From positions 1-43,883 of the forward strand of contig CAYMVN010000001.1 of assembly GCA_964394125.1 (NCBI GenBank): DNA of 43,883 nucleotides, read 5' to 3'. The position numbers were made by a program, and so were the translations under genes. This stretch comes from an uncultured Pseudomonadales bacterium. GTDB taxonomy: Bacteria; Patescibacteriota; Microgenomatia; UBA1400; PJMF01. Shown here piece after piece: positions 1 through 43,883 of the stretch (position 1 is the first letter of the stretch; the number at the start of each line of letters is the position of its first letter). Below the pieces are notes generated by a model. It made no database searches. It had not been told where the DNA came from and saw only the letters and a program-made list of their open reading frames with translations.

Positions 1-742
1 AGTAAAAAAACAGATTAGTATCGCCGCACTCGTTCTCACTGCAGGACTCTGCTTGTTTTTTGTGCCGCCTGTTCTGGCGGAACGGCTCGAGTCTGGTTCC
101 TACGTTATTCAGTTTGGTAACTTCAATATTACTGCAGGAGAAAAGTCGAGTGCTTCATACAATGTCACTGATACTGTTGGACAAACAGGGGCCGGCCCGT
201 ATGGTCAGTACGGCGTGTCTGGCTACTTTGTTGGTGGCGGCTTTCAGTATATCTATCAAATTGACCAGTTCCGATTTCGAATTTCTAAAACACTCATTGC
301 ACTTGGATCGATGGTTCCGGATATTCACTATACTGACTCGCACACACTACAGGTAACAACTCGAGGAGCTGGTGGGTATAAAGTGTATGTTTTTGAAGAG
401 CACCCACTCCGTCATGAGAACGGACTCTACGACATCCCAAACACTACTTGTGATGGCGGAACCTGCACCTACACGACAGCCCAAACCTGGACCAATCAAT
501 CTATCCCCGGCTTTGGATTTTCGGTAACCGGCAACGACGTAGCAACTGACTTCGTGAACTCAACATACTATCGCAGCTTTGCCAACAAAGAGCTCGGTAA
601 CCCTATGCAAATTGTCATGAGCTCAACGAGTGGTGGAATCAACAGAACAGCAACAGTCACGTATAAAGCAGGTATTTCTGCGACACAAGCAGCCGGAGAC
701 TACAGTACGCCAATTGTATATGTTGCTGTACCAGGATATTAG
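1..742 (+). CDS. Secreted beta-rich surface subunit with a WxL-like or fimbrial-subunit-like C-terminal strand; 5' end at or just beyond the window edge
   Basis: The ORF track starts at an internal TTG (53). The same frame is open back to nt 2 and reads VKKQISIAALVLTAGLCLFFVPPVLA, a Sec-type signal peptide, so the real start lies at or beyond the window edge. The mature part is G/T/Y/N-rich and ends TQAAGDYSTPIVYVAVPGY. It shares ordered blocks with the C-terminal part of the 1760..3349 product: GGYKVYV/GGYSVTA, GFGFSV/GFAYTL, YRSFAN..PMQIV/FRSFAD..PQIV, and the terminal G-x-Y...aromatic strand. Confidence 0.7.
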   Translation, partial: VKKQISIAALVLTAGLCLFFVPPVLAERLESGSYVIQFGNFNITAGEKSSASYNVTDTVGQTGAGPYGQYGVSGYFVGGGFQYIYQIDQFRFRISKTLIALGSMVPDIHYTDSHTLQVTTRGAGGYKVYVFEEHPLRHENGLYDIPNTTCDGGTCTYTTAQTWTNQSIPGFGFSVTGNDVATDFVNSTYYRSFANKELGNPMQIVMSSTSGGINRTATVTYKAGISATQAAGDYSTPIVYVAVPGY

Positions 743-745
743 CGC

Positions 746-1720
746 ATGAATAAAATACTTCTCATAACACTGCTTGCAACCACATTTTTTGCACGACCAG
801 TACTTGTAGCGGCACAGGCAATTGATGCAGTAACCAGTGAGAGCAGCGAACTAGGTGTTTTTCCTGCAACAGCATTCTTAAAAATCCAACAAGGTGGCAG
901 TGCGACACATACCATTACCCTCGAGAACACCAGTGCACACACAATTCGTGTCGCTCCAAGAATTGTTGACTTTCGCAGTGACAATCGAACTGGGACGCCG
1001 CTTTTGACCGAATCAACGACATTTCAATATCTTGAGGGCATCACTGACCCAAACAAACTCGACACACTGCTCTTGCAACCAAAAGAAAAAGCTGCCCTGA
1101 AACTTGCCTTCACGATTCCTTCAAACGCACCTTCAAAAGAATACCCGCTGACTATTCTTTTTGAGACAACACCTGATGTACCACAGCCAGTGGTTGGTGC
1201 CGGAGCTGGAATTAAAACGGTTATTGGGAGTAACCTCGTTGTTCTCATCACCAATACTCAAGAAGCCCCCACCCTACTCTCAGTTTCTCAGTTGAAGACC
1301 GCCTCAGTACATGACTCATTTGCAGGTATTTCTTTTACGCCTGTTGTTAAGAATTCTTCGTTTGCTTCAAGCGTTGCTTCATCAAGTGCACAGATTAAAA
1401 ATTGGCGAGGAAAAGTTGTACAGACATTTGAAGGTATGCCTGTAGTTGTCCTTGGAGCGTCATCGAGAGAGATTCAGACACTTCCAAGTAACTCCGATAC
1501 ACCGGTTGCATTCGAGTACAAACCGTCATACCTGCTCGGTTGGTACACACTTGAGTTTACAGTTCAGACAGGACTGAGTACGGCTCCCGATTCAGTGACT
1601 GCTACTCGCATTGTTTTTGCTCTTCCTTTTGCAGTTATAGCAGTTTTATTTTCAGTAATTGCATCACTTTTATACTTTGGATACAAGAAAGGTCTCTTTA
1701 CACACTTGCGAAGTATCTAG
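746..1720 (+). CDS. Membrane-anchored cell-surface protein, DUF916/DUF3324-like (CscA-type) architecture
   Basis: The ATG lies 3 nt after the upstream stop. It has a signal peptide (MNKILLITLLATTFFARPVLVAAQA), two beta-sandwich-like halves, and a C-terminal TM helix with KKG stop-transfer (FAVIAVLFSVIASLLYFGYKKG). It is a clear paralogue of 3358..4470: LKIQQGGSATHTITLENTS vs LVISPGEKKQIKVEVINTS, LLLQPKEKAALKLAFTIP vs HTLQPRQKASITVLIDVP, IKNWRGKVV vs IKNLFGKQV. The family name comes from remembered family patterns, not a search. Confidence 0.7.
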   Translation: MNKILLITLLATTFFARPVLVAAQAIDAVTSESSELGVFPATAFLKIQQGGSATHTITLENTSAHTIRVAPRIVDFRSDNRTGTPLLTESTTFQYLEGITDPNKLDTLLLQPKEKAALKLAFTIPSNAPSKEYPLTILFETTPDVPQPVVGAGAGIKTVIGSNLVVLITNTQEAPTLLSVSQLKTASVHDSFAGISFTPVVKNSSFASSVASSSAQIKNWRGKVVQTFEGMPVVVLGASSREIQTLPSNSDTPVAFEYKPSYLLGWYTLEFTVQTGLSTAPDSVTATRIVFALPFAVIAVLFSVIASLLYFGYKKGLFTHLRSI

Positions 1721-1759
1721 GAGTCGTACTACACTGAGTCTTGTAGTTACGTTATCTAC

Positions 1760-3349
1760 ATGAAACAAACTGTCCGAACAGCTTTACTAATTAGTGTTTT
1801 TGTTGCTGCTTCGATAGTTGCTGGTAAGTTTTCTAGTAAGCAGTACTCTGCAAGTTTAACGAATGTATCCGTTACACTTTCTAACTCTCGCCCTTCTTTC
1901 CGTGGGGCACTGGGCTCAGGAAATAGCGTTAGTTCAACTATTGCCTACATCAATACCACCCCCAACGCATACCCTTCAACTGCTTCATCGCAGCTCGTAC
2001 AAGGAGATGTCGTCTCTATTGGGAACGGTGCGGCGATGACAAACTTTACCGTTGATGACTCGTACAACAACACTCTGAACCCCTTCCGGAGTGAAGATAA
2101 AGTCTACTTGAGCGCGCCACTCGGTGCTGGTCAGGCAGATTCAGGTGATGATGTTATCTCCACTCAGTCTGCGAGCCTGACAGTGAAGCTAACAACTGCC
2201 AATGCAATCGCGAACGGCCGCTTCCGAGTATTGGTGCCAGCACTTACTTCAAACACGAGTGCTGCAGATGGTCTTCCTGATAGTGGTTACTTCGACTTTA
2301 CCTCGAGTGCACCCTCAGGAACCACCGTGGTCTGCCCAGACATGCACACCACTACCTACGACTTTGACAATGCTATTGCTTCAACCGCCTCTGCCATAAC
2401 ACTAACGGGCACACTTGCGGGCGACTATCACTCTTTCGAGTGTGCTTACTCTGGCACCGGTGCAAGTGGAACCGTGTTTGATGGCACTACAAATGATCCA
2501 ATTGTTATCTCTAACCTCATCAACCCTGCCCTCATACCAAACCATCAGCAAGGTGTTGCTGATACCTACAAAGTGGTTATTCAACAGTACGATTCAAGCC
2601 TAGCTGTAGTAGACACTACAACGGTTGCTATTGGCGTCATTGAAGCCGTTAAAATCACCGCTTTAGTACAACCACAGATCAGCTTTAAGATCTTAGGTGT
2701 TGGCAGCGGAACGGACGTGTGTGGCTTGTCTACGTCAGTTTCTACTTCTGCAGCTCTTGTGCCATTTGGGGACTTGCTCCTGGGCACCTTTACCCAAGCA
2801 GCTCAGGGCTTTTCTGTTAACACCAATGCTTCTGGCGGCTACTCTGTAACTGCAATCGAGAATGATCAGCTCAGCAGAGATGGTATGGCCTGCCCCGATG
2901 GATCACTGCCGAACACTGACTGTATTCCTGATAGCCAGGGAGATGCAACCAACATTACCGACTTTGACGCTGGTGTTTGGGAAAGCACGGCAACAAAAGG
3001 ATTTGCCTATACACTCGATAACAAAAACAGCTTGAGTTCTCTCTACATGCCATTCCAACACGATACGAATACCTCAGGTACGAATACTGGTGCTGGCACC
3101 GTTGATGATGGCTCAACCTACACCTGTACTGCAAATTCCACTTCAAGTTGTTCCGGAGGCCAGCTCTGCCACTGCTTTAGAAGTTTTGCAGATACAGCCA
3201 ACTCAGAAACGCCACAGATAGTTGCAAAAGCAACGATACCAGTAGAGAATAGTAATTACTACTTATGCTATCGAGCTGTTATTTCGACTACTCAGGCATC
3301 TGGCTACTACGAAAATTATGTAACATATACAGCTACGGCTAATTTTTAA
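1760..3349 (+). CDS. Large secreted beta-rich surface protein; C-terminal domain homologous to the 1..742 product (WxL-like)
   Basis: A 529-aa ORF with an N-terminal hydrophobic signal/anchor (MKQTVRTALLISVFVAASIVAG). Composition is S/T/G/N-rich with several Cys pairs. The C-terminal ~230 aa repeats the ordered motif series of the first gene and ends TTQASGYYENYVTYTATANF. Confidence 0.7.
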   Translation: MKQTVRTALLISVFVAASIVAGKFSSKQYSASLTNVSVTLSNSRPSFRGALGSGNSVSSTIAYINTTPNAYPSTASSQLVQGDVVSIGNGAAMTNFTVDDSYNNTLNPFRSEDKVYLSAPLGAGQADSGDDVISTQSASLTVKLTTANAIANGRFRVLVPALTSNTSAADGLPDSGYFDFTSSAPSGTTVVCPDMHTTTYDFDNAIASTASAITLTGTLAGDYHSFECAYSGTGASGTVFDGTTNDPIVISNLINPALIPNHQQGVADTYKVVIQQYDSSLAVVDTTTVAIGVIEAVKITALVQPQISFKILGVGSGTDVCGLSTSVSTSAALVPFGDLLLGTFTQAAQGFSVNTNASGGYSVTAIENDQLSRDGMACPDGSLPNTDCIPDSQGDATNITDFDAGVWESTATKGFAYTLDNKNSLSSLYMPFQHDTNTSGTNTGAGTVDDGSTYTCTANSTSSCSGGQLCHCFRSFADTANSETPQIVAKATIPVENSNYYLCYRAVISTTQASGYYENYVTYTATANF

Positions 3350-3357
3350 GGATAGAC

Positions 3358-4470
3358 ATGAACACACCTGCCCGTGTATCAAGAATTATAGTTTCAAGTT
3401 TCGTTTTGGGGTCACTCCTCGTAACGCCATCTGCGTATGTTGCGCACGTTTTTGCTCAAGAGCAAACGGCTCAACCAATTCTGACATCGGAGCCGTCCCC
3501 ACCAGTTCCAGTAGCTATTCAACCTCCTTCTGTTGCTGCACAGCAGAGCCTATCCCTCACCGCGACACCACTGCGCTATGGCGATGATGACACACTCGTA
3601 ATCAGCCCTGGTGAAAAAAAGCAGATCAAAGTTGAAGTCATTAACACCAGTGATGTTCCATTAACAGTCGTTAGTACTGCACGTGACTTTATCGTTGAAG
3701 ATGGTGAAACGCCAGTTCCTCTCGAGAGTGGTGTCGGTGACAACCGGTGGAGTCTTGCTTCGTGGCTCGTACTTACCCCCAATCAGCACACGCTACAGCC
3801 TAGACAAAAAGCAAGCATTACGGTTCTGATTGATGTACCAGCAGATGCGCTCCCAGGTGGACACTATGCAATGGTGAGTCATCAGCCATCGCTATCAAGT
3901 GCAAAAGGCACAGAGGGTAAAGCAGCCGGCATCAATCAACGAGTTGGAACGCTCCTGTATGTGCGCGTTGCCGGGCCAATAAATGAGTCAGCCAACATTC
4001 GCAACTTCACCATCCCTAAGTACAGTGAGTTCGGGCCAGTGCCCTACTCTTTTACCATTGATAACCTATCTGATATTCATATTCGGCCACAGATCGGTAT
4101 TTCTATAAAGAATCTGTTTGGGAAACAAGTTGCGCTTTTGCAACCAGAAGCAAAAAACATCTTTCCACTCAGCAACCGTTCTTATTCTGGAAAGTGGGAA
4201 CAGATCTGGGGATACGGCTACTACCATGCTGACTTAGTTGTTAGTTACGGCGCGCAAGGTGATGTCGTCATTGCAAAGACAGCATTCTGGTTAATTCCAA
4301 TTAAGCTAGTGCTCGCCCTCTTTATTATGTTGCTCACTGCTGTTGCGGCAGGTATCTCAATTCGCAGACACCTCAAGCACCGCAAACAAGATCAGAATGC
4401 TCGTATTGCAGAGTTAGAGGCTAAGCTGAATGAGGCTCAAGGCCAAGATCTCAAGCAATATGAGGAGTAA
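3358..4470 (+). CDS. Membrane-anchored cell-surface protein, DUF916/DUF3324-like (CscA-type), with a charged cytoplasmic tail
   Basis: A 370-aa ORF with AAGGA 6 nt upstream of the ATG and a signal peptide. It has the pattern L.I.PGE...I.V.V.N.S....V, then DVPADALPGGHYAMV, a second beta domain, a TM helix (LVLALFIMLLTAVAAGISI), and an RRHLKHRKQ plus coiled-coil-like tail. It is a paralogue of 746..1720. Confidence 0.7.
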   Translation: MNTPARVSRIIVSSFVLGSLLVTPSAYVAHVFAQEQTAQPILTSEPSPPVPVAIQPPSVAAQQSLSLTATPLRYGDDDTLVISPGEKKQIKVEVINTSDVPLTVVSTARDFIVEDGETPVPLESGVGDNRWSLASWLVLTPNQHTLQPRQKASITVLIDVPADALPGGHYAMVSHQPSLSSAKGTEGKAAGINQRVGTLLYVRVAGPINESANIRNFTIPKYSEFGPVPYSFTIDNLSDIHIRPQIGISIKNLFGKQVALLQPEAKNIFPLSNRSYSGKWEQIWGYGYYHADLVVSYGAQGDVVIAKTAFWLIPIKLVLALFIMLLTAVAAGISIRRHLKHRKQDQNARIAELEAKLNEAQGQDLKQYEE

Positions 4471-6383
4471 TGAAACGCTTTGCACTCTACTTACTTGGCT
4501 GTTTAGTGGTACTCGCAGCACACCTTCCTGGGTTCATTATTCGAGCTGAAGATACTGGTATCTTACCTGGTGAAACCTATACTCAGCCAAAAACAAGAAC
4601 CACACAGGTAACAGCGGGTGTTCATGATAATGAGCCGCCCAGCACGCCGCTACTCATTGCTCCGGCTGATACTGCTATTCTTGCTACGAATACACCGACT
4701 TTTGTCTGGCAAGCTGCGACTGACAATATTGCGCTCAGTCACTATAGCCTCGTTCTCGATGGCACAGTGCTGTACTCGAGTATCCCACTCTCAGATACAA
4801 CAAATAGCCAGTTTACCCTCACCTACTCGAGCACAACGCATGAGTATAGCCTTGTTCCAAAAGAGGCACTTACTGAAGGTGAACACTCGTGGAGTATTAT
4901 CGCCTTCGATGTCTACGATAACCAGACAAGCTCTGTAACCTGGAAGTTTACTGTTGATACAGTTGCTCCCGTCTTTACCATTTCCACCGTCGATACACTC
5001 AAGGTCACTATCACAACGCAAGATCTCAGCACCATTCCTGAGACAGCACTGGCAGTCACCGTTGCGCAGCCGCTACTTTCAGGAACTGGAGAAGCTGGCA
5101 GCACAGTTCACCTCACGGTGCGCACGGCAAATGCTCCCGACCAAGTTTTTACCTTCACAATTGCTGCGAATGGGACTTGGGAACAAAAAATTGATACAAT
5201 TCCTAGAGATCAATTGATTCATCTTGATTTTATTATTACAGATAGCGCTGGAAACATCAGTGCGCTCGAAGATGTCCCGCTTATCCTCAAGAGTGTACAA
5301 ATTGTTATTCCGCTGCCTCCAGAGATACCGATACTTCCTCCAGAAGTAAGCATCCCGGTTATTAGTGCAGTAGAAATTAAAGAGAAGATCGTCTCAAGCA
5401 GCATTCTCTATGCGCCGCCAACTATTCAACAACTGGCCACCACCATTGGTCTAGTGCGCACTATCCCAGGCACACAAAAAATTGACTGGACGTTCCTCGC
5501 CTATATGAGCCTATGTACCCTTGGGCTCCACCTGGTGCTCAAGGTGTGTATCCTGATGCCACGATATACAGAGCTTGGCTGGTTTGGATTTTTGGATATC
5601 CTCAGGGTACTAGGTCTAGCCTGGGATGCACGACCACAAGGTATCGTTATCGACTCAAAAACACAGGGAGCAGTGCCCTTCTGCAAAATTAGTATCTCAG
5701 GGCAGCAAAAAAATAAAACACCACTGCACAAAAGCATCGTTACAAATAAACAAGGAGTCTTCTTTAAGACAGAGCTCCCTGAGGGAGAGTATGTCTATAC
5801 GGTTGTCGAAGAAGGCTTCGTCTTCCCCACTCTAACGCAACACCCACTCCACCTTGACTCAAACCAGTACTACCAAGGCAGCACCTGTACCGTGAGCGAT
5901 GATGCGCGACTCCCCGGGATAACTATTCCTGTTGATTCTTCTAGCAAGCCACGCACACCTTCACTTGCTCGGCGGATTCTGCAGAAACCGCTCCTGAACA
6001 CATCAGGAGTGGCTGTGAACTTACTTCTTGTGCTTGTAGCACCCTCACTGCTGAACGCTGCGGCTCTGAGCTTCTACTGTCTGCTCTACCTCACTGTGCT
6101 CGCACGGAGCCGGAAAAAGAAGAAACAGTACACCTTCAGTGATACACACATGTTACAGAAAGAGAACTCGGTAGTGTACCTGTACTCCCCTCAGAAAGAG
6201 CTCCTCGCTGTGCAGCAGACTTCAAAAGATGGCAGCTGTTTCTTTGAGCGACACGACACCTACACCATTGAGTACGTGGACACCACACACACCCTGCAAG
6301 AAGACCAAAGCGTAACGACAACAAGTAGTGAAGCTGAAGTGCTCCGCACCGAGCCTGCTCCCCACACCGTGAACTTCGCCTAG
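4470..6383 (+). CDS. Polytopic surface protein with N-terminal Ig-like domains and a carboxypeptidase-regulatory-like beta-sandwich
   Basis: The start overlaps the upstream stop (TAATG), suggesting translational coupling. It has a signal peptide (LLGCLVVLAAHLPGFIIRA). Ig-like repeats follow (EPPSTPLLIAPADTAILATNTPTFVWQAATDN..YSLVLDG; LSGTGEAGSTVHLTV). After two or three hydrophobic helices comes GIVIDSKTQGAVPFCKISISG...TNKQGVFFKTELPEGEYVYTV, a CarboxypepD_reg-type pattern, then further TM helices near the C-terminus. Confidence 0.6.
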   Translation: MKRFALYLLGCLVVLAAHLPGFIIRAEDTGILPGETYTQPKTRTTQVTAGVHDNEPPSTPLLIAPADTAILATNTPTFVWQAATDNIALSHYSLVLDGTVLYSSIPLSDTTNSQFTLTYSSTTHEYSLVPKEALTEGEHSWSIIAFDVYDNQTSSVTWKFTVDTVAPVFTISTVDTLKVTITTQDLSTIPETALAVTVAQPLLSGTGEAGSTVHLTVRTANAPDQVFTFTIAANGTWEQKIDTIPRDQLIHLDFIITDSAGNISALEDVPLILKSVQIVIPLPPEIPILPPEVSIPVISAVEIKEKIVSSSILYAPPTIQQLATTIGLVRTIPGTQKIDWTFLAYMSLCTLGLHLVLKVCILMPRYTELGWFGFLDILRVLGLAWDARPQGIVIDSKTQGAVPFCKISISGQQKNKTPLHKSIVTNKQGVFFKTELPEGEYVYTVVEEGFVFPTLTQHPLHLDSNQYYQGSTCTVSDDARLPGITIPVDSSSKPRTPSLARRILQKPLLNTSGVAVNLLLVLVAPSLLNAAALSFYCLLYLTVLARSRKKKKQYTFSDTHMLQKENSVVYLYSPQKELLAVQQTSKDGSCFFERHDTYTIEYVDTTHTLQEDQSVTTTSSEAEVLRTEPAPHTVNFA

Positions 6384-6752
6384 ATTCGTATTTTGTTTGC
6401 CGAATAAAATACATGCTTTTCAACATATTTCAGATAGAAAAAAGAAGTTTCGCATTCTGTTCCCGCATTACCGCACAAACAAGTATAAAATCACGCGCTA
6501 TATCTATTACCGCATGTTAAACGCATTTTATCCGCGCATCTCTAGAAACATTAATTGCAAACAGTATTTTTTATTATAACTATAACTAAAGATATATTTG
6601 TATTAAAAAGTGATCAGGGGTAAAAACACACCCGAAACTTAAAATCGATTGTCTTTTGAAAAATAATTACGTCAGTATAGATACTAGAGCACTGGAAAGT
6701 TCAATCTTTTCGTGCATTTCACATCAATTTCATTCGGCGGGCACTATAAAAC

Positions 6753-7505
6753 CTATAGTAGTAGAACTCTCCCCACTTTAGAGAGTATATTCAACGCCTC
6801 TGGCACCTCTGGAAAGTAATGTCGCAGTAAACGAGAATCCTCCCTCAAGGATCCCATCAACCGATCAACAGCAGTATATATATTTTTCTTGTCTCTCTCT
6901 ATCAATCTTTTTTTTGGTTCGATTTTGGTTAGCAGATCGTCAACTTGGTTGCTAATACCAGAGAGAGACTCTGCAACAGCATTGAGATCATAATATTTAT
7001 ATACTAGAGGCCTATCAAGTCCGACTATCCAGGTATCAACCCAAAAGAGCGCCACGTTCTCCAGATAGCGGGCTTTCACTTCACTCAAGACTGCCTCTGA
7101 AAAACCACCAGCCTTTATATAGAAGCCTCTGGCAAGCGGCAACGCTCGTTCAGCTAGTACCAGCTCACGCAGGAAGCGGAAGTTCGTATCACTTTTTGGA
7201 GCGTTCAGGAATGTCATCCCCATCCATCGACCGTCCCAATCATCGTTTAAGTAATTTACTGCCGGAAACGAGACTTTGACAGCTTCTCTGCCCTGTTCTG
7301 TAAGAAGGAAGGTGGTCTTGCCAAAAACTCTCTTCTTGAAAAGAAGCTTTTTCTTTTCTAAGAGAACAATCAGTGAACGAACTCCTGTTTCACTCAGGGT
7401 ACTCACGCAGGCTCTCAGCTCTTTCAGCTCGAGTCCTTGTTCTGCAGCAAGCTCGGTTGCAAATAAGCAGAGGAGTATTTTTTTGGTATTTATTTTCAGT
7501 GCCAT
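6753..7505 (-). CDS. PaaX-like winged-helix transcriptional regulator
   Basis: The ORF is open to 7619 (GTG). I prefer the ATG at 7505 (MALKINTKK...), which begins the winged-helix-like N-terminus (LELKELRACVSTLSETGVRSLIVLLEKKKLL). The central DWDGRWMGMTF ... FRFLRELVLAERALPLARGFYI matches the WDG(K/R)W + R..L...GF pattern of PaaX-family middle domains. The start codon is uncertain (7505, 7541 or 7619). Confidence 0.5.
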   Translation of the reverse strand: MALKINTKKILLCLFATELAAEQGLELKELRACVSTLSETGVRSLIVLLEKKKLLFKKRVFGKTTFLLTEQGREAVKVSFPAVNYLNDDWDGRWMGMTFLNAPKSDTNFRFLRELVLAERALPLARGFYIKAGGFSEAVLSEVKARYLENVALFWVDTWIVGLDRPLVYKYYDLNAVAESLSGISNQVDDLLTKIEPKKRLIERDKKNIYTAVDRLMGSLREDSRLLRHYFPEVPEALNILSKVGRVLLL

Positions 7506-7647
7506 ACTTGATGTGACGCTCCGAATACTATACGAATGCATGTATATTACTGCAAGTACTGCGAAGTTATTACCTAGTTGCAAGCCTCTCATGTTTTGCG
7601 GGTATCTAAAGATACTCACACGAATAGAAAGTTTTTACACCAAATGT

Positions 7648-7664
7648 TTACAACTTTTGTAAAA
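7648..7664. promoter_or_regulatory. Perfect 7-bp inverted repeat TTTACAA-CTT-TTGTAAA, a candidate operator
   Basis: Read directly from the sequence. It lies in the spacer between the PaaX-like gene (minus) and the giant gene (plus). Three copies of TACTCAC follow, at 7716, 7764 and 7784. Confidence 0.3.
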
Positions 7665-7934
7665 TTATTACTTTTCCAGAGGAAAAATAACATAACTTGC
7701 GATAATTCTAATTTTTACTCACTATACGCGAGATAACTACACATTTCAACACACACTTCTGCTTACTCACATACTAGTAGAAATACTCACTTTTTTCTTT
7801 TGAAACAAAAACAGAGACTCCTTTTGATACTCTTTTATATTCATGAAAGGCGTGAATAAAAATTCTTTTGTTGCAGTCTCACCAGAGGTGAGCAAAGATC
7901 GCCCAACGGCGTCTTTTTGACCAGTTCTGACTTC

Positions 7935-7964
7935 TTGACTTGGCCTTGAGAAAAATCATACACT
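7935..7964 (+). promoter_or_regulatory. Candidate sigma70-type promoter for the giant gene (TTGACT-18-TACACT)
   Basis: TTGACT at 7935..7940 and TACACT at 7959..7964. The same ATACACTG -10 context recurs upstream of the pilin operon. A 6-bp hairpin GTCTAA/TTAGAC (approx. 7987..8010) lies in the predicted leader. An alternative extended -10, TGCAATAAT, is at 8021..8029. Confidence 0.25.
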
Positions 7965-8040
7965 GATGGCTGTACAAGAAAAAATAGTCTAACGAATCTG
8001 GATTAGACACAAAAAATACTTTGCAATAATTGAGAAACCC

Positions 8041-11000
8041 ATGACTGCCCAAGAAGTGTATCTCACAAGCGTAAACAAGCTTTTTTCAACATTTTTGTTG
8101 TCTCTTGATCTGACCGCTGAAGAGAAGAAACATGCTGAAGCACTATTTGTACAGCTACTTTCTCGTCTCGCTGCGAACGCTTCCACTGCATCGGTCGCAG
8201 AGTTCCTGAATGGGCAAAAGGGAGCAGCTCGAGAGATCTCAGCGGCATACGCTAGTGTGCAACAGTTTGTCGGCAGCGTCCCGCTCTCCCAGAGTAAAAT
8301 TCTACTCCATGAATATGTATTAGCACTCACTAGCGGAGACTGCTCAAATGCCACCATAAGGAATTATCGCAGTGATATCAACCAATTTTTACATTTCACC
8401 AATGAAGACCAGCTGGCAAAGACACTAACAAAACAAAAAGTCCTCGAGTTCATCCGTGCACAGAAGTCAGCTCAGCTCTCGGCGGCCACCGTCAAGAGAA
8501 AGTTAGTCAGCTTAGCACAGTTTGGGCTGTGGCTTGAATCCATCGGCGCGCTGCCGCTGGGTAGCTGCAGCTGGCTCGTAGAGCTCAGCCATACAGCACA
8601 TGACACAGTCACAGAGCCTGCCAAGCAGCCTGTCGAAGAGAAGCTTCCAGTACATAAGAAGCGACTCCGCTTTCCGCTTGCTAGTCTTGCCCCAGCACTC
8701 TTTGCTCAAAAACACGAACGAAAAACAAACTCAGGTCAAGAGTACTCTGAGCAGATAAAAAGAAATGTACGGTTACTACAAAGTACCTTACAAAAAAGAT
8801 CCAGCTCATTTTTTTCTCGATACGCCAATCTGGCGATGATACTGCTCTTCCTACTGTCATTTTCCTACTTTGGATACAAACAGTTATTCATCACGCCTGA
8901 CAAACCATTAGCATTCCCCTCGACACTAACTCGCCCAAATCGAACACTTTCTTTCCAGGGAAGATTAACTGATACAGCACAAAATCCTATCACTGCAGCG
9001 ACAAACTTTAGATTCAAATTGTTTGATTCTGGCCCAAGTACCGGAAGTGGTACTCAGTTGTGGGATTCTGGTGTGTGTAGCGTTACTCCAGATCAAGATG
9101 GTATCTTTTCTACCGGCTTAGGCTCAGACTGTGGCTCTGAGATTGCCTCATCAGTTTTCAGTGAGAATGCCAATGTCTGGCTTGAAGTAACGGTCGCTTC
9201 TGAGACACTCTCTCCTCGGCAAAGTATCAAGAGTGTTGCCTACGCGCTCAACTCTGAAACACTGCAGGGCTTCCCACCAGCTGATCCGGCAACAGCAAAC
9301 ACAGTACTCGTTATGAACAGTAGTGGCGAAGTTGTGCTGGGAAGTGCGACACCTAAAATTAAGGCTTCGAGTACTTCTCTTACTCTAGAAGGCACAACGC
9401 TCACCATGCAAGCTACCAGTGGCTCAAACGGGAATGTCGTTCTTGACCCTGATGGAACTGGTATTGTTATCGCCAAAGACTACATCGCTGCACCAGGAGC
9501 AACGCTCTCTGCAACCTATGCTGGTGGTACAGCACTCGTCACTAAAGGCGGACCCACTGGCACAGCAGACATTCAACAGTGGCAGAATAGCGCAGGAACT
9601 GCTCTCAGTGTAGTGAATGCTTCGGGTAATTTTGGTATTGGCACTTCAAGTCCTGGAATGAAACTCGATGTAGTGGGAGGCACAGCGAGAGTTGTATCTA
9701 GTGGCACTCCACTGGCTACTAGTTATGATCTCTCAATTCAAAACCCGGCGAGTAGTCAAACATGGTTAGAAATCTTAAATAATGGCGGAACAAATAAGGG
9801 TGCTTTCTTTGGTATGTGGAACGACTCATTCCAGCTGTGGAACTATCAAGCTGGTGATATCTCTTTCTATACAAATACGTCTGCATCGAATGGAACTGAA
9901 CGATTACGAATCGAGAATAACGGTAATATTGCGGTTGGCACAACAGGCACTGCCAACTTCTTACTTGATGTCAACGGAACTGTCGGCCCACACGTTGATA
10001 GTAGCTACAATCTGGGATCTTTAACCTATGCATGGGCTAATATATATGGCGATGCGTTGTACCAGAATGGCTATCAAGTCTGTGACAGTAGTGGCAACTG
10101 CCCGAGCGCTGGATACTGGAGACAGTTAAATGGCGCACTCTCCCCAATGAATGACACCGTTGATCTGCTCATCGGAGCCAGTGCTACAACTTCCGCGAAG
10201 TTTGCCTTCATGAACGTAAACTCTGGCACACCAACTGCAAGTATCTCAGGAAACTTAGCAGTTGCAGTACCAACAGGCGCAAATCCAGCAACTACCTATA
10301 CTGCACTCAACGGTGGCAGTATTAATTTCCAAACATCTGTCGGTGGTCCAAGTGGCGCAAGCTCTGGACTCTTCATTAAGAATGATGGCAATATCGGAAT
10401 TGGCTCTGTCAGTCCTGCAGCAAAGCTTGATGTCGCTGGTACGATCAGAAACAACTCATATACTGCTTTTGGTGCTGATACCGGTTCTGCACAGTGGGGA
10501 CTAAACTCTGCACGAGGTATTAATGTTATACATACTGCTGCCCCCGCTGCAGGGACTGGCTCAGTTGGTATCCGTTCTGAAATCACCCGAACTTCAGATG
10601 GCACCGGCAGCACAATCAATGCTGCCTACTATGGACGCCCCCTCATCAATGCTTCTGGCTTAACCGTTGATGAGAATGCTACATACTATGCAGCCAATGG
10701 CTCTATAACTGCTGGTACTATGACAAATCAATATGGTTTGTATGTAGCGGGGCTTTCTGGTGCAACAAATAACTATGCTGTGTACACCGCAAGTACTACC
10801 AAGTCATATTTTGGTGGCAATGTTGGTATCGGTACAACAAATCCTGCTAACTTTAAATTGCAACTCACGGGTGATATTGGGCCCACCACTACTGCTACCT
10901 ATAGCTTGGGCTCAGCTACCTATAAGTGGAATAATATCTACGGGACAACTATCTACCAGGGTGCGAACCAAGTTTGTGACACGAGTGGAAACTGTGGAAG

Positions 11001-14000
11001 CGGCAGCATCTGGGCCAACACTGCTAATGTATACCATCCGTATAATGCGAATGCCACAGTTGCTGACCTCGTTATTGGTGGCAACTCCACTGCCAGTGCT
11101 GACTTTAGGGTGACGGGCTTAGGCAACGGTTCAACTGACCTCGCTGGTTACACCTATGGTAGACGCTTCCTTGATATTGACTCGACTAACTATTATGTAG
11201 AGCCAGGCAACACAACAACTGCAGGTGCGTTTGCCAGTAATGTCGGAATCGGCACCACCACCCCCGACTCGCTCCTACATGCCTACTCAAATACGACTGG
11301 TGCATCAACAGTACACGGCAAGTTTGAAAACATAAGTGCGACAGGAAGAGCTCAAGCAGTTGTCTCCAGTGGCACCTACCCAAATAACTTCTTTGCACTT
11401 ATGACACACGGAGCAAGTTTTGCTTCAGATAACTACTTGAGTGATTCCACAAATGATGCTGGTCTTGGCGTCTTACTTGGGCAAGGCTCACAGATGACGA
11501 AGTTTGCTGTTGGAACATACAACAGCACTCCGCTCTCTTTCTTCACTGGCAATACTGAACGCATGTACATTTCTAGCACCGGTAATGTTGGGATCGGGAC
11601 AACAAATCCATCAAGCTTCAAGCTAGAGTTAGCTGGTAACGTCGGCCCCACCACAACTGCAACGTATGACCTCGGCTCAGCTTCACTCAAGTGGAACAAC
11701 ATCTACGGTACAACTATATATCAGGGAGCAAACCAAGTCTGTGATCTTGGGGGAAACTGTGGCCTCGGACTCTGGGAGAACAACAGCAATGTCTTCAACC
11801 CTAAAAATCAGTATGCGTCTATTGTTGACCTAGTAGTTGGCGGCAACTCCACCGCCAGTGCCGACTTCAGGGTGACTGGTCTTGGCAATGGCTCGACAGA
11901 CCTCGCTGGTTACACCTACGGCAGACGCTTCACTGATATTGATGCAACAGGCTATTACGTTGAACCAGGAAACGTCACAACCGCAGGGTTATTTGCTGGC
12001 AACATTGGTGTCGGCACTACAGGCCCTCTTGCAACTGTTGATATCAGAGGGAATGTATACCTGAATGACGGGTCTGCTGGGGCCCCTGCATTCAGCTTCA
12101 ACGCAGATACGAATACAGGGTTCTACCGTCAAGCTAGCGACTTAATTTCATTTGTTGCCAATGGACAGAACGCACTTAATGTTGATGGCTCCACTGGTAC
12201 AGGAAGACTGATGGTTGGAAATGGATATCCTGTCTCACGCTTACAACTGAACGATGATACTGGCACTTCTGCTTCAGGACTTACCCTGGGAAGTACAAGC
12301 CCTATTTCTCTCTACCGCTCAGCTGCAAGTATGTTGGCAATCACCGGTGGTAATGTAGGAATTGGAGAAACAAACCCTGCAAACTTCAAGTTACAACTAC
12401 TGGGAGACATTGGACCGACCACAACTGCTACCTATAACTTGGGCTCGGCTACCTATAAGTGGAACAACATCTACGGTACAACTATCTACCAGGGTGCGAA
12501 CCAAGTCTGTGACATGAGTAACAACTGTGGAACAACGCTTTGGGAGAACAACAGTAATGTCATTAATCCACGAAATCAGTATGCCGCTGTTACTGATCTC
12601 ATCATCGGCGGCAACTCCACTGCCAGTGCTGACTTTAGAGTAACAGGTCTTGGCAATGGTTCAACCGACCTCGCTGGTTACACCTACGGCAGACGCTTCC
12701 TTGATATTGACTCAACTGGCTATTATGTTGAACCGGGAAACATATTCACAGCAGGCTTATTTGCAGGTAATGTTGGAGTTGGTACCACAAACGCAGATAC
12801 AACATTGAAGGTATACAATAGTTCGGCACCAACATTCCAAGTCGCTACTTCTACTACAGCAAATGTCGGATTGTACTACGAAGGCAGTGGAAATGATTTA
12901 TATCTTGGTGGAGACTCTTCTCAAGATGGTAACTTGTACATAAAGAATCTGTCTGGAACCACAACCATTGCGCTGAATGCAGGGAGTGCCACTCATAGTT
13001 ATATCAATAGTGGAGCTAACGTAGGTATTGGAACAACCAACCCCGCTAACTTTAAGCTGCAAGTTGCAGGAGGTGTCGGCCCAACGGTAACCGCAACCTA
13101 TGATCTCGGCTCAGCTACCTATAAGTGGAACAACATCTATGGCACAACTATCTACCAAGGTGCGAACCAAGTCTGTGATACGAGTAATAACTGTGGAACG
13201 CCGCTGTGGGAAAACAATAGCAATGCCTTCAATCCTCGGAATGAGTATGCCTCAATTGCTGATATCGTTGTCGGAGGGAACTCTACCGCCAGTGCTGACT
13301 TTAGAGTAACAGGTCTTGGCAATGGCTCAACCAATCTTGCAGGCTACACCTACGGCAGACGCTTCCTTGACATTGACTCAACTGGCTATTATGTTGAACC
13401 AGGAAATACTTCGATAGCTGGTGCGTTTGCTGGAAACGTTGGTATCGGTACAACAAACCCCGCTGGTTTACTGGAAGTTAAGAGCCCAAATGCCAACTAC
13501 ACCTTTACCACAAGCTCAACGAGTGGCTACACTACCAACTTCCTCATGGATGACACAGGGCTAAGAATTGGTCACAACAGTAGCTCTCGTGATATTGAGT
13601 TCCAGACATCTTCTACCACACGAATGACAATTCTTGGTGGTGGCAATGTTGGTATTGGTACTACCAGCCCGAATAATTTGTTTGAAGTTGCTGCATCTGA
13701 TACCGGTAATACATTCCTCAGTAGCGCGAGTGTTAGAGTTACAAATACGAACTCTGCTGCTTTTGGCAGAATGCAGAGTTTAACCTTTGGTACTGCTGGA
13801 AATTCTAGTTATATTGGTGCTGGTATCGCTGGCATCTACGACAACTGGAATGTTACCAATGGAGCAGGTCATACCCTCGCTTTTTTCACTAAAGACTCAT
13901 CTATTGAGGCTACTCCTTCAGAAAAAATGAGAATTAATAAATCTGGAAACCTAGGCATTGGAACCACTTCACCTGCGGCAAAAATTGAGGTGTATGGAGC

Positions 14001-17000
14001 TACTGAAGGAATTAGAATTACTGGTTCAGGAACAACTGGCGATAGTTCTACTGCTTATCTCACGTTTTACGACTCAAACGGCTCAACAAGAAGAGGTTTT
14101 GTTGGTGATGGGGCAACTAGTAATGATGATATTCACCTCAAAGCAGATACAGGAGATATTCACATTGGAGATTCTAGTAGTGGCACAGTTTTGAACTTAA
14201 GTGGTGGAAATGTCAGTATTGGCACCACTTCAAGTACATTAGGCAAATTAACAGTCATGGGAACAAAAGTACTTGATGGAGCACAGGTTTTTACACAATC
14301 TGTTGCAGATGATACTGCCTACAGTTCCTCTCCTATTGCTGGTATTAGATTTATAACAAAATATAATACTGCTGGTGGACTTGCTGGATTGGGTGGTATA
14401 AATGTGGGTAAAGAAAATACAACAGATGGCGACTACGCATCATACTTAACACTTACCACTCGTACAAATGGATCCTCAATTGCTGAGCGACTGCGCATTG
14501 ATAGTTCTGGAAACGTCAGTATTGGAACAACCTCATCAGCAGCTAAGTTATATACCTACGATGCTGCCGATAATACCATCATTACCGCCGGATACTCAGG
14601 TGCCCGAACGAATCCTCTCTTTTTGGCTACAACAACAACTTCATCAGTTGCTCCAACTGGCTTTGATTTTTATAGTTGGTATAGTGCTTGGGGACCAGTC
14701 TCTGGAGGAATCCGTGGCTCAAGCGGCTCTGGTACTTGGGAATCACAAATTTATGGCACACAGAAACTTGTTCTTAATGCAGGAGGATATAGCTCTAGTA
14801 CTGCTGATATTATGATTGATTTGGCAGGAAATGTGGGGATTGGTACAACATCACCTGGCTCAAAGCTTGACGTAGCTGGAGATATCCGACTCTCAAGTGG
14901 TAGCTCAATAAACAGTGCCGGCTCAGATGTCAGAATTCACACCAATAAAACAGATGATACGGCATACGAGTACTTCAGTTTCTACTCTGGTGCAAGCAGA
15001 CAAGGTATCATACTGTATGACGGTGCATGGACCGGCTGTTCAAACGTAACAGATGAGTTCTGTTTGAAGGCTGAAAATGGCAACCATCTAGCATTTTATA
15101 GTGAGAGTGGTAAAGATATTCGCTTAATACCAGGAGGAAACGTGGGTATTGGGACGACTTCAACTGTTGCAAAACTCACTGTGTATAGTAGTCTTACGGG
15201 TTCTGGAGCAAGCGAGACAATTTCTTCCAATACGTCACTTAGTACTGCCGCAACTGGAGATTATATGGGGTATTGGCTCAACATGAACGCGATTACCGCT
15301 TCATCGGGAACACAGGCACCAACAATGTATGGGCAATACAATACTATTTCAAGAAGCCTTACAGATAATTCAAGTGGCCAAAGTACTGTTTATGGTACAT
15401 ACAGCTCAGCCTCTCAGCTTGCTCTTACAAATAACGTTGGTTCAAAAGTAACGTATGGTGGATACTTTACAGCTACTGGGAACTCACTAGGAAATTCTTT
15501 TGCTATTGGAGTAGCGGCAGACGCGACTGGTACAGATACCTCATATGGTGTGTATACCGGTACTGTTACTGGCACTGATCCCTACTCAATATATACTTCT
15601 GGTACGACAAAAAGCTACTTTGGTGGAAACGTCGGTATTGGTGTTACCGGTCCAGCACAAAAGCTTGATGTGGCTGGTACAATCCAAACTGATCTTGTAG
15701 CATCAACCAATAGCTATGCGCTCTGTCACGAGAACAACGTCACTCTAACTAATCAAGACATTAAAGATTGTAGTGGTACACCAGCTGCTGACTACATGGA
15801 GTTCTATTCTGTGGACACCAACGTTACACCTGGAGACTTACTTGCCCCATCTACCACCTACATCACCACGAATGATGGAGATCAAATTACCAAGTTAACG
15901 AAAACAAACCAGGCCTATCAACGGACAACAATCGGCATAGCATCTGTCCCTGAAAATGCAGGAGACTTTAATAGTATCGGACGCAATATTAAAGATGAGG
16001 ATAACCCATTCCCTGTTGCGCTTAATGGTCGTGTTCTCGTTAAGTTTAGTTCTATAAATGGAACTATTCAACCTGGTGACTATGTAACTTCATCTGATAT
16101 TCCTGGTGTTGCAATGAAAGCAACCAATGCTGGCTGGGTAATCGGTAAAGCGATTGCTTCCTATGCGAACTCAGATACAAGTGCCGTTGGCACCGTCATG
16201 GTTTTCGTCAATTCTGGTTGGTACGACCCTTCCATCCAGTTCAACTCTGAGGGTGAATTGGTGATTAACTCTGCTGGACAAGATACATACACCGTCAGCC
16301 CAGTTGCTGGTTCTCCTCTACAAAATATTGTTGCAGGTGCTACGGCGGTGTTTGGTAAGATTCGCGCTGGCAGCGCCACAATCACCAGCATCACTACCGA
16401 GCAGCTCAATATTTCTGGTCAGAGTATTCAAGAGCTCATTGCCAGCATGATTGATGAGCGAATTGCCGGCTCTGCACTAGTTGCTTCACAGTCTGCGCAA
16501 CTCGAGAGTGTTGTTGCTACTTCAGCTTCAATTTCAGGTACTCTCTCCGCATCAAGAACATCATTGGGTGAACTCCTGGCAGAGACTGCGACAATCTCTG
16601 GCACGTTAACCACGACTGAACTGAACGTAACTGGTAGCTCTCGGCTAGCACAGATCACTGCTCAACAAGCAGTCCTTGAAAGACTCAAGGCAAACACGGC
16701 GGAGCTGTTTGATGCAACAATTTCTGGCACACTCTATGCCGAGAATATTGCGAATCTTGATGCAAAAATTGCTACAGCCATCCAAGAGCCAACCTTTATT
16801 GATGCTCTAACAGGCAACATCCCTTCTCCACCACCTGCTGCGAATCCGTTAACCGTGTACGATACCGTTGCGACAGCAGGCTACACCCCAGTAAACCCAG
16901 AGTTTTTTGCTGAAAATGAAGGTATTTCTCTAGTAAATGGTGATATTCTCCTCGACTCAGCTGCTGTGTTTGTACGCAAGTACTTACAAGTTAACGGACT

Positions 17001-17724
17001 CGCCTACATTACTGAAACACTCGGCGTAGGGACAAAGATAGTTGTGGGTAACACAACAAGCCTTTCTGATGGAGCACTCGCCTTCACCCCAATTCCTGGT
17101 CAAGAGAATGTTCTCAAGATTCAACCGTCTGGCAGTGGAAGTATCGAACTGTTGGCTGGTGTCATGACTATTCAAAATGGCCAAGTGACGATAACTGGAG
17201 ACATCACTGCAACGGGCAAAGTAAAAGCCTCAACGTTATTGACGAACCTCATTCAACCTGCCGACTTTGGAAATCCATTCCAGGTGCAAGTAGCAGGTAT
17301 CTCTACCGGTTCAGGAGAGCTTAAAAAATCACGATTCGAGATTATTAACGAGCTCGGTACCCCAGTGGCAACTATTTCAGCTGAAGGTAAAGCTAACTTT
17401 GCTGGTGGAATCGGCGTTGGTAGCCAAGAGCTGAGTGTCCCAACCGTCTCAAGTGGCAGCGCAGTTACCGTCACCGCCGAAAAATCTTCTGGAAAGTCAA
17501 AAATTCAGGCGGGAACACACGAAATTACCATCGAGTCTGAGCATATTTCAAGCGACTCGCTCATCTACGTTACCCCACTGGGCAGCACCCAGAATCAAGT
17601 GTTGTACGTAAAGTCACAAACAGCCGAAGATCCTGCTACTTCAGAACACGAAGGCAAGTTTGTTGTTGGTTTTGATGCTGCCGTTTCCAGTGATGTGTCG
17701 TTCAATTGGTGGATTGTTAACTAG
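8041..17724 (+). CDS. Giant (3227 aa) single-pass surface fibre protein: XerD-type core-binding (SAM-like) domain, TM helix, tail-fibre-like repeat ectodomain
   Basis: A single uninterrupted ORF; all overlapping ORFs are short shadows. Residues ~88-172 (nt 8302..8556) read YVLALTSGDCSNATIRNYRSDINQFLHF...LTKQKVLEFIRAQKSAQLSAATVKRKLVSLAQFGLWLESIGAL. This fits the tyrosine-recombinase N-terminal core-binding pattern, but no catalytic domain follows. The TM helix is YANLAMILLFLLSFSYFGYKQLF (8821..8889). The ectodomain starts LSFQGRLTD...NPIT....LWDSG....V..DGIFS..LG........VWLEVTV..E.LSPRQ.I.SV.YAL. It then carries 18 GN(V/I/L)(G/S)IGT...KL.V.G motifs, and ends in a coiled region and beta-rich terminus (...FNWWIVN). 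Confidence 0.9.
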   Translation: MTAQEVYLTSVNKLFSTFLLSLDLTAEEKKHAEALFVQLLSRLAANASTASVAEFLNGQKGAAREISAAYASVQQFVGSVPLSQSKILLHEYVLALTSGDCSNATIRNYRSDINQFLHFTNEDQLAKTLTKQKVLEFIRAQKSAQLSAATVKRKLVSLAQFGLWLESIGALPLGSCSWLVELSHTAHDTVTEPAKQPVEEKLPVHKKRLRFPLASLAPALFAQKHERKTNSGQEYSEQIKRNVRLLQSTLQKRSSSFFSRYANLAMILLFLLSFSYFGYKQLFITPDKPLAFPSTLTRPNRTLSFQGRLTDTAQNPITAATNFRFKLFDSGPSTGSGTQLWDSGVCSVTPDQDGIFSTGLGSDCGSEIASSVFSENANVWLEVTVASETLSPRQSIKSVAYALNSETLQGFPPADPATANTVLVMNSSGEVVLGSATPKIKASSTSLTLEGTTLTMQATSGSNGNVVLDPDGTGIVIAKDYIAAPGATLSATYAGGTALVTKGGPTGTADIQQWQNSAGTALSVVNASGNFGIGTSSPGMKLDVVGGTARVVSSGTPLATSYDLSIQNPASSQTWLEILNNGGTNKGAFFGMWNDSFQLWNYQAGDISFYTNTSASNGTERLRIENNGNIAVGTTGTANFLLDVNGTVGPHVDSSYNLGSLTYAWANIYGDALYQNGYQVCDSSGNCPSAGYWRQLNGALSPMNDTVDLLIGASATTSAKFAFMNVNSGTPTASISGNLAVAVPTGANPATTYTALNGGSINFQTSVGGPSGASSGLFIKNDGNIGIGSVSPAAKLDVAGTIRNNSYTAFGADTGSAQWGLNSARGINVIHTAAPAAGTGSVGIRSEITRTSDGTGSTINAAYYGRPLINASGLTVDENATYYAANGSITAGTMTNQYGLYVAGLSGATNNYAVYTASTTKSYFGGNVGIGTTNPANFKLQLTGDIGPTTTATYSLGSATYKWNNIYGTTIYQGANQVCDTSGNCGSGSIWANTANVYHPYNANATVADLVIGGNSTASADFRVTGLGNGSTDLAGYTYGRRFLDIDSTNYYVEPGNTTTAGAFASNVGIGTTTPDSLLHAYSNTTGASTVHGKFENISATGRAQAVVSSGTYPNNFFALMTHGASFASDNYLSDSTNDAGLGVLLGQGSQMTKFAVGTYNSTPLSFFTGNTERMYISSTGNVGIGTTNPSSFKLELAGNVGPTTTATYDLGSASLKWNNIYGTTIYQGANQVCDLGGNCGLGLWENNSNVFNPKNQYASIVDLVVGGNSTASADFRVTGLGNGSTDLAGYTYGRRFTDIDATGYYVEPGNVTTAGLFAGNIGVGTTGPLATVDIRGNVYLNDGSAGAPAFSFNADTNTGFYRQASDLISFVANGQNALNVDGSTGTGRLMVGNGYPVSRLQLNDDTGTSASGLTLGSTSPISLYRSAASMLAITGGNVGIGETNPANFKLQLLGDIGPTTTATYNLGSATYKWNNIYGTTIYQGANQVCDMSNNCGTTLWENNSNVINPRNQYAAVTDLIIGGNSTASADFRVTGLGNGSTDLAGYTYGRRFLDIDSTGYYVEPGNIFTAGLFAGNVGVGTTNADTTLKVYNSSAPTFQVATSTTANVGLYYEGSGNDLYLGGDSSQDGNLYIKNLSGTTTIALNAGSATHSYINSGANVGIGTTNPANFKLQVAGGVGPTVTATYDLGSATYKWNNIYGTTIYQGANQVCDTSNNCGTPLWENNSNAFNPRNEYASIADIVVGGNSTASADFRVTGLGNGSTNLAGYTYGRRFLDIDSTGYYVEPGNTSIAGAFAGNVGIGTTNPAGLLEVKSPNANYTFTTSSTSGYTTNFLMDDTGLRIGHNSSSRDIEFQTSSTTRMTILGGGNVGIGTTSPNNLFEVAASDTGNTFLSSASVRVTNTNSAAFGRMQSLTFGTAGNSSYIGAGIAGIYDNWNVTNGAGHTLAFFTKDSSIEATPSEKMRINKSGNLGIGTTSPAAKIEVYGATEGIRITGSGTTGDSSTAYLTFYDSNGSTRRGFVGDGATSNDDIHLKADTGDIHIGDSSSGTVLNLSGGNVSIGTTSSTLGKLTVMGTKVLDGAQVFTQSVADDTAYSSSPIAGIRFITKYNTAGGLAGLGGINVGKENTTDGDYASYLTLTTRTNGSSIAERLRIDSSGNVSIGTTSSAAKLYTYDAADNTIITAGYSGARTNPLFLATTTTSSVAPTGFDFYSWYSAWGPVSGGIRGSSGSGTWESQIYGTQKLVLNAGGYSSSTADIMIDLAGNVGIGTTSPGSKLDVAGDIRLSSGSSINSAGSDVRIHTNKTDDTAYEYFSFYSGASRQGIILYDGAWTGCSNVTDEFCLKAENGNHLAFYSESGKDIRLIPGGNVGIGTTSTVAKLTVYSSLTGSGASETISSNTSLSTAATGDYMGYWLNMNAITASSGTQAPTMYGQYNTISRSLTDNSSGQSTVYGTYSSASQLALTNNVGSKVTYGGYFTATGNSLGNSFAIGVAADATGTDTSYGVYTGTVTGTDPYSIYTSGTTKSYFGGNVGIGVTGPAQKLDVAGTIQTDLVASTNSYALCHENNVTLTNQDIKDCSGTPAADYMEFYSVDTNVTPGDLLAPSTTYITTNDGDQITKLTKTNQAYQRTTIGIASVPENAGDFNSIGRNIKDEDNPFPVALNGRVLVKFSSINGTIQPGDYVTSSDIPGVAMKATNAGWVIGKAIASYANSDTSAVGTVMVFVNSGWYDPSIQFNSEGELVINSAGQDTYTVSPVAGSPLQNIVAGATAVFGKIRAGSATITSITTEQLNISGQSIQELIASMIDERIAGSALVASQSAQLESVVATSASISGTLSASRTSLGELLAETATISGTLTTTELNVTGSSRLAQITAQQAVLERLKANTAELFDATISGTLYAENIANLDAKIATAIQEPTFIDALTGNIPSPPPAANPLTVYDTVATAGYTPVNPEFFAENEGISLVNGDILLDSAAVFVRKYLQVNGLAYITETLGVGTKIVVGNTTSLSDGALAFTPIPGQENVLKIQPSGSGSIELLAGVMTIQNGQVTITGDITATGKVKASTLLTNLIQPADFGNPFQVQVAGISTGSGELKKSRFEIINELGTPVATISAEGKANFAGGIGVGSQELSVPTVSSGSAVTVTAEKSSGKSKIQAGTHEITIESEHISSDSLIYVTPLGSTQNQVLYVKSQTAEDPATSEHEGKFVVGFDAAVSSDVSFNWWIVN
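10816..13455 (+). repeat. Four in-frame ~441-444-bp cassettes inside the giant gene (10816..11259, 11581..12021, 12349..12789, 13015..13455)
   Basis: Each cassette encodes GNVGIGTTNPANFKLQLTGDIGPTTTATY.LGSATYKWNNIYGTTIYQGANQVCD.S.NCG...NP.N.YA...D...GGNSTASADFRVTGLGNGSTDLAGYTYGRRFLDIDSTGYYVEPGN...AG.FAGNVG.GTT. Start-to-start spacings are 765, 768 and 666 bp, with non-homologous spacers. Identical DNA runs of 20-29 nt are shared, e.g. acaactatctaccagggtgcgaaccaagt and ggcaactccactgccagtgctgacttta. A diverged fifth copy lies at ~9922..10260. Confidence 0.9.
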
Positions 17725-17763
17725 AAATGATATATACTAGTGCGTAAGTACACAGGGACGCAT

Positions 17764-18815
17764 ATGCCACTTAGAAAAGAACAATTATTAGGACTCTCAT
17801 TTTCACTACTAACACTACTTGGGTTGGCTGAGTACTCACAAAATACTTCAGTGCAGCAAGCTGTTCTAGATCTTTTGGCAAGTGATGCGCAGGCACAGGA
17901 ACTTCCTTAACAAACACACCGACCCCTACTACAGAGTGGCCCACTGAAGAACCTACCGAAACTGCTACCTCAACTCCACTTCCTTTTGGGAATCTGCGTA
18001 TGGAGGTTGTTCCAGCTGAAGGCATTGACCCTGAGCACCAAGTTCCGATTCACTACATGTATGACGACTTCTTAACAGGTTTTAGAGAAGAAGATGATAT
18101 GGCGCGTGATAGAAGTGGTTTTTCTTTCACTCACTCTGCAGGCACAGGGTTATTCTCTTTAGATACACCAAATGCAGTTTCAGCCGAATTTACTGTTAAA
18201 TCCCACCCTGGATTCTATACAGTTACAGACGTCAGTATATCAGCAGAGGATCCAGATCTTAACACAACTTTTCAAGTTACCTCTGCATTGGTCTCTCAGG
18301 TGAGTGCTGCAAATGCTGCAGATATGACTACAGTACTTGTCGGTAACGTTGACGAAGCATCGCTCTCCATTGAAGACACCTCTGGAAATAAAGTTGAACT
18401 TTTAGGCATTGAAAATGGAGGCGAAATTGTGCTTGGTGGTGGTGGCACACAAGTAAGTGCAGGTGCACTAGATGCAGCTACACTTTTTGATACTGTACGG
18501 TTTTCAGCGCAAGGAGACCCAGATGGTTCAACCCTCAAAATTGCTCAGGCGGGTGTCATTTATGAGTCATCGTTACCAAAAGATGAGACAATTTTAGGCA
18601 GTATTTTAGAAACTGCTGGTGGACCAAAAATAACAGTTGATACGACTGGAGATGGTGTTGTTGGCCCTGATGATCAGACGTTTAATGCGGGCGAACCAAT
18701 TGTTATTGATGATGAGGTAAAACCAAAACCGACTAATACCCCAGTCTCTCCAACTGCAACCCCAAATCCACCAGGGAAACCTCAAACGCTTTATTTACCA
18801 TTCATTCAGAGATAA
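17764..18815 (+). pseudogene. Possible frameshifted or split gene for a secreted acidic protein: signal-peptide ORF 17764..17910 plus body 17886/18000..18815
   Basis: ATG 17764 opens a 48-codon ORF, MPLRKEQLLGLSFSLLTLLGLAEYSQNTSVQQAVLDLLASDAQAQELP*, which is signal-peptide-like. The frame of the 18000 ORF is already open from 17886 and reads ...TSLTNTPTPTTEWPTEEPTETATSTPLPFGNLR before the first ATG. That is a Pro/Thr linker typical of a mature secreted protein. The two frames overlap at 17886..17910. Confidence 0.35.
18000..18815 (+). CDS. Acidic protein of unknown function with a C-terminal Pro/Thr-rich tail (coordinates as in the ORF track)
   Basis: A 271-aa ORF on the same strand as the giant gene and immediately downstream of it. 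Composition is D/E/T/G-rich and it ends KPKPTNTPVSPTATPNPPGKPQTLYLPFIQR. There is no signal peptide if translation starts at 18000. Confidence 0.55.
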   Translation: MEVVPAEGIDPEHQVPIHYMYDDFLTGFREEDDMARDRSGFSFTHSAGTGLFSLDTPNAVSAEFTVKSHPGFYTVTDVSISAEDPDLNTTFQVTSALVSQVSAANAADMTTVLVGNVDEASLSIEDTSGNKVELLGIENGGEIVLGGGGTQVSAGALDAATLFDTVRFSAQGDPDGSTLKIAQAGVIYESSLPKDETILGSILETAGGPKITVDTTGDGVVGPDDQTFNAGEPIVIDDEVKPKPTNTPVSPTATPNPPGKPQTLYLPFIQR

Positions 18816-18831
18816 TTTTTTGTATTCGTTG

Positions 18832-19266
18832 TTATTTAGAACAGACGCAGAAGTATCCGCTTGCGTATGTGCCTGTTGCACCACAGCGCTCTGCTGAGTT
18901 TTTATCCTCATCACCTGCATCTGAATTAAGCTTCGCACAGGCGTAGAAAGTATCTGCTGTACCAGCATAGTCACAGCTAGTCTCTGATAAGAGCTTGCCA
19001 TCGACATAATTTTTTAAGTATGCCGTAGTATCCAGTGAGGTACAGGTGGTAAGACTCGCTCCCACTGGGTAACTCTGATTATCGTTGTAATACATCCGCA
19101 ATGCTGTTTTCAGCTGATTCATATTACTTTTTAATTTTGCATCGTACCCTCTATCACGGACACCCGCCATGTTAGCCAGTAAGAACGCCGCCAAAATTGC
19201 AATGACAGAGATAACAACCAAGAGTTCAATTAACGTAAAGCCATTGAGTTGCGTTATTTTTTTCAT
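18832..19266 (-). CDS. Type IV pilin-like / pseudopilin protein
   Basis: The N-terminus MKKITQLNGFTLIELLVVISVIAILAAF carries the prepilin peptidase motif (G|FTLIE) and a hydrophobic helix. It then reads RDRGYDAKLKSNMNQLKTALRMYYNDNQSYP (GspG/PilA-like), followed by a Cys-containing C-terminal head. Confidence 0.85.
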   Translation of the reverse strand: MKKITQLNGFTLIELLVVISVIAILAAFLLANMAGVRDRGYDAKLKSNMNQLKTALRMYYNDNQSYPVGASLTTCTSLDTTAYLKNYVDGKLLSETSCDYAGTADTFYACAKLNSDAGDEDKNSAERCGATGTYASGYFCVCSK

Positions 19267-19272
19267 AAAATA

Positions 19273-19830
19273 TTATTCGGCTTGTACTGTAAGTAATGAT
19301 GTATTTGAGCTATGCACTCCATAATTACAGCCCTTATATGGTGGAGAACCTCCTGTACAAGATATGGTGCCATACTTACCCAGGTCACCAGTGTCAGTGA
19401 CAGCTACTGCACTGTCACTTGTGTTCTCAAGCCGAGCATAAAGCTGATACCCCTTACCATCTGACTGATAAAAGTATAGATGCCCTTTAGGATCTGTTGG
19501 TAATTGGGACATGTAAGTATTAGTCTCGTCAATTACAAACTGCTCACCCCACTCACAAGACTCAGTAGCTTTGCCCTGTGCATCGATAGTTCCACAACCT
19601 TTAATGGTCTTATTATCTCCCACCAAAGGATACTTACCATAATCGTTATAATACAACTCCAATGCTCTCGAAATGCTCTCCAAGTCATTCTTCCGCTTGG
19701 CGTCCCGGGCTTTTATCTGTATTGAGGTATAGCTTCCCAAGCCCACAGCCACAAGGATCGCAATGATCGACATCGCTACCAAGAGTTCGATCAGTGTAAA
19801 GCCGGTTCTTCTCCTCTGTTTTATTTCCAT
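19273..19830 (-). CDS. Type IV pilin-like / pseudopilin protein
   Basis: MEIKQRRRTGFTLIELLVAMSIIAILVAVGL, then ARDAKRKNDLESISRALELYYNDYGKYP, with four Cys residues in the head domain. Confidence 0.85.
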   Translation of the reverse strand: MEIKQRRRTGFTLIELLVAMSIIAILVAVGLGSYTSIQIKARDAKRKNDLESISRALELYYNDYGKYPLVGDNKTIKGCGTIDAQGKATESCEWGEQFVIDETNTYMSQLPTDPKGHLYFYQSDGKGYQLYARLENTSDSAVAVTDTGDLGKYGTISCTGGSPPYKGCNYGVHSSNTSLLTVQAE

Positions 19831-19862
19831 ACGTCCACTATACCATTCTACCGTAGTGTCTG

Positions 19863-20366
19863 CTAATCACCATTTGCGTCAAGTTGTATCCCAACGGCAA
19901 CGCCGTAGGTATACGTAACAACCCCACTCTTGTAGCAACCATTTTCTTCACTGCACCCGAGTTTTTCGATGTCAGGGTCATGTTTGTTATCAAGCACTGC
20001 ATACAAGCGGTACGTTTTGCAAACACCCGAAGCACACTGCGGAAGGTAAAGATAGGGCAGCTTTGTCCGTACATCACAGGGCACTTCTTTCAGACTGTTA
20101 CTGAGTACAGTATTCTGCCCACAGACACTAACAGTACCATTGGTAGGGTGTAACTCAGAAGGATACGTCCCTTTATCATTGTAGTACTCTTCAAGTGCAG
20201 TCGCAATTTTGTGGAGGTCAGCCTTCCGCCGCCCGTCTCTGCCTTTGGCCAAGGAAGGAATGATATTGACTGTTAAGGCAGTAATGATAACGGCAATGAT
20301 CGCGATGACAGCGAGCACTTCAATAAGGGTAAATCCACTACGAGTACTGTTTGAGTGAGGTTTCAT
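19863..20366 (-). CDS. Type IV pilin-like / pseudopilin protein (first gene of the pilin triplet)
   Basis: MKPHSNSTRSGFTLIEVLAVIAIIAVIITAL, then GRDGRRKADLHKIATALEEYYNDKGTYP, followed by a Cys-rich head. Confidence 0.85.
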   Translation of the reverse strand: MKPHSNSTRSGFTLIEVLAVIAIIAVIITALTVNIIPSLAKGRDGRRKADLHKIATALEEYYNDKGTYPSELHPTNGTVSVCGQNTVLSNSLKEVPCDVRTKLPYLYLPQCASGVCKTYRLYAVLDNKHDPDIEKLGCSEENGCYKSGVVTYTYGVAVGIQLDANGD

Positions 20367-20375
20367 GTAAGTAAC

Positions 20376-20405
20376 AGTGTATCAAAAGATAAGGACTTCA
20401 TGCAA
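20376..20405 (-). promoter_or_regulatory. Candidate promoter of the pilin triplet (TTGCAT-18-TACACT on the minus strand), 9 nt before the ATG
   Basis: The minus-strand reading is TTGCATgaagtccttatcttttgaTACACTgttacttacATG. The -10 lies only 9 nt upstream of the start codon, implying a very short or absent leader. Confidence 0.3.
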
Positions 20406-20420
20406 AGGTACGATTCTCTC

Positions 20421-20449
20421 TTTACATTACCTCTATAGATTGGTTAAAT
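20421..20449 (+). promoter_or_regulatory. Candidate promoter for 20483..22591 (TTTACA-17-TTAAAT)
   Basis: TTTACA at 20421..20426, an exact 17-nt spacer, and TTAAAT at 20444..20449, in the divergent spacer. Confidence 0.3.
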
Positions 20450-20482
20450 GAAGAGTACTTTTATGATGAGAGAACTGCCTGT

Positions 20483-22591
20483 ATGAAAAATGCCCTCCTA
20501 CTTAGAAAGATTGCGGATATCACGATACTTGCAGTTTTTGTGGTGGGTGTGCTGGGCATCTTTCCATTTTTTGACAACTTTCTGTACTTCTCAAAGTATC
20601 TCACGCTGACTGTCGGAACGCTTGTTACTGCTGTTTTATATGTCCTTTATACCCTCGCCAAGCGCACTATTGAGATTAAGATCTCACCGCTTACAGTACC
20701 TTTATTTTTCTTTGGTTTAGCAGCAATAGCATCAAGTTTCTTTACGAATGCTTACCCAGTTGAAGCCTTGCTCGGTCTGGGTGGTGCGTACATTTCGCTC
20801 AGCTTACTCAGCTTGTTTGCAGGCAGTATCGTCACAGAGCACTTACCTAAAAAGCTCCTCTTTGCAGCAGGCTTTGTCGGGGTTGTACTTACTATAGGTA
20901 TTGGTACTCAATTCATCGGCTTTGGGCCAGTGCAACTCTTGAATGCACTCTTTTCTCTCTCACTGCCTTCATCTGCAGCATTTAGCGTTGCTGGTGGGAG
21001 CTTCTTTGCTCTGCAAGTATTGGTTATTACGTGTGTTGGCATTATAGCTGAGATCGTTGCCCACAAACGCATCGAGAAGTGGATGCTGGTAGTACTCCCG
21101 ATACTCATTGTTGGTGTACTTTTACATGTTTGGACAATTCTGCCAGGAAAAGATGGCGCACTTGTATCACCTTCTTGGGCAGCAAGCTGGTCGATTGCAC
21201 TGGATAGTATCAGACAACCAAAGGCGGCGCTCATTGGTGGTGGCGCAGCTTCGTATGGTAACTACTACTTACGCTTCAAGCCCGTTTGGTTGAACTCTCT
21301 GAGCACCTGGAACATTCCGTTCACACAAGCCAGTAACCTTCCATTCACACTGATCGTCACAATGGGGTTCTTCGGTCTCGGTAGTTGGTTGCTGTTGGCA
21401 TGGCAGTCTGTGCGCATGTTCCGCTCGTACACTGGCACCGCAAAAACGATGAGTGCAATGCTCGTCAGCGTCTTTATTTTGCAGCTCTGTTTCCCAACCA
21501 GTATTACTATCCTTGTTGTACAAGCTGTTCTCTTTGTGGCTGCCTTTGCTGCCCGCACAGAGAAGCTACCTGTCTTCAAACTACAGGCACTCACCATGAG
21601 TATGGAAGTTGAGTCAGGACAGACACATAGTACATCTGCACAAAAAGCGTCATTCCCTGTGTATATCGTGAGTACCGTACTCTTAGCCGGAATTGCTTTT
21701 TCTGGATACTATCTGGGAAGGTTTACTCTCTCTGAGATGCACTCAATGGAAGCGAGCAAAGCAATTAGTAAAAATGACATTGTCACTGCCTATGAGCAAC
21801 AACAACAAGCTATACAGCTGAACCCCTACAGTGATGTGCTGAGAAGAAACTATGCACTGACGAACCTGTTTATCGCCTCTTCTCTCTCTACCAAGGCTGA
21901 CATTTCTGATGCCGAAAAGTCACAAGTAGCTGAGTTACTGCAGCAAGCTGTTAGAGAAGCCCGCACTGCGACGATGCTCGATGACCTTGATGTAGAGAAC
22001 TGGGGAGTACTGGCCCGCATGTATCAAAATATGATTGGTGTTGCAGATCAGTCAGATCAATTTGCTGTTCAAGCATACGTTCAGGCAATCAATACTGATC
22101 CTACGAACCCAAGTTTACGGTTAGCACTGGGTGGCTTGTTCTTAGAAAAGAAACAGTATCAACAAGCTGCTTCTATCTTCAAACAAGCTGTTGATATTAA
22201 GCAAGATCTCCCGAACGCACAGTACAACCTAGCATATACACTAGAAAAGCTCGAAGCACATGCAGATGCACAAGCTGTGTACAAGAATCTCCTGACGCTC
22301 TTAGAAAGTACCGGAAACACACAAACTGCAGAGTATGCAAAGGTGAAGGAAGAGTATGACGCTGTTACAAAGTTAGTTGATGCGGCAGAGAAAGCAGCGG
22401 CAAAGAATGCCCCAGCACAGACAGGAACACCAGCACAAGGCACAAAGACAACACCTTCTATTCTTGACCAAAATATCGATACAACTTCAAGTGAAGTCCC
22501 AACGCAACCAACTGGAATTGAGTTAAGTCCAGATCAGCAAACGCGCCTCAGTCAAGAGGTTGCATCGCCGTCTCCTTCTCCAGCACCATAA
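20483..22591 (+). CDS. Polytopic membrane protein with C-terminal TPR repeats; tentatively O-antigen-ligase/PglL-like
   Basis: The first ~430 aa contain about 10-12 hydrophobic helices. The C-terminal ~250 aa show TPR-like repeats (AYEQQQQAIQLNP, AVQAYVQAINTDP, AASIFKQAVDIKQDLPNAQYNLAYTLEKL) and an A/P/T/S-rich tail. The ligase assignment rests on architecture and the position next to pilins. I could not see the catalytic His motif. Confidence 0.5.
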   Translation: MKNALLLRKIADITILAVFVVGVLGIFPFFDNFLYFSKYLTLTVGTLVTAVLYVLYTLAKRTIEIKISPLTVPLFFFGLAAIASSFFTNAYPVEALLGLGGAYISLSLLSLFAGSIVTEHLPKKLLFAAGFVGVVLTIGIGTQFIGFGPVQLLNALFSLSLPSSAAFSVAGGSFFALQVLVITCVGIIAEIVAHKRIEKWMLVVLPILIVGVLLHVWTILPGKDGALVSPSWAASWSIALDSIRQPKAALIGGGAASYGNYYLRFKPVWLNSLSTWNIPFTQASNLPFTLIVTMGFFGLGSWLLLAWQSVRMFRSYTGTAKTMSAMLVSVFILQLCFPTSITILVVQAVLFVAAFAARTEKLPVFKLQALTMSMEVESGQTHSTSAQKASFPVYIVSTVLLAGIAFSGYYLGRFTLSEMHSMEASKAISKNDIVTAYEQQQQAIQLNPYSDVLRRNYALTNLFIASSLSTKADISDAEKSQVAELLQQAVREARTATMLDDLDVENWGVLARMYQNMIGVADQSDQFAVQAYVQAINTDPTNPSLRLALGGLFLEKKQYQQAASIFKQAVDIKQDLPNAQYNLAYTLEKLEAHADAQAVYKNLLTLLESTGNTQTAEYAKVKEEYDAVTKLVDAAEKAAAKNAPAQTGTPAQGTKTTPSILDQNIDTTSSEVPTQPTGIELSPDQQTRLSQEVASPSPSPAP

Positions 22592-22598
22592 CGATACG

Positions 22599-24936
<2,338 letters not shown>

Positions 24937-24981
24937 ACGCTCAGTTCATTATACCCACCACATACGTGTTGCTGGAATGAA

Positions 24982-26391
24982 CTAACCTTCTTTCAATGAA
25001 GCTAAGAATGCCTTGTTAGACTTGCTCTTCTTCAGTTGCTCCATAAATACTTGCGTTCGCTCTTCTTTGTCGAAGGTGTCGAGCATGCGGTGTAGCGTAG
25101 CAACAGATTGATACGTCATACTATCTACCAACAAGTCATCTCGGCGAGTGCCCGATCGCTGCACATCAATTGCTGGATGGATACGTCTTTCAGCCAGTCT
25201 TCTGTCAAGGTGAATTTCTTGATTACCAGTACCCTTAAACTCTTCGTACACCAGGTCGTCCATACGTGAACCGGTATCAACGAGTGCAGTACCAATAATT
25301 GTCAGTGAACCCTGTACTTCAAAGTTACGAGCAGCACCAAAGAACTTCTTTGGTGGGAAGAGTGCAGCTGGGTCGAAACCACCAGAGAGCGTTCTTCCAG
25401 AAGTTGGAATTGATAAGTTGTATGCACGAGCCAACCGGGTAATTGAGTCAAGGAGGATGAGAACATCTTTCCCTGCTTCTACCATACGTTTAGCTTTTTC
25501 GAGTGCAAGTTCAGCGACTCGGCACTGATCATCTGCAGATTCGTCGAAGTTACTTGCTGCAACTTCACCTTTGTTCTTAGTGATTTGAGCGATGTGTCTA
25601 CGAATATCAGTAACTTCTTCAGGACGCTCACCAACAAGCACTGCCATGACATGAATTTCTGGATGATTTGTGGCAACACCAGTAGCAATTTCTTTCAAAA
25701 GTGTTGTTTTACCAGCTTTTGGAGGAGAAACGATAAGACTTCTCTGCCCTTTTCCAATTGGAGCAATGAGATCAATTACGCGCAGAGACAGTGGTTCTTC
25801 ACCAGTCTCTAGCTTAATTTGCTCATCAGGATACACAGGAGTCAGTGACTTAAACTTCACCCGATCGAGCTTCAAAAACTCATCAAGTGCCATGCCGTTG
25901 ACTGAGTCAACTTTTAACAGACCCCAATACCGCTCATTCTCTTTAGGATAGCGAGCAGGGCCAGTCACGATGTCACCAGGACGTAACTTAAAGCGTCGAA
26001 CTTGTGAACTTGAAATATACACGTCGTTCTCGTCGTCACCACTCATGTTAACGCGAAGGACACCGTGTCCGTCTTTTGAGGTATCGAGCACACCAGTTAC
26101 AACTGCACTTGGTTCTTCTTTCTCGACTCGAGCTGGGCGCTGTTGCGGCGCCGGGTTCTGACGAAGTGGCAGCACTTTTGGTAAAAACTTAGGCTGTTGT
26201 GGCTGCAGTGGTTGCACCGGCACCACAGGAATTGTTTTTTGTGCAGGCTGCACACTTGGTGCTATGGCCTGAACAGGAGCTGGGGCAGGTACTATAACTG
26301 GTGCTGCAGCTGCAGATTCAGTAGGAACTGACACAATAACAGGTGTTTCTTCAGACATAACTTTTGGTTCTGCTTTCGGGGTTCTTGGCAT
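24982..26391 (-). CDS. rho: Transcription termination factor Rho with a Pro/Gln/Val-rich N-terminal extension
   Basis: The RNA-binding domain region reads GVLRV...DVYISSSQVRRFKLRPGDIVTG. Walker A is PPKAGKTTLL, followed by LLDSITRLARAYN and GSLTIIGTALVDTGSRMDDLVYEEFKGTGNQEIHLDR. The first ~95 aa are low-complexity P/V/Q/A. Confidence 0.95.
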   Translation of the reverse strand: MPRTPKAEPKVMSEETPVIVSVPTESAAAAPVIVPAPAPVQAIAPSVQPAQKTIPVVPVQPLQPQQPKFLPKVLPLRQNPAPQQRPARVEKEEPSAVVTGVLDTSKDGHGVLRVNMSGDDENDVYISSSQVRRFKLRPGDIVTGPARYPKENERYWGLLKVDSVNGMALDEFLKLDRVKFKSLTPVYPDEQIKLETGEEPLSLRVIDLIAPIGKGQRSLIVSPPKAGKTTLLKEIATGVATNHPEIHVMAVLVGERPEEVTDIRRHIAQITKNKGEVAASNFDESADDQCRVAELALEKAKRMVEAGKDVLILLDSITRLARAYNLSIPTSGRTLSGGFDPAALFPPKKFFGAARNFEVQGSLTIIGTALVDTGSRMDDLVYEEFKGTGNQEIHLDRRLAERRIHPAIDVQRSGTRRDDLLVDSMTYQSVATLHRMLDTFDKEERTQVFMEQLKKSKSNKAFLASLKEG

Positions 26392-26506
26392 ACAATAACC
26401 GCCCTTTTCGTTAACATTAAATACTACTTATATAACGTGAAATACATGAAAAATCTAAACTTTTGAAGTCACTTTATCTGCGCGAAAACTTGAGAACAAT
26501 GCGTGT

Positions 26507-26535
26507 ATTATGTCAAAAAAGACGAGTTTTGTCAA
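26507..26535 (-). promoter_or_regulatory. Sigma70-type promoter upstream of rho (TTGACA-17-CATAAT on the minus strand)
   Basis: The minus-strand reading is cTTGACAaaactcgtcttttttgaCATAATac. The -35 is at 26535..26530, the spacer is exactly 17 nt, and the -10 is at 26512..26507. This predicts a leader of ~105-110 nt. Confidence 0.55.
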
Positions 26536-26582
26536 GTAAATGTAACAGGGCACCCAAATCTCCCATTAGTTCAGCTTTGTGG

Positions 26583-27308
26583 TTAATCAATCAGCCGCGC
26601 GTAGCGGAAGTATCGTATTGGCGAGTTTAAGTACTTGCAGGTGTACAAGATGAGGTTTGCCGAGTAGTCAGTAATTTGACTCCCCTCGTCTTCTGCATAG
26701 ATTTCATATGTGTACTTTTTTTGTTCGTAGATAATCTCGATGGTATCTCCCGGGTGCGTTTCAGTGAGCGAGTAAAAAGAGTTCCGCTTACCAAAGTCTG
26801 TTTTCCACCACCACTTCCACCCATAGCGATGCGCAGCAATAATGGTTGGTTGTGTTGTATCTCCTGGCCGTCCAAAGTCTGGTACCATCCACGCGCCTTG
26901 TTCAAGCGCTTCATCTGAATTGGTAAGCGCTTGGGCCTGAGTATCCACACCGATAAGGGGAATACGAATTCTTGTTTCTATTGGCAGTGAACGGTCTTGC
27001 ACTCTGACTGGTGCAGGAACTGGTGTTGCGCTTGGGGCAGGTTCAGCAGCAACACTTTCTGGAGCAAGCGCAAAAACCTCGTCTTGTTGCGTATCTGTTG
27101 TTAACCGTGACCAAACTTCTGGAATAACAATACTGCCAATAATAAGTACTGTCGCAACAATGATACTAATGAGCAAAAATTGAGCACAGAGTCGGAGAAC
27201 CCGTGTGAGTGAGTACTTGGAACGTCTTTTTGCACCAACAAGCCGCTTACGAACAAGAGGAAAGTGCGTCTGCAGCAGTGTTCCCTGTGTTTCTAGAGTC
27301 AAGGTCAT
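26583..27308 (-). CDS. Sortase family transpeptidase
   Basis: It has a TM anchor (FLLISIIVATVLIIGSIVI), a catalytic His context (TIIAAHRYG), a Cys context (LILYTCKY, of the TLxTC type), and a downstream Arg (RYFRYARL). The ORF is open to 27347, but the ATG at 27308 (MTLTLETQG) sits 7 nt downstream of an extended -10 box. The upstream 13 codons are AT-rich promoter sequence. Confidence 0.8.
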   Translation of the reverse strand: MTLTLETQGTLLQTHFPLVRKRLVGAKRRSKYSLTRVLRLCAQFLLISIIVATVLIIGSIVIPEVWSRLTTDTQQDEVFALAPESVAAEPAPSATPVPAPVRVQDRSLPIETRIRIPLIGVDTQAQALTNSDEALEQGAWMVPDFGRPGDTTQPTIIAAHRYGWKWWWKTDFGKRNSFYSLTETHPGDTIEIIYEQKKYTYEIYAEDEGSQITDYSANLILYTCKYLNSPIRYFRYARLID

Positions 27309-27315
27309 GTTCTGT

Positions 27316-27344
27316 ATTATATCAATATGTATCAAAATATACAA
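27316..27344 (-). promoter_or_regulatory. Promoter of the sortase-rho operon (TTGTAT-17-TGaTATAAT); predicts a leaderless mRNA
   Basis: The minus-strand reading is TTGTAT(27344..27339)-17 nt-TATAAT(27321..27316), with TG at the extended -10 position. It is followed by ACAGAAC (7 nt) and then ATG at 27308. No SD is possible. Confidence 0.45.
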
Positions 27345-27391
27345 CAATATAGGATACTATTAAGAATGTGTGCAGAAAAAAATAAAAAGAA

Positions 27392-27454
27392 TAAAAAAAA
27401 GCGTTGTGTGGAAGCTCGGCTGCCTGCCCAACTGCCGAACCTCCACACAACGCT
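27392..27454 (-). terminator. Strong Rho-independent terminator on the minus strand, with no annotated gene upstream of it
   Basis: A 13-bp perfect stem pairs AGCGTTGTGTGGA (27400..27412) with TCCACACAACGCT (27442..27454). An inner 5-bp helix pairs TCGGC with GCCGA. On the minus strand the stem is followed by U8, then AUUCUUUUUAUUUUUUU. Confidence 0.6.
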
Positions 27455-27493
27455 CTGAACCACTTATATATAGAGATAGTGAGAAAGATTTCG

Positions 27494-27522
27494 TTTACAA
27501 ATCACTCCACTCACTCTATAGT
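27494..27522 (+). promoter_or_regulatory. Orphan sigma70-type promoter (TTTACA-17-TATAGT)
   Basis: TTTACA at 27494..27499, an exact 17-nt spacer, and TATAGT at 27517..27522. The predicted TSS is ~27529. Confidence 0.45.
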
Positions 27523-27528
27523 AGACCT

Positions 27529-27620
27529 ACTTACACTTCTCCATACCTAAAAAGATGGAGATATTCAGAAAAAAGGCATTGTTATACGTGGTCTGTCCAG
27601 CGATAATGATGCTTTTTTTT
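27529..27620 (+). ncRNA. Candidate ~90-nt small RNA, or the 5' part of a small toxin-like mRNA
   Basis: It is bounded by the promoter at 27494..27522 and the terminator at 27576..27620. It contains a 5' hairpin TCTCCAT/ATGGAGA (27538..27561), an A-rich linker and a terminator hairpin. No known RNA family was recognised. Confidence 0.3.
27575..27620 (+). terminator. Rho-independent terminator on the plus strand; weaker on the minus strand
   Basis: GCATTGTTAT (27576..27585) pairs with ATAATGATGC (27603..27612) through 8 Watson-Crick and 2 G-U pairs. Inner CG/CG and TGG/CCA pairs extend the helix, and T8 follows (27613..27620). On the minus strand the two G-U pairs become C-A mismatches and are followed by only T6. 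Confidence 0.5.
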
Positions 27621-27678
27621 GTCTCTCCAGCTCTTCTTAAGATTTTCGTGTTTTCAGTTCCACTTTGCTGTATACATT

Positions 27679-27707
27679 AGTATAGCGTTTCGGGTTCCTA
27701 TCGTCAA
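27679..27707 (-). promoter_or_regulatory. Orphan sigma70-type promoter on the minus strand (TTGACG-17-TATACT)
   Basis: The minus-strand reading is TTGACG(27707..27702)ataggaacccgaaacgcTATACT(27684..27679). The predicted TSS is ~27672. The transcript would be antisense to the plus-strand unit and would end at the 27392..27454 terminator. Confidence 0.45.
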
Positions 27708-27844
27708 CCTATAAGAATATAGGTACCCTCTTTTACATATCTCATAATTTTAATTATGTATTATTTATTGACTGATATGAAAAACATATTAACACAATAA
27801 CTACGACTGTTGATAAAGAGTTAAATATTTTACCTACAAAAAAA

Positions 27845-27853
27845 TGCTATACT
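27845..27853 (+). promoter_or_regulatory. Extended -10 element TGcTATACT, 7 nt upstream of the ATG at 27861; predicts a leaderless mRNA
   Basis: TGCTATACT, then ACGAACT (7 nt), then ATG. There is no SD. The geometry matches the sortase promoter. Confidence 0.4.
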
Positions 27854-27860
27854 ACGAACT

Positions 27861-30011
27861 ATGCAAGATCGCCATGTTGCTTTTGAGCTTAAAGTCTCCA
27901 AGACGAACACCTACACATCAGAATCCATCGTTCCATTCTTGTCTACTCTCCCCGAGTTGCACAACTACTGGTGGGATCATCTGTTACAACGCTTCGAGCA
28001 CTTGAGTCTGGAAATTCACGTTAAAGATCAACGTGTCTCGTTTGTTTTGTTCTGCCCTGAGCGCACTGCCGACTACACTATTAGTATCCTCACCGCTGCT
28101 TACCCTGATGTACTGGTAGTTCCCCTCACCGACGACCCCTTGTTTACCATCAGTGAAGAAACCAAGCGCGAGTACTCGGTTGGAACAGTCCGACTCTCCA
28201 ATGGCTCTGACTTGCCTCTCAAGACATTCCGCGAGTTCTCACAGAGTGACTCACTGATGCCCCTCTTAGCAACACTTTCGCAGTTGAAGCAGAAAGACCA
28301 TGCGGTTATTCAGTACGTTATTAGCAAAGAAACGGGACTCTTCTCTGCACCTTCTTTGAGTACCACCCCGCATCCGCAACAAGCACTCATCGATCAAAAA
28401 AAGAATCAACAATCCTGTTTGGTATCGATTCGGCTTTTAGTTGGTTCCGCAACAAAACACAGAAGCACTCACCTACTTGAAACGCTCGCTCAAACATTTC
28501 AAGCCATCACTAAAAGTGAGAGTAACTCGCTAGTACTGCACAAGGCATACCTGCTTCCAGAGCAACTGAAACACCGAATTATTGAGCGGTCGTTTGGCTA
28601 CTTTGATGCACACGTTTTTTCTGTAGATGAGCTGGCGACACTCTTCCATCTGCCAACACCCGTTATCGCCAGCATTCCGAACATTGTTTGGGGTCGTAAG
28701 CTCCTTGGTGAACCACCAGAGAACCTACCGATCATCACTCCCGATATGCCTGCAGAGGAGAAAAAGGAAATTAACGCATTTGCACGAACAACCTTCAAAA
28801 ATAGCCCAACTGTATACGGGATTCACCGGTTAGATAGACGCAGACACATGTACGTGATTGGAAAAACGGGTACCGGTAAGTCGACACTACTCGCAAACAT
28901 GGCAATTAGTGATTTGAAGAATAATGAGGGTATGTGCGTCATCGACCCCCACGGCGATTTAGTAGAGACGCTCCTCAACTACATTCCTTCGCATCGCATT
29001 AACGATGTTATCTACTTCGACCCCAGTGATCCTGAGAAAACTGTTCAGATTAACTTGTTTGAAGGTACGAACATTGTGCACCGTGAGCTTATCGCTTCTG
29101 GTATTGTGTCTGTTTTTAAGAAGCTCTACGCCTACTCTTGGGGGCCACGACTTGAGTATATTTTGCGCAATGCGCTGCTCACCTTACTAAAAAGTGAGAC
29201 CGCTCGACTTTCAGATATTATCGAGATGCTCACGAATAAGTCATTCCGCCAGAAGTTAGTTGCGCAGCTTGATGATGATATTCTCAAAAACTTCTGGGAG
29301 CTTGAGTTCGACACCATGCAAGATAAACTCCGTACTGAAGCCATAGCGCCAATTCTTAATAAAGTTGGTCAATTTGTGTCTTCTCCCCTGGTTCGTGACG
29401 TAGTGAACTCGCGCTACAGCTCTTTTAGCATTGAGGAAGCTATGGACACAGGGAAAATTATCCTTGTTAATTTATCACAAGGAAAATTAGGCGAAGATAA
29501 CGCGACACTTCTCGGGGCAATGCTCATTACTAAGATTCAACTTGCAGCGATGGCGCGGGTGCATATTTTAGAAGAAGATCGCAAGGACTTTTACTTGTAC
29601 GTCGATGAGTTCCAGAACTTTGCGACTGAGTCATTTAGTAAGATTCTCTCTGAAGCAAGAAAGTACCGCCTCGACCTTATCCTTGCGAATCAGTACATGG
29701 GGCAGATACCAGAAGACGTGCAGAAAGCCATCTTTGGAAACTGTGGTAGTATCATGAGTTTTGTAACCGGTTCTGAAGATGCCGGTGTTTTGGCTCGTGA
29801 GTTTAACAACCGGTACACCGCTGACGAGCTTGTTTCTTTAGGGAAGCACCAGATCATCAATAAGATAACTATTAACAATATGATCTCTGAGCCATTCCCT
29901 GCTGAGACACTGCCGCTCGCAAAAAGTAACAACAAAAATAAAGATAAAGTTATTAAAGTGAGCCGTGAACGCTATGCTGCAAATAAAAAACCGGCACTAA
30001 ATAAGACTTAG
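27861..30011 (+). CDS. Type IV secretion coupling-protein-like (TraD/VirD4/TraG family) P-loop ATPase with a novel ~330-aa N-terminal domain and no TM anchor
   Basis: Walker A context is YVIGKTGTGKSTLLANMAISDL..GMCVIDPHGDL and Walker B is FYLYVDEFQNF. The TraG/TraD C-terminal pattern reads LSEARKYRLDLILANQYMGQIPEDVQKAIFGNCGSIMSF. I could not see any hydrophobic helix or known domain in the N-terminal third. Confidence 0.7.
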   Translation: MQDRHVAFELKVSKTNTYTSESIVPFLSTLPELHNYWWDHLLQRFEHLSLEIHVKDQRVSFVLFCPERTADYTISILTAAYPDVLVVPLTDDPLFTISEETKREYSVGTVRLSNGSDLPLKTFREFSQSDSLMPLLATLSQLKQKDHAVIQYVISKETGLFSAPSLSTTPHPQQALIDQKKNQQSCLVSIRLLVGSATKHRSTHLLETLAQTFQAITKSESNSLVLHKAYLLPEQLKHRIIERSFGYFDAHVFSVDELATLFHLPTPVIASIPNIVWGRKLLGEPPENLPIITPDMPAEEKKEINAFARTTFKNSPTVYGIHRLDRRRHMYVIGKTGTGKSTLLANMAISDLKNNEGMCVIDPHGDLVETLLNYIPSHRINDVIYFDPSDPEKTVQINLFEGTNIVHRELIASGIVSVFKKLYAYSWGPRLEYILRNALLTLLKSETARLSDIIEMLTNKSFRQKLVAQLDDDILKNFWELEFDTMQDKLRTEAIAPILNKVGQFVSSPLVRDVVNSRYSSFSIEEAMDTGKIILVNLSQGKLGEDNATLLGAMLITKIQLAAMARVHILEEDRKDFYLYVDEFQNFATESFSKILSEARKYRLDLILANQYMGQIPEDVQKAIFGNCGSIMSFVTGSEDAGVLAREFNNRYTADELVSLGKHQIINKITINNMISEPFPAETLPLAKSNNKNKDKVIKVSRERYAANKKPALNKT

Positions 30012-31379
30012 TTCTTGCAGTACTTTGAGTACAGTTTTGTACTCGCTTGGTAAAAATATATTTTTAAACTTGAGACGCTTGAGTTCTTTACCTCTTCTCT
30101 CGGTCAGTTGAATTGAACGAACTTCTCCGAGCAGACCCAGTTCACCCACAACTGCAGTCTGTGCAGGAACAGCTTTATTCTTCAGCGAGCTCACTAATGC
30201 CACAGCAATTGCTAGATCGAGTGCTGGCTCTTTTGTTGAGTATCCCCCAGCCAAACTAACAAAAATATCGTACTCGTCAAATGGCATGCGGCAATACTTC
30301 TGTAATACTGCGGTAATAACTTGAAGTCTGCTGAGCTCTACTCCACGGCCAACACGTCTTGGCATTGCCAGTGGCGACTTTACGACCAGCGCCTGAACTT
30401 CAAGCGCAAGTGGTCGTGTCCCTTCAAGTACACAGGTGCAAACTGAGCCTGGTACAGACTGATCTTGATGCTCAACAAAGAAACTACTGGCATTTTCTAC
30501 TGAGTAAAATCCGTACTCAGTTAACTGTAAAACACCCACTTCATCAGTTGCTCCAAACCTGTTTTTGACCGCTCGTAATAAGCGTAATTCTCCTGTTCTT
30601 TCGCCAGAAAGTTCAACTACTGCATCAACAATGTGTTCAAGTACTTTTGGCCCAGCGATTTGCCCCTCTTTTGTGACGTGTCCTACAAGAAAAACTGGGA
30701 ATGAGTGCTTCTTAGCTAGGTTAGTTATAATTTCGGTGCAGTAGCGAACTTGCCCGACACTCCCTGCTCCACCAGAAAGTTGTTCGGTGCTAACAGTTTG
30801 AATACTATCGACTATCACCAGTCGTGGTTTTTCATCAGCAATGATTGCTGCCACACTATCAATGTCAGTTGTAGTAACAAACAGCAGCGCATCAGTTTGT
30901 GCTTTTTGTTTTGTCTCTTTTGATTTTTCGAGTAACCGGTTTATTCTGAGAACGATCTGAGAAGGACTCTCCTCTCCACAGACATAGAGAATTTTTCGCG
31001 AGTCCCCTTCTTCAGCTGCTCGCTCGACCTCGTGAAGCACAACTTGCGTCAGCAAAGTTGACTTACCAATACCCGGTTCTCCTCCCAGGAGGATAACAGC
31101 GCCTGCAACCATTCCTTGTACAGAATTATCACTGCCTAAAACACGGTCTAACTCCCCAACTCCTGTAGAAAAACGCTGTTTTGCGCCTTTCACGAGCTCG
31201 ACTTGAGAGAAGGAAATACTATTTTTTTCTAAAGAATGCTTTTCAGCTCTGATAAGAGTCTTGTCTTGGACTTCTTCGACAAGTGTGTTCCACGCCCCAC
31301 AACTACTGCACTGCCCAGTCCAGCGAGGAAACTCAGTTCCACAGGTTTGACACACAAATACTGTTTTTAGTTTTGCCAT
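29997..31379 (-). CDS. radA: DNA repair protein RadA/Sms
   Basis: The zinc ribbon is FVCQTCGTEFPRWTGQCSSCGAWNT. Walker A is LLGGEPGIGKSTLL and the KNRFG motif is AVKNRFGATDEVG. A Lon-like C-terminal domain follows. The 3' end overlaps the convergent upstream gene by 15 nt. Confidence 0.95.
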   Translation of the reverse strand: MAKLKTVFVCQTCGTEFPRWTGQCSSCGAWNTLVEEVQDKTLIRAEKHSLEKNSISFSQVELVKGAKQRFSTGVGELDRVLGSDNSVQGMVAGAVILLGGEPGIGKSTLLTQVVLHEVERAAEEGDSRKILYVCGEESPSQIVLRINRLLEKSKETKQKAQTDALLFVTTTDIDSVAAIIADEKPRLVIVDSIQTVSTEQLSGGAGSVGQVRYCTEIITNLAKKHSFPVFLVGHVTKEGQIAGPKVLEHIVDAVVELSGERTGELRLLRAVKNRFGATDEVGVLQLTEYGFYSVENASSFFVEHQDQSVPGSVCTCVLEGTRPLALEVQALVVKSPLAMPRRVGRGVELSRLQVITAVLQKYCRMPFDEYDIFVSLAGGYSTKEPALDLAIAVALVSSLKNKAVPAQTAVVGELGLLGEVRSIQLTERRGKELKRLKFKNIFLPSEYKTVLKVLQELSLI

Positions 31380-31381
31380 AC

Positions 31382-31807
31382 TTACTTCTGTAACGCTGCC
31401 AGTGTTTTAGATGTTGAAACAGCTGGATTATGCTCATGGACAACTACAACTTTTCCACCAATTTCCTCCATCAGCGTCCGCTTTTCTTTTTGATAGAGCG
31501 TGTGTGCTGATACCGCAAGTATATCTGGTTTGAGTTCTGCAAGTAACTGCCGGTGATCAGCCTGAGTTGAGAACTGCTCGGGCAGAATGAATATTCGGTC
31601 AGCCAGGTTGAGATCAGCGAGCGCGTTCACTCGCACAGCAGCTGTTTGCACTGGTCTACCCTCACCCTTGAGAGCACGAACGCGTGCATCACTTTCGACA
31701 CCAATAAGAAGCGTGTGCCCGAGAGCATGTGCTTTGTGCAAAAACGCGATGTGTTCAGCGTGTAGCAGATCAAACACACCGGTAACTAAGACAATTGGAT
31801 GCTGCAT
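31382..31807 (-). CDS. Cytidylyl/adenylyltransferase-family nucleotidyltransferase (RfaE domain II / TagD-like)
   Basis: The HxGH-type motif is TGVFDLLHAEHIAFL. It then reads LLIGVESDARVRALKGEGRPVQTAAVRVNALADLNLADRIFIL, which fits the sugar-phosphate nucleotidyltransferase pattern. Confidence 0.75.
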   Translation of the reverse strand: MQHPIVLVTGVFDLLHAEHIAFLHKAHALGHTLLIGVESDARVRALKGEGRPVQTAAVRVNALADLNLADRIFILPEQFSTQADHRQLLAELKPDILAVSAHTLYQKEKRTLMEEIGGKVVVVHEHNPAVSTSKTLAALQK

Positions 31808-31810
31808 GTA

Positions 31811-33211
31811 CTACCTACTTCCGTGCCATTTTTTCAACGGGCCATCAATATTTCCATCTAGGAACTGACTAAGATATACTTCTTTTGTTTGATATCCCAA
31901 CACATACTGCATGTCTCTATACGCTACTAGGACTCGGGGGAGTGTCATGCTGAGCGCTGTAGAACAAAGCAAGACAAAGAGTAGGTGTTTCTGCCATTGT
32001 ACTCTAGATGTTTGCACAAAGTGTAGTATAGAAAAGACAAATCCGAGTATAAACCCAGAGAGAGCATAGCGTGTAGACAGTGGTGGAAGAAACCACCAGA
32101 TACTCAGCTGCAGTACGACAAATAAAAACACAACTGATTGGGTTTTTGAGAGTTTTTTTTGTATAAACTGAACGCAGAACCAATAAAAGATAAGAAAAAA
32201 GAGTGGTGAAGTGTAGTCTCGCACTAAAAAAGAAGCAAAGACTGGTGCAACTGGGAGCGTCACAGTTCTGTTGACAAGATACTCAGACCAAGTTGCAAAT
32301 CCAGTTAATTCTGAAACTCTATCCGTGTGCTGTTGCAGTGCAGTAATCGGACTGCCTGTCTGCAGCCAAGAAAAAATATAAAATGGTGCGCTGACACATA
32401 AAAGTATCAGAGTTACGAATGCGGATCGCTTCCAATTTCTAACAGTCATCCAGTAGAGAATAATAAAAAAAGGTAGTAGAACCAAAGAAAATTCTTTTGT
32501 TGCGATGCTCATTCCACACAGAGTTGCATAGAGGATACTCAGTGCTAGAGTAGTTCTCATTGACTGTTGAGGCTTTTCCAAGAGCATCAGTACATACACT
32601 GCACCCACTTCCCACAGTGCCTTTGCGACATCAATATAGGCACTCCCCCCTTGCCAGGTGATGACTTGAAAGAGTGCTATACACGAGGTAATAAGTAGTG
32701 ACCACGTGCGATCAATCTTCTGCAGAAGCGCCCCACCAACAACCGCAATAAGTGTCAGTACAAAAGAAAATGCCACAAACTTAGTTCCGAACTCGCCAAG
32801 CACTTGATACCCCAAAGCCAGTAACACGTCAGATAACTGCGGGTTCACAGATTGATACAGTTCTGGCAAATACACAAAGTGGTGTGTTGTAACAACTGCT
32901 GAGATAACAGGCAAGTGATACCAGACAGCATCGAAGCCATGTTCTGGAACAAGTGTGCCAACAAAGTTACACAGGAGTATAAAGCTGAGAAAGAGTGATA
33001 AAAAATATGTTGTTCTATCTTTAGATCCAGAATAAAGGTACCAACTAACCAGCGCCACTGAGAGTGAGACTGGAACTATAAGCAGAAGCGATACAAACGG
33101 AAGTAAAAAGCCAGTGAATCCTGCAAAGACAGCACAGAGTGCCGCCACTGCCCAAGCAGACAGCAACCAGATTACTGCCTTTTCAAAAGTAAGAGAATAC
33201 ATTCTTTCCAT
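31811..33211 (-). CDS. Polytopic membrane protein, GT-C-fold glycosyltransferase-like (ArnT/PMT-type), tentative
   Basis: A 466-aa ORF with ~12 predicted hydrophobic helices and aromatic-rich loops. It sits in an operon with a nucleotidyltransferase. No diagnostic motif was confirmed by eye. Confidence 0.4.
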   Translation of the reverse strand: MERMYSLTFEKAVIWLLSAWAVAALCAVFAGFTGFLLPFVSLLLIVPVSLSVALVSWYLYSGSKDRTTYFLSLFLSFILLCNFVGTLVPEHGFDAVWYHLPVISAVVTTHHFVYLPELYQSVNPQLSDVLLALGYQVLGEFGTKFVAFSFVLTLIAVVGGALLQKIDRTWSLLITSCIALFQVITWQGGSAYIDVAKALWEVGAVYVLMLLEKPQQSMRTTLALSILYATLCGMSIATKEFSLVLLPFFIILYWMTVRNWKRSAFVTLILLCVSAPFYIFSWLQTGSPITALQQHTDRVSELTGFATWSEYLVNRTVTLPVAPVFASFLVRDYTSPLFFLIFYWFCVQFIQKKLSKTQSVVFLFVVLQLSIWWFLPPLSTRYALSGFILGFVFSILHFVQTSRVQWQKHLLFVLLCSTALSMTLPRVLVAYRDMQYVLGYQTKEVYLSQFLDGNIDGPLKKWHGSR

Positions 33212-34095
33212 CTCCTTGAGATAATACCACGCGTGTTCCTAGGATGAAAAAATGCTGACGAGTACGATACTTTTTCACGAGTTCTGTGAGACCGCATGTA
33301 CCAAAGCTGCAACACATACAGAATAGGATTGAGTACTAAGACAAGTGGAAAAGTAAGCATGAGTAGTACAGATACGTATTTTTGTAAGCTGGTGCGTGAG
33401 CGAGCACCACGCTGTAGTGTAGCAACACGGCGATAATTAAAAAGATAAGTATCTACCCAAGAATTACTTTCAAGAAACGAACGTTGGACTGTATCAGCAT
33501 CAAAAAGCCAAAAAACTTGGCAGACTTCATATGCAGTATAGAGTGACCAAGCATCTTTTGGGATGTGCAATCGATCTTCTTCGAGCCATAAATTAAAGCA
33601 CCAGCTCTTCTGTGTCTCACCAATTCGAGATCTTTTTTTGCCCTGTAAAAATGAAAACAAAACAACGAGAGGTCTCGTAAACCAAAGTGTACCAGAGGAA
33701 ACTATTAAGAGAAAATCAACATCATCGGAATGAGTTGCGTTATTAACTGCAACCGAACCAGTTATTCCAACACCTTTTACCCACGGCAAGCATCCTAAAA
33801 AGAACACCAGTGGCGCTGCAGATTCTCGCAAGATTTCTGCGTTTACTCTTCTCTGTTCATGTTCTTCTAAAAGCGATTGAGTTGCGCTATAACCAGCGAG
33901 GTGATTCTCTACTAAAGACACATGCTCTGACTTGCACAAGCTACTGATAGCTTCGCCTACTCCATGAAGTGAGGGAGCATTCTGTGTTAAACGTATGAGA
34001 CGCGCGAATACTTCAGAAACACTCAGTGGATACTCAAATACAGCTGAGTACGCAAGTGTGTATAAGACTGCACGCTGGTTTTTTGAAAGGTTCAT
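33172..34095 (-). CDS. Pol-beta-superfamily nucleotidyltransferase-domain protein with a hydrophobic C-terminus
   Basis: GITGSVAVNNATHSDDVDFLLIV matches the G-S...D-x-D NTase motif. C-terminal helices read LLMLTFPLVLVLNPILYVLQLWY. It overlaps the downstream gene by 40 nt. Confidence 0.5.
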   Translation of the reverse strand: MNLSKNQRAVLYTLAYSAVFEYPLSVSEVFARLIRLTQNAPSLHGVGEAISSLCKSEHVSLVENHLAGYSATQSLLEEHEQRRVNAEILRESAAPLVFFLGCLPWVKGVGITGSVAVNNATHSDDVDFLLIVSSGTLWFTRPLVVLFSFLQGKKRSRIGETQKSWCFNLWLEEDRLHIPKDAWSLYTAYEVCQVFWLFDADTVQRSFLESNSWVDTYLFNYRRVATLQRGARSRTSLQKYVSVLLMLTFPLVLVLNPILYVLQLWYMRSHRTREKVSYSSAFFHPRNTRGIISRRWKECILLLLKRQ

Positions 34096-34102
34096 GACTA
34101 CT

Positions 34103-36109
34103 CTATTTTACAGTAGTCTGTCCAGTACCTTGTGGCACGCCGTATTGGCGTAAGACTTGGCTGACACCAGAGTCGAGTGTTGAGAGTGTTTCTTCCATGG
34201 TTTTACCTGAAAGCAGCCCCGTCACCGCATCGGCATAGTACTGAATTATCTGATCATTGATACCATTATCATGGGTAAATGAGCTCATGTACCAACCCTT
34301 TGCATATGGAGCATCTTGTAAAACACTTGCTGCAATAGGATCTTGTGCCAATTGGTCAGCGAGATCTTTCCTTGAATACAGCTCACCAAAGCTTCTCGTT
34401 TTCGCTTGTTCTGCAAAGAGCTTCTGCTCGACTTCCTTTGTGGTCATATACTTAATGAACTTCCAAGCATCATCTTTATGAGTACTCTTCGCACTGACAC
34501 CTTCTGCCCAGTAAGTGCCCCAAGCAATCCGTGTTTCTCCGAGCTGTGGAAGCGGAACAGTTGCAAACTTAAGGTCAGGGTTGATGGCTTTAATCTCGTG
34601 TGCTCTCCACGAAGGTGCAAACATCATTGCTGCTTCACCTCGTGCAAAAGCAACAGTTGAGCTTGGTAGTGTACTGTTCCAAAGCGCATCTGACTTTACA
34701 AAGTTAGTGTAAAAAAGCAACGCATCACGAACTTCTGCAGAATTTGGCTTGGTTAAATCGCCTCCGTTTTGCAGAATTAAGACAGCTAAGATATCAGCAA
34801 AGTGTTCAACATTAACTGAGTTCCCCAAAGCAATACCACTGCGAGTGAGTTTTCCATCAGACTTAACAGTTAACTTGTTTGCAAGTGTACGGAGGTCTGG
34901 CCATGTCTTTGGAGGATCAACCACCGCAGTTTTAAAGATGTCTGTGTTGTAGTACAACACAAGCCCATCATACATAGCTGGCATACCAACTAACTGACCA
35001 TTATTCTGTAACTGTTGCACAGCAATTGGATAGAATGTTGTCTGATAGTCACTTGCCGACATAACAGCAGAAGGAAGTGGCGAAAGCTCTTGTTGTAACA
35101 TTGGCACCCATGACGCATGGAATCGGAAGATATCGGGGCCATTCCCTGAACTAATTGCTGCTTGCAGGCGAGTTCGGTAGTCTTTATGTGACTGCTTCAC
35201 GTACTTGATTGCAATTCCGGGATTTTGTGTCTCAAATGTCTTGAGCACTTCGAGCATCGCTTCTGATGGTTCCCACAGTCCCCAATACTCTAGGGTTACT
35301 TGTTTACCACTTGGTTGTGTTGCACCACCGGCAGCAGGGACACTCCCCGAGCCACTCGTGCCACTTGTCGAACCAGCAGAACCAGAAGTGCCAGAGGTGC
35401 TTCCTGTTGTTTGTCTTGCAGTGTTTGAGGTTGTGACAGAAGTTCGTGTTGTACCAAAGAACCGTAAGTACACACATGAAAGGATGAGCAGCAAGATAAT
35501 GCCGCCACCAATAAAAGGAACGAATCTGAGAATAGATTGTTTTGGTTGCACGAACTCAGGTTGTGGCTTTTGCGGGCCAAGGTTTGGCTGATTGGGAGCC
35601 ACCGGTTGTGCGACAGGATTCTTAGCACTCTCACTTGGTTTTTCTTGCGATTGTGGGGCTTGTTTCAAAGCACCTGTTGGCAACTTATTACTTGCCATCG
35701 AAGAGAGTGCGGTGAGTGTTTGTGGTGGTTGTTGCACTCTCATTGGAGGTGGAACAGGAGTTGAAGCTGTCATGGGAGCCGGTGCTGGTGACGGTTTTGG
35801 CATTGGAGCTACCTGAGGTGCTGCAACTGGAGGTGCCGATACAACTGGCTTTTGAGGTGCTGAAGGGGCTTGGGTTGGAATCGAGGGTTGGACAGTAGCT
35901 GGACGTGGTGGTTGTGCAGGCACAGCGGCTGGTGAAGATTGCAGTGGCTGTTGAGGCGCCGCCATTGGAGGGCGCGGGGCTGGGGCTACTTGTGGAGCTG
36001 CAGGTTGCTGGATACGCGGTTGTGCTTGAGTAGTTGGTGCTTGAGGTGGCACAGAAATCGTTGGACTGGGTGAAGGAGTTGCTGGTTTGGGCAATGGCAC
36101 ATTTGGCAT
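34103..36109 (-). CDS. Membrane-anchored extracellular solute-binding protein (ABC family-1 type) with a long Pro-rich N-terminal region
   Basis: The SBP core reads VTLEYWGLWEPSEAMLEVLKTFETQNPGIAIKYV..YRTRLQAAISSGNGPDIFRFHASW... It is preceded by an S/T/G linker, a TM helix (FIGGGIILLLILSCVYLRFF) and ~200 aa of P/A/Q/V low complexity. The ORF is open to 36298, but that extension overlaps the divergent VanW gene. ATG 36109 (MPNVPLPKP) is preferred. Confidence 0.8.
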   Translation of the reverse strand: MPNVPLPKPATPSPSPTISVPPQAPTTQAQPRIQQPAAPQVAPAPRPPMAAPQQPLQSSPAAVPAQPPRPATVQPSIPTQAPSAPQKPVVSAPPVAAPQVAPMPKPSPAPAPMTASTPVPPPMRVQQPPQTLTALSSMASNKLPTGALKQAPQSQEKPSESAKNPVAQPVAPNQPNLGPQKPQPEFVQPKQSILRFVPFIGGGIILLLILSCVYLRFFGTTRTSVTTSNTARQTTGSTSGTSGSAGSTSGTSGSGSVPAAGGATQPSGKQVTLEYWGLWEPSEAMLEVLKTFETQNPGIAIKYVKQSHKDYRTRLQAAISSGNGPDIFRFHASWVPMLQQELSPLPSAVMSASDYQTTFYPIAVQQLQNNGQLVGMPAMYDGLVLYYNTDIFKTAVVDPPKTWPDLRTLANKLTVKSDGKLTRSGIALGNSVNVEHFADILAVLILQNGGDLTKPNSAEVRDALLFYTNFVKSDALWNSTLPSSTVAFARGEAAMMFAPSWRAHEIKAINPDLKFATVPLPQLGETRIAWGTYWAEGVSAKSTHKDDAWKFIKYMTTKEVEQKLFAEQAKTRSFGELYSRKDLADQLAQDPIAASVLQDAPYAKGWYMSSFTHDNGINDQIIQYYADAVTGLLSGKTMEETLSTLDSGVSQVLRQYGVPQGTGQTTVK

Positions 36110-36202
36110 AAAAAAAGTTACTGCTGGCGTGTTCCCTATTATTCTGACAAAATATACACTTAAATCATACCATACTAAAAAAGTAAAAACTTCAATCAAA
36201 AT

Positions 36203-37975
36203 ATGAAATACGTGCTGTATTTCTTCCAGAAGCTCTTCCCTGTAACTATAGTACTGTTGACACTCAGCGGAGTTGCCTACGAGTTTTCTACAACGCACCT
36301 ACCACTTGAAACCAAGATTGGTGACATCACTGTAAACTTTCAAGACCCAGAAGAAGCAAAACGGCTGCTCGAAGATCGCTACGCTGAAGTACCACCACAC
36401 ACACTTACAGTTATTGCAGGCAAAAATCAGGTTGCTTCTTCCTCTGCTCAGCTTGGTGCACAGTATGAATACAGAACACTACTGCGTGAGTTTGAAAAAA
36501 TTCAAGCTCGGCCACTCGGTCTTAAGAAAATAGTTCAGAGCACTGTTTTTTTCTTCCAGAAAAAAGAGGTCGCTGTGCCGGTGATATACGACGAAGAAAA
36601 AGTACGTGGCGCACTACTCCACTTAAAAGCCCAAACTGATGTCGTTGCAGTACAGCCAGGTGCAGTTCTGGCAACTTCTGGAGCACCACAGTCACTCAAG
36701 ATGCAGCCAGGTAAAAAGGGACTTGAGTTGCAAGTAGATCGTACACTGCAACAAGTAATGGCGCTACAAAGTGGTTCAAGTGCAGTGATTACTGCTACTG
36801 TTGAAGAGACAGGGAGCGAGCTCACACCTGAACAGGTTGAAGCAGCAAAACAACTCTACACACAGTTCGTCGGTAAAACACTGGTCTTTACTGCTGAGCG
36901 ATTTTCAACCTATATACGAGACAAAGATCTTATTGCGCTCATACAACCCGACGGGAAACTTTCTGAAGAAGCAGTTGTTGCTGAGTTAGCAACCTGGAGA
37001 GAGCGAGTTGAGACACCTCCACAGGAGCCAGTCTTCAAGTACGATGAGCACACACTGGCAGTAAAAGAATTTACGCCGCCAAGAGACGGTAGAAGTATTG
37101 TTTTACCAGAGTTTATGTCTCAGGTATCGCAGTATGTTGCTTCGGTTCTACAAGACGCAGCTGCAAAACCTGCCGAGAAAAAAGTTTCTGCACAAACGTC
37201 ACTGCCGCTTCCACTAGAACTATCAAAACCAAAACAACAGCTTTCCGACACAAACACGCTTGGTATTAGAGAAAGAATTGGTTTTGGAGAAAGTTACTAC
37301 GCACACTCAATTCCTAATAGGATACATAATGTTGCAATTACTGCCGAACGGATCTCGCTCAAACTTATTAAGCCTGGCGAAGAGTTCTCGTTTAATAAAA
37401 CCCTTGGAGATGTTTCTGCAAAGACTGGCTACAGGTCAGCGTATGTTATTAAAAATGGACAGACTGCACTTGGAGATGGCGGCGGGGTGTGTCAGGTTAG
37501 CACCACTCTCTTTCGTTCGGTCTTAAATGCGGGCTTACAAGTGACGAGACGACTCCCCCACAGCTACCGAGTGAGTTACTACGAACTTGATAGTAAGCCA
37601 GGTGTTGACGCAACAGTCTACTCGGGAGAAACAGACTTTAGATTCATGAATGATACACATGACTACATCTTGGTATACACGCATACAGAGAGCAGTAACC
37701 TCTACATGTATGTTGAACTGTATGGAACTTCAGATGGCAGGACAGCAGAAATTACTGACCATAAAACATGGAATAGTCGCCCTCCACTTCCTACACAGTA
37801 CATTCCAGACTCCACTCTTCCAAAGGGAAAGTTGGTGCAAGTGGATTGGTCTGCATCAGGGATTGATGCCAGCTTCAAAAATGTGATCAAAGATAAAAAT
37901 GGCGTAGTCATTCGTGAAGACACCTACGTTTCAAAGTACAGACCTTGGGCTGCAAAGTACTTGCAAGGTGTGTAA
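36203..37975 (+). CDS. VanW family protein with a G5-like C-terminal domain
   Basis: It has an N-terminal TM helix. The VanW core reads FSFNKTLGDVSAKTGYRSAYVI......GDGGGVCQVSTTLFRSVLNAGLQVTRRLPHSYRVSYY. The C-terminal region (LPKGKLVQVDWSASGIDASF..VIKDKNGVVIREDTYVSKYRP) is G5-like. Confidence 0.85.
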   Translation: MKYVLYFFQKLFPVTIVLLTLSGVAYEFSTTHLPLETKIGDITVNFQDPEEAKRLLEDRYAEVPPHTLTVIAGKNQVASSSAQLGAQYEYRTLLREFEKIQARPLGLKKIVQSTVFFFQKKEVAVPVIYDEEKVRGALLHLKAQTDVVAVQPGAVLATSGAPQSLKMQPGKKGLELQVDRTLQQVMALQSGSSAVITATVEETGSELTPEQVEAAKQLYTQFVGKTLVFTAERFSTYIRDKDLIALIQPDGKLSEEAVVAELATWRERVETPPQEPVFKYDEHTLAVKEFTPPRDGRSIVLPEFMSQVSQYVASVLQDAAAKPAEKKVSAQTSLPLPLELSKPKQQLSDTNTLGIRERIGFGESYYAHSIPNRIHNVAITAERISLKLIKPGEEFSFNKTLGDVSAKTGYRSAYVIKNGQTALGDGGGVCQVSTTLFRSVLNAGLQVTRRLPHSYRVSYYELDSKPGVDATVYSGETDFRFMNDTHDYILVYTHTESSNLYMYVELYGTSDGRTAEITDHKTWNSRPPLPTQYIPDSTLPKGKLVQVDWSASGIDASFKNVIKDKNGVVIREDTYVSKYRPWAAKYLQGV

Positions 37976-37985
37976 CAATGCGAGT

Positions 37986-39056
37986 GTGAGAAAACTACTG
38001 GTAGTTATCATTTTAGTGGCTGCATTCGTTGTACAGCCGGCACAGGTATCTGCAAAAGAACTACTTATTTCTTGTTCTGTGGCAGCTGGCTGCACGCTGA
38101 CACCAGAAAACACCGCACTTTTTACAGAAAGCGCTATCGTTCCTGGATTTGAAACTACAGAGCAGTTAGTTTTTACAAACCAAAGTGAAACAGAGGGCTG
38201 CAAGGTGCGCGCGCAGCTTATTCCCAGTGAGACAACGCTCACCCCACTTGCAGAAGCTCTGCAACTGTCAATACATGCTTCTCAGTACCCTACAACGGTA
38301 CTGAAAAAGACATCGCTGAGTACACTGTTCACTAACCCAAGTGCCCACCTACTTTTTATCAGCAATCCTAGTAGCACCGTTACTTCGGACTGGACACTTA
38401 CCTTCCCCAAGAGTGCCGAGAACTCACTGCAAGGAGCAACAACTTCCTTTATCGTGCAGTTTAGTATTCAGTGTGCAGACACACTGCGCGCCCCAATTGA
38501 ACCATCACCAAGCCCTACGCAACTACCAGTAACCCCGCCACCATCACCAACGAGTGCACCTTGTGCTACTCACATTCAGCCACCAAAAAAAATATACTAT
38601 TCTGTGCACGAGAAAAAGATTGTTTTTTCTTGGGATGCAGTGCCTGATGCGGAGTCGTACTTACTCTCGCTGCAAACACAGACCAGTAAAAAAAAGTTCG
38701 AGAATATTCAAGTTAAAAACACAACACAGTGGAGTATTTTAAATCCACAAGATACAGAGGAGCTGCAAGGTACCGTCCGTGCAGTACACGGCTGTGCTGT
38801 TAGTGATGCGGTGACTGCAGTAGTTCCACCACAAAAAAAAACGACACCCAGCCCATTGCCAAAGCAAGAAAAATCACAAGGAAGTGTGCTGGGTACACAG
38901 ACTACAGATAAACTTTCCCTCAAGCAAGCTGAGTCAAAAAAGTATGACAGAGCGACACGAAAAGTTTTTATTTTTAGTTATTTTGGAGTTGTTGGTCTAC
39001 TTTTAGTGTGCCTCTTTGTGTGGTTATTCATTACAAAACGTAAGAAAAATTCCTAA
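37986..39056 (+). CDS. Membrane-anchored protein with a TasA-fold-like N-terminal domain, P/T linker, Fn3-like domain and C-terminal TM anchor
   Basis: The ORF is open from 37914, but that stretch overlaps the VanW 3' end. An in-frame GTG at 37986 gives MRKLLVVIILVAAFVVQPAQVSA|KE, a clean signal peptide. TasA-type hallmarks are LFTESAIVPGFETTEQLVFTNQSE and NSLQGATTSFIVQFSIQC; compare NEIQSDALTFGVQFDLTQ in 39340..39984. The Fn3-like segment reads IVFSWDAVPDAESYLLSL. The C-terminus is VFIFSYFGVVGLLLVCLFVWLFITKRKKNS. Confidence 0.55.
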   Translation: MRKLLVVIILVAAFVVQPAQVSAKELLISCSVAAGCTLTPENTALFTESAIVPGFETTEQLVFTNQSETEGCKVRAQLIPSETTLTPLAEALQLSIHASQYPTTVLKKTSLSTLFTNPSAHLLFISNPSSTVTSDWTLTFPKSAENSLQGATTSFIVQFSIQCADTLRAPIEPSPSPTQLPVTPPPSPTSAPCATHIQPPKKIYYSVHEKKIVFSWDAVPDAESYLLSLQTQTSKKKFENIQVKNTTQWSILNPQDTEELQGTVRAVHGCAVSDAVTAVVPPQKKTTPSPLPKQEKSQGSVLGTQTTDKLSLKQAESKKYDRATRKVFIFSYFGVVGLLLVCLFVWLFITKRKKNS

Positions 39057-39092
39057 ACTGCTCTGTTTTGCTTTACTGTGATGTCTTTAGAG

Positions 39093-39120
39093 TTGATTGA
39101 CCAGCCCTTGGTATTATAAG
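39093..39120 (+). promoter_or_regulatory. Candidate promoter for the TasA/SipW cluster (TTGATT-16-TATAAG)
   Basis: TTGATT at 39093..39098 and TATAAG at 39115..39120, with TGgTATTAT as an overlapping extended -10 alternative. This predicts a leader of more than 200 nt of AT-rich sequence before the SD (AAGGA) of 39340. Confidence 0.25.
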
Positions 39121-39339
39121 TATACTTCTAAGGTAAGTTTTGATGCGACATATAGTTATTTATTATTTAAGTATAAATAAACATCAAAAAACTACAAAAA
39201 ACATCTAAATATGCGGATAAAACCCATACTTAGTACACAGTTGGTGCGTTTATTAGTCACATGAAGTGTGCATAAAAGATGGAATAGTAGATTACTATAG
39301 GTACTAGTACAAGTTATAAACATACTAAAAGGAAAAACT

Positions 39340-39984
39340 ATGAAGAAAAAAGTCCTGCTCTTTCTTCTTGTCGCAGCAGCACTCCTCGGAGGAGGCTACG
39401 CAGTAACACAAGCGTTGTTCAGTGATACTGAGACATCGGGAACAAATACCATTACCGCTGGCACATTAGACATGACAGTTGATGGCAATAACGGCACTGC
39501 ATTTGAGAACATTTCGGTGAGTAATGTTGGTGCAGATGGCACCGTTTCTGGACAAAAGGAATGGGTGATTAATAACACCGGCACTGTTCCAGGTACACTC
39601 ACTTTCAAGCTAACAAATATCACTAACACAGAAAATGACTGTAATGAGCCTGAAGCACTTGTTGATACAACGTGTAGTAATCCTGGCGCAGGTGAAGGTG
39701 AGCTAGGAGATGCAATCACGACAGGCGTACAGCTCGATGCAGATGGTGCTGGTACGAACAGTGCATATCAGACGGTCGTCAGCTCAAACTTGGCAACCGA
39801 TAGTCAGTCACAGTATGCGTCTCAGTGGAACACGAACGCTGGAGCACTCGTTATACCTGCAGGTGGCTCAGTAAAAGTTAAGATGGACTGGGCAAACGAT
39901 CCAGCATCGTATGGAAATGAGATCCAAAGTGATGCGCTCACTTTTGGGGTTCAATTTGATTTAACTCAGGTTACCCCCTCATAG
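39340..39984 (+). CDS. TasA/camelysin-like fibre subunit with a SipW-dependent-type signal peptide
   Basis: AAGGA lies 8 nt upstream of the ATG. MKKKVLLFLLVAAALLGGGYAVTQALFSDTETSGTNTITAGTLDM is the characteristic A-x-F-S-D-x-E-x-S-x-x-N-x-x-x-A-G-T-L-D motif. It also has INNTGTVPGTLTFKLTN and the C-terminal NEIQSDALTFGVQFDLTQ. Confidence 0.8.
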   Translation: MKKKVLLFLLVAAALLGGGYAVTQALFSDTETSGTNTITAGTLDMTVDGNNGTAFENISVSNVGADGTVSGQKEWVINNTGTVPGTLTFKLTNITNTENDCNEPEALVDTTCSNPGAGEGELGDAITTGVQLDADGAGTNSAYQTVVSSNLATDSQSQYASQWNTNAGALVIPAGGSVKVKMDWANDPASYGNEIQSDALTFGVQFDLTQVTPS

Positions 39985-40059
39985 TAGAGGCATAACTTGA
40001 AGTAGTGCATAAGAGGAGGGGCTTCCCTCCTCTTTGCGTGAAGGAGAAAGCAAAAACGT

Positions 40060-40554
40060 ATGAAGACACTTCTGAACAGAGTACAGATTATTTTTTGGCT
40101 GGTGTACATACCGCTGATCATCGTGATGATCATTACAGGCACTTCAGCACGCGCGCAGTCTCCCCTTCCCTTCAGGAGTTTTATCGTTACAACTGGCTCA
40201 ATGATTCCAGCTATTATGCCTGGCGATATCGTTTTTGTGACGCCAAAAAGCTCGTACTCTGTTCATGATATTATCACCTTTAAGAGTAATGACGGACATA
40301 CAATTACCCACAGAATTATCGAGAAACGAGCCAGTACAGAGACTTCTTTTACCACCAAAGGTGATAATAATAAGACACCGGATACTGAAGGGTTACCACA
40401 AAAAAGTATCATTGGGAAAGTTCGATACACAGTTCCAAAGATCGGTAGACTACTGTTATATCTAAGTAAGCCAACCAGTCTATTCTTTTTGCTTACATTA
40501 CCTCTGTTAGTACTTATTGCAGGCGAGGTATTCAAAGAAAAAAAGCAACCATAA
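40060..40554 (+). CDS. Signal peptidase I, SipW/archaeal-eukaryotic (S26B) type
   Basis: It has a TM anchor, then VTTGSMIPAIMPGDIVFV (catalytic Ser box), ITHRII (His box), TKGDNNKTPD, and a C-terminal TM helix. This matches the ER-type Ser-His signal peptidase pattern of SipW. Confidence 0.85.
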   Translation: MKTLLNRVQIIFWLVYIPLIIVMIITGTSARAQSPLPFRSFIVTTGSMIPAIMPGDIVFVTPKSSYSVHDIITFKSNDGHTITHRIIEKRASTETSFTTKGDNNKTPDTEGLPQKSIIGKVRYTVPKIGRLLLYLSKPTSLFFLLTLPLLVLIAGEVFKEKKQP

Positions 40555-40557
40555 GCT

Positions 40558-41136
40558 GTGAGAACGTTTGCTCATTTGTTTCTAGTATTGGTCTTTTTTC
40601 TAGCTGTCTTTTCAGCTTACTCACAGTTTACTGATGCTGATCTTTCCGACCAGCAGCTTGTCGGTACACACTCATTGACGGCAACAACACTCGACTTCAG
40701 TAGTAGTGACTCTGCAACAGAGACAAACAAGTCGATGCTCTTCTCTATCGTAGGAATGACAAAACACGGCTTTCAAATTGGCTCAGTACGTATAAAAAAA
40801 GTTGGTGAGCTGCCTACCCCATTTACGATCTCAGTTCAACAAACTGGTGGAGATACAGTTCTCTGTCAGGCACTAACGCTCGTCGTTGCCAAAGACTGGA
40901 ACAAGTTAGCTGAAGGAAGTTTGTTAGCGGTGGAGACAAGTGATAGCGTTTCTAGCGAGTATCCGTACACCGACTATATTTTTGCAGTTTCTCTTCCTCA
41001 AAGTTCGCCAGAGTTCATGAACAAAACCTGTGCATTTACCATTACCTTTCAAACTAAAAAATCTGAAACGGTTGCGTTTAGTGATACTGAAGTTGTTTCT
41101 AATACAGTCAGCACAGGAACATGGACGGAAGAATAA
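40558..41136 (+). CDS. Small secreted TasA-fold-like protein; candidate minor or accessory subunit (TapA-position analogue)
   Basis: A GTG start lies 4 nt after the sipW-like stop. The signal peptide is MRTFAHLFLVLVFFLAVFSAYSQ, then FTDADLSDQQLVGTHSLTATTLDF, a degenerate F-x-D...S...N/T...TLD motif. The C-terminal FMNKTCAFTITFQTKK resembles the terminal TasA-type strand. Confidence 0.5.
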   Translation: MRTFAHLFLVLVFFLAVFSAYSQFTDADLSDQQLVGTHSLTATTLDFSSSDSATETNKSMLFSIVGMTKHGFQIGSVRIKKVGELPTPFTISVQQTGGDTVLCQALTLVVAKDWNKLAEGSLLAVETSDSVSSEYPYTDYIFAVSLPQSSPEFMNKTCAFTITFQTKKSETVAFSDTEVVSNTVSTGTWTEE

Positions 41137-41156
41137 TTAAATGAGAGAATGAATCT

Positions 41157-41825
41157 GTGATAAAAAAAAATCGCTCATACTTGGGTGCAGTCAAAAGTAT
41201 TTTTTTTATTACTGCTGTTTCAGTAATTGGGTACATGACAACCCAAGCACTCTTTGTAGATCGTGAAAGTTCTGAGGAAAATCAATTTGTTGTTGGGACA
41301 CTTGACATGAACGTTACTGGAGAGAGCTCCACAGTAGCGGACACGCTGACTGTAACAGGTGTTGGTGCGCAGAACATCACTAATGGCGGTAAAAAGTGGA
41401 TTGTACATAATGTCGGAACACTTCCTGGAGAACTGCTCTTTGAAGTAAAAAATATTCAGAATCTTGAGAACGACTGCAACGAGCCCGAAGCACTTGTCGA
41501 CACAACGTGTGGCACTCCAGGAGTTCACGAGGGTGAACTGGGGCAACACATAACAACAAGTGTTAGTGTTGAAAGTGGCTCAACAACAACTCCCCTTTTT
41601 TCTAGCACATTAGCTAACTCAGCCGAAGGTAGTTACTTGACACTGTGGAAACAGCATTCAGAAAAGGTGCGTATTCCACCAGGAGAAAGCCGAACAATTC
41701 AGCTCAGTTGGGCAACTGACCAGAATACGTTTGAAAATGAAGTGCAGAGCGATAGTGTTACTTTTGAGACACTTTTTCAACTCAGACAAGTCATCCCAGA
41801 TATAGCTCCAAACGCCACTCCATGA
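41157..41825 (+). CDS. TasA/camelysin-like fibre subunit, paralogue 2
   Basis: A GTG start gives MIKKNRSYLGAVKSIFFITAVSVIGYMTTQALFVDRESSEENQFVVGTLDM. It shares HNVGTLPGELLFEVKN, ENDCNEPEALVDTTC..PG..EGELG..ITT and NEVQSDSVTFETLFQLRQ with 39340..39984. Confidence 0.8.
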   Translation: MIKKNRSYLGAVKSIFFITAVSVIGYMTTQALFVDRESSEENQFVVGTLDMNVTGESSTVADTLTVTGVGAQNITNGGKKWIVHNVGTLPGELLFEVKNIQNLENDCNEPEALVDTTCGTPGVHEGELGQHITTSVSVESGSTTTPLFSSTLANSAEGSYLTLWKQHSEKVRIPPGESRTIQLSWATDQNTFENEVQSDSVTFETLFQLRQVIPDIAPNATP

Positions 41826-42298
41826 AACAAGCACTCTTTATTCTCATATTCGCAAGTATAACTGCTGTTTTATCGTACCAGTTTGTTATTTTTCTCAGAA
41901 AGACGTCACCGTATAAAAGTTACGTTGTTCAGTCTGGCTCAATGGAGCCTAGTATCCGGGTTGGTGATCTCATCATCATTCATGCTGAGCCAACCTACAG
42001 TAAAACAGACGTCATTACCTTTAAAGATACTACTCAGCATACAATCACACACCGTGTGCTCGAGGTTTCTAGTGACTCCCCTCCTCGTTTAACAACTAAA
42101 GGTGATGCAAATCAAAGTGCAGACACTGAAGTGATCAAGGTTGCACAAGTGATTGGTAAAGTTGTCTTGGTTGTTCCTAAGGTTGGGTACGCAATTCAGT
42201 TTATTCGCACACCGTGGGGTTTTATTGCAACAATTCTTGCCCCCGCAATTCTCATACTCTCTGATGAAATAAAATCGCTCTATCGCTCACTCAGGTGA
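41822..42298 (+). CDS. Signal peptidase I, SipW/archaeal-eukaryotic (S26B) type, paralogue 2
   Basis: The start overlaps the upstream stop (ATGA). It has VVQSGSMEPSIRVGDLIII, ITHRVL, TKGDANQSAD, and N- and C-terminal TM helices. Confidence 0.85.
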   Translation: MKQALFILIFASITAVLSYQFVIFLRKTSPYKSYVVQSGSMEPSIRVGDLIIIHAEPTYSKTDVITFKDTTQHTITHRVLEVSSDSPPRLTTKGDANQSADTEVIKVAQVIGKVVLVVPKVGYAIQFIRTPWGFIATILAPAILILSDEIKSLYRSLR

Positions 42299-42312
42299 TA
42301 TACTATCGCCTA

Positions 42313-43883
42313 TGGAACCAAGATTCGAACATACACAACAAGAACCGGCACTGTACGCACTCTGGGAAGACGCGCACACATTTAGCCCCGTCGAGAATCC
42401 ACGCACTGGAAAGACATTCTCTATCATCATGCCCCCGCCCAATGCGAACGACCCCCTGCACATTGGACATGCACTCTTTGTGACAGTTGAAGATATCCTT
42501 ATTCGCTTCCATAGAATGTATGGCGATGCTACACTCTGGATACCAGGTACCGACCACGCCGGTATTGAAACACAGTTTGTGTACGAGAAAAAACTGAAGA
42601 AACAAGGCAAGTCTCGTTTTGACTTTGACCGAGAGACACTCTTTAAGGAGATTTTTGCATACGTTTCTGAGAATTCTGGAATTGCCGTTGATCAAATAAA
42701 GAAACTCGGAGCAAGTGCAGATTGGGAGCGATTTGCTTTCACACTCGACACAGATGTCGTTAGTTTTGTCACCGACACATTCAAAAAACTCGCTGCTGAT
42801 AAACTTGTGTACAGAGACCTACAACTTGTAAACTTTTGTGTCACTTGTGGCACCTCGTTTTCAGATCTTGAAGTGAATCACGTTGACCAAACGACCAACC
42901 TCTACTACGTACGCTACAAACGAACTGATGAAGACTCGTACATCACTCTGGCAACGACTCGTCCTGAGCCAATTTGGGCAGATACGCACCTTGCAGTAAA
43001 CCCTACAAACCCAAAAACCAAGCACTTGCTGGGTAAAAAAGTCTTCAATCCGCTGACGGGCGTACCAATGGAGATCATTGCAGACGAGTTTGTTGACTCA
43101 GAGTTTGGTACCGGAATTGTAAAACTAACTCCAGCACACGACTTCAATGACTTTGCAGTGGGTAAAAAGCTCGGTTTACCAATTATAGTTGCCATAAACA
43201 GACGCGGCAAAATGACCGAAGCAGCAGGCAAATATGCTGGGATGAGTGTGAAAGCAGCCCGAGAAGCAGTTGTGGCAGACCTCGAAGAAAAAGGCTTACT
43301 CGAAAAAATTGACACAAACTATCAGAATCGCATTGGAACCTGTTACCGCTGTGGAAAAGTTATCGAGCCACTCCCCCTTCCTCAGTTTTTTATCAAAGTG
43401 AATGCGCCAAACAAGAGTCTGACTCATGCTGCACTGAGTGCGCTTGATTCAGGTGAAACAGTTGTACACGGTGCAGGTAGAGAAAAGATCCTTCGCCACT
43501 GGCTTGAGAACCTCCAAGACTGGAATATTAGTAGACAAGTAGTGTGGGGAATCAGAATTCCTGTTTGGTATGAAGTGACTGGGTACGAAGACCGTATCAC
43601 CGTCACCTTTTTATCAGAGTCAAAAGAACTTCAACAAGGTTTGCTTTCTGAGGTACTCAGAACTCACTCACTCAGTGAAGTTGAGAGTGGGTTACAGCAG
43701 CTATTTGCTGAAAGTACTGTACCATTTACCATTGATACCGAGCGTCCAACAGACAAAAAACTGTACTTACCAGAAACAGATACCTTTGATACTTGGTTCT
43801 CTTCCGCACAGTGGCCAGTCGTAACACTCAAAACGGGAAAGCCTACAGACTTTGAGCGGTTTTATCCTACAAGTGTCATGGAG
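42313..43883 (+). CDS. valS: Valine--tRNA ligase (5' portion; continues beyond the window)
   Basis: It is absent from the ORF track because no stop occurs before the window end. My translation from ATG 42313 is MEPRFEHTQQEPALYALWEDAHTFSP...FSIIMPPPNANDPLHIGHALFVTVEDILIRFHRMYGDATLWIPGTDHAGIETQ... followed by ...TTRPEPIWADTHLAVNP...LTPAHDFNDF...IGTCYRCGKVIEPLPLPQFF. It carries a class I HIGH motif and ValRS-type CP1/editing motifs. The minus-strand ORFs at 42287..43606 are shadows. Confidence 0.93.

Follow-up and report, generated by a model that had tools for sequence, protein, structure and literature searches.

A probable Pam-type pilus operon in an uncultured Patescibacteria bacterium, with chaperones remotely related to WxLIP proteins of Bacillota

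The first 6,383 positions of a 43,883-nucleotide contig (hereafter the window) from a Patescibacteria (CPR, Microgenomatia-like) bacterium very probably hold most of a Pam-type pilus operon, and the five genes present most likely encode the parts of a thin surface fibre of that kind. Gene anatomy, folds, family relations and conserved gene order are established here. The original remark, that no characterised module of this kind was known to its author in a CPR-like genome, is outdated, as the Pam pilus was described in 2026 in Candidatus Mycosynbacter amalyticus, with PamA/B/E/T as pilins, PamC/D as chaperones and PamR as anchor (Troman et al., bioRxiv 2026, PMC13278184). PamA/B pilins are put together through donor-strand exchange, the chaperones PamC/D are PapD-like and bear a C-terminal transmembrane (TM) helix, and PamR has an RbmA-like fold with a C-terminal TM helix; the Pam neighbourhood includes a tail-fibre-like protein, and Pam homologues are present in Microgenomatia (PMC13278184).

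Operon anatomy and conservation

Five open reading frames, A, B, A', B' and C, are packed into positions 2-6383 on the + strand, and their coordinates bear out the co-directional layout predicted earlier, with 3, 39, 8 and -1 nt between consecutive genes:

2..742, +: A, probable short Pam-type pilin, 246 aa (NF058581 match, A' family HMM)
746..1720, +: B, putative membrane-anchored two-domain chaperone (PamC/PamD type, WxLIP-like), 324 aa (AF2 model, Foldseek)
1760..3349, +: A', probable two-domain Pam-type pilin (PamA-like), 529 aa (AF2 model, NF058581 matches in the family)
3358..4470, +: B', putative second membrane-anchored chaperone, 370 aa (HMM from B orthologues only)
4470..6383, +: C, polytopic membrane protein, 637 aa, candidate base/anchor subunit (Big_13, CarboxypepD_reg, hydropathy)

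Position 1 of the window is a contig end, and the first gene of the operon lies beyond this edge. In relatives, an extra gene, X, encoding a polytopic membrane protein, precedes A, and the X of the same genome is located at the end of contig C91, adjoining leuS, so that C91 abuts the start of the window. The complete operon order is X-A-B-A'-B'-C, of which positions 1-6383 are the larger part. A tail-fibre-like giant of 3227 aa is encoded downstream (8041-17724). No usher (PF00577) was found in this 95%-complete genome, and the locus has no LPxTG subunit.

The chaperone family comprising B and B' amounts to 2980 representative clusters and occurs in 142 of the 301 Patescibacteria genomes sampled, frequently as paired copies 2.1-2.6 kb apart. 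The pairing of subunit and chaperone genes is recovered in relatives: the order X-A-B-A'-B' is found in 8 loci, and chaperone-pilin-chaperone in most of 20 loci phylum-wide, a count that is biased because these 20 were chosen for having paired chaperones.

Protein C, which is kept downstream of B' in five loci (L005, L007, L021, L023 and L057), consists of a signal peptide, an N-terminal strand (TRTTQVTAGV), Ig-like domains (Big_13, E 3e-10), a Pro-rich linker and CarboxypepD_reg-like domains (CarboxypepD_reg, E 5e-4), and has at least 2-3 TM segments by hydropathy. By analogy, C might conceivably take the role of PamR as base or anchor, although its polytopic Ig/CarboxypepD_reg architecture is unlike that of the single-pass, RbmA-like PamR.

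The pilins A and A'

A carries a signal peptide and a conserved 67-aa N-terminal extension, and its acceptor domain occupies residues 96-246 at the C-terminus. In A', a linker joins an N-terminal beta-sandwich region to the C-terminal acceptor domain, and the AF2 model of A' (pLDDT 82) is all-beta and two-part. That the two proteins have a C-terminal domain in common was confirmed, as A 95-246 aligns with A' 330-529 (BLASTP E 2e-6, 24% identity), the A' family HMM matches A at E 5e-14, and the motifs GGY.V, GF.(F/Y) and RSFA...P.QIV follow in the same order in both. The NCBIfam model NF058581 (CPR_Pam_pilin_C) is matched by A over the full profile (E 5.5e-6) and by 32 of 38 A' family members (best E 5e-8), every match falling below its curated cut-off of 55 bits. 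Orthologues of A occupy the equivalent position in 10 loci, while A' has more than 265 homologues, those with names being Woesebacteria, Pacebacteria or Patescibacteria. Since the PDB copies searched contain no solved Pam structure, no direct structural match to Pam was obtained; Foldseek matches of the A' model include the TasA fibre and, weakly, the chaperone-usher subunits CfaE, CfaB and Saf. Four strands are of particular relevance to the proposed assembly:

218..262, +: candidate donor (linker) strand of A, SGYFVGGGFQYIYQI, residues 73-87 (position, amphipathic pattern, Pam linker-strand model)
683..739, +: C-terminal strand of A, TQAAGDYSTPIVYVAVPGY (direct reading, motif shared with other pilins)
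2618..2668, +: candidate donated linker strand of A', TTVAIGVIEAVKITALV, residues 287-303 (role suggested by Pam structures)
3290..3346, +: C-terminal strand of A', TQASGYYENYVTYTATANF (direct reading, homologue conservation)

Residues 73-87 of A immediately precede the acceptor domain and are conserved within the A family, and residues 287-303 of A' lie between the two domains in the AF2 model and include G292, I294, E295, V297 and A301, all invariant in 38 homologues. Both pilins end in TQA(A/S)G.Y...(I/V).Y.A...(Y/F), just as described earlier and read directly in the sequence. Among 39 Pam-type pilins drawn from this genome and 24 CPR loci, 37 have the terminal motif, and Tyr at -13 is invariant; G515, Y517, A525, T526 and F529 of A' are likewise invariant among its 38 homologues.

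The terminal strand had been likened to a WxL motif with Trp replaced by Tyr. In its full form, this idea makes the locus a true Firmicute WxL/csc member, with A and A' as divergent WxL proteins and B and B' as DUF916/DUF3324 proteins, perhaps acquired by transfer, and the operon logic is indeed the same, with one small subunit, one large subunit and a partner anchored by a TM segment. The spacing Y-x3-[LIV]-x-[W/Y]-x-[L/A] is common to the pilin strand and WxL, and the best local match that hhalign makes between the pilin domain and WxL falls on precisely this strand, at E 0.036 over 20 columns. WxL (PF13731) gave no signal in A, A', the 38 homologues or the whole genome, a WxL HMM found 0 pilins among 499 ORFs, and the profile that the pilins do match is the CPR-specific Pam model. 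A and A' fail every WxL test, and their likeness to WxL is confined to the spacing of the last strand.

The strand also resembles the F strand of usher pilins. An earlier comparison with SCPU/chaperone-usher subunits holds in part: a usher-pilin-like strand agrees with the 2026 preprints, but SCPU gave no signal in A or A' by any test. A classical chaperone-usher or SCPU-type fimbrial operon could also draw on the PapD-like fold of B and on the weak CfaE, CfaB and Saf matches of A'. It is nevertheless contradicted by the usher, PapD_N/PapD_C, SCPU and PDB profile tests: the genome lacks PF00577, none of 47 chaperone family members matches PapD_N or PapD_C, the chaperone profile, run against the PDB with E values up to 10, picks up none of the classical chaperones, and the chaperones are membrane-anchored. 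Such an operon is extremely unlikely.

The chaperones B and B' and their relation to WxLIP

The AF2 model of B (pLDDT 83) displays the predicted signal peptide, two beta-sandwiches and C-terminal TM segment (helix 295-314), and B is predicted to fold as a PapD-like two-domain chaperone with a C-terminal membrane helix. B' has a hydrophobic tail like that of B by hydropathy, with a TM segment at residues 311-335 followed by a conserved cytoplasmic coiled-coil tail (336-370). The two had been regarded as clear paralogues; paralogy stands, as a search of the genome's full set of 2188 ORFs with an HMM from B orthologues alone recovers B' at E 4e-7, but it is distant rather than clear (BLASTP E 5e-4, 20% identity). 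Their features are as follows:

1202..1252, +: candidate chaperone donor strand of B, GAGIKTVIGSNLVVLIT, residues 153-169 (alignment with EfmWxLIP1)
1607..1684, +: C-terminal TM anchor of B, residues 288-313 (model helix 295-314, hydropathy 2.65)
3922..3975, +: candidate chaperone donor strand of B', AAGINQRVGTLLYVRVAG, residues 189-206 (BLASTP alignment to B residues 153-169)

Residues 153-169 of B, modelled as a strand, align with the EfmWxLIP1 segment GAQIKNRIAYNLAVVL and by residue numbers are near the donor strand of ElrE (141-152).

In Foldseek, B matches Enterococcus faecium WxLIP (9i1y/9i25), CsuC, CfaA, YadV and FimC at E 5e-10 to 2.5e-7, with the lowest E, 3.7e-10, going to Vibrio cholerae RbmA. 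Given that PamR has been assigned an RbmA fold, one of B and B' could be an anchor rather than a chaperone. Extended to the whole locus, this would give a non-filamentous surface complex, in which B and B' are RbmA/PamR-like anchors or matrix scaffolds and A and A' single, unpolymerised adhesins; the pre-2026 reading of WxLIP as a binding or anchoring protein (PMC10599100) points the same way. However, TM-scores of the B model favour WxLIP, CsuC and CfaA (0.49-0.58) over RbmA (0.25-0.39, rmsd 15-16 A), the family is homologous in sequence to WxLIP, whose relative ElrE has now been shown to be a chaperone, and the pilins combine the Pam acceptor domain with a strand conserved between the domains, all of which makes a non-filamentous complex unlikely.

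The B/B' family and the DUF916/DUF3324 WxL chaperones of Bacillota belong to one superfamily. A broad chaperone profile found E. faecium WxLIP as its sole significant match among PDB sequences (E 1.4e-4), and hhalign of the chaperone N-domain against DUF916 gave E 7e-8, with reversed controls at 0.2-0.4. An HMM from 8 Bacillota WxLIP proteins picked 26 of 499 CPR-locus ORFs, all 26 in the chaperone family, and matched B' orthologues at E 2.9e-5 to 2.9e-3. By profile comparison, the homology is remote and mainly via the N-domain. Weak matches of B' to PF06030 (E 0.01) and PapD_N (E 0.34) are both on one N-terminal stretch, no protein reached the Pfam cut-off for DUF916 (B', 16.3 bits vs 27.3 required), and DUF3324 was undetected in B and B' by profile tests. 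Thus, of the DUF916/DUF3324 (CscA-type) layout originally proposed, the remote homology is sustained and the Pfam-level assignment is not. The original prediction had tied a strict WxL/csc locus to profile hits for WxL, DUF916 or DUF3324, and that reading fails on the results above; recent transfer does not fit either, as roughly half of the Patescibacteria sampled have the chaperone family. The locus also has no LPxTG subunit, and true WxL/csc membership is very unlikely.

Proposed assembly and comparison with known pili

Strand exchange, the pairing of chaperones with pilins and the roles of A and C are carried over by analogy from two 2026 preprints. Sec would export A and A', each with an incomplete Ig-like C-terminal acceptor domain whose final strand is G-x-Y-x3-[IVL]-x-[YF]-x-A-x3-[FY]. 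B and B', as PapD-like two-domain chaperones anchored in the cytoplasmic membrane by their C-terminal helix, would each insert a strand of their own into the open groove of a pilin that has just been exported. The chaperone would then pass this pilin on to the linker strand that the next pilin donates (donor-strand exchange), so that a non-covalent fibre could elongate without usher and without outer membrane. A', which is PamA-like with two domains, is the likely shaft subunit, the short A would be a minor, tip or adaptor subunit, and C may cap the fibre base and tie the fibre to the membrane. The earlier suggestion that a tethered Ig-fold partner acts as an assembly factor agrees with the preprints on Pam and WxL/Elr pili, and we infer the same here.

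Classical and archaic chaperone-usher pili (FimC/PapD, CsuC, CfaA) are similar in the two Ig-like domains of the chaperone and, as proposed here, in an incomplete subunit fold completed by a donated strand within a non-covalent fibre; usher, outer membrane and free periplasmic chaperone are all absent here, as is any sequence-profile relation to PapD_N or PapD_C.

The WxL/Elr pilus of Bacillota (csc cluster) is built from the WxL pilins ElrC/D with a DUF916/DUF3324 chaperone, ElrE or WxLIP; ElrE is a proven chaperone, with CsuC and CfaA among its reported structural matches, as for B (Sleutel et al., bioRxiv 10.64898/2026.10.17.759780; PDB 9i1y, 9i25). Common to both systems are a homologous membrane-anchored two-domain chaperone (at least its N-domain), adjacent subunit and chaperone genes, one C-terminal module in small and large subunit, the terminal-strand spacing Y-x3-[LIV]-x-aromatic, and a monoderm host without usher. 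In contrast, no profile test places A and A' among WxL-domain proteins, the strand proposed as donor is a Pam-type linker between domains instead of an N-terminal extension, and the locus has neither an LPxTG base subunit nor DUF3324 detectable in B/B'. No published link between Pam and WxL was found in the literature searched.

With the Pam pilus, the operon has in common a two-domain pilin with an inter-domain strand (A'), a pair of PapD-like chaperones that both have a TM helix at the C-terminus, the absence of an usher, and a CPR host, here uncultured, with a neighbouring giant tail-fibre-like gene. It differs in that the sequences are highly divergent, scoring under the NF058581 cut-off, and in its simpler order, X-A-B-A'-B'-C, with two pilins vs four or more in M. 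amalyticus. Moreover, the conserved 67-aa N-terminal extension of A contrasts with the description of PamT, and the operon is led by the polytopic gene X.

Layout and surroundings of the probable pilus operon

The pilus system to which these genes most likely belong is known from a 2026 preprint on Candidatus Mycosynbacter amalyticus, so the operon is a new, divergent member of the Pam system (Troman et al., bioRxiv 2026, PMC13278184). The five co-directional ORFs of the original prediction are borne out by the ORF coordinates, with junctions of 3, 39, 8 and -1 nt.

Features of the operon in the window
2..742, + strand: A, Pam-type pilin, 246 aa
746..1720, + strand: B, membrane-anchored chaperone, 324 aa
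1760..3349, + strand: A', Pam-type pilin, 529 aa
3358..4470, + strand: B', membrane-anchored chaperone, 370 aa
4470..6383, + strand: C, polytopic Ig-like protein, 637 aa

In two related genomes, the genes run in the order leuS(-), X, A, B, A', B', C, a 252-aa gene (-) and a giant tail-fibre-like gene, where X encodes a polytopic membrane protein whose tail forms a coiled coil. In the source genome (1.08 Mb, 101 contigs, 95% complete, 2188 ORFs), of which the window is C1:1-43883, X is found at the very start of another contig, C91 (1-2542), where it is cut off by the contig edge, and leuS adjoins it. Because X and leuS on C91 follow the order of the relatives, C91, once reverse-complemented, abuts the first base of the window; the full operon is X-A-B-A'-B'-C. 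An assembly gap has thus swallowed the head of the operon, promoter and first gene alike. The giant tail-fibre-like gene of the relatives is present near the operon here too, at 8041-17724. The records of the two closest relatives, L020 (CAZYNM010000002.1) and L022 (CAYVXV010000001.1), bear the title 'uncultured Pseudomonadales bacterium', a label that is probably wrong, judging from CPR-like gene content and homologues.

The WxL/csc system of Bacillota, to which the module had first been likened, carries a small sortase-anchored LPxTG protein in its locus, whereas the operon here has none. An LPxTG-type sorting tail is absent from every ORF of the window's contig; at 26583-27347 (-), 20 kb from the pilus operon, there is a gene with a sortase domain (PF04203, E 4e-8).

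In the product of the last gene, C, Big_13 marks an Ig-like domain (E 3e-10) and there are several hydrophobic segments; a PDB sequence search with it gave nothing useful. In the Pam system, the anchor PamR is RbmA-like, with two FnIII domains, a C-terminal TM helix and an N-terminal strand (PMC13278184). In C there are an N-terminal strand, Ig-like domains and TM segments, but the protein is polytopic and bears CarboxypepD_reg-like domains. Another contig of the genome carries a giant ORF (C4:7395-14762, +; about 2455 aa) that is similar to C (E 4e-15), probably through the Ig-like domains. A PHROGs search returned nothing relevant, and thus no phage signal.

Pilins A and A'

A and A' have a C-terminal domain in common (BLASTP E 2e-6, 24% identity), in which the motifs predicted from the sequence occur in the expected order and the same terminal strand closes both proteins. 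Neither has a significant match in Pfam. A covers the entire profile of NF058581, the NCBIfam model CPR_Pam_pilin_C, with 26.5 bits (E 5.5e-6), and A' matches it weakly with 11 bits, both under the curated cut-off of 55 bits; the model is also matched by 32 of the 38 A' homologues (best E 5e-8), all with scores under the same cut-off. This model derives from the Pam pilus of Ca. M. amalyticus, which is assembled by donor-strand exchange from the pilins PamA and PamB, in each of which a single linker strand stands between the N-terminal beta-sandwich and a truncated, Ig-like domain at the C-terminus (PMC13278184).

AF2 predicts A' to be an all-beta, two-part protein (pLDDT 82): residues 33-293 are rich in beta structure, the conserved strands lie at about 283-313 and a C-terminal beta domain extends to 527, which is the same plan as the sandwich, linker strand and open barrel of the two-domain Pam pilin. 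In the short pilin A, in contrast, the N-terminal beta-sandwich of Pam pilins is absent. Searched as a whole against structures with Foldseek, the A' model gave weak multi-Ig matches only (integrin legs, CfaE, CfaB, Saf and TasA), among which there was no WxL chain, and sequence searches with A, A' and the A' family profile, in a version of the PDB that seems not to include the Pam structures, yielded nothing useful. More than 265 homologues of A' were found, the named ones being Woesebacteria, Pacebacteria or Patescibacteria. Pam homologues have been reported in Saccharimonadia and Microgenomatia, with a tail-fibre-like protein in the Pam neighbourhood (PMC13278184); both this CPR/Patescibacteria restriction and the tail-fibre-like neighbour agree with the A' homologues and operon neighbourhood here.

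A and A' had also been likened to WxL-domain subunits, a reading that did not hold up. WxL (PF13731) has no match in A, A', the 38 A' homologues or the whole genome; a WxL HMM run against 499 ORFs of CPR loci found no pilins and no enrichment for them; and hhalign aligned the pilin domain with WxL in the last strand alone (20 columns, E 0.036). Membership of the pilins in the WxL family is therefore rejected. SCPU is likewise without a match in A, A', the 38 homologues or the genome. What stands of the prediction of a WxL-like terminal strand with Tyr in place of Trp is the equal spacing and the fact that hhalign picks exactly that strand, whereas a WxL profile signal is missing. Among 39 Pam-type pilins, the tail reads G-x-Y-x3-[IVL]-x-[YF]-x-A-x3-[FY], with the Tyr at -13 invariant; WxL tails read Y-x3-[LI]-x-W-x-L, whereas the terminal aromatic residue of the Pam type is Tyr or Phe and not Trp. 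Such equal spacing by itself is no evidence of homology.

Chaperones B and B' and their relation to WxLIP

Both the Pam and the WxL/csc systems have partner proteins with a C-terminal TM anchor, in the former the PapD-like chaperones PamC and PamD, which end in a TM helix (PMC13278184), and this feature is common to B and B'. The anchor, anticipated in the original prediction, is seen as a helix (295-314) following two beta-sandwich domains in the model of B (pLDDT 83) and as a hydrophobic TM tail in B'. B and B' had been called clear paralogues. Paralogy is upheld, given that an HMM built from B orthologues alone, run against the full set of 2188 ORFs in the genome, recovers B' (E 4e-7), but with 20% identity (BLASTP E 5e-4) it is hardly clear; as judged from these comparisons, they are real but distant paralogues. 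Beyond its TM segment, B' has a conserved, charged, cytoplasmic coiled-coil tail (residues 336-370; RIAELEAKL...DLKQYEE in the window and in the related locus L005) that is absent in B and may be a cytoplasmic contact or signalling end.

In Foldseek searches of PDB with the B model, matches were obtained to RbmA (E 3.7e-10, TM-score (target) 0.34-0.39, rmsd about 15 A), the E. faecium WxLIP structures 9i1y/9i25 (E 5e-10, 0.49-0.54), CsuC (E 4e-9, 0.50-0.57) and CfaA (E 1.4e-8, 0.57-0.58), and also to YadV and FimC. CsuC and CfaA are among the structural matches reported for ElrE, the DUF916/DUF3324 chaperone of the WxL/Elr system (Sleutel et al., bioRxiv 10.64898/2026.10.17.759780).

A 47-sequence chaperone profile had a sole significant match in PDB, EfmWxLIP1 (E 1.4e-4, whole N-domain), and classical chaperones were absent from its results even at E 10. 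The Pfam family matched by most members of this set is PF06030 (DUF916, WxLIP_PGBD; 10 of 47, best E 1.4e-4), whereas PapD_N is matched by none of the 47; within the window, PapD_N (PF00345) finds B' alone, at E 0.34. No usher was found in the genome (95% complete), and the classical chaperone-usher/SCPU reading is rejected on the missing usher, SCPU matches and PapD profile relation.

The comparison set for WxLIP comprised eight plasmid-encoded DUF916/DUF3324 proteins of Listeria innocua, Enterococcus, Lactococcus and lactobacilli. Since the untrimmed hhalign value (E 1.5e-10) was partly carried by signal peptides, the values used are those for sequences from which signal peptides and TM helices had been removed. 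Against the Bacillota set, the chaperone family aligned at E 1.1e-6 over 140 columns in full length and at E 7e-8 between N-domains (DUF916), compared with E 0.2-0.4 for reversed controls and E 0.01-0.02 for FimC, YadV and SfmC of K-12; the C-domain aligned with DUF3324 over 19 columns at E 0.016, short of significance. The search in the opposite direction gave the cleanest result: when the eight Bacillota proteins were made into an HMM and 499 ORFs from 24 CPR loci were searched with it, there were 26 matches at E <= 5e-3 (best 2.7e-10), every one of them to the chaperone family, although only 48 of the 499 ORFs belong to that family. The alignments span both domains in a few CPR chaperones other than B and B'; the window's own B and B' were missed by this HMM, and B' orthologues were matched.

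Sequence comparison thus supports the chaperone family as a relative of Bacillota DUF916/WxLIP at superfamily level. The prediction that the B-type proteins are DUF916/DUF3324 proteins survives in this form, through the N-domain alignment and the 26 of 26 HMM matches, but not in its specifics: DUF3324 (PF11797, WxLIP_HBD) has no match in B or B', and DUF916 reaches 16.3 bits in B' and at best 20.6 bits in the genome, against a Pfam cut-off of 27.3. Three other CPR members of the family (P0274, P0276 and P0281; 579-602 aa), among the best 150 of 2980 matches, are N-terminally fused to a complete membrane domain of the Lgt type (prolipoprotein diacylglyceryl transferase), and their chaperone part spans about 265-585.

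Assembly, distribution and evolutionary setting

The contact by which CPR bacteria stay attached to their host cells is attributed to thin pili. In the assembly scheme proposed for this operon, folds, family ties and conserved pairing are observations made here, and the strand-exchange steps are drawn from the two 2026 preprints. The pilins would be exported by Sec, as in the preprints, and the open groove of each would be captured by a strand of the chaperone N-domain, for which B 153-169 and B' 189-206 are candidates; these segments align with the WxLIP segment GAQIKNRIAYNLAVVL. The chaperone strand would then be displaced by the linker strand of the next pilin, with A' 287-303, which has five invariant residues in the A' homologue alignment, and A 73-87 as candidates. 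It is from such conserved candidate strands that we infer donor-strand exchange of the linker strand. A' would form the shaft and A would be a minor, tip or adaptor subunit, while C could serve as base anchor via its N-terminal strand, the weakest step of the scheme.

The chaperone family comprises 2980 representative clusters at E <= 1e-3. In an even draw of Patescibacteria it turned up in 142 of 301 genomes and 115 of 248 genera, where its copies are very often paired, 2.1-2.6 kb apart. Present in about half of the sampled genomes, this operon type ranks among the phylum's most widely distributed surface systems. The order X-A-B-A'-B' is kept in eight of 24 annotated loci, five of which have C next. 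A chaperone-pilin-chaperone core is found in most of twenty loci from across the phylum, a count that is biased because the loci were chosen for paired chaperones. The conserved order offers a simple way to recognise such loci, and for annotation, five 'hypothetical' genes gain a role.

Each of the 2026 preprints presents its own system as exclusive to its own phylum and leaves the other unmentioned (PMC13278184; bioRxiv 10.64898/2026.10.17.759780). With the preprints silent on each other and no paper in the searchable literature using Pam terms together with WxL terms, a link between the Pam and WxLIP chaperones is absent from that literature. Of the two routes by which Pam and WxL could be connected, the one via the chaperones is supported by the profile alignments, and the one via the pilin acceptor domain is unproven. 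We regard as evenly balanced the broader proposal that CPR Pam and Bacillota WxL/Elr pili are two branches of one ancient monoderm superfamily with anchored chaperones and donor-strand exchange, in which chaperone and pilin acceptor domain, with the terminal strand Y-x3-[LIV]-x-[W/Y/F]-x-[L/A], have common ancestry. The tie of Pam chaperones to the DUF916/WxLIP chaperones found in enterococci and lactic acid bacteria suggests that pilus assembly without an usher, driven by chaperones tethered to the membrane, is an old trait common to monoderm lineages and was not invented twice, and results from tractable Enterococcus could guide work on uncultured CPR bacteria.

Elsewhere in the same genome, an orphan paralogue of A' (C16:4858-6432, -; 524 aa) is strongly conserved (E 2e-229 to the A' family HMM) and sits among housekeeping genes with no chaperone adjoining. 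There is also a second Pam-like locus (C22:8511-13224), which opens with a pilin (367 aa) and closes with another (351 aa); between them come two neighbouring chaperones (341 and 304 aa) and then a 208-aa ORF. The double motif SGSY...(G)...SSASY...GQ in the N-terminal extension of A (window 92-184, residues 31-61) is strongly conserved, and the same S-x-(N/S)-Y double motif recurs at the N-terminus of the last pilin of the C22 locus.

Follow-up and report, generated by a model that had tools for sequence, protein, structure and literature searches.

A family of giant Microgenomatia proteins joining a tyrosine-recombinase core-binding fold to a transmembrane helix and a tail-fibre-like ectodomain

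The stretch of DNA analysed here (the window, 43,883 nt) holds an intact gene for a 3227-aa protein that belongs to a conserved and so far undescribed family of Microgenomatia. The defining architecture of this family is a tyrosine-recombinase core-binding (CB) domain followed by a transmembrane (TM) helix and a fibre. From N- to C-terminus, the protein consists of a helical subdomain, a CB fold with no catalytic domain, a linker, a basic helix, the TM helix, a membrane-proximal base, a stalk and a C-terminal domain (Table 1). No paper describing this architecture was found in the literature. In the explanation that we prefer, and hold with about even confidence, the CB domain of this conserved family most likely serves as a membrane-tethered DNA-binding module with a logic like that of ToxR and CadC.

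Table 1. Positions of the fibre gene, its protein segments and its neighbours in the window
Feature	Position (nt)	Strand	Basis
Upstream conserved five-gene cluster A–E, taken to be a distant Pam-type (CPR donor-strand) pilus operon	53..6383	+	
Gene A, PamT/Pam-pilin-like	53..742	+	NCBIfam matches below cutoff
Gene B, hydrophobic segments at both ends, interpreted as signal peptide and C-terminal TM helix	746..1720	+	
Gene C, hydrophobic leader at N-terminus	1760..3349	+	
Gene D, hydrophobic segments at both ends, interpreted as signal peptide and C-terminal TM helix	3358..4470	+	
Gene E, Big_13 membrane protein	4470..6383	+	
Divergent PaaX-like transcription regulator, 250 aa	6753..7505	-	Synteny, PaaX_M, homologue-supported start M39
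Control region, 535 bp, AT-rich (35% GC)	7506..8040	.	Conserved blocks, motif counts, promoter scan
CB-TM-fibre gene, complete, 3227 aa	8041..17724	+	ATG start; ORF list and translation
N-terminal four-helix subdomain, aa 1–80, no known family	8041..8280	+	Family alignment and AF2
Tyrosine-recombinase core-binding (SAM-like) domain, aa 84–172	8290..8556	+	Pfam, AF2 and Foldseek, alignment
Variable, low-confidence cytoplasmic linker, aa 173–230	8557..8730	+	pLDDT <55 at about aa 190–230; gappy, unconserved columns
Basic juxtamembrane helix, aa 231–260, running into the TM helix	8731..8820	+	One helix in AF2, aa 231–284
Sole TM helix, aa 261–283	8821..8889	+	KD 15-mer 2.15; family alignment
Membrane-proximal ectodomain base, aa 291–420 (conservation to about aa 545)	8911..9300	+	Identity across relatives; dense invariant columns
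Variable stalk, tail-fibre-type units	9301..15720	+	Motif count, self-BLAST, PHROG
Two semi-conserved distal modules: aa 2561–2760; Ser/Thr/Ala-rich 'ATISGTL' repeat region, aa 2761–2960	15721..16920	+	
Conserved C-terminal domain, aa 2961–3227, ends F-N-W-W-I-V-N, no known family	16921..17721	+	
Three type IV pilin genes beyond the end of the fibre gene	18832..20366	-	Pfam N_methyl, T2SSG

An earlier reading of this DNA, made from the sequence only, had delimited the 3227-aa ORF, and the ORF list and translation returned it exactly so. The same reading had called the arrangement unusual. It is no one-off: the combination of N-domain, TM helix and fibre is present in CPR genomes of more than 100 species, where it defines the family. 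Exhaustive HMMER searches yielded 130 cluster representatives, mostly of 2000–7700 aa with the match near the N-terminus, 88 of which scored E<=1e-10 (P0001 at E=1.2e-71), and 121 candidate stretches were found in species-representative genomes. The family occurs mainly in Woesebacteria/Pacebacteria (Microgenomatia, Patescibacteria), with ORF sizes in related loci ranging from 800 to >3600 aa. The 3227-aa protein shows the family CB motifs together with the conserved TM helix, base, F-N-W-W-I-V-N C-terminal domain and divergent PaaX-like gene. Family members are named 'phage integrase N-terminal SAM-like domain-containing protein' or 'hypothetical protein' by NCBI, and fragments are named 'site-specific integrase, partial'.

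That last label, the internal repeats of the gene and its tail-fibre profile matches could together suggest that the ORF is an artefact or foreign, being either an assembly chimera that joins an integrase 5' end to a repeat-rich gene for a fibre, or a tail-fibre gene from a prophage. We give this reading almost no credence, and several observations contradict it. An assembly chimera is excluded because full-length homologues are collinear with the protein in many independent assemblies from different projects (e.g. P0004, 3066 aa, Ca. Woesebacteria; P0001, 5298 aa) and because the DNA repeats have diverged; being only 63–80% identical, these repeats are too diverged for collapse. The surroundings are chromosomal by synteny, with Obg, M23 peptidase, Rho and RadA-like genes, and no phage structural genes lie near the fibre gene; the genes that do, of pilus, regulator and housekeeping types, are conserved from species to species. 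Finally, a search of 50,697 phage records gave no match to the N-domain and only weak tail-fibre matches to the ectodomain.

The N-terminal subdomain opens with a start motif that is conserved in the family alignment, M-x-A-Q-x-x-Y-x-x-S-x-L-x-x-F-S-T-F, and its four helices span aa 3–21, 26–45, 51–60 and 64–79 in the AlphaFold (AF2) model. These first 80 residues are missing from an 'M[PL]AKIPKP' subfamily. For the segment that follows, the sequence-only reading had proposed a recombinase core-binding domain (nt 8302–8556, aa 88–172), an assignment now borne out by Pfam and by structure. Phage_int_SAM_1 (PF02899) matches aa 100–165 with E=2.3e-9 and 37.8 bits, above the curated cutoff of 22.3, and Phage_int_SAM_4 matches aa 89–161; the former model is also matched by 14/14 full-length relatives (best 1.6e-17). 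The AF2 model of the N-terminal region is confident and well folded (pLDDT 82.6) and superposes on integrase CB domains. Foldseek placed 3nrw on top among PDB entries (TM-score 0.79, rmsd 1.9 Å, prob 1.0), followed by the N-domains of lambda Int, XerA, IntI and Cre, and its top matches in BFVD were integrase CB domains, again with prob 1.0.

The CB domain is kept in 25/25 aligned relatives, which share 23–50% identity, with 12 invariant residues (T105, N108, Y109, S111, D112, I113, Q115, K131, F137, R153, K154 and W164) and 11 near-invariant ones. The family motifs are C-S-x-x-T-I-R-N-Y-R-S-D-I-x-Q-F and S-x-I-x-R-K-L-x-S-x-x-Q-F-x-x-W, and among the invariant and near-invariant positions are basic and polar ones in the two helices aligned to Pfam model positions 13–79 (T-I-R-N-Y-R-S-D-I and R-K-L-x-S-x-x-Q-F). 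The fold is that of the tyrosine recombinases (XerC/XerD, XerA, lambda Int, IntI, Cre; PF02899/PF13495), with whose CB domains the family shares T-x-x-x-Y-x-x-D-(L/I)-x-x-F and S-x-x-x-R-x-L-S-x-x-x-x-F. Residues N108, S111, Q115, K131, K154 and W164 are family-own invariants by comparison with recombinases, as is the near-invariant Cys101; when set against two recombinase alignments, Q115 and K131 were matched but N108, S111 and W164 were not.

The absence of a catalytic domain after the CB segment, also part of the sequence-only reading, was upheld. Neither the 3227-aa protein nor any of the 14 full-length relatives matched PF00589, the best NCBIfam matches (XerC/XerD models) align over about positions 11–85 only, and only ~90 residues separate the CB domain from the TM helix. 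The protein is therefore not a recombinase and cannot recombine DNA. It also differs from recombinases in the TM helix and ~2940-aa ectodomain that follow the CB domain and in the extra four-helix subdomain that precedes it. The missing catalytic domain might indicate that the N-terminal region is left over from an integrase gene that fused with one for a surface protein, and that it now only forms an inert cytoplasmic stub preceding a signal-anchor; the faster evolution of the N-domain relative to the ectodomain base and the one subfamily without the first 80 residues would fit such an origin. We consider this improbable, because decay or loss of a stub would be expected in such reduced genomes, whereas the CB domain retains its 12 invariants in all 25 aligned relatives, is recognized by Pfam in every full-length relative scanned and gives a confident, well-folded model. 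The cytoplasmic CB domain thus appears to be a selected, functional module. The linker behind it is predicted to be disordered.

The segment at aa 261–283 is the only strongly hydrophobic one in the whole protein, in agreement with the single TM helix proposed earlier, and its sequence is conserved across the family (consensus L-P-Y-L-N-L-A-x-x-x-L-F-F-x-G-L-x-x-F-G-Y-Q-Q-F-F). Across 75 relatives, the 20 aa flanking the helix contain a mean of 4.5 K+R on the N-side versus 1.0 on the C-side, with higher values on the N-side in 67 relatives and lower values in 3 (Wilcoxon p=6e-13). This positive-inside bias puts the N-terminus in the cytoplasm rather than outside the cell. We also counted as support the 16 Cys of the ectodomain and the paired Cys loops of the stalk repeats. 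The favoured topology is accordingly N-in/C-out, with a CB domain predicted to be cytoplasmic and a TM helix that would act as a Sec signal-anchor. Net charge per 100 aa is +4.5 for the N-domain versus -4.9 for the ectodomain.

The ectodomain of ~2940 aa was described in the sequence-only reading as rich in G, T, S and N with tail-fibre motifs, and its G/T/S/A/N-rich composition, 14 GN[VI]G[IV]G units in the stalk and PHROG tail-fibre matches (phrog_9942 at 2.6e-20, phrog_18345 at 5e-19) agree with this description. Conservation peaks in the base: 80 relatives match it at 75–92% identity, against only 30–50% for their N-domains, and this extremely conserved segment spans ~130–250 aa. The stalk contains four ~255-aa repeats (aa 926–1867, nt 10816–13641; repeat families D1/D2), each with a C-D-x-x-x-N-C loop, which self-BLAST showed to be 55–78% identical as protein and 63–80% as DNA. 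Separate segments of the stalk have different nearest relatives and it is therefore mosaic; its weak matches among the phage records were to Pelagibacter-phage tail fibres. Segments homologous to the distal modules occur in 28 relatives (aa 2561–2760) and 46 relatives (aa 2761–2960). The C-terminal domain is matched by 56 relatives at 54–75% identity, sits at the extreme C-terminus of all 8 relatives listed among these, and had no significant Pfam match and only weak PDB matches; a profile built from the final 470 residues (aa 2758–3227) weakly matched the repeat region of the lambda tip attachment protein J (E=0.033). Neither base nor C-terminal domain was related to any phage record searched. 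By family resemblance, the ectodomain would be exported through Sec and fold into a probably trimeric fibre projecting from the cell.

Resemblance to phage tail fibres and tailspikes with a C-terminal intramolecular chaperone (Peptidase_S74; endosialidase type) lies in the common PHROG repeat units, in the mosaic stalk and in the Peptidase_S74, End_tail_spike and YadA_head domains that Pfam detects in some relatives (Peptidase_S74 in 3/14). Unlike those fibres, the protein is encoded by a chromosomal gene, has a cytoplasmic domain and TM anchor, belongs to no virion module and lacks a Peptidase_S74 domain detectable by Pfam. Compared by description, the giant genes of Omnitrophota (West-Roberts et al., bioRxiv 2023), an example from among other ultrasmall or predatory bacteria, also encode huge, repeat-rich, TM-bearing surface proteins of uncultivated lineages; that report does not mention integrase/SAM-like domains or Microgenomatia.

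The fibre gene has a putative Pam-type pilus operon on one side and type IV pilin genes on the other, a context absent from the earlier note. The five-gene cluster is syntenic in 36–46 of 80 loci, including this one. Gene A and 5/5 orthologues match NCBIfam CPR_Pam_pilin_C below its cutoff of 55 (E 1e-6 to 1e-4, 22–29 bits), and two of this set match PamT, likewise below its cutoff of 240 (best 1.1e-7, 31.5 bits). Genes B, C and D had no profile matches; the termini of B and D resemble those of PamC and PamD as described by Troman et al. (bioRxiv 2026, doi 10.64898/2026.03.03.709456). One sentence of that paper refers to a 'tail fibre-like protein' co-localized with pam operons, and its main text makes no mention of an integrase or recombinase domain. 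By description, the neighbourhood, with a fibre gene directly beside a Pam-type operon in Microgenomatia, is probably the same as ours. NCBIfam Pam models did not match the N-terminal 290 aa of the fibre protein, whose link to the pilus is one of gene neighbourhood. On the other side, the same three pilin genes follow in about eight loci whose fibre gene ends inside the locus (L006, L037, L057, L060, L062, L063, L069 and partly L049). The intervening ORF (18000–18815), previously thought to encode a possibly secreted accessory protein, begins with an acidic stretch unlike a signal peptide; it has no Pfam/NCBIfam match and lacks a homologue in all 80 related loci.

The PaaX-like gene accompanies the fibre gene almost obligately, being present and divergent at 73/80 loci; of the seven loci without it, three contain ordinary integrase-sized ORFs (251–317 aa) and three have <650 nt upstream. 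The earlier identification of this neighbour as PaaX-like is supported by PaaX_M matches in 13/14 regulator orthologues (best 5.4e-7), and the regulator profile weakly matched the PaaX structure 8a39, the uncharacterized protein 3kfw and a winged-helix protein. Since homologues support a regulator start at M39, the spacer measures 535 bp and not the 420 bp first reported. Spacers in 13 other loci are 476–618 bp long and hold no conserved ORF, and the control region had no Rfam match. It contains four TACTCAC heptamers, all on the + strand (7613, 7716, 7764, 7784), an inverted repeat (7710–7722/7852–7864), a predicted sigma-70 promoter that is invariant across loci according to promoter scan and alignment (-35 at 7935–7940, -10 at 7959–7964) and a palindromic 5'-UTR element, GTCTAA-N10-TTAGAC, at 7987–8008.

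Three motifs are enriched across the spacers of 74 loci: ACCCGAA in 47 (1.5 expected), TTCACAT in 50 (6.8 expected) and GTCTAAT in 47 (5.1 expected). These motifs are strand-specific and near-absent from coding sequence and upstream of the pam operon, and may represent candidate operators. The reverse complement of one conserved block consensus, TGTGTATTATGTGAAGT, matches 14/17 positions of the central region and XerD arm of E. coli dif, with P about 0.002 for random 29-mers from spacers; 13/17 matches numbered 25 observed versus about 14/74 in shuffled spacers. In this window, the block is degraded, with TACTCAC instead of ACTTCACAT. The resemblance to a dif half-site becomes marginal once multiple blocks and references are corrected for, and we treat it as a weak lead.

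Under our preferred explanation, the fibre ectodomain would work beside the two pilus systems in contacting hosts or surfaces. The cytoplasmic CB domain, which most likely still binds DNA, could act on the conserved motifs upstream of its own gene, in concert with the PaaX-like regulator or in opposition to it, or alternatively could hold DNA at the contact site. The nearest analogy is with ToxR, TcpP and CadC, in which, as here, a DNA-binding-type domain at the cytoplasmic N-terminus is joined through one TM helix to an extracytoplasmic domain; the location of the fibre gene beside a control region with conserved operator-like motifs adds to the likeness. Their cytoplasmic domain is, however, an OmpR-type winged helix rather than a recombinase CB fold, and their extracytoplasmic domain a small sensor rather than a 2940-aa fibre. 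The protein is not a member of the ToxR/CadC family and would, at most, work analogously. Several points count against DNA binding by the CB domain. It is more parsimonious to assign the conserved spacer motifs to the winged-helix regulator encoded next to the fibre gene, isolated recombinase CB domains are known only as weak DNA binders without the catalytic domain, and the N-domain is less conserved (30–50%) than the base (75–92%).

The main rival to DNA binding, possible but in our estimation somewhat unlikely, leaves architecture and topology unchanged and supposes that the CB fold lost DNA binding and was co-opted as a cytoplasmic protein-docking module. RodZ, whose cytoplasmic helix-turn-helix binds MreB, is a precedent for a DNA-binding-type fold that binds protein; it too places this fold at the cytoplasmic N-terminus of a bitopic protein, ahead of a single TM helix and a periplasmic domain, but it differs in fold, size, partners and context and is not homologous. 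Candidate roles include sequestration of the PaaX-like regulator at the membrane (feedback in the style of Mlc-PtsG or anti-sigma factors), recruitment of export or assembly factors to handle the huge ectodomain, and fibre oligomerization. The presence of the PaaX-like gene beside the fibre gene at 73/80 loci would suit such roles, conservation of the extreme N-terminal motif and TM sequence suggests protein contacts, the family-own invariants N108, S111, Q115, K131 and W164 point the same way, and the winged-helix regulator by itself could account for the spacer motifs. Conversely, the conserved basic residues R107, R110, R153 and K154 in the two helices matched by Pfam and the strong positive net charge fit a DNA-binding surface, and we know of no precedent for a CB domain as a protein-binding module.

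A bolder version of the DNA-binding explanation, which we view as unlikely though worth stating, is a transmembrane coupling device. A trimeric, host-contacting fibre would carry CB ends that bind Xer-half-site-like operators or other DNA, and fibre engagement or tension would be relayed to gene expression, or to DNA positioning or uptake at the contact site, of the episymbiont. If true, this would be the first stand-alone, membrane-tethered DNA-binding use of a tyrosine-recombinase CB domain.

Patescibacteria account for a large fraction of bacterial diversity and presumably live attached to other cells; how they recognize hosts and sense contact is largely unknown. The family described here places a huge mosaic outer fibre beside two pilus systems and gives it an inner domain known till now only from DNA recombinases. 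If the CB domain does not bind DNA, the annotation of fragments named 'site-specific integrase' would still be corrected, and the 'tail fibre-like' neighbour of Pam operons in Microgenomatia would be recognized as membrane-anchored, with its own regulator and control region. If the CB domain does bind DNA, the family would represent a novel kind of regulator tethered to the membrane, or of nucleoid tether, and the domain, promoter region and partner regulator would provide a handle on contact sensing in genetically intractable organisms.

All features that the sequence-only reading had assigned to the fibre gene (the ORF, a SAM-like segment, a transmembrane (TM) helix and a fibre-type ectodomain) were found at the coordinates it had named. 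The SAM-like domain and the TM helix lie only about 90 residues apart, and the ectodomain of ~2940 aa, with a high content of G, T, S, A and N, carries 14 GN[VI]G[IV]G units and matches PHROG tail-fibre families (phrog_9942 at 2.6e-20). This arrangement, previously presented as unusual, is that of a family: searching 1.84 billion cluster representatives exhaustively with HMMER recovered 130 matches (88 at E<=1e-10), and 121 candidate stretches encoding a relative turned up when one genome was scanned for each GTDB species. Only exhaustive HMMER searching makes the family visible, word-indexed protein search being blind to it, with no match for aa 1-300 and short fragments alone for the base domain. 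An exact-sequence look-up of the 3227-aa protein in public assemblies returned no record.

The HMMER relatives are mostly proteins of 2000-7700 aa, matched at or near the N-terminus, and each has a single hydrophobic helix located 170-470 residues into the chain. Members are publicly named 'hypothetical protein [Ca. Woesebacteria]' or 'phage integrase N-terminal SAM-like domain-containing protein', and fragments 'site-specific integrase, partial'. Among the 80 related loci fetched, the fibre ORF was open at the locus end (up to >3600 aa) or closed at 800-3300 aa, three Chloroflexi-type loci having instead integrase-sized ORFs of 251-317 aa. Among the GTDB-scan candidates, the records with informative titles name Pacebacteria, Woesebacteria, Microgenomates or 'Patescibacteria group'. 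The CPR gene order of the locus is shared by many TPA records that bear the title 'uncultured Pseudomonadales' and look mislabelled; CPR-type loci also occurred under the titles Pseudomonadales, Limisphaerales, Methylococcaceae and Vitreimonas (L001, L002, L005, L034, L038, L064 and others), probably in error. A complete family member, of the short 'MLAKIPKP' subfamily, is encoded in CP011212.1 (L064), a record titled candidate division TM6.

The recombinase core-binding (CB) fold proposed for the N-terminus was borne out by both profile and structural comparisons. In Pfam, Phage_int_SAM_1 matched aa 100-165 of the fibre protein (E=2.3e-9, 37.8 bits against a curated cutoff of 22.3) and Phage_int_SAM_4 matched aa 89-161, with no catalytic integrase domain found; alignments to the NCBIfam XerC/XerD/XerA models were restricted to the first ~85 model positions. 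An AlphaFold model from the single sequence was unusable (pLDDT 49), and a rerun with an alignment of 26 family N-termini reached pLDDT 82.6. In the latter model, aa 3-79 form four helices and aa 84-167 a five-helix domain, after which come a short helix, a disordered linker (aa ~186-230) and a single long helix (aa 231-284) that runs into the membrane. The assignment as a CB domain, made on this predicted model, is solid because the sole high-probability Foldseek matches in the PDB were integrase N-terminal domains, led by 3nrw (TM-score on target 0.79, rmsd 1.9 A, probability 1.0), with lambda Int, XerA, IntI and Cre ranking next, and the viral library returned integrases and 'CB domain-containing' proteins. 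Queried by sequence alone, with the N-domain and with its profile, the PDB yielded only marginal recombinase matches (3nrw E=0.84, XerA E=0.44), and the first 80 residues had no known match.

Phage_int_SAM_1 was matched by all 14 full-length relatives scanned (best 1.6e-17) and PF00589 by none of them (0/14); three also carried Peptidase_S74, one End_tail_spike and one YadA_head. In the N-terminal alignment, 12 residues (T105, N108, Y109, S111, D112, I113, Q115, K131, F137, R153, K154 and W164) are invariant, the family begins with M-x-A-Q-x-x-Y-x-x-S-x-L-x-x-F-S-T-F (aa 1-18 here, M-T-A-Q..Y..S..L..F-S-T-F), and the TM sequence is strikingly conserved (L-P-Y-L-N-L-A-x-x-x-L-F-F-x-G-L-x-x-F-G-Y-Q-Q-F-F). 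The missing catalytic domain speaks for, and the invariant residues speak against, the idea that the CB region is an inert relic, which we consider highly improbable. A cysteine at aa 101 (nt 8341-8343) is near-invariant in the CB domain, within a 'C-S' preceding T-I-R-N-Y-R-S-D-I.

The N-terminus had been predicted to be cytoplasmic, and the charge distribution agrees. Across 75 relatives, K+R in the 20 residues flanking the TM helix averaged 4.5 on the N-side versus 1.0 on the C-side, the excess lying on the N-side in 67 and on the C-side in 3 (p=6e-13), and net charge per 100 aa was +4.5 for N-domains and -4.9 for ectodomains. The K+R bias, this charge split and paired cysteines in the stalk repeats support a predicted N-in/C-out orientation. 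An assembly chimera, against which the sequence-only reading had cautioned, is excluded for practical purposes because the internal DNA repeats of the gene have diverged (63-80% identity only) and P0004, a 3066-aa homologue from an independent Woesebacteria assembly, is collinear end to end. Phage genomes gave weak matches to the repeat unit and no match to the N-domain; that the gene is an artefact or a prophage is barely credible.

Conservation is unevenly distributed along the protein. The membrane-proximal ectodomain (aa 291-420) is its most conserved part (75-92% identical in 80 relatives), with conservation reaching about aa 545 in an alignment of this base, and the last 267 aa are 54-75% identical, the match (56 relatives) being located at the extreme C-terminus in every relative listed. 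N-domain identity to relatives is 30-50%, and the middle of the protein is variable and mosaic. The nearest relative differs by segment, aa 421-925 being 86% identical to P0004 versus 45% to P0001 (a 5298-aa homologue) and the N-domain being closest to P0001 (49%; P0004 37%), which suggests that fibre genes recombine with one another, like phage tail-fibre genes. The repeat region of the lambda tip attachment protein J was weakly matched by a profile of the last 470 aa; no Pfam or PDB family could be assigned to the C-terminal 470-770 aa.

Synteny around the fibre gene, examined by tblastn of the neighbouring proteins against the 80 loci, was strict and extended over genes A-E, F, the fibre gene and the downstream genes (see table), the order of A-E being kept in 36-46 loci. 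Gene A and 5/5 orthologues matched CPR_Pam_pilin_C (NCBIfam, E 1e-6 to 1e-4) and two of this set matched PamT (best 1.1e-7), in both cases below the curated cutoff. We read the termini of B and D as a signal peptide and a C-terminal TM helix, the description given for the PamC/PamD chaperones of the Pam (CPR donor-strand) pilus (Troman et al. 2026, bioRxiv, doi 10.64898/2026.03.03.709456). On the basis of the gene A matches and the PamC/PamD-like termini, A-E is probably a distant, divergent Pam-type pilus operon in Microgenomatia. According to the same preprint, 'a tail fibre-like protein' is consistently found together with pam operons; neither an integrase nor a recombinase domain is mentioned in its main text (Troman et al. 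2026).

Features of the fibre locus and its surroundings (nt positions unless marked aa)
Feature	Position	Strand	Remark
Gene A	53-742	+	Pam pilin/PamT-like, sub-threshold
Gene B	746-1720	+	hydrophobic N- and C-terminal segments
Gene C	1760-3349	+	in upstream cluster A-E
Gene D	3358-4470	+	hydrophobic N- and C-terminal segments
Gene E	4470-6383	+	in upstream cluster A-E
Gene F, corrected	6753-7505	-	250 aa, start set by orthologues
Spacer	7506-8040		535 bp, AT-rich, 35% GC, from corrected F start
Spacer block 2	~7706-7725		about 420 nt upstream of fibre gene in relatives (e.g. L060, L051, L054)
Inverted repeat	7710-7722 / 7852-7864		conserved, in spacer
Spacer block			T-T-T-T-C-C-A-C-A ... A-C-C-C-G-A-A
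Spacer block			T-T-T-T-T-A-C-T-T-C-A-C-A-T-A-A-T-A
Spacer block			T-T-G-A-T ... C-A-T-G-A-A-A-A-n-C-n-G-T-G-A-A-A
Sigma-70 promoter	7935-7964		invariant; T-T-G-A-C-n, 17-18 nt, T-A-n-A-C-T; promoter scan agrees
5'-UTR element			G-T-C-T-A-A-Y-n-A-A-T-C-T-G-G, from spacer alignment
Palindrome	7987-8008		GTCTAA-N10-TTAGAC, window form of 5'-UTR element
Fibre ORF	8041-17724	+	ATG start, 3227 codons
TM helix	8821-8889 (aa 261-283)	+	sole strongly hydrophobic segment of fibre protein
Four ~255-aa repeats	aa 926-1867		in fibre protein
ORF after fibre gene	18000-18815	+	
Three type IV pilin genes	18832-20366	-	downstream of fibre gene; two with faint ComP_DUS-like matches
Polytopic membrane protein	20483-22591	+	C-terminal TPR repeats; downstream of fibre gene
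Sortase gene	26583-27347	-	few kb downstream of fibre gene
VirD4/TraG-type coupling ATPase	27861-30011	+	TrwB_AAD_bind + TraG-D_C; few kb downstream
Camelysin/TasA-like cluster	39340-41825	+	Peptidase_M73, Peptidase_S24-like protein, two further small ORFs

The divergent regulator gene that had been placed ahead of the fibre gene was recovered as gene F in 73 of the 80 loci; of the seven loci lacking it, three are those with integrase-sized ORFs, and in another three the locus holds <650 nt of upstream sequence. PaaX_M was matched by 13 of 14 F orthologues (best 5.4e-7), and the F profile weakly matched the structures of PaaX (8a39), an uncharacterized protein (3kfw) and a winged-helix protein; on these profile matches, F is PaaX-like. 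Its orthologues set the start at M39 of the listed ORF (6753-7619, -), with the ATG at 7505, the listed start being 38 codons early.

The ORF after the fibre gene, previously suggested to encode a possibly secreted accessory protein, has an acidic N-terminus, no domain match and no homologue across the 80 loci; it could be restricted to this lineage or be no gene at all. The three type IV pilin genes are found again in about eight loci with a fibre gene that closes within the locus and the TPR membrane protein recurs downstream in six, with Obg and an M23/LysM peptidase next in the few loci extending so far. Further along lie a sortase gene and a coupling ATPase gene, the latter perhaps part of the type IV secretion system reported for Patescibacteria. 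The camelysin/TasA-like cluster may be another secreted-fibre operon, its Peptidase_S24-like protein possibly being a signal peptidase.

With the start of F corrected, the spacer that had been given as 420 bp lengthens to 535 bp; its AT-richness stands. Spacers in 13 other loci measure 476-618 bp, long for such compact genomes, and the region has no conserved ORF and no Rfam match. The spacers align in blocks although the flanking proteins are only ~30% identical, and particular heptamers are over-represented across 74 loci: ACCCGAA in 47 (1.5 expected), TTCACAT in 50 (6.8 expected) and GTCTAAT in 47 (5.1 expected). These heptamers are strand-specific and nearly absent from coding controls and 5' of the pam operon; a regulon shared with that operon was rejected, the specific heptamers occurring upstream of it in 0-3 of 35 loci. 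TACTCAC is a repeated unit of the window spacer, with four copies within 178 bp, all on the + strand, and 12 in the whole 43.9-kb window. An invertible (fim-like) promoter switch was also dropped, because the conserved inverted repeat does not enclose the promoter and the cluster has no full recombinase gene.

The reverse complement of the block 2 consensus, TGTGTATTATGTGAAGT, matches at 14/17 positions what we take to be the central region and XerD-binding arm of E. coli dif. The statistics are marginal (P about 0.002 for 14/17 among random 29-mers from spacers; 25 observed at 13/17 versus about 14/74 in shuffled spacers), and the motif is degraded in this window. This apparent resemblance to the XerD half of dif is a weak lead, of interest since the neighbouring gene codes for a Xer-like CB domain.

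Building on the established architecture, orientation, family-wide conservation, locus and conserved cis-elements of the fibre gene, we propose that the TM helix would act as a signal-anchor and that the ectodomain would form a fibre, probably trimeric, whose envelope-proximal base and distal domain are conserved and whose stalk diversifies. In surface or host contact, this fibre would work together with Pam-type and type IV pili. The conserved CB residues, basic ones included, sit in the two Pfam-matched helices, which together with the strong positive charge argues that the CB domain may retain nucleic-acid binding; we see an even chance that the fibre protein is a membrane-tethered DNA-binding protein, analogous to ToxR/CadC in logic, without homology. 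Its own control region would be the obvious candidate target. The main rival, which we judge rather unlikely, is RodZ-like co-option of the CB domain for protein binding, for example to sequester the PaaX-like regulator. Direct coupling of the fibre to DNA seems distinctly unlikely.

The fibre gene is not unseen, since automatic annotation in databases already picks up the domain and a neighbouring 'tail fibre-like' gene is mentioned in one preprint. In the portion of the literature consulted, we met no account in which a CB domain serves a membrane-anchored fibre as its cytoplasmic module, and the architecture, the family, the pairing with a regulator and the control region are undescribed. 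The fibre gene belongs with those for giant surface fibres or adhesins, the cytoplasmic module of its product being unprecedented.

Follow-up and report, generated by a model that had tools for sequence, protein, structure and literature searches.

Kissing-loop antisense control RNAs include CopA/CopT (R1), RNA I/RNA II (ColE1) and Sok/hok. In the par locus (Fst, RNA I–RNA II) of the Enterococcus plasmid pAD1, two facing promoters share a two-way intrinsic terminator, the loops can make the first contact, and extra complementarity lies outside the terminator. CPR/Patescibacteria are mostly uncultured and have tiny genomes; to our knowledge, almost nothing is known on RNA-based regulation in this group, and we know of no RNA chaperone or RNA target in these organisms. 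In the 43,883-nt stretch of DNA analyzed here (the window), a gene-less spacer (27348–27860) carries elements on both strands, spanning 27393–27723, that resemble par and related type I loci in their facing promoters, shared two-way terminator and predicted complementarity outside it. The locus differs from par in that it has no conserved toxin open reading frame (ORF), is chromosomal and syntenic rather than patchy or plasmid-borne, and includes a third hairpin (block 1). As in CopA/CopT, RNA I/RNA II and Sok/hok, it is predicted to form stable hairpins with loops complementary between the opposite-strand RNAs of one locus, but no replicon or toxin target is evident here, and the predicted loop site lies outside the overlap and contains G·U pairs. 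The predicted plus-strand small RNA (sRNA) has the anatomy of orphan intergenic sRNA genes (a sigma-70 promoter and a Rho-independent terminator, the terminator stem being best conserved), but differs from them in its class-wide single-copy conservation and in a dedicated, equally conserved antisense promoter. Literature searches returned no description of this RNA locus. We hypothesize, at a probability of roughly 0.6, that it is a non-coding RNA locus, conserved as a single copy in one class of Patescibacteria only, and that it encodes a plus sRNA and an opposing antisense RNA but no protein or toxin.

The sequence-only reading had listed five transcription signals in the spacer; all five were recovered at the coordinates given below, and all five were also kept in relatives. 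Within the single sequence, the number of promoters was unremarkable (7 vs 2.8 ± 1.8 in shuffles), and a simple terminator scan listed neither of the two main hairpins (blocks 1 and 2); folding was far better than that of shuffles on both strands (z = −7.5, minus; z = −4.3, plus). The claim that the signals are not random was upheld because they are conserved across loci: the same order and orientation were found in 57 distinct loci of other genomes. These 57 homologous units were collected by scanning species genomes for the block 2 pattern and the block 1 core word, so that the apparent conservation of both cores is inflated. Both blocks, with 83–95% identity and at fixed spacing, were present in 24 of the 41 genomes of the order.

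The plus promoter, P(+), reads TTTACA-17-TATAGT (27494–27522; 10 of 12 matches), with AAGAT at 27485–27489, the −35 box TTTACA at 27494–27499, the −10 box TATAGT at 27517–27522 and a predicted start at ~27529. The −35 box together with a TAnnnT −10 box at a distance of 16–18 nt was present in 52/57 loci, and AGAT preceded the promoter in 41/57; no second instance of AAGAT..TTTACA with a downstream −10 box occurred in the 1.08-Mb genome. The predicted plus sRNA (~93 nt; 27529–27620, plus strand) would consist of a small 5′ hairpin, an A-tract and the block 2 terminator. Its 5′ hairpin, TCTCCAT/ATGGAGA (27538–27544 and 27555–27561), has a different sequence in each lineage, but its position and structure are retained; the 5′ parts of the plus sRNAs gave a mean z of −2.8 against shuffles, with 47/56 below −1.5. 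Comparison among loci thus shows a near-consensus promoter, a 5′ hairpin kept in structure and a block 2 kept in sequence, which together define the putative ~93-nt plus sRNA.

Block 2 is the terminator hairpin of this sRNA (27576–27612, plus strand; bulged A27586 and G27600; apex UCUGU at 27592–27596), and is followed by U8 at 27613–27620. In the window, a G+C-containing hairpin followed by a U-tract, as expected of an intrinsic terminator, was found for block 2 on the plus strand and for block 1, likewise with U8, on the minus strand. In the alignment of block 2, 98.2% was paired, three pairs change on both sides (U-A to C-G) and 10 pairs are invariant. Mismatches in the plus-strand RNA were G·U in 63 cases and A·C in five, and the mean folding energy was −14.8 kcal/mol on the plus strand vs −9.6 on the minus strand, the plus strand being the better one in 42/42 loci. 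The apex varies from 5 to ~40 nt in length among homologues with the stem retained. Block 2 is built for the plus strand. On its 5′ side lies a conserved A-tract (27569–27574; columns 4–8 of alignment A2 are at least 90% A), which reads as a U-tract on the minus strand, so that block 2 looks like a two-way terminator; the 9-nt tail averaged 5.8 U when read on the minus strand and 6.7 U when read on the plus strand.

The second hairpin, block 1 (27400–27454, minus strand), has 23 pairs plus an inner helix and is followed by a U-tract at 27393–27399, which makes eight U with 27400 (27393–27400). Its apical loop, UUGGGCAGG, is the complement of plus-strand CCTGCCCAA (27423–27431), and the loop columns are invariant. 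In the block 1 alignment, 94.2% of cells were paired and 19 of the 22 pairs change on both sides, a result reached by 0 of 500 shuffles. The mismatch bias is that of a minus-strand RNA (164 G·U vs 28 A·C), and the mean folding energy was −35.0 kcal/mol on the minus strand vs −23.5 on the plus strand (minus better in 53/53 loci). A tail with at least five T in 10 nt followed block 1 in 34/53 homologous loci, and about a third had no U-tract. Block 1 lies just beyond P(+), and the promoters of the minus-strand genes that follow (sortase or rho) are directly downstream of it. Comparison shows it as a long hairpin that is built for the minus strand and has an invariant loop.

On the far side of block 2 lies a convergent minus promoter, P(−), which comparison shows to be as conserved as P(+). 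This candidate promoter reads TTGACG-17-TATACT (27707–27679, minus strand; 10 of 12 matches), with the −10 box TATACT at 27684–27679, the −35 box TTGACG at 27707–27702, an upstream TATAGG at 27713–27708 and a predicted start at ~27672. The TATAGG belongs to a palindrome, CCTATA-AGAA-TATAGG (27708–27723), and the whole element covers 27679–27723. The arrangement TATAGG-TTGACN-17-TATACT was found in 46/54 loci, 45 of them with TATAGG, vs 1/54 and 0/54, respectively, on the opposite strand of the same DNA. The distance from P(−) to block 2 was 10–198 nt among loci.

P(−) would give rise to an antisense RNA with two possible ends. It may stop at the reversed block 2 (a weaker hairpin with U6), yielding a predicted product of ~108 nt (27672–27565), or continue through the plus sRNA gene and P(+) to block 1; the resulting minus transcript of ~280 nt (27393–27672), predicted from P(−) and the hairpins, would be antisense to both. 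Because the two transcripts overlap, the plus and minus RNAs would oppose each other, presumably by forming a duplex and by convergent transcription, each across the promoter or terminator of the other. The conservation of both promoters and both hairpins across the class, with the strand-specific G·U pairing of each hairpin, supports the proposal that a minus transcript, started by a promoter on the far side and ended by the strong left hairpin, covers a short plus RNA that has a promoter and terminator of its own; the extension of this proposal to a type I toxin–antitoxin pair is not supported.

A covariance model of block 2 (R2) gave one match per genome in 108 of the 151 sampled genomes of the class, and none in ~143 genomes sampled from other classes of the phylum. 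The class in question is of the Microgenomates/Pacebacteria/Woesebacteria type within the CPR/Patescibacteria; nearly all of it has the locus, which is syntenic and present as one chromosomal copy. In 15/20 distant loci, the block 1 model (R1) matched next to R2 but on the other strand. Local searches recovered both models, as diverged copies, in three of five genomes that a filtered search had scored negative.

No known RNA family accounts for the locus, as the sequence-only reading had proposed to check. Rfam 15 gave no match at the gathering score in the window and chance-level matches only, at E up to 10, in 27250–27950; among 20 distant homologous loci, nothing was found at E ≤ 0.01. The locus is like the housekeeping RNAs in its single copy, strong promoter and lineage-wide conservation, but differs from them in matching no Rfam model. 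A divergent SRP (4.5S) RNA was attractive at first, since no SRP RNA (RF00169, RF01854) is detectable in the genome or in 41 relatives. It was rejected because the SRP proteins Ffh and FtsY are absent and such an RNA would have no partner; in this genome neither an Ffh M domain nor an SRP GTPase was found, and the GKTT...DTAGR signature was absent in six frames. Loss of SRP has already been reported for Parcubacteria (PMC4508563). 6S RNA was likewise rejected: RF00013 had no match in the genome, and the plus RNA, at ~93 nt with two separate hairpins, contrasts with the ~180-nt rod with a central bubble of 6S RNA. The tmRNA (missed by ARAGORN) and the RNase P RNA of this genome are both on other contigs.

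Block 1 is oriented towards rho, and in the window, as in many loci, rho or sortase–rho comes next on the minus strand. The spacer could hence be read as a long structured leader of a (sortase–)rho operon, with P(−) as its distal promoter, the reversed block 2 and block 1 as attenuators in tandem, and the plus sRNA as an antisense regulator that acts in cis on read-through into rho; such a leader could form part of Rho autoregulation. Across the class, rho usually lies 0.4–11 kb downstream in the same orientation, and read-through is plausible in the roughly one third of loci where block 1 has no U-tract behind it. Like the rho leaders of E. coli and B. subtilis, the locus would place a structured, terminator-containing RNA upstream of rho on the rho strand. 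However, the known attenuators of those leaders are Rho-dependent and not intrinsic hairpins with conserved loops, and here the interval from block 1 to the start codons of sortase or rho contains sigma-70-like promoters that belong to these genes, often of the extended −10 type. The adjacency is also inconstant: the first downstream gene varies, and in some genomes (G038, G147, G155 and G066) rho is 16–26 kb away or on the other side. Moreover, block 2 is optimized for the plus strand and not for the rho strand, and block 1 of the window, which has 23 pairs and U8 and is preceded by no conserved alternative fold, resembles a constitutive stop. Co-occurrence is uninformative, because rho is present in 131/151 genomes of the class, including families that were scored negative for the module. 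We consider a rho leader improbable and regard the locus, given the promoters of sortase and rho right after block 1, as a unit independent of these genes.

The two-way appearance of block 2, between its A-tract and its U-tract, also allows three separate small RNAs. The P(−) RNA and the plus sRNA would then run towards each other into block 2 and share no other stretch, and block 1 would be a short hairpin RNA in its own right, transcribed from a mid-region promoter. The distance from P(−) to block 2 is only 10–13 nt in several lineages; the product of P(−) there could be a ~60-nt hairpin RNA, and block 1 would then need another promoter. Some loci offer one, in which a good −10 box (TAAAAT, TATAAT or CATAAT) and a TTGTAA box overlapping the −35 of P(+) are 17 nt apart. 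We tried such a divergent minus promoter, sharing the −35 region of P(+), as a candidate and rejected it: it is only weakly enriched (16/57 loci vs ~7 expected) and is absent from the window. In addition, block 2 is weaker on the minus strand by ~5 kcal/mol in all 42 loci, which favors some read-through. Three independent RNAs are in our judgment an unlikely arrangement, and the overlapping plus and minus RNAs remain the preferred reading.

It is very doubtful that the conserved sequences act as DNA, that is, that two CTGYCC-containing inverted repeats and a CTATAG palindrome are protein-binding or cruciform sites that control the neighboring promoters without any functional RNA. Both CTGYCC cores have the same orientation on one DNA strand, block 1 is at a fairly fixed distance upstream of P(+), and the CCTATA/TATAGG palindrome abuts the −35 box of P(−), all as such sites might be arranged. 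However, the bias of G·U over A·C mismatches (a G·U on one strand being an A·C on the other) is strong and opposite in blocks 1 and 2, and strand-specific mismatches of this kind are expected of RNA folding and not of binding sites in duplex DNA. A 5′ hairpin whose structure is kept with unrelated sequence, and a block 2 apex of 5 to ~40 nt on a retained stem, are also at odds with DNA sites.

The 41-aa ORF on which the toxin proposal was based (27555–27680) is present as quoted. The only ORF of at least 60 aa (27370–27606; 78 aa) is open in just 9/57 homologous loci, so that the earlier statement that the spacer has no credible coding sequence holds. As had been cautioned, the 41-aa ORF has no Shine–Dalgarno (SD) sequence and the terminator lies within it. 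Its stop falls past the U-tract in nearly all loci. Among the loci, the frame over block 2 varies in start codon and C-terminus and in length from 6 to 77 aa (outliers of 95–297 aa aside), loop indels shift it, and it is open only because the hairpin nucleotides are conserved. When conservation of the ORF was compared with that of the RNA structure, the ORF was unconserved, while the hairpins were kept with a substitution pattern that follows RNA pairing. No SD-preceded small ORF was common to the minus strands; the ones present in 12/57 loci show no relationship to each other, and their products are not hydrophobic. The 41-aa, 78-aa and minus-strand small ORFs were all rejected as genes, none being conserved. 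A type I pair, with the 41-aa peptide or another small ORF as a toxin checked by the antisense RNA, is accordingly hardly credible: the sense/antisense layout with a shared terminator does resemble par (Fst) and similar loci, the conserved convergent promoters do predict overlapping RNAs, and the peptide is hydrophobic with a basic N-terminus, but this hydrophobicity is explained by the U-rich hairpin and terminator, neither strand offers a conserved toxin ORF and hence a toxin mRNA for pairing, and a single-copy, syntenic, class-wide locus is unlike typical type I loci, which are mobile and patchy. The alternative that the plus transcript is a non-coding sRNA, held in reserve by the sequence-only reading, was judged better than a toxin mRNA. 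The spacer probably carries two overlapping non-coding RNA genes, present as one copy and not described before, and the 41-codon "toxin" frame is an artefact of the conserved terminator hairpin.

How the two RNAs might touch is suggested by the motif CUGUCC at the block 2 apex (27593–27598, plus strand), which is complementary to the block 1 loop; the predicted duplex of GUUGGGCAGGC with GGUCUGUCCAGC has 11 pairs (−19.4 kcal/mol; z = −6.3). CUG[UC]CC occurred in 51 of 76 plus sRNAs, vs 1.5 in shuffles, and was absent from the other 25; among the 57 units it was found in 42 plus sRNAs, once as the reverse complement and in no mid region. In distant families, CUGYCC is in the loop of the 5′ hairpin and not at the block 2 apex. 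For a putative kissing-loop antisense pair, the promoters and strand-specific hairpins are conserved and the predicted loop complementarity is far above that of shuffles; the block 1 loop is nearly invariant, and true loop-to-loop covariation is therefore thin. With its loop UUGGGCAGG, block 1 would give the loop-exposed CUGYCC of the plus sRNA a second place to pair beyond the overlap, and the contact might serve as a kissing interaction, a decoy or an anchoring site. We tentatively raise the possibility, which we do not favor, of a near-universal, class-specific RNA switch in three parts, namely the plus sRNA, an antisense RNA from TATAGG-TTGAC...GTTATACT, and a decoy or anchor hairpin that kisses CUGYCC, acting as a lineage-specific housekeeping regulator. 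On contig C43, another sRNA with CUGCCC follows a promoter of like type, but it is unconserved even within the genus and was for that reason not used as support. Exact and short-BLAST searches of the genome for trans targets, meaning sites that could pair with the block 1 loop or with the plus sRNA, gave chance-level matches only; one match of 12 nt, in a tgt-like gene, reads in the sense of the block 1 loop and not in that of its complement. If true, the three-part switch might gate transcription into the downstream sortase/rho region.

These results remove a false toxin–antitoxin lead and provide two covariance models, R1 and R2, that would be usable as a marker of the class. The locus is a well-delimited target for metatranscriptome mining, in vitro transcription, RNA–RNA binding tests and RNA family databases. 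It is one of the few non-coding elements conserved class-wide in sequence, structure and promoter architecture.

The spacer (27348–27860) lies between a minus-strand sortase gene (Pfam Sortase match; start likely the ATG at 27308) and, as its right border, a plus-strand TraD/VirD4-like ATPase gene (27861–30011); rho follows the sortase gene and radA the ATPase gene, both on the minus strand. The sortase promoter (27309–27375, minus strand) is common to several genera as ATCCTATAAT-ATTGAY-N17-TGATATAAT, and since this ATG and the −10 box are 7 nt apart, the sortase mRNA probably has no leader; the ORF finder listed the TTG at 27347, which is unlikely to be the true start. When the spacer was searched for known housekeeping RNAs, a check proposed in the sequence-only reading, Rfam models detected no family even at permissive thresholds, and the whole window contained no tRNA, tmRNA or Rfam family. 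The five transcription signals of that reading were found where it had placed them and were conserved in homologous loci. Its weaker hairpin plus TCTTTT (27692–27735) is also present, but corresponds to the palindrome CCTATA-AGAA-TATAGG, an upstream element of the minus-strand promoter. Folding energies were −104.7 kcal/mol (z = −7.5) for the minus strand of 27380–27680 and −52.6 kcal/mol (z = −4.3) for the plus strand of 27525–27740.

The spacer occurs once in the 1.08-Mb genome. BLAST comparison with 40 relatives revealed two short blocks of 83–95% identity (block 1, 27392–27455; block 2, 27564–27620), in constant order and at near-constant spacing, in approximately 20 genera of the window's family and in two more families; the sequence between them was unalignable outside the genus. 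In a species-genome collection, a block 2 pattern matched 90 stretches, of which approximately 65 were real, showing the full GCATTG...ATGCTTTTT context, and approximately 25, in unrelated phyla, were attributable to chance (approximately 21 expected). The block 1 core CCTGCCCA was located 143–264 nt upstream on the same strand in 53 of the real matches. According to the names in the sequence records, the carriers are Patescibacteria (Pacebacteria, Woesebacteria and Microgenomates). Adding the loci of relatives to these matches gave 57 distinct units; since units were picked by the block 2 pattern and the block 1 core word, both cores will look conserved partly by construction, a selection effect from which stems, promoters, spacing and strand bias are free. 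Many contigs bearing the module, that is, the whole putative two-RNA locus, go under the record title "uncultured Pseudomonadales" or "Gammaproteobacteria" (binchicken, SRP co-assemblies; HK-STAS-PATE), and these titles are probably taxonomic mislabels of Patescibacteria-like contigs.

The plus-strand promoter P(+) (27494–27522) was found as AAGAT-N3-4-RTTTACA-17-TAnnnT in 52 of the 57 units, and AAGAT..TTTACA with a −10 box is unique to it in the genome. The minus-strand promoter P(−) (27707..27679), located 10 to 198 nt to the right of block 2, was found as TATAGG-TTGACN-N14-AGTTATACT in 46 of 54 loci, 45 of them with TATAGG, vs one promoter and no TATAGG on the opposite strand, which served as control. 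The promoter type with CTATAG(G) abutting the −35 box (ACTATAGG-TTGAC-N17-TATACT; 27708–27723 at P(−)) also occurs at three other sites in the genome, on contigs C43 (about 4330–4660, minus strand), C35 and C13. The C43 copy drives an orphan unit of ~125 nt that contains CUUCUGCCCUAA and has a clean terminator at its end; even among members of the genus, this unit is not conserved. The predicted product of P(+) is a plus sRNA of ~93 nt. P(−) would produce an antisense RNA that either ends at block 2 in reverse orientation, a hairpin about 5 kcal/mol less stable with U6 behind it, or runs on through the sRNA gene and P(+) as far as block 1. A variant of this nested pair, in which the locus specifies three separate sRNAs, is less likely.

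A leader or attenuator of the rho operon is likewise a less likely reading, weakened by promoters that sit between block 1 and the sortase and rho start codons and by the varying distance and orientation of the module relative to rho. The module is directly between radA and rho in several genomes. Ancestrally, the block 1 strand seems to have carried radA, the module, variable genes and then rho. In the window's family, the ATPase gene (27861–30011) and the sortase gene are insertions flanking the module in this older radA–module–rho neighbourhood (window and related loci L016, L022, L023, L133, L134 and L142).

Both hairpins are strand-specific. In a minus-strand alignment of 53 block 1 sequences (hairpin 27400–27454), 94.2% of cells were paired, vs 34–49% in slid controls, and both-sided changes occurred in 19 of 22 pairs; none of 500 shuffles reached the observed values. 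Non-Watson-Crick cells were G.U on the minus strand in 164 cases vs 28 A.C (G.U on the plus strand), and the minus RNA was the more stable in 53/53 loci (−35.0 vs −23.5 kcal/mol), while the loop UUGGGCAGG did not vary. Block 2 (terminator hairpin 27576–27612 plus U8) was mostly invariant in a plus-strand alignment of 42 sequences, three pairs going from U-A to C-G via U.G; mismatches on the plus strand were G.U in 63 cases vs A.C in 5, and the plus RNA was better in 42/42 loci (−14.8 vs −9.6 kcal/mol). The hairpin between P(+) and block 2 was always present, its sequence unrelated among lineages (mean z = −2.8; 47 of 56 below −1.5). A locus of DNA sites with no functional RNA is unlikely: opposite strand biases in neighbouring blocks are hard to square with DNA-binding sites, and would be the expected product of two RNAs transcribed from opposite strands.

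The type I toxin–antitoxin system suggested by the sequence-only reading was not borne out and is unlikely, as no conserved small ORF was found on either strand in the 57 loci. Its 41-codon toxin ORF varies in start, length and frame, and RNA structure is kept instead; the frame ...ALLxVVCPAxIMLF... is only what results when the conserved hairpin and U-tract are translated. It opens at an upstream ATG, GTG or TTG, or at a TTG inside block 2, spans 6 to 77 aa (outliers of 95–297 aa set aside), is switched to ...PSGNNAFF... by loop indels of one or two bases, and stops past the U-tract in almost every locus. A 78-aa plus-strand frame was open in 9/57 loci. Minus-strand ORFs of ≥20 aa preceded by an SD occurred in 12/57 loci and were mutually unrelated and not hydrophobic.

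A divergent SRP RNA was rejected as the identity of the spacer, since neither the genome nor the class and phylum samples contain Ffh or FtsY. Rfam models located tmRNA on contig C2 and RNase P RNA on C21, both away from the spacer, and found no SRP RNA (small or large) or 6S RNA in the genome. No Ffh M domain or SRP54-type GTPase (Ffh, FtsY) was detected there either, and a six-frame scan for GxxGxGKTT...DTAGR was empty. None of the samples from the order (0/41), the class (0/151) or the phylum (0/151) gave a real SRP-pathway match, while controls gave 14/14. The absence of SRP appears phylum-wide, in agreement with the report of Parcubacteria without SRP (Nelson and Stegen 2015, PMC4508563). 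The tmRNA gene (C2:32754–33166, minus strand) scored 94.9 bits with the Rfam model, but ARAGORN reported no tmRNA anywhere in the genome; the gene probably encodes a divergent tmRNA or one of unusual length (413 nt).

A covariance model of block 2 matched 108 of 151 sampled genomes of the class (Microgenomates-type Patescibacteria), once per genome, and none of ~143 genomes of the phylum's other classes at E ≤ 1e-4 (E-values of both models are rough owing to shortened calibration), and is therefore specific. The block 1 model matched 51/151 class genomes under strict whole-genome filters; with filters off, it adjoined the block 2 match on the opposite strand in 15 of 20 distant loci, and for three of five genomes with a negative score, local searches recovered both elements in the usual arrangement. 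Nearly all of the class therefore appears to carry the module.

Complementarity exists between the block 1 loop on the minus RNA (GUUGGGCAGGC) and the plus sRNA's block 2 apex (GGUCUGUCCAGC); the predicted duplex has 11 pairs, G.U among them, at −19.4 kcal/mol, and z is about −5 in most loci of the family. Distant families have a different apex and carry CCUGUCC, CUGCC or CUGCUC in the 5′ hairpin loop instead. CUG[UC]CC was present in 51 of all 76 plus sRNAs (1.5 in shuffles; missing from 25) and in 42 of those of the 57 units, vs one of the reverse complements and none of the mid regions; these counts include related, non-independent sequences, and the block 1 loop hardly varies. Such complementarity suggests loop–loop contact between block 1 and the plus sRNA. 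Genome-wide searches for complementary targets returned chance-level matches only. Sequence comparison establishes the retention of promoters and strand-specific hairpins, a single copy per genome and presence across the class. In the nested pair, the two units may antagonise each other through duplex formation and convergent transcription, and the block 1 loop may offer the plus sRNA one more place to pair.

Follow-up and report, generated by a model that had tools for sequence, protein, structure and literature searches.

A conserved cluster of TasA-like proteins and SipW-type signal peptidases in Patescibacteria: a candidate donor-strand-exchange surface fibre

Background

TasA polymerises via residues 28–38, which directly follow the SipW cut. 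In the TasA monomer the fold is self-complemented by residues 48–61, and these are displaced by the incoming donor strand (PMC9674648). TapA, with a complete fold and a donated N-terminus, acts at initiation only, and both TapA and SipW are much scarcer than TasA (PMC10151520). Homologues of PF12389 in Patescibacteria were reported earlier by Wang et al. 2022 (PMC9245690), and some relatives of the proteins described here are already auto-named ‘TasA family protein’ by NCBI. The cluster is a variant of the known TasA system and not wholly new; the claim that its arrangement was uncharacterised overstated the novelty.

Gene cluster and its conservation

The window is the whole analysed stretch of 43,883 nucleotides. 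All six predicted open reading frames (6/6) are present on the + strand:

37986..39056, + strand: anchor protein, 356 aa (alignment of 18 orthologues)
39340..39984, + strand: sub1, putative major fibre subunit, 214 aa (PF12389, TIGR04088, AF2 model)
40060..40554, + strand: pep1, predicted SipW/Sec11-type (S26B) signal peptidase I, positional lineage A, 164 aa (TIGR02228)
40558..41136, + strand: small protein, TasA-like paralogue, 192 aa (hhalign, AF2, Foldseek)
41157..41825, + strand: sub2, second TasA-like subunit, 222 aa (43% identical to sub1)
41822..42298, + strand: pep2, predicted SipW/Sec11-type signal peptidase I, positional lineage B, 158 aa (TIGR02228)

There are two pairs of paralogues: sub1 and sub2 (43% identity, E 8e-63), and pep1 and pep2 (36% identity, E 3e-32). 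The proposal of four TasA-fold proteins is supported by hhalign, which links the small-protein family to the subunit family (96.5%, E 1e-9) and the anchor N-domain to both the subunit family (95.8%, E 6.5e-9) and the small family (95.8%), against 0.4% for the control. Profile alignment shows the last core strand to be homologous in sub1, sub2, the small protein and the anchor, as had been proposed, but the strict motif N/E-x-Q-x5-F-x3-F-x3-Q is confined to sub1 (aa 194–210) and sub2 (aa 195–211). This strand is terminal in the two subunits, but it ends the N-domain in the anchor and is followed by one more strand in the small protein. By homology, the cluster thus comprises four TasA-like proteins and two Sec11/SipW-type signal peptidases, predicted to be catalytically intact, in a conserved operon.

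The same genes recur in the same order in 85 loci, nearly all from Patescibacteria-type MAGs, so the cluster order is far from chance. The cluster is real and widely conserved in CPR/Patescibacteria, in agreement with the synteny expected among relatives. Its invariant core, as read from gene order, is major subunit – peptidase – small protein, found in 79/85 loci in varied genomic contexts; a second peptidase of ancient divergence usually comes next.

Sub1, the putative major subunit

39097..39126, + strand: sigma-70-like promoter candidate TTGACC-18-TATACT (10/12 consensus match)
39415-39474, + strand: donor-strand segment of sub1, aa 26-45 (predicted)
39634-39675, + strand: conserved Cys loop NDCNEPEALVDTTC
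39916-39969, + strand: final strand of sub1
40012..40033, + strand: GC-rich hairpin AGAGGAGGG-GCTT-CCCTCCTCT, just downstream of sub1

Sub1 has a SipW-type signal peptide with the anticipated N-terminal motif, TQALFSDTETSGTNTITAGTLDM, and a predicted cleavage after Ala25 (T-Q-A/LFSD, the slash marking the cut). Its predicted donor strand is placed as in TasA, straight after the signal-peptidase site. The attribution to a TasA-like, SipW-type system is supported by scores above threshold on PF12389 (24.4 bits; GA 22.5) and TIGR04088 (23.8 bits; cut-off 19). The AF2 model (pLDDT 84) has the TasA fibre 8aur_A as its top PDB match (probability 1.00, E 1.5e-3, TM 0.41), and further donor-strand filaments rank next (Sulfolobus thread, CanA, CfaB); the TM of 0.41 is modest and the topologies are generic beta-sandwiches. 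The sub1 profile matches B. subtilis TasA (83.8%, E 8e-6) with the cleavage sites aligned, T-Q-A/LF on T-W-A/AF, and the subunit profile gave no match by sequence against the PDB. We found 122 homologues of sub1.

The hairpin downstream of sub1 (MFE -24.4 kcal/mol) has a z of -3.4 in the window. A hairpin recurs after the gene in the sub1 position in 64/83 loci, with a median z of -4.6, compared with 4/76 after the small gene, which served as control. As a candidate attenuator or mRNA stabiliser within the operon, it may set a high subunit:accessory ratio. The promoter candidate lies in the AT-rich spacer of 283 bp that precedes sub1 and is a consensus match alone, sigma-70-like sites in the region being not enriched relative to shuffles.

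The small protein

40639-40698, + strand: free N-terminal donor-type segment, aa 28-47
41020-41052, + strand: last core strand, degenerate motif NKTCAFTITFQ, aa 155-165
41074-41124, + strand: extra C-terminal strand/tail AFSDTEVVSNTVSTGTW, aa 173-189, which mimics the sub1 donor strand

The small partner protein had no prior annotation and is to us the most interesting part of the cluster. Its predicted cleavage is after Ala27 (T-D-A/DLSD). In the AF2 model (pLDDT 84) residues 26–47 are disordered, and the extra strand 177–186 lies inside a block with mean pLDDT of about 95, although an AF2 monomer model is prone to place a spare strand in cis regardless of its biological role. The top Foldseek matches are engineered self-complemented pilins (6fm5, 2hb0, 6s09, 3qs3) at a modest TM of 0.35–0.44, with generic beta-sandwich topologies. 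The small-family profile has no direct match to TasA.

The tail co-varies with the donor strand of the subunit (z 7.4, 0/2000 permutations) and with the N-terminus of the small protein itself (z 7.1, by permutation), both z values ignoring phylogenetic non-independence; internal controls of the tail covariation give z 0.8 and -0.7. It resembles the sub1 rather than the sub2 donor in 15/19 loci. Only 15% of small-protein tails reach at least 5 bits on a donor-strand HMM, and the mimicry seems clear mainly as lineage-specific covariation. About 41 of the best 150 family representatives have the small module N-terminal to LTD/Fn3/Big/CBM96 domains, so that the strand is internal there and can act in cis only. 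One of these long forms is encoded at the operon position of the small gene, with an anchor-class gene after it.

Hence, the small protein appears, from the modelling, to carry a built-in copy of the sub1 linking strand, and it probably starts or caps the fibre. Since this extra strand mimics and co-varies with the sub1 donor and is folded with confidence in a model whose top matches are self-complemented pilins, we suggest that the small protein, and not the anchor, is likely the TapA-like initiator or tip. The small protein is near-universal in the loci and has a donor-type N-terminus; neither holds for the anchor. The job of TapA in Bacillus is thus proposed here for a different protein.

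Alternatively, the C-terminal strand might be a temporary intramolecular chaperone displaced by the sub1 donor, with the small protein as an acceptor or adaptor at the base or at the sub1–sub2 junction. A placeholder would mimic the sub1 donor specifically, as the tail does; the tail, one residue shorter than the true donor between the F and N anchor positions, could be exchangeable; and residues 48–61 of monomeric TasA are displaced likewise (PMC9674648). However, in the long forms a linker and large domains come right after the strand and would hinder its displacement sterically, the confidence with which the strand is placed in the model is very high, and TapA is a precedent for a completed fold acting as donor only. 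We regard the chaperone reading as unlikely.

Anchor, second subunit and peptidases

37986-38054, + strand: classical AxA signal peptide of the anchor (...AQVSA/KE)
38418-38474, + strand: last strand of the anchor N-domain, close motif variant ENSLQGATTSFIVQFSIQ, aa 145-163
38490-38564, + strand: Pro-rich linker of the anchor
about 38565-38825, + strand: Fn3-like module (fn3 match in 11/18 orthologues)
38883-38900, + strand: conserved VLG.Q motif
38964-39032, + strand: C-terminal TM helix, then basic tail
40192-40209, + strand: Ser box of pep1, TGSMIP
40303-40317, + strand: His box of pep1, ITHRI
40357-40383, + strand: Asp box of pep1, KGDNNKTPD
41250-41309, + strand: sub2’s own donor segment LFVDRESSEENQFVVGTLDM
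41933-41950, + strand: Ser box of pep2, SGSMEP
42044-42058, + strand: His box of pep2, ITHRV
42098-42124, + strand: Asp box of pep2, KGDANQSAD

The start of the anchor at GTG 37986, and not the longer frame from 37914, agrees with the orthologue alignments. The proposed Fn3-like spacer is supported by the fn3 matches in 11/18 orthologues; the window copy itself has no Pfam match. The N-domain is Cys-rich and TasA-like. LPXTG is absent (TIGR01167 13 bits; cut-off 15.9). The anchor probably forms a membrane-bound base. Anchor-class genes were detected in no more than 18 of the 85 loci, and therefore the base-anchor step is dispensable, encoded elsewhere, or wrong.

Both peptidases contain the expected ER/archaeal-type boxes and exceed the TIGR02228 cut-off of 51.85 (pep1 99.4 bits, pep2 94.8 bits); pep1 has TM segments at its N- and C-terminus and scores 81 bits, below the cut-off of 190, on the Bacillus SipW equivalog model. 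Pep2, whose frame shares 4 bp with the stop end of sub2, aligns with human SEC11C (E 4.3e-5) with the SGSMEP and HR boxes conserved. Ser/His/Asp are kept in about all of 144 peptidase homologues: in lineage A all three in 83/83, in lineage B Ser in 59/61 and His in 60/61. We assign both proteins, on these scores and conserved boxes, to the ER/archaeal-type signal peptidase I.

Sub2 contains the motif TQALFVDRESSEENQFVVGTLDM, again as anticipated, and reaches 17.7 bits on PF12389, under the GA of 22.5. Its gene lies downstream of the candidate attenuator hairpin.

The original prediction read these genes as a tandem duplication of a subunit-plus-peptidase module, each peptidase serving its own subunit, with the Fn3 anchor as a TapA-like nucleator. 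The two paralogue pairs, the peptidase gene that follows each subunit gene in the window and the homology of the anchor to the subunits speak for it. However, the common layout, in 38 loci, is sub-pep-small-pep with a single major subunit, and therefore the second peptidase follows the small protein and is not tied to sub2. The second subunit is limited to 20 five-gene loci and 3 variant architectures. The nearest neighbours of 138/143 peptidases share their operon position, within-locus identity being only 32%, which points to ancient positional lineages A and B and not to recent duplicates. Sub2 is, from its distribution, best taken as a clade-specific addition, so the duplicated module is the wrong reading; sub2 is probably a minor or adaptor subunit. 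As to the nucleator, strand donation is required of a TapA-like protein (PMC9674648, PMC10151520), but the anchor is missing from most loci and has no donor-strand/SipW motif, its homology to the subunits beginning past the donor region. Taken together, duplication with a nucleating anchor is improbable.

Fibre subunits or secreted monomers

A slimmer chance still is given to the view that no fibre is formed, and that these are secreted monomeric matrix, coat or protease-type (Peptidase_M73) proteins with an unusual site that needs a dedicated peptidase. The Pfam family name denotes a metallopeptidase, some relatives carry the JGI label ‘spore coat-associated protein N’ or ‘ribosomally synthesized peptide with SipW-like signal peptide’, and the P2' Phe of TasA is known to be incompatible with LepB-type cleavage (PMC10269814). 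Sub1, however, has zero His residues and thus is no His-liganded zinc protease. The three-way covariation of donor segments, one of them C-terminal and beyond signal-peptidase processing, points to a strand–groove interaction; the top structural matches are donor-strand filaments; and the gene layout, with an attenuator behind the major subunit, minor subunits and an anchor, matches a pilus operon.

That this covariation reflects shared recognition by co-evolving peptidases (P' specificity or a C-terminal decoy) is least probable of all: the co-varying residues do begin at P1'–P6' of the predicted cleavage sites, peptidase–small gene fusions exist and two peptidase lineages co-evolve with the system, but the model shows the tail as a high-confidence beta-strand integral to the domain and not as a free peptide, it comes after the folded domain, a position in which no role is known for a membrane signal peptidase, and the same residues (28–38) are the donor strand in TasA.

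Proposed mechanism

We consider it likely that the cluster encodes a fibre system of the TasA type, with processing by SipW-type peptidases. The overall model, a chaperone-free donor-strand-exchange TasA-type surface fibre specialised in CPR/Patescibacteria with the roles given below, is moderately probable; the specific roles of the small protein (initiator/tip) and the anchor (base) are tentative.

Step 1: The peptidases would cleave both subunits and the small protein after the invariant Ala (T-x-A/) and expose the donor strand at the N-terminus, in the way that SipW acts on TasA. Sub1 would be made in excess over the downstream genes, as we propose from the conserved hairpin after its gene.

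Step 2: The groove of the small protein would be filled in cis by the extra C-terminal strand that mimics the sub1 donor, its fold therefore being already complete and its N-terminal donor segment constitutively free. The small protein would donate the first strand, nucleate the fibre and remain at the distal end. The LTD/Fn3/CBM domains on the small module in other lineages suggest that it may be a tip adhesin there.

Step 3: Sub1 would polymerise head-to-tail, with its donor strand (LFSDTETSGTN...) entering the groove of the subunit that follows. Accessory parts would be sub2, perhaps as an adaptor or minor subunit, and the second peptidase.

Step 4: The anchor, with its putative TasA-like acceptor domain, Pro-rich stalk, Fn3 module and C-terminal TM helix, would receive the final donor strand and hold the base of the fibre at the membrane.

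One further gene adjoins the cluster:

36203..37975, + strand: VanW / PG_binding_4 cell-wall-associated protein (Pfam VanW 141 bits, PG_binding_4 43.6 bits)

In 7 loci, all from the subclade of the window, it sits immediately before the anchor gene, and it is possibly a co-transcribed neighbour outside the conserved core.

Organization of the cluster

All six open reading frames of the originally predicted cluster are found on the + strand, together with the signal-peptide motifs and peptidase boxes quoted for them:

37986-39056, +, anchor, a 356-aa membrane protein with a TasA-like N-domain
39340-39984, +, sub1, TasA-like subunit
40060-40554, +, pep1, SipW/Sec11-type signal peptidase
40558-41136, +, small protein, a 192-aa TasA paralogue with an extra C-terminal strand (tail)
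41157-41825, +, sub2, TasA-like subunit
41822-42298, +, pep2, SipW/Sec11-type signal peptidase

The two subunits share 43% identity (E 8e-63) and the two peptidases 36% (E 3e-32). The database gene call starts the anchor at an upstream GTG (37914), and the alignment of orthologues favours 37986. The proteins of the window have no public names. Upstream of the anchor, at a 10-nt gap, lies a VanW/PG_binding_4 gene (36203-37975); this adjacency is kept in 7 loci of the window's subclade, the window included, and suggests that the VanW/PG_binding_4 protein is a cell-wall-linked partner of the anchor. The ValS gene downstream of the cluster runs off the window end. Rfam and tRNA scans of the window gave no matches.

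The 283 bp 5' of sub1 form an AT-rich spacer, in which a promoter-like site is present (39097-39126), and a perfect 9-bp GC-rich hairpin is located 3' of the gene (40012-40033). A stable hairpin follows the sub gene in 64/83 loci (median z -4.6) and the small gene in 4/76, with stem sequences varying between loci. TasA is reported to outnumber TapA and SipW (PMC10151520), and the hairpin would fit a similarly high ratio of the major subunit to the accessory proteins.

Relation of the four proteins to TasA

sub1 scores above the gathering threshold of PF12389 (Peptidase_M73; 24.4 vs 22.5 bits), and matches to this family are precomputed for many of its orthologues. It also matches TIGR04088, the SipW-dependent-type signal peptide model (23.8 bits, cut-off 19), and its gene adjoins that of a SipW-type peptidase. 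sub2 stays under the PF12389 threshold (17.7 bits) and has no NCBIfam match; the same A|xF.D...GTLD motif is visible in it by alignment. Neither the small protein nor the anchor matches PF12389.

Sequence searches of the PDB found no TasA: phmmer with sub1 returned only weak antibody light-chain noise, and a profile of 57 sub1 homologues returned nothing. Hence, the link to TasA needed Pfam, structure comparison and hhalign. The top PDB match of the sub1 AlphaFold model (pLDDT 84) is the TasA fibre 8aur_A with probability 1.00 and E 1.5e-3, at a TM-score of only 0.41/0.38 and an rmsd of 8.5; the next matches are donor-strand filaments, namely the Sulfolobus 0406 thread, CanA and CfaB. The sub1-family profile aligns with B. 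subtilis TasA (sequence identical to residues 28-261 of 8aur_A) at 83.8% and E 8e-6 in hhalign, with T-Q-A|LFSD placed on T-W-A|AFND, so that the predicted cleavage site of sub1 falls on the experimentally defined A27|A28 of TasA. A camelysin-type zinc metalloprotease is ruled out for sub1, since it contains no histidine.

sub2, the small protein and the anchor are tied to the TasA family by profile-profile homology. In hhalign the small family matches the subunits at 96.5% (E 1e-9), and the anchor N-domain matches the subunits at 95.8% (E 6.5e-9) and the small family at 95.8% (E 6.9e-9), vs 0.4% (E 0.16) for the peptidase-subunit control. The anchor-to-subunit match spans the body and the last strand and leaves out the donor region, i.e. 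the N-terminal segment that would be exposed by the peptidase and insert into the groove of a neighbouring subunit. Compared directly with TasA, the small-family profile gives a non-significant 1.5%; the N-termini of its long relatives score 22.7-35.8 bits on PF12389 and thereby link the family to TasA. With all four proteins connected in this way, the claim of four TasA-fold proteins is borne out at the level of homology. The terminal motif N/E-x-Q-x5-F-x3-F-x3-Q, said to be common to all four, is strict in sub1 and sub2 only; a close variant is found in the middle of the anchor, and the form in the small protein is degenerate and likewise not terminal.

The major subunits of this lineage also share an invariant Cys-Cys loop, N-[DG]-C-N-E-P-E-x-x-V-D-T-T-C (39634-39675 in sub1 and the equivalent in sub2). 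The part of the profile that can be aligned with B. subtilis TasA does not include this loop, which probably represents a disulfide-stapled insertion.

Two lineages of signal peptidases

Both peptidases are ER/archaeal-type signal peptidases I as judged from their sequences, with 99.4 (pep1) and 94.8 bits (pep2) on TIGR02228 (sigpep_I_arch, S26B; cut-off 51.85). The SGSMEP and HR boxes of pep2 align with those of human SEC11C and SEC11A. The catalytic pair is Ser-His, not Ser-Lys, with Ser conserved in 83/83 and 59/61 and His in 83/83 and 60/61 members of the two lineages, and both Asp residues are conserved across the two. On the Bacillus SipW equivalog NF046067 (cut-off 190 bits) the window peptidases reach only 81 and 84 bits. 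They belong to the same subfamily as SipW and are predicted to work alike, while not being SipW orthologues by the NCBI criterion.

For 138/143 peptidases the nearest neighbour in another locus shares the operon position. The two peptidases are thus ancient positional lineages, and their being kept side by side raises a question of substrate specificity that biochemistry can answer.

Conservation of the cluster in CPR genomes

sub1 has 122 detectable homologues. Where an organism name is attached to them, it is Pacebacteria, Woesebacteria, Shapirobacteria or 'Patescibacteria group'; these names, together with monoderm-type features, are the basis for assigning the window to CPR. Some homologues carry the automatic names 'TasA family protein' or 'SipW-dependent-type signal peptide-containing protein'. 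We analysed 85 distinct loci, comprising 80 GTDB species representatives, 4 metagenomes and the window, in which the following gene orders are the following in number:

sub-pep-small-pep, 38 loci
sub-pep-small-sub-pep, the order of the window's clade, 20 loci
sub-pep-small, 17 loci

The contiguous sub-pep-small core is found in 79/85 loci, and 4 of the 6 others are interrupted by contig ends; co-conservation in relatives, left for checking in the original prediction, is therefore confirmed. The sub-pep-small-pep loci demonstrate that the second peptidase occurs without a second subunit. The 38 single-subunit loci with two peptidases and the age of the peptidase lineages (138/143) contradict the idea that a subunit-peptidase module was duplicated and that each subunit has its own peptidase.

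About 35 of the 80 species-representative MAGs with the cluster (among L006-L085) are titled 'uncultured Gammaproteobacteria/Pseudomonadales', 'Methylococcaceae' or 'Limisphaerales'. They match MAGs labelled Pacebacteria/Microgenomates in gene order and with up to 79% protein identity, and the organism labels of these records look unreliable.

The small protein and its extra strand

The small family has no Pfam model and its members are all named 'hypothetical'; an exhaustive HMMER search yields 1,093 cluster representatives. Three features are conserved in the family: T-D-A-D-L...V..N.F.ATTLDFS at the N-terminus, with an invariant Ala that is matched in the alignment to the Ala of the subunit cleavage site; two Cys residues; and the C-terminal tail GF.....L.N.V.SG.W. 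TIGR04088 does not match the N-terminus of the small protein and gives 15.6 bits, below the cut-off of 19, on the tail (residues 173-189).

AlphaFold models the small protein (pLDDT 84) with residues 26-47 in disorder and with an extra strand (177-186) after strand 157-166, the equivalent of the last strand of the subunits; the extra strand lies in a block with a mean pLDDT of ~95. The best PDB matches in Foldseek are pilins engineered for donor-strand complementation in cis (dsc), namely dsc-CsuA/B (6fm5), dsc-CfaE (2hb0/3vac), the C-terminally extended FimA (6s09) and dsc-EcpA (3qs3), at TM-scores of only 0.35-0.44, and TasA is not among the best 50.

The tail resembles the donor strand of the major subunit lineage by lineage:

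Donor strand of the subunit and tail of the small protein in the same locus
Window: donor FSDTETSGTN, tail FSDTEVVSN
L039: donor FTDKK, tail KFKK
L070: donor FTADR, tail IFAER
L076: donor FTAIR, tail FSALR

A donor-strand HMM run on the tails gives a modest enrichment (15% vs 0.9%), being weakened by a one-residue register difference. A locus-wise covariation test was therefore used instead, in which the same-locus similarity is compared with 2000 permuted pairings, kinship of the loci being ignored. The donor strand, the N-terminus of the small protein and its tail all covary, in contrast to the two internal control segments. In the five-gene loci the tail is closer to sub1 than to sub2 in 15/19 cases.

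Covariation within loci (z-score; permutations reaching the observed value)
Subunit donor vs small tail: 7.4; 0/2000
Small N-terminus vs small tail: 7.1; 0/2000
Subunit donor vs small N-terminus: 6.4; 0/2000
Subunit donor vs small internal 101-118 (control): 0.8; 435/2000
Subunit donor vs small internal 61-78 (control): -0.7; 1531/2000

The module is also found in larger proteins. Among the best 150 of the 1,093 representatives, ~41 are 270-940 aa long and carry the complete module, including the extra strand, N-terminal to other domains; LTD is present in 10/10 tested, and Fn3, Big_13 or CBM96 also in several. One long form fills the same operon slot (sub-pep-[module+LTD]-anchor). Single ORFs of ~321-324 aa (P0311, P0317, P0319) combine an N-terminal SipW-type peptidase with a C-terminal small-family module. 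They may be genuine Rosetta-stone fusions or else the product of gene calls that read through, the latter being possible because the median pep-small spacing is 0 nt.

The putative membrane anchor

An anchor-class gene is detected in 18/85 loci, upstream of the cluster in the window's clade and downstream in others; in one distant locus it is placed directly 3' of a tip-type gene, i.e. that of a long small-family form. As a word-indexed homologue search gave one weak fn3 match, anchor orthologues were drawn from syntenic loci. Fn3 (PF00041) is not matched in the window anchor at E<=0.1, and 11 of the 18 aligned orthologues match it, the best at 3.7e-11.

By profile and by orthologue alignment, the anchor has no segment resembling a donor strand. 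This speaks against its earlier assignment as a possible TapA-like nucleator. Pfam and NCBIfam give no TapA-type match for the small protein or the anchor, both being TasA paralogues; nevertheless, it is the small protein that would be the functional counterpart of TapA, with a donor-like N-terminus according to alignment and covariation, and a fold that is completed by the extra strand in the model.

The anchor is rejected as an LPXTG/sortase substrate: TIGR01167 reaches 13.0 bits (cut-off 15.9), with only the TM helix and tail aligned and the wrong motif. The C-terminal tail of the anchor family begins with [VI]LG.x, and a spacer of ~10-35 aa leads to a TM helix with a basic terminus (window 38883-39056); VLG.Q lies 21 residues upstream of the helix in the window anchor and about 20-35 across orthologues. 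The same tail ends unrelated LTD-domain, Pro/Thr-rich surface proteins adjoining the cluster in Shapirobacteria-type loci, so it is not a trait particular to the TasA-like system. Besides the window, instances of the tail are found at L035:5852-6589, L036:5869-6594, L042:5836-6582, L046:560-1687, L049:2705-3865, L052:5866-6585 and L057:5451-6581. The [VI]LG-TM tail may be a lineage-wide anchoring or sorting signal other than LPXTG.

Proposed assembly mechanism

The analysis shows that the proteins are homologous, that catalytic residues and gene order are conserved, that the extra strand is present in the model, that donor and tail covary, and how the domains are arranged. The original prediction was right in that the TasA-like/SipW-type system is real and conserved; its assignment of roles does not stand, and we suggest another.

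Step 1: In sub1, sub2 and the small protein alike, the peptidases would cleave behind T-x-A. In B. subtilis the SipW cut exposes TasA residues 28-38, which insert into the next subunit, and the donor strand of a TasA monomer is not extendable before its own groove is complemented (PMC9674648). For the CPR proteins, the covariation of the donor segments speaks indirectly for such donor-strand exchange.

Step 2: The groove of the small protein would be pre-filled in cis by a sub1-type strand, thus leaving its N-terminal donor segment free. The small protein would then nucleate sub1 polymerisation and stay at the distal end, similarly to TapA, which with its fold already complete starts the fibre by donating a TasA-like N-terminus (PMC10151520).

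Step 3: At the membrane, the final donor strand would be taken up by the anchor, whose acceptor domain has no donor strand of its own and is followed by a stalk, a predicted Fn3 module and a TM helix.

As the main alternative, the cis strand would only hold the place and be displaced, and the small protein would be built in as an acceptor. Tentatively, we favour the initiator role. A more far-reaching reading, which we hold to be less likely than not, is that the small family is a natural, conserved in-cis donor-strand-complemented pilin that initiates constitutively and forms the distal tip, whether or not LTD/Fn3/CBM adhesin domains are attached, and that together with the acceptor-only anchor forms a tip-first, base-anchored, chaperone-free donor-strand-exchange pilus of monoderm CPR.

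How TasA fibres nucleate, orient and anchor without a chaperone-usher machine is a key open question in the field. The operon would be a compact natural answer, consisting of a paralogue completed by a donor mimic, its tip-adhesin versions in other lineages and an acceptor-only membrane anchor, and it is testable in vitro with four small proteins. It also offers a function hypothesis for the many members of a family so far called 'hypothetical proteins'. Attachment to other cells is the presumed way of life of CPR/Patescibacteria, and to our knowledge type IV pili are the sole surface filaments studied in them so far. A conserved second filament system is a concrete candidate, open to testing, for a role in attachment or in forming a matrix. 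If the mechanism is true, it could serve for contact with hosts or other cells as a second attachment organelle that does not depend on type IV pili.

Comparison with known systems

As in tapA-sipW-tasA, the gene of a dedicated Sec11/SipW-type Ser-His signal peptidase adjoins those of its presumed substrates; a SipW-type signal peptide is present on the major subunit, and the N-terminus left by cleavage, which is the donor strand in TasA, is predicted to be so in sub1 (T-x-A|xF.D...GTLD aligns); and a low-abundance accessory with a donor-like N-terminus and a complete fold is predicted. The TasA fibre is moreover the best structural match of sub1. However, the Bacillus order is accessory-peptidase-major, whereas the CPR order is major-peptidase-accessory. 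The TapA core is an unrelated V-set Ig/macroglobulin-like domain (PMC9245690, PMC10151520), while the CPR small protein is a TasA paralogue that is predicted to be completed by a C-terminal donor-mimic strand. The CPR cluster also differs in usually having two peptidases, which score under the SipW equivalog cut-off (81 and 84 vs 190 bits), in the optional membrane-anchored acceptor-only paralogue, and in the CPR-specific Cys loop of its subunits.

Haloarchaeal tafi (tafA-G) comprises a major subunit, the homologous minor TafE, TafC with a subunit-like N-domain and an adhesin-type C-domain, and TafD, a signal peptidase I of its own without which the filament is not made (bioRxiv 10.1101/2023.03.06.531322). 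By this description of the gene set, tafi parallels sub, sub2, the long small-type proteins and pep. However, the signal peptides of its subunits are of the Tat type, four TM segments and an additional domain are found in TafD, and no cis donor-mimic strand is described for it. In Pyrobaculum calidifontis the TasA-fold subunit AbpA is polymerised by donor-strand insertion, and the multi-domain AbpB is the proposed initiator that donates the first strand, with its distal domains as the proposed adhesins (PMC9245690). AbpB resembles the long small-type proteins; unlike the CPR cluster, the Abp operon has no dedicated peptidase (PMC9245690), its hosts are archaeal hyperthermophiles, and the relation is detectable only by structure or profile.

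The dsc-pilins (6fm5, 2hb0, 6s09, 3qs3) have the topology that is predicted for the small protein, in which a short linker joins an Ig-like pilin core to a C-terminal copy of the N-terminal donor strand of the neighbour. They are non-homologous laboratory constructs from diderm chaperone-usher systems (TM 0.35-0.44), and unlike in these engineered proteins, cis complementation in the small protein would have arisen naturally and been conserved in evolution. Sortase-assembled Gram-positive pili have the same tip-shaft-base logic with a membrane/wall-proximal basal part, but the cluster has no LPXTG or pilin motif, and non-covalent strand exchange is proposed here instead of isopeptide bonds. 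TasA homologues in Patescibacteria were already noted in 2022 (PMC9245690), and our literature search found no paper on a CPR TasA-type operon or the small family beyond this distribution remark.

Other surface-related genes in the window

A TasA-like fibre would be an additional surface system here, since the window also has type IV pilin-like genes and a sortase:

18832-20366, -, three consecutive type IV pilin-like genes with the N_methyl motif, one also matching T2SSG
26583-27347, -, sortase-domain protein (PF04203, 33 bits)

None of the proteins of the cluster was recognised as an LPXTG substrate. Further genes are the following:

53-6383, +, run of five secreted proteins with Big_13 as the sole Pfam match
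8041-17724, +, giant ORF of 3227 aa with no obvious signal peptide
27861-30011, +, TraG/VirD4/HerA-like coupling ATPase (DUF87, TrwB_AAD_bind, TraG-D_C)

In the run 53-6383 two proteins end with '...AGDYSTPIVYVAVPGY' and '...ASGYYENYVTYTATANF' and two others have a C-terminal TM helix; the run resembles WxL/WxLIP-type surface-complex loci. In another locus (L086, 7182-9258) the TasA-like cluster is followed just downstream by a WxLIP_PGBD gene and by a gene whose product has a similar tail.
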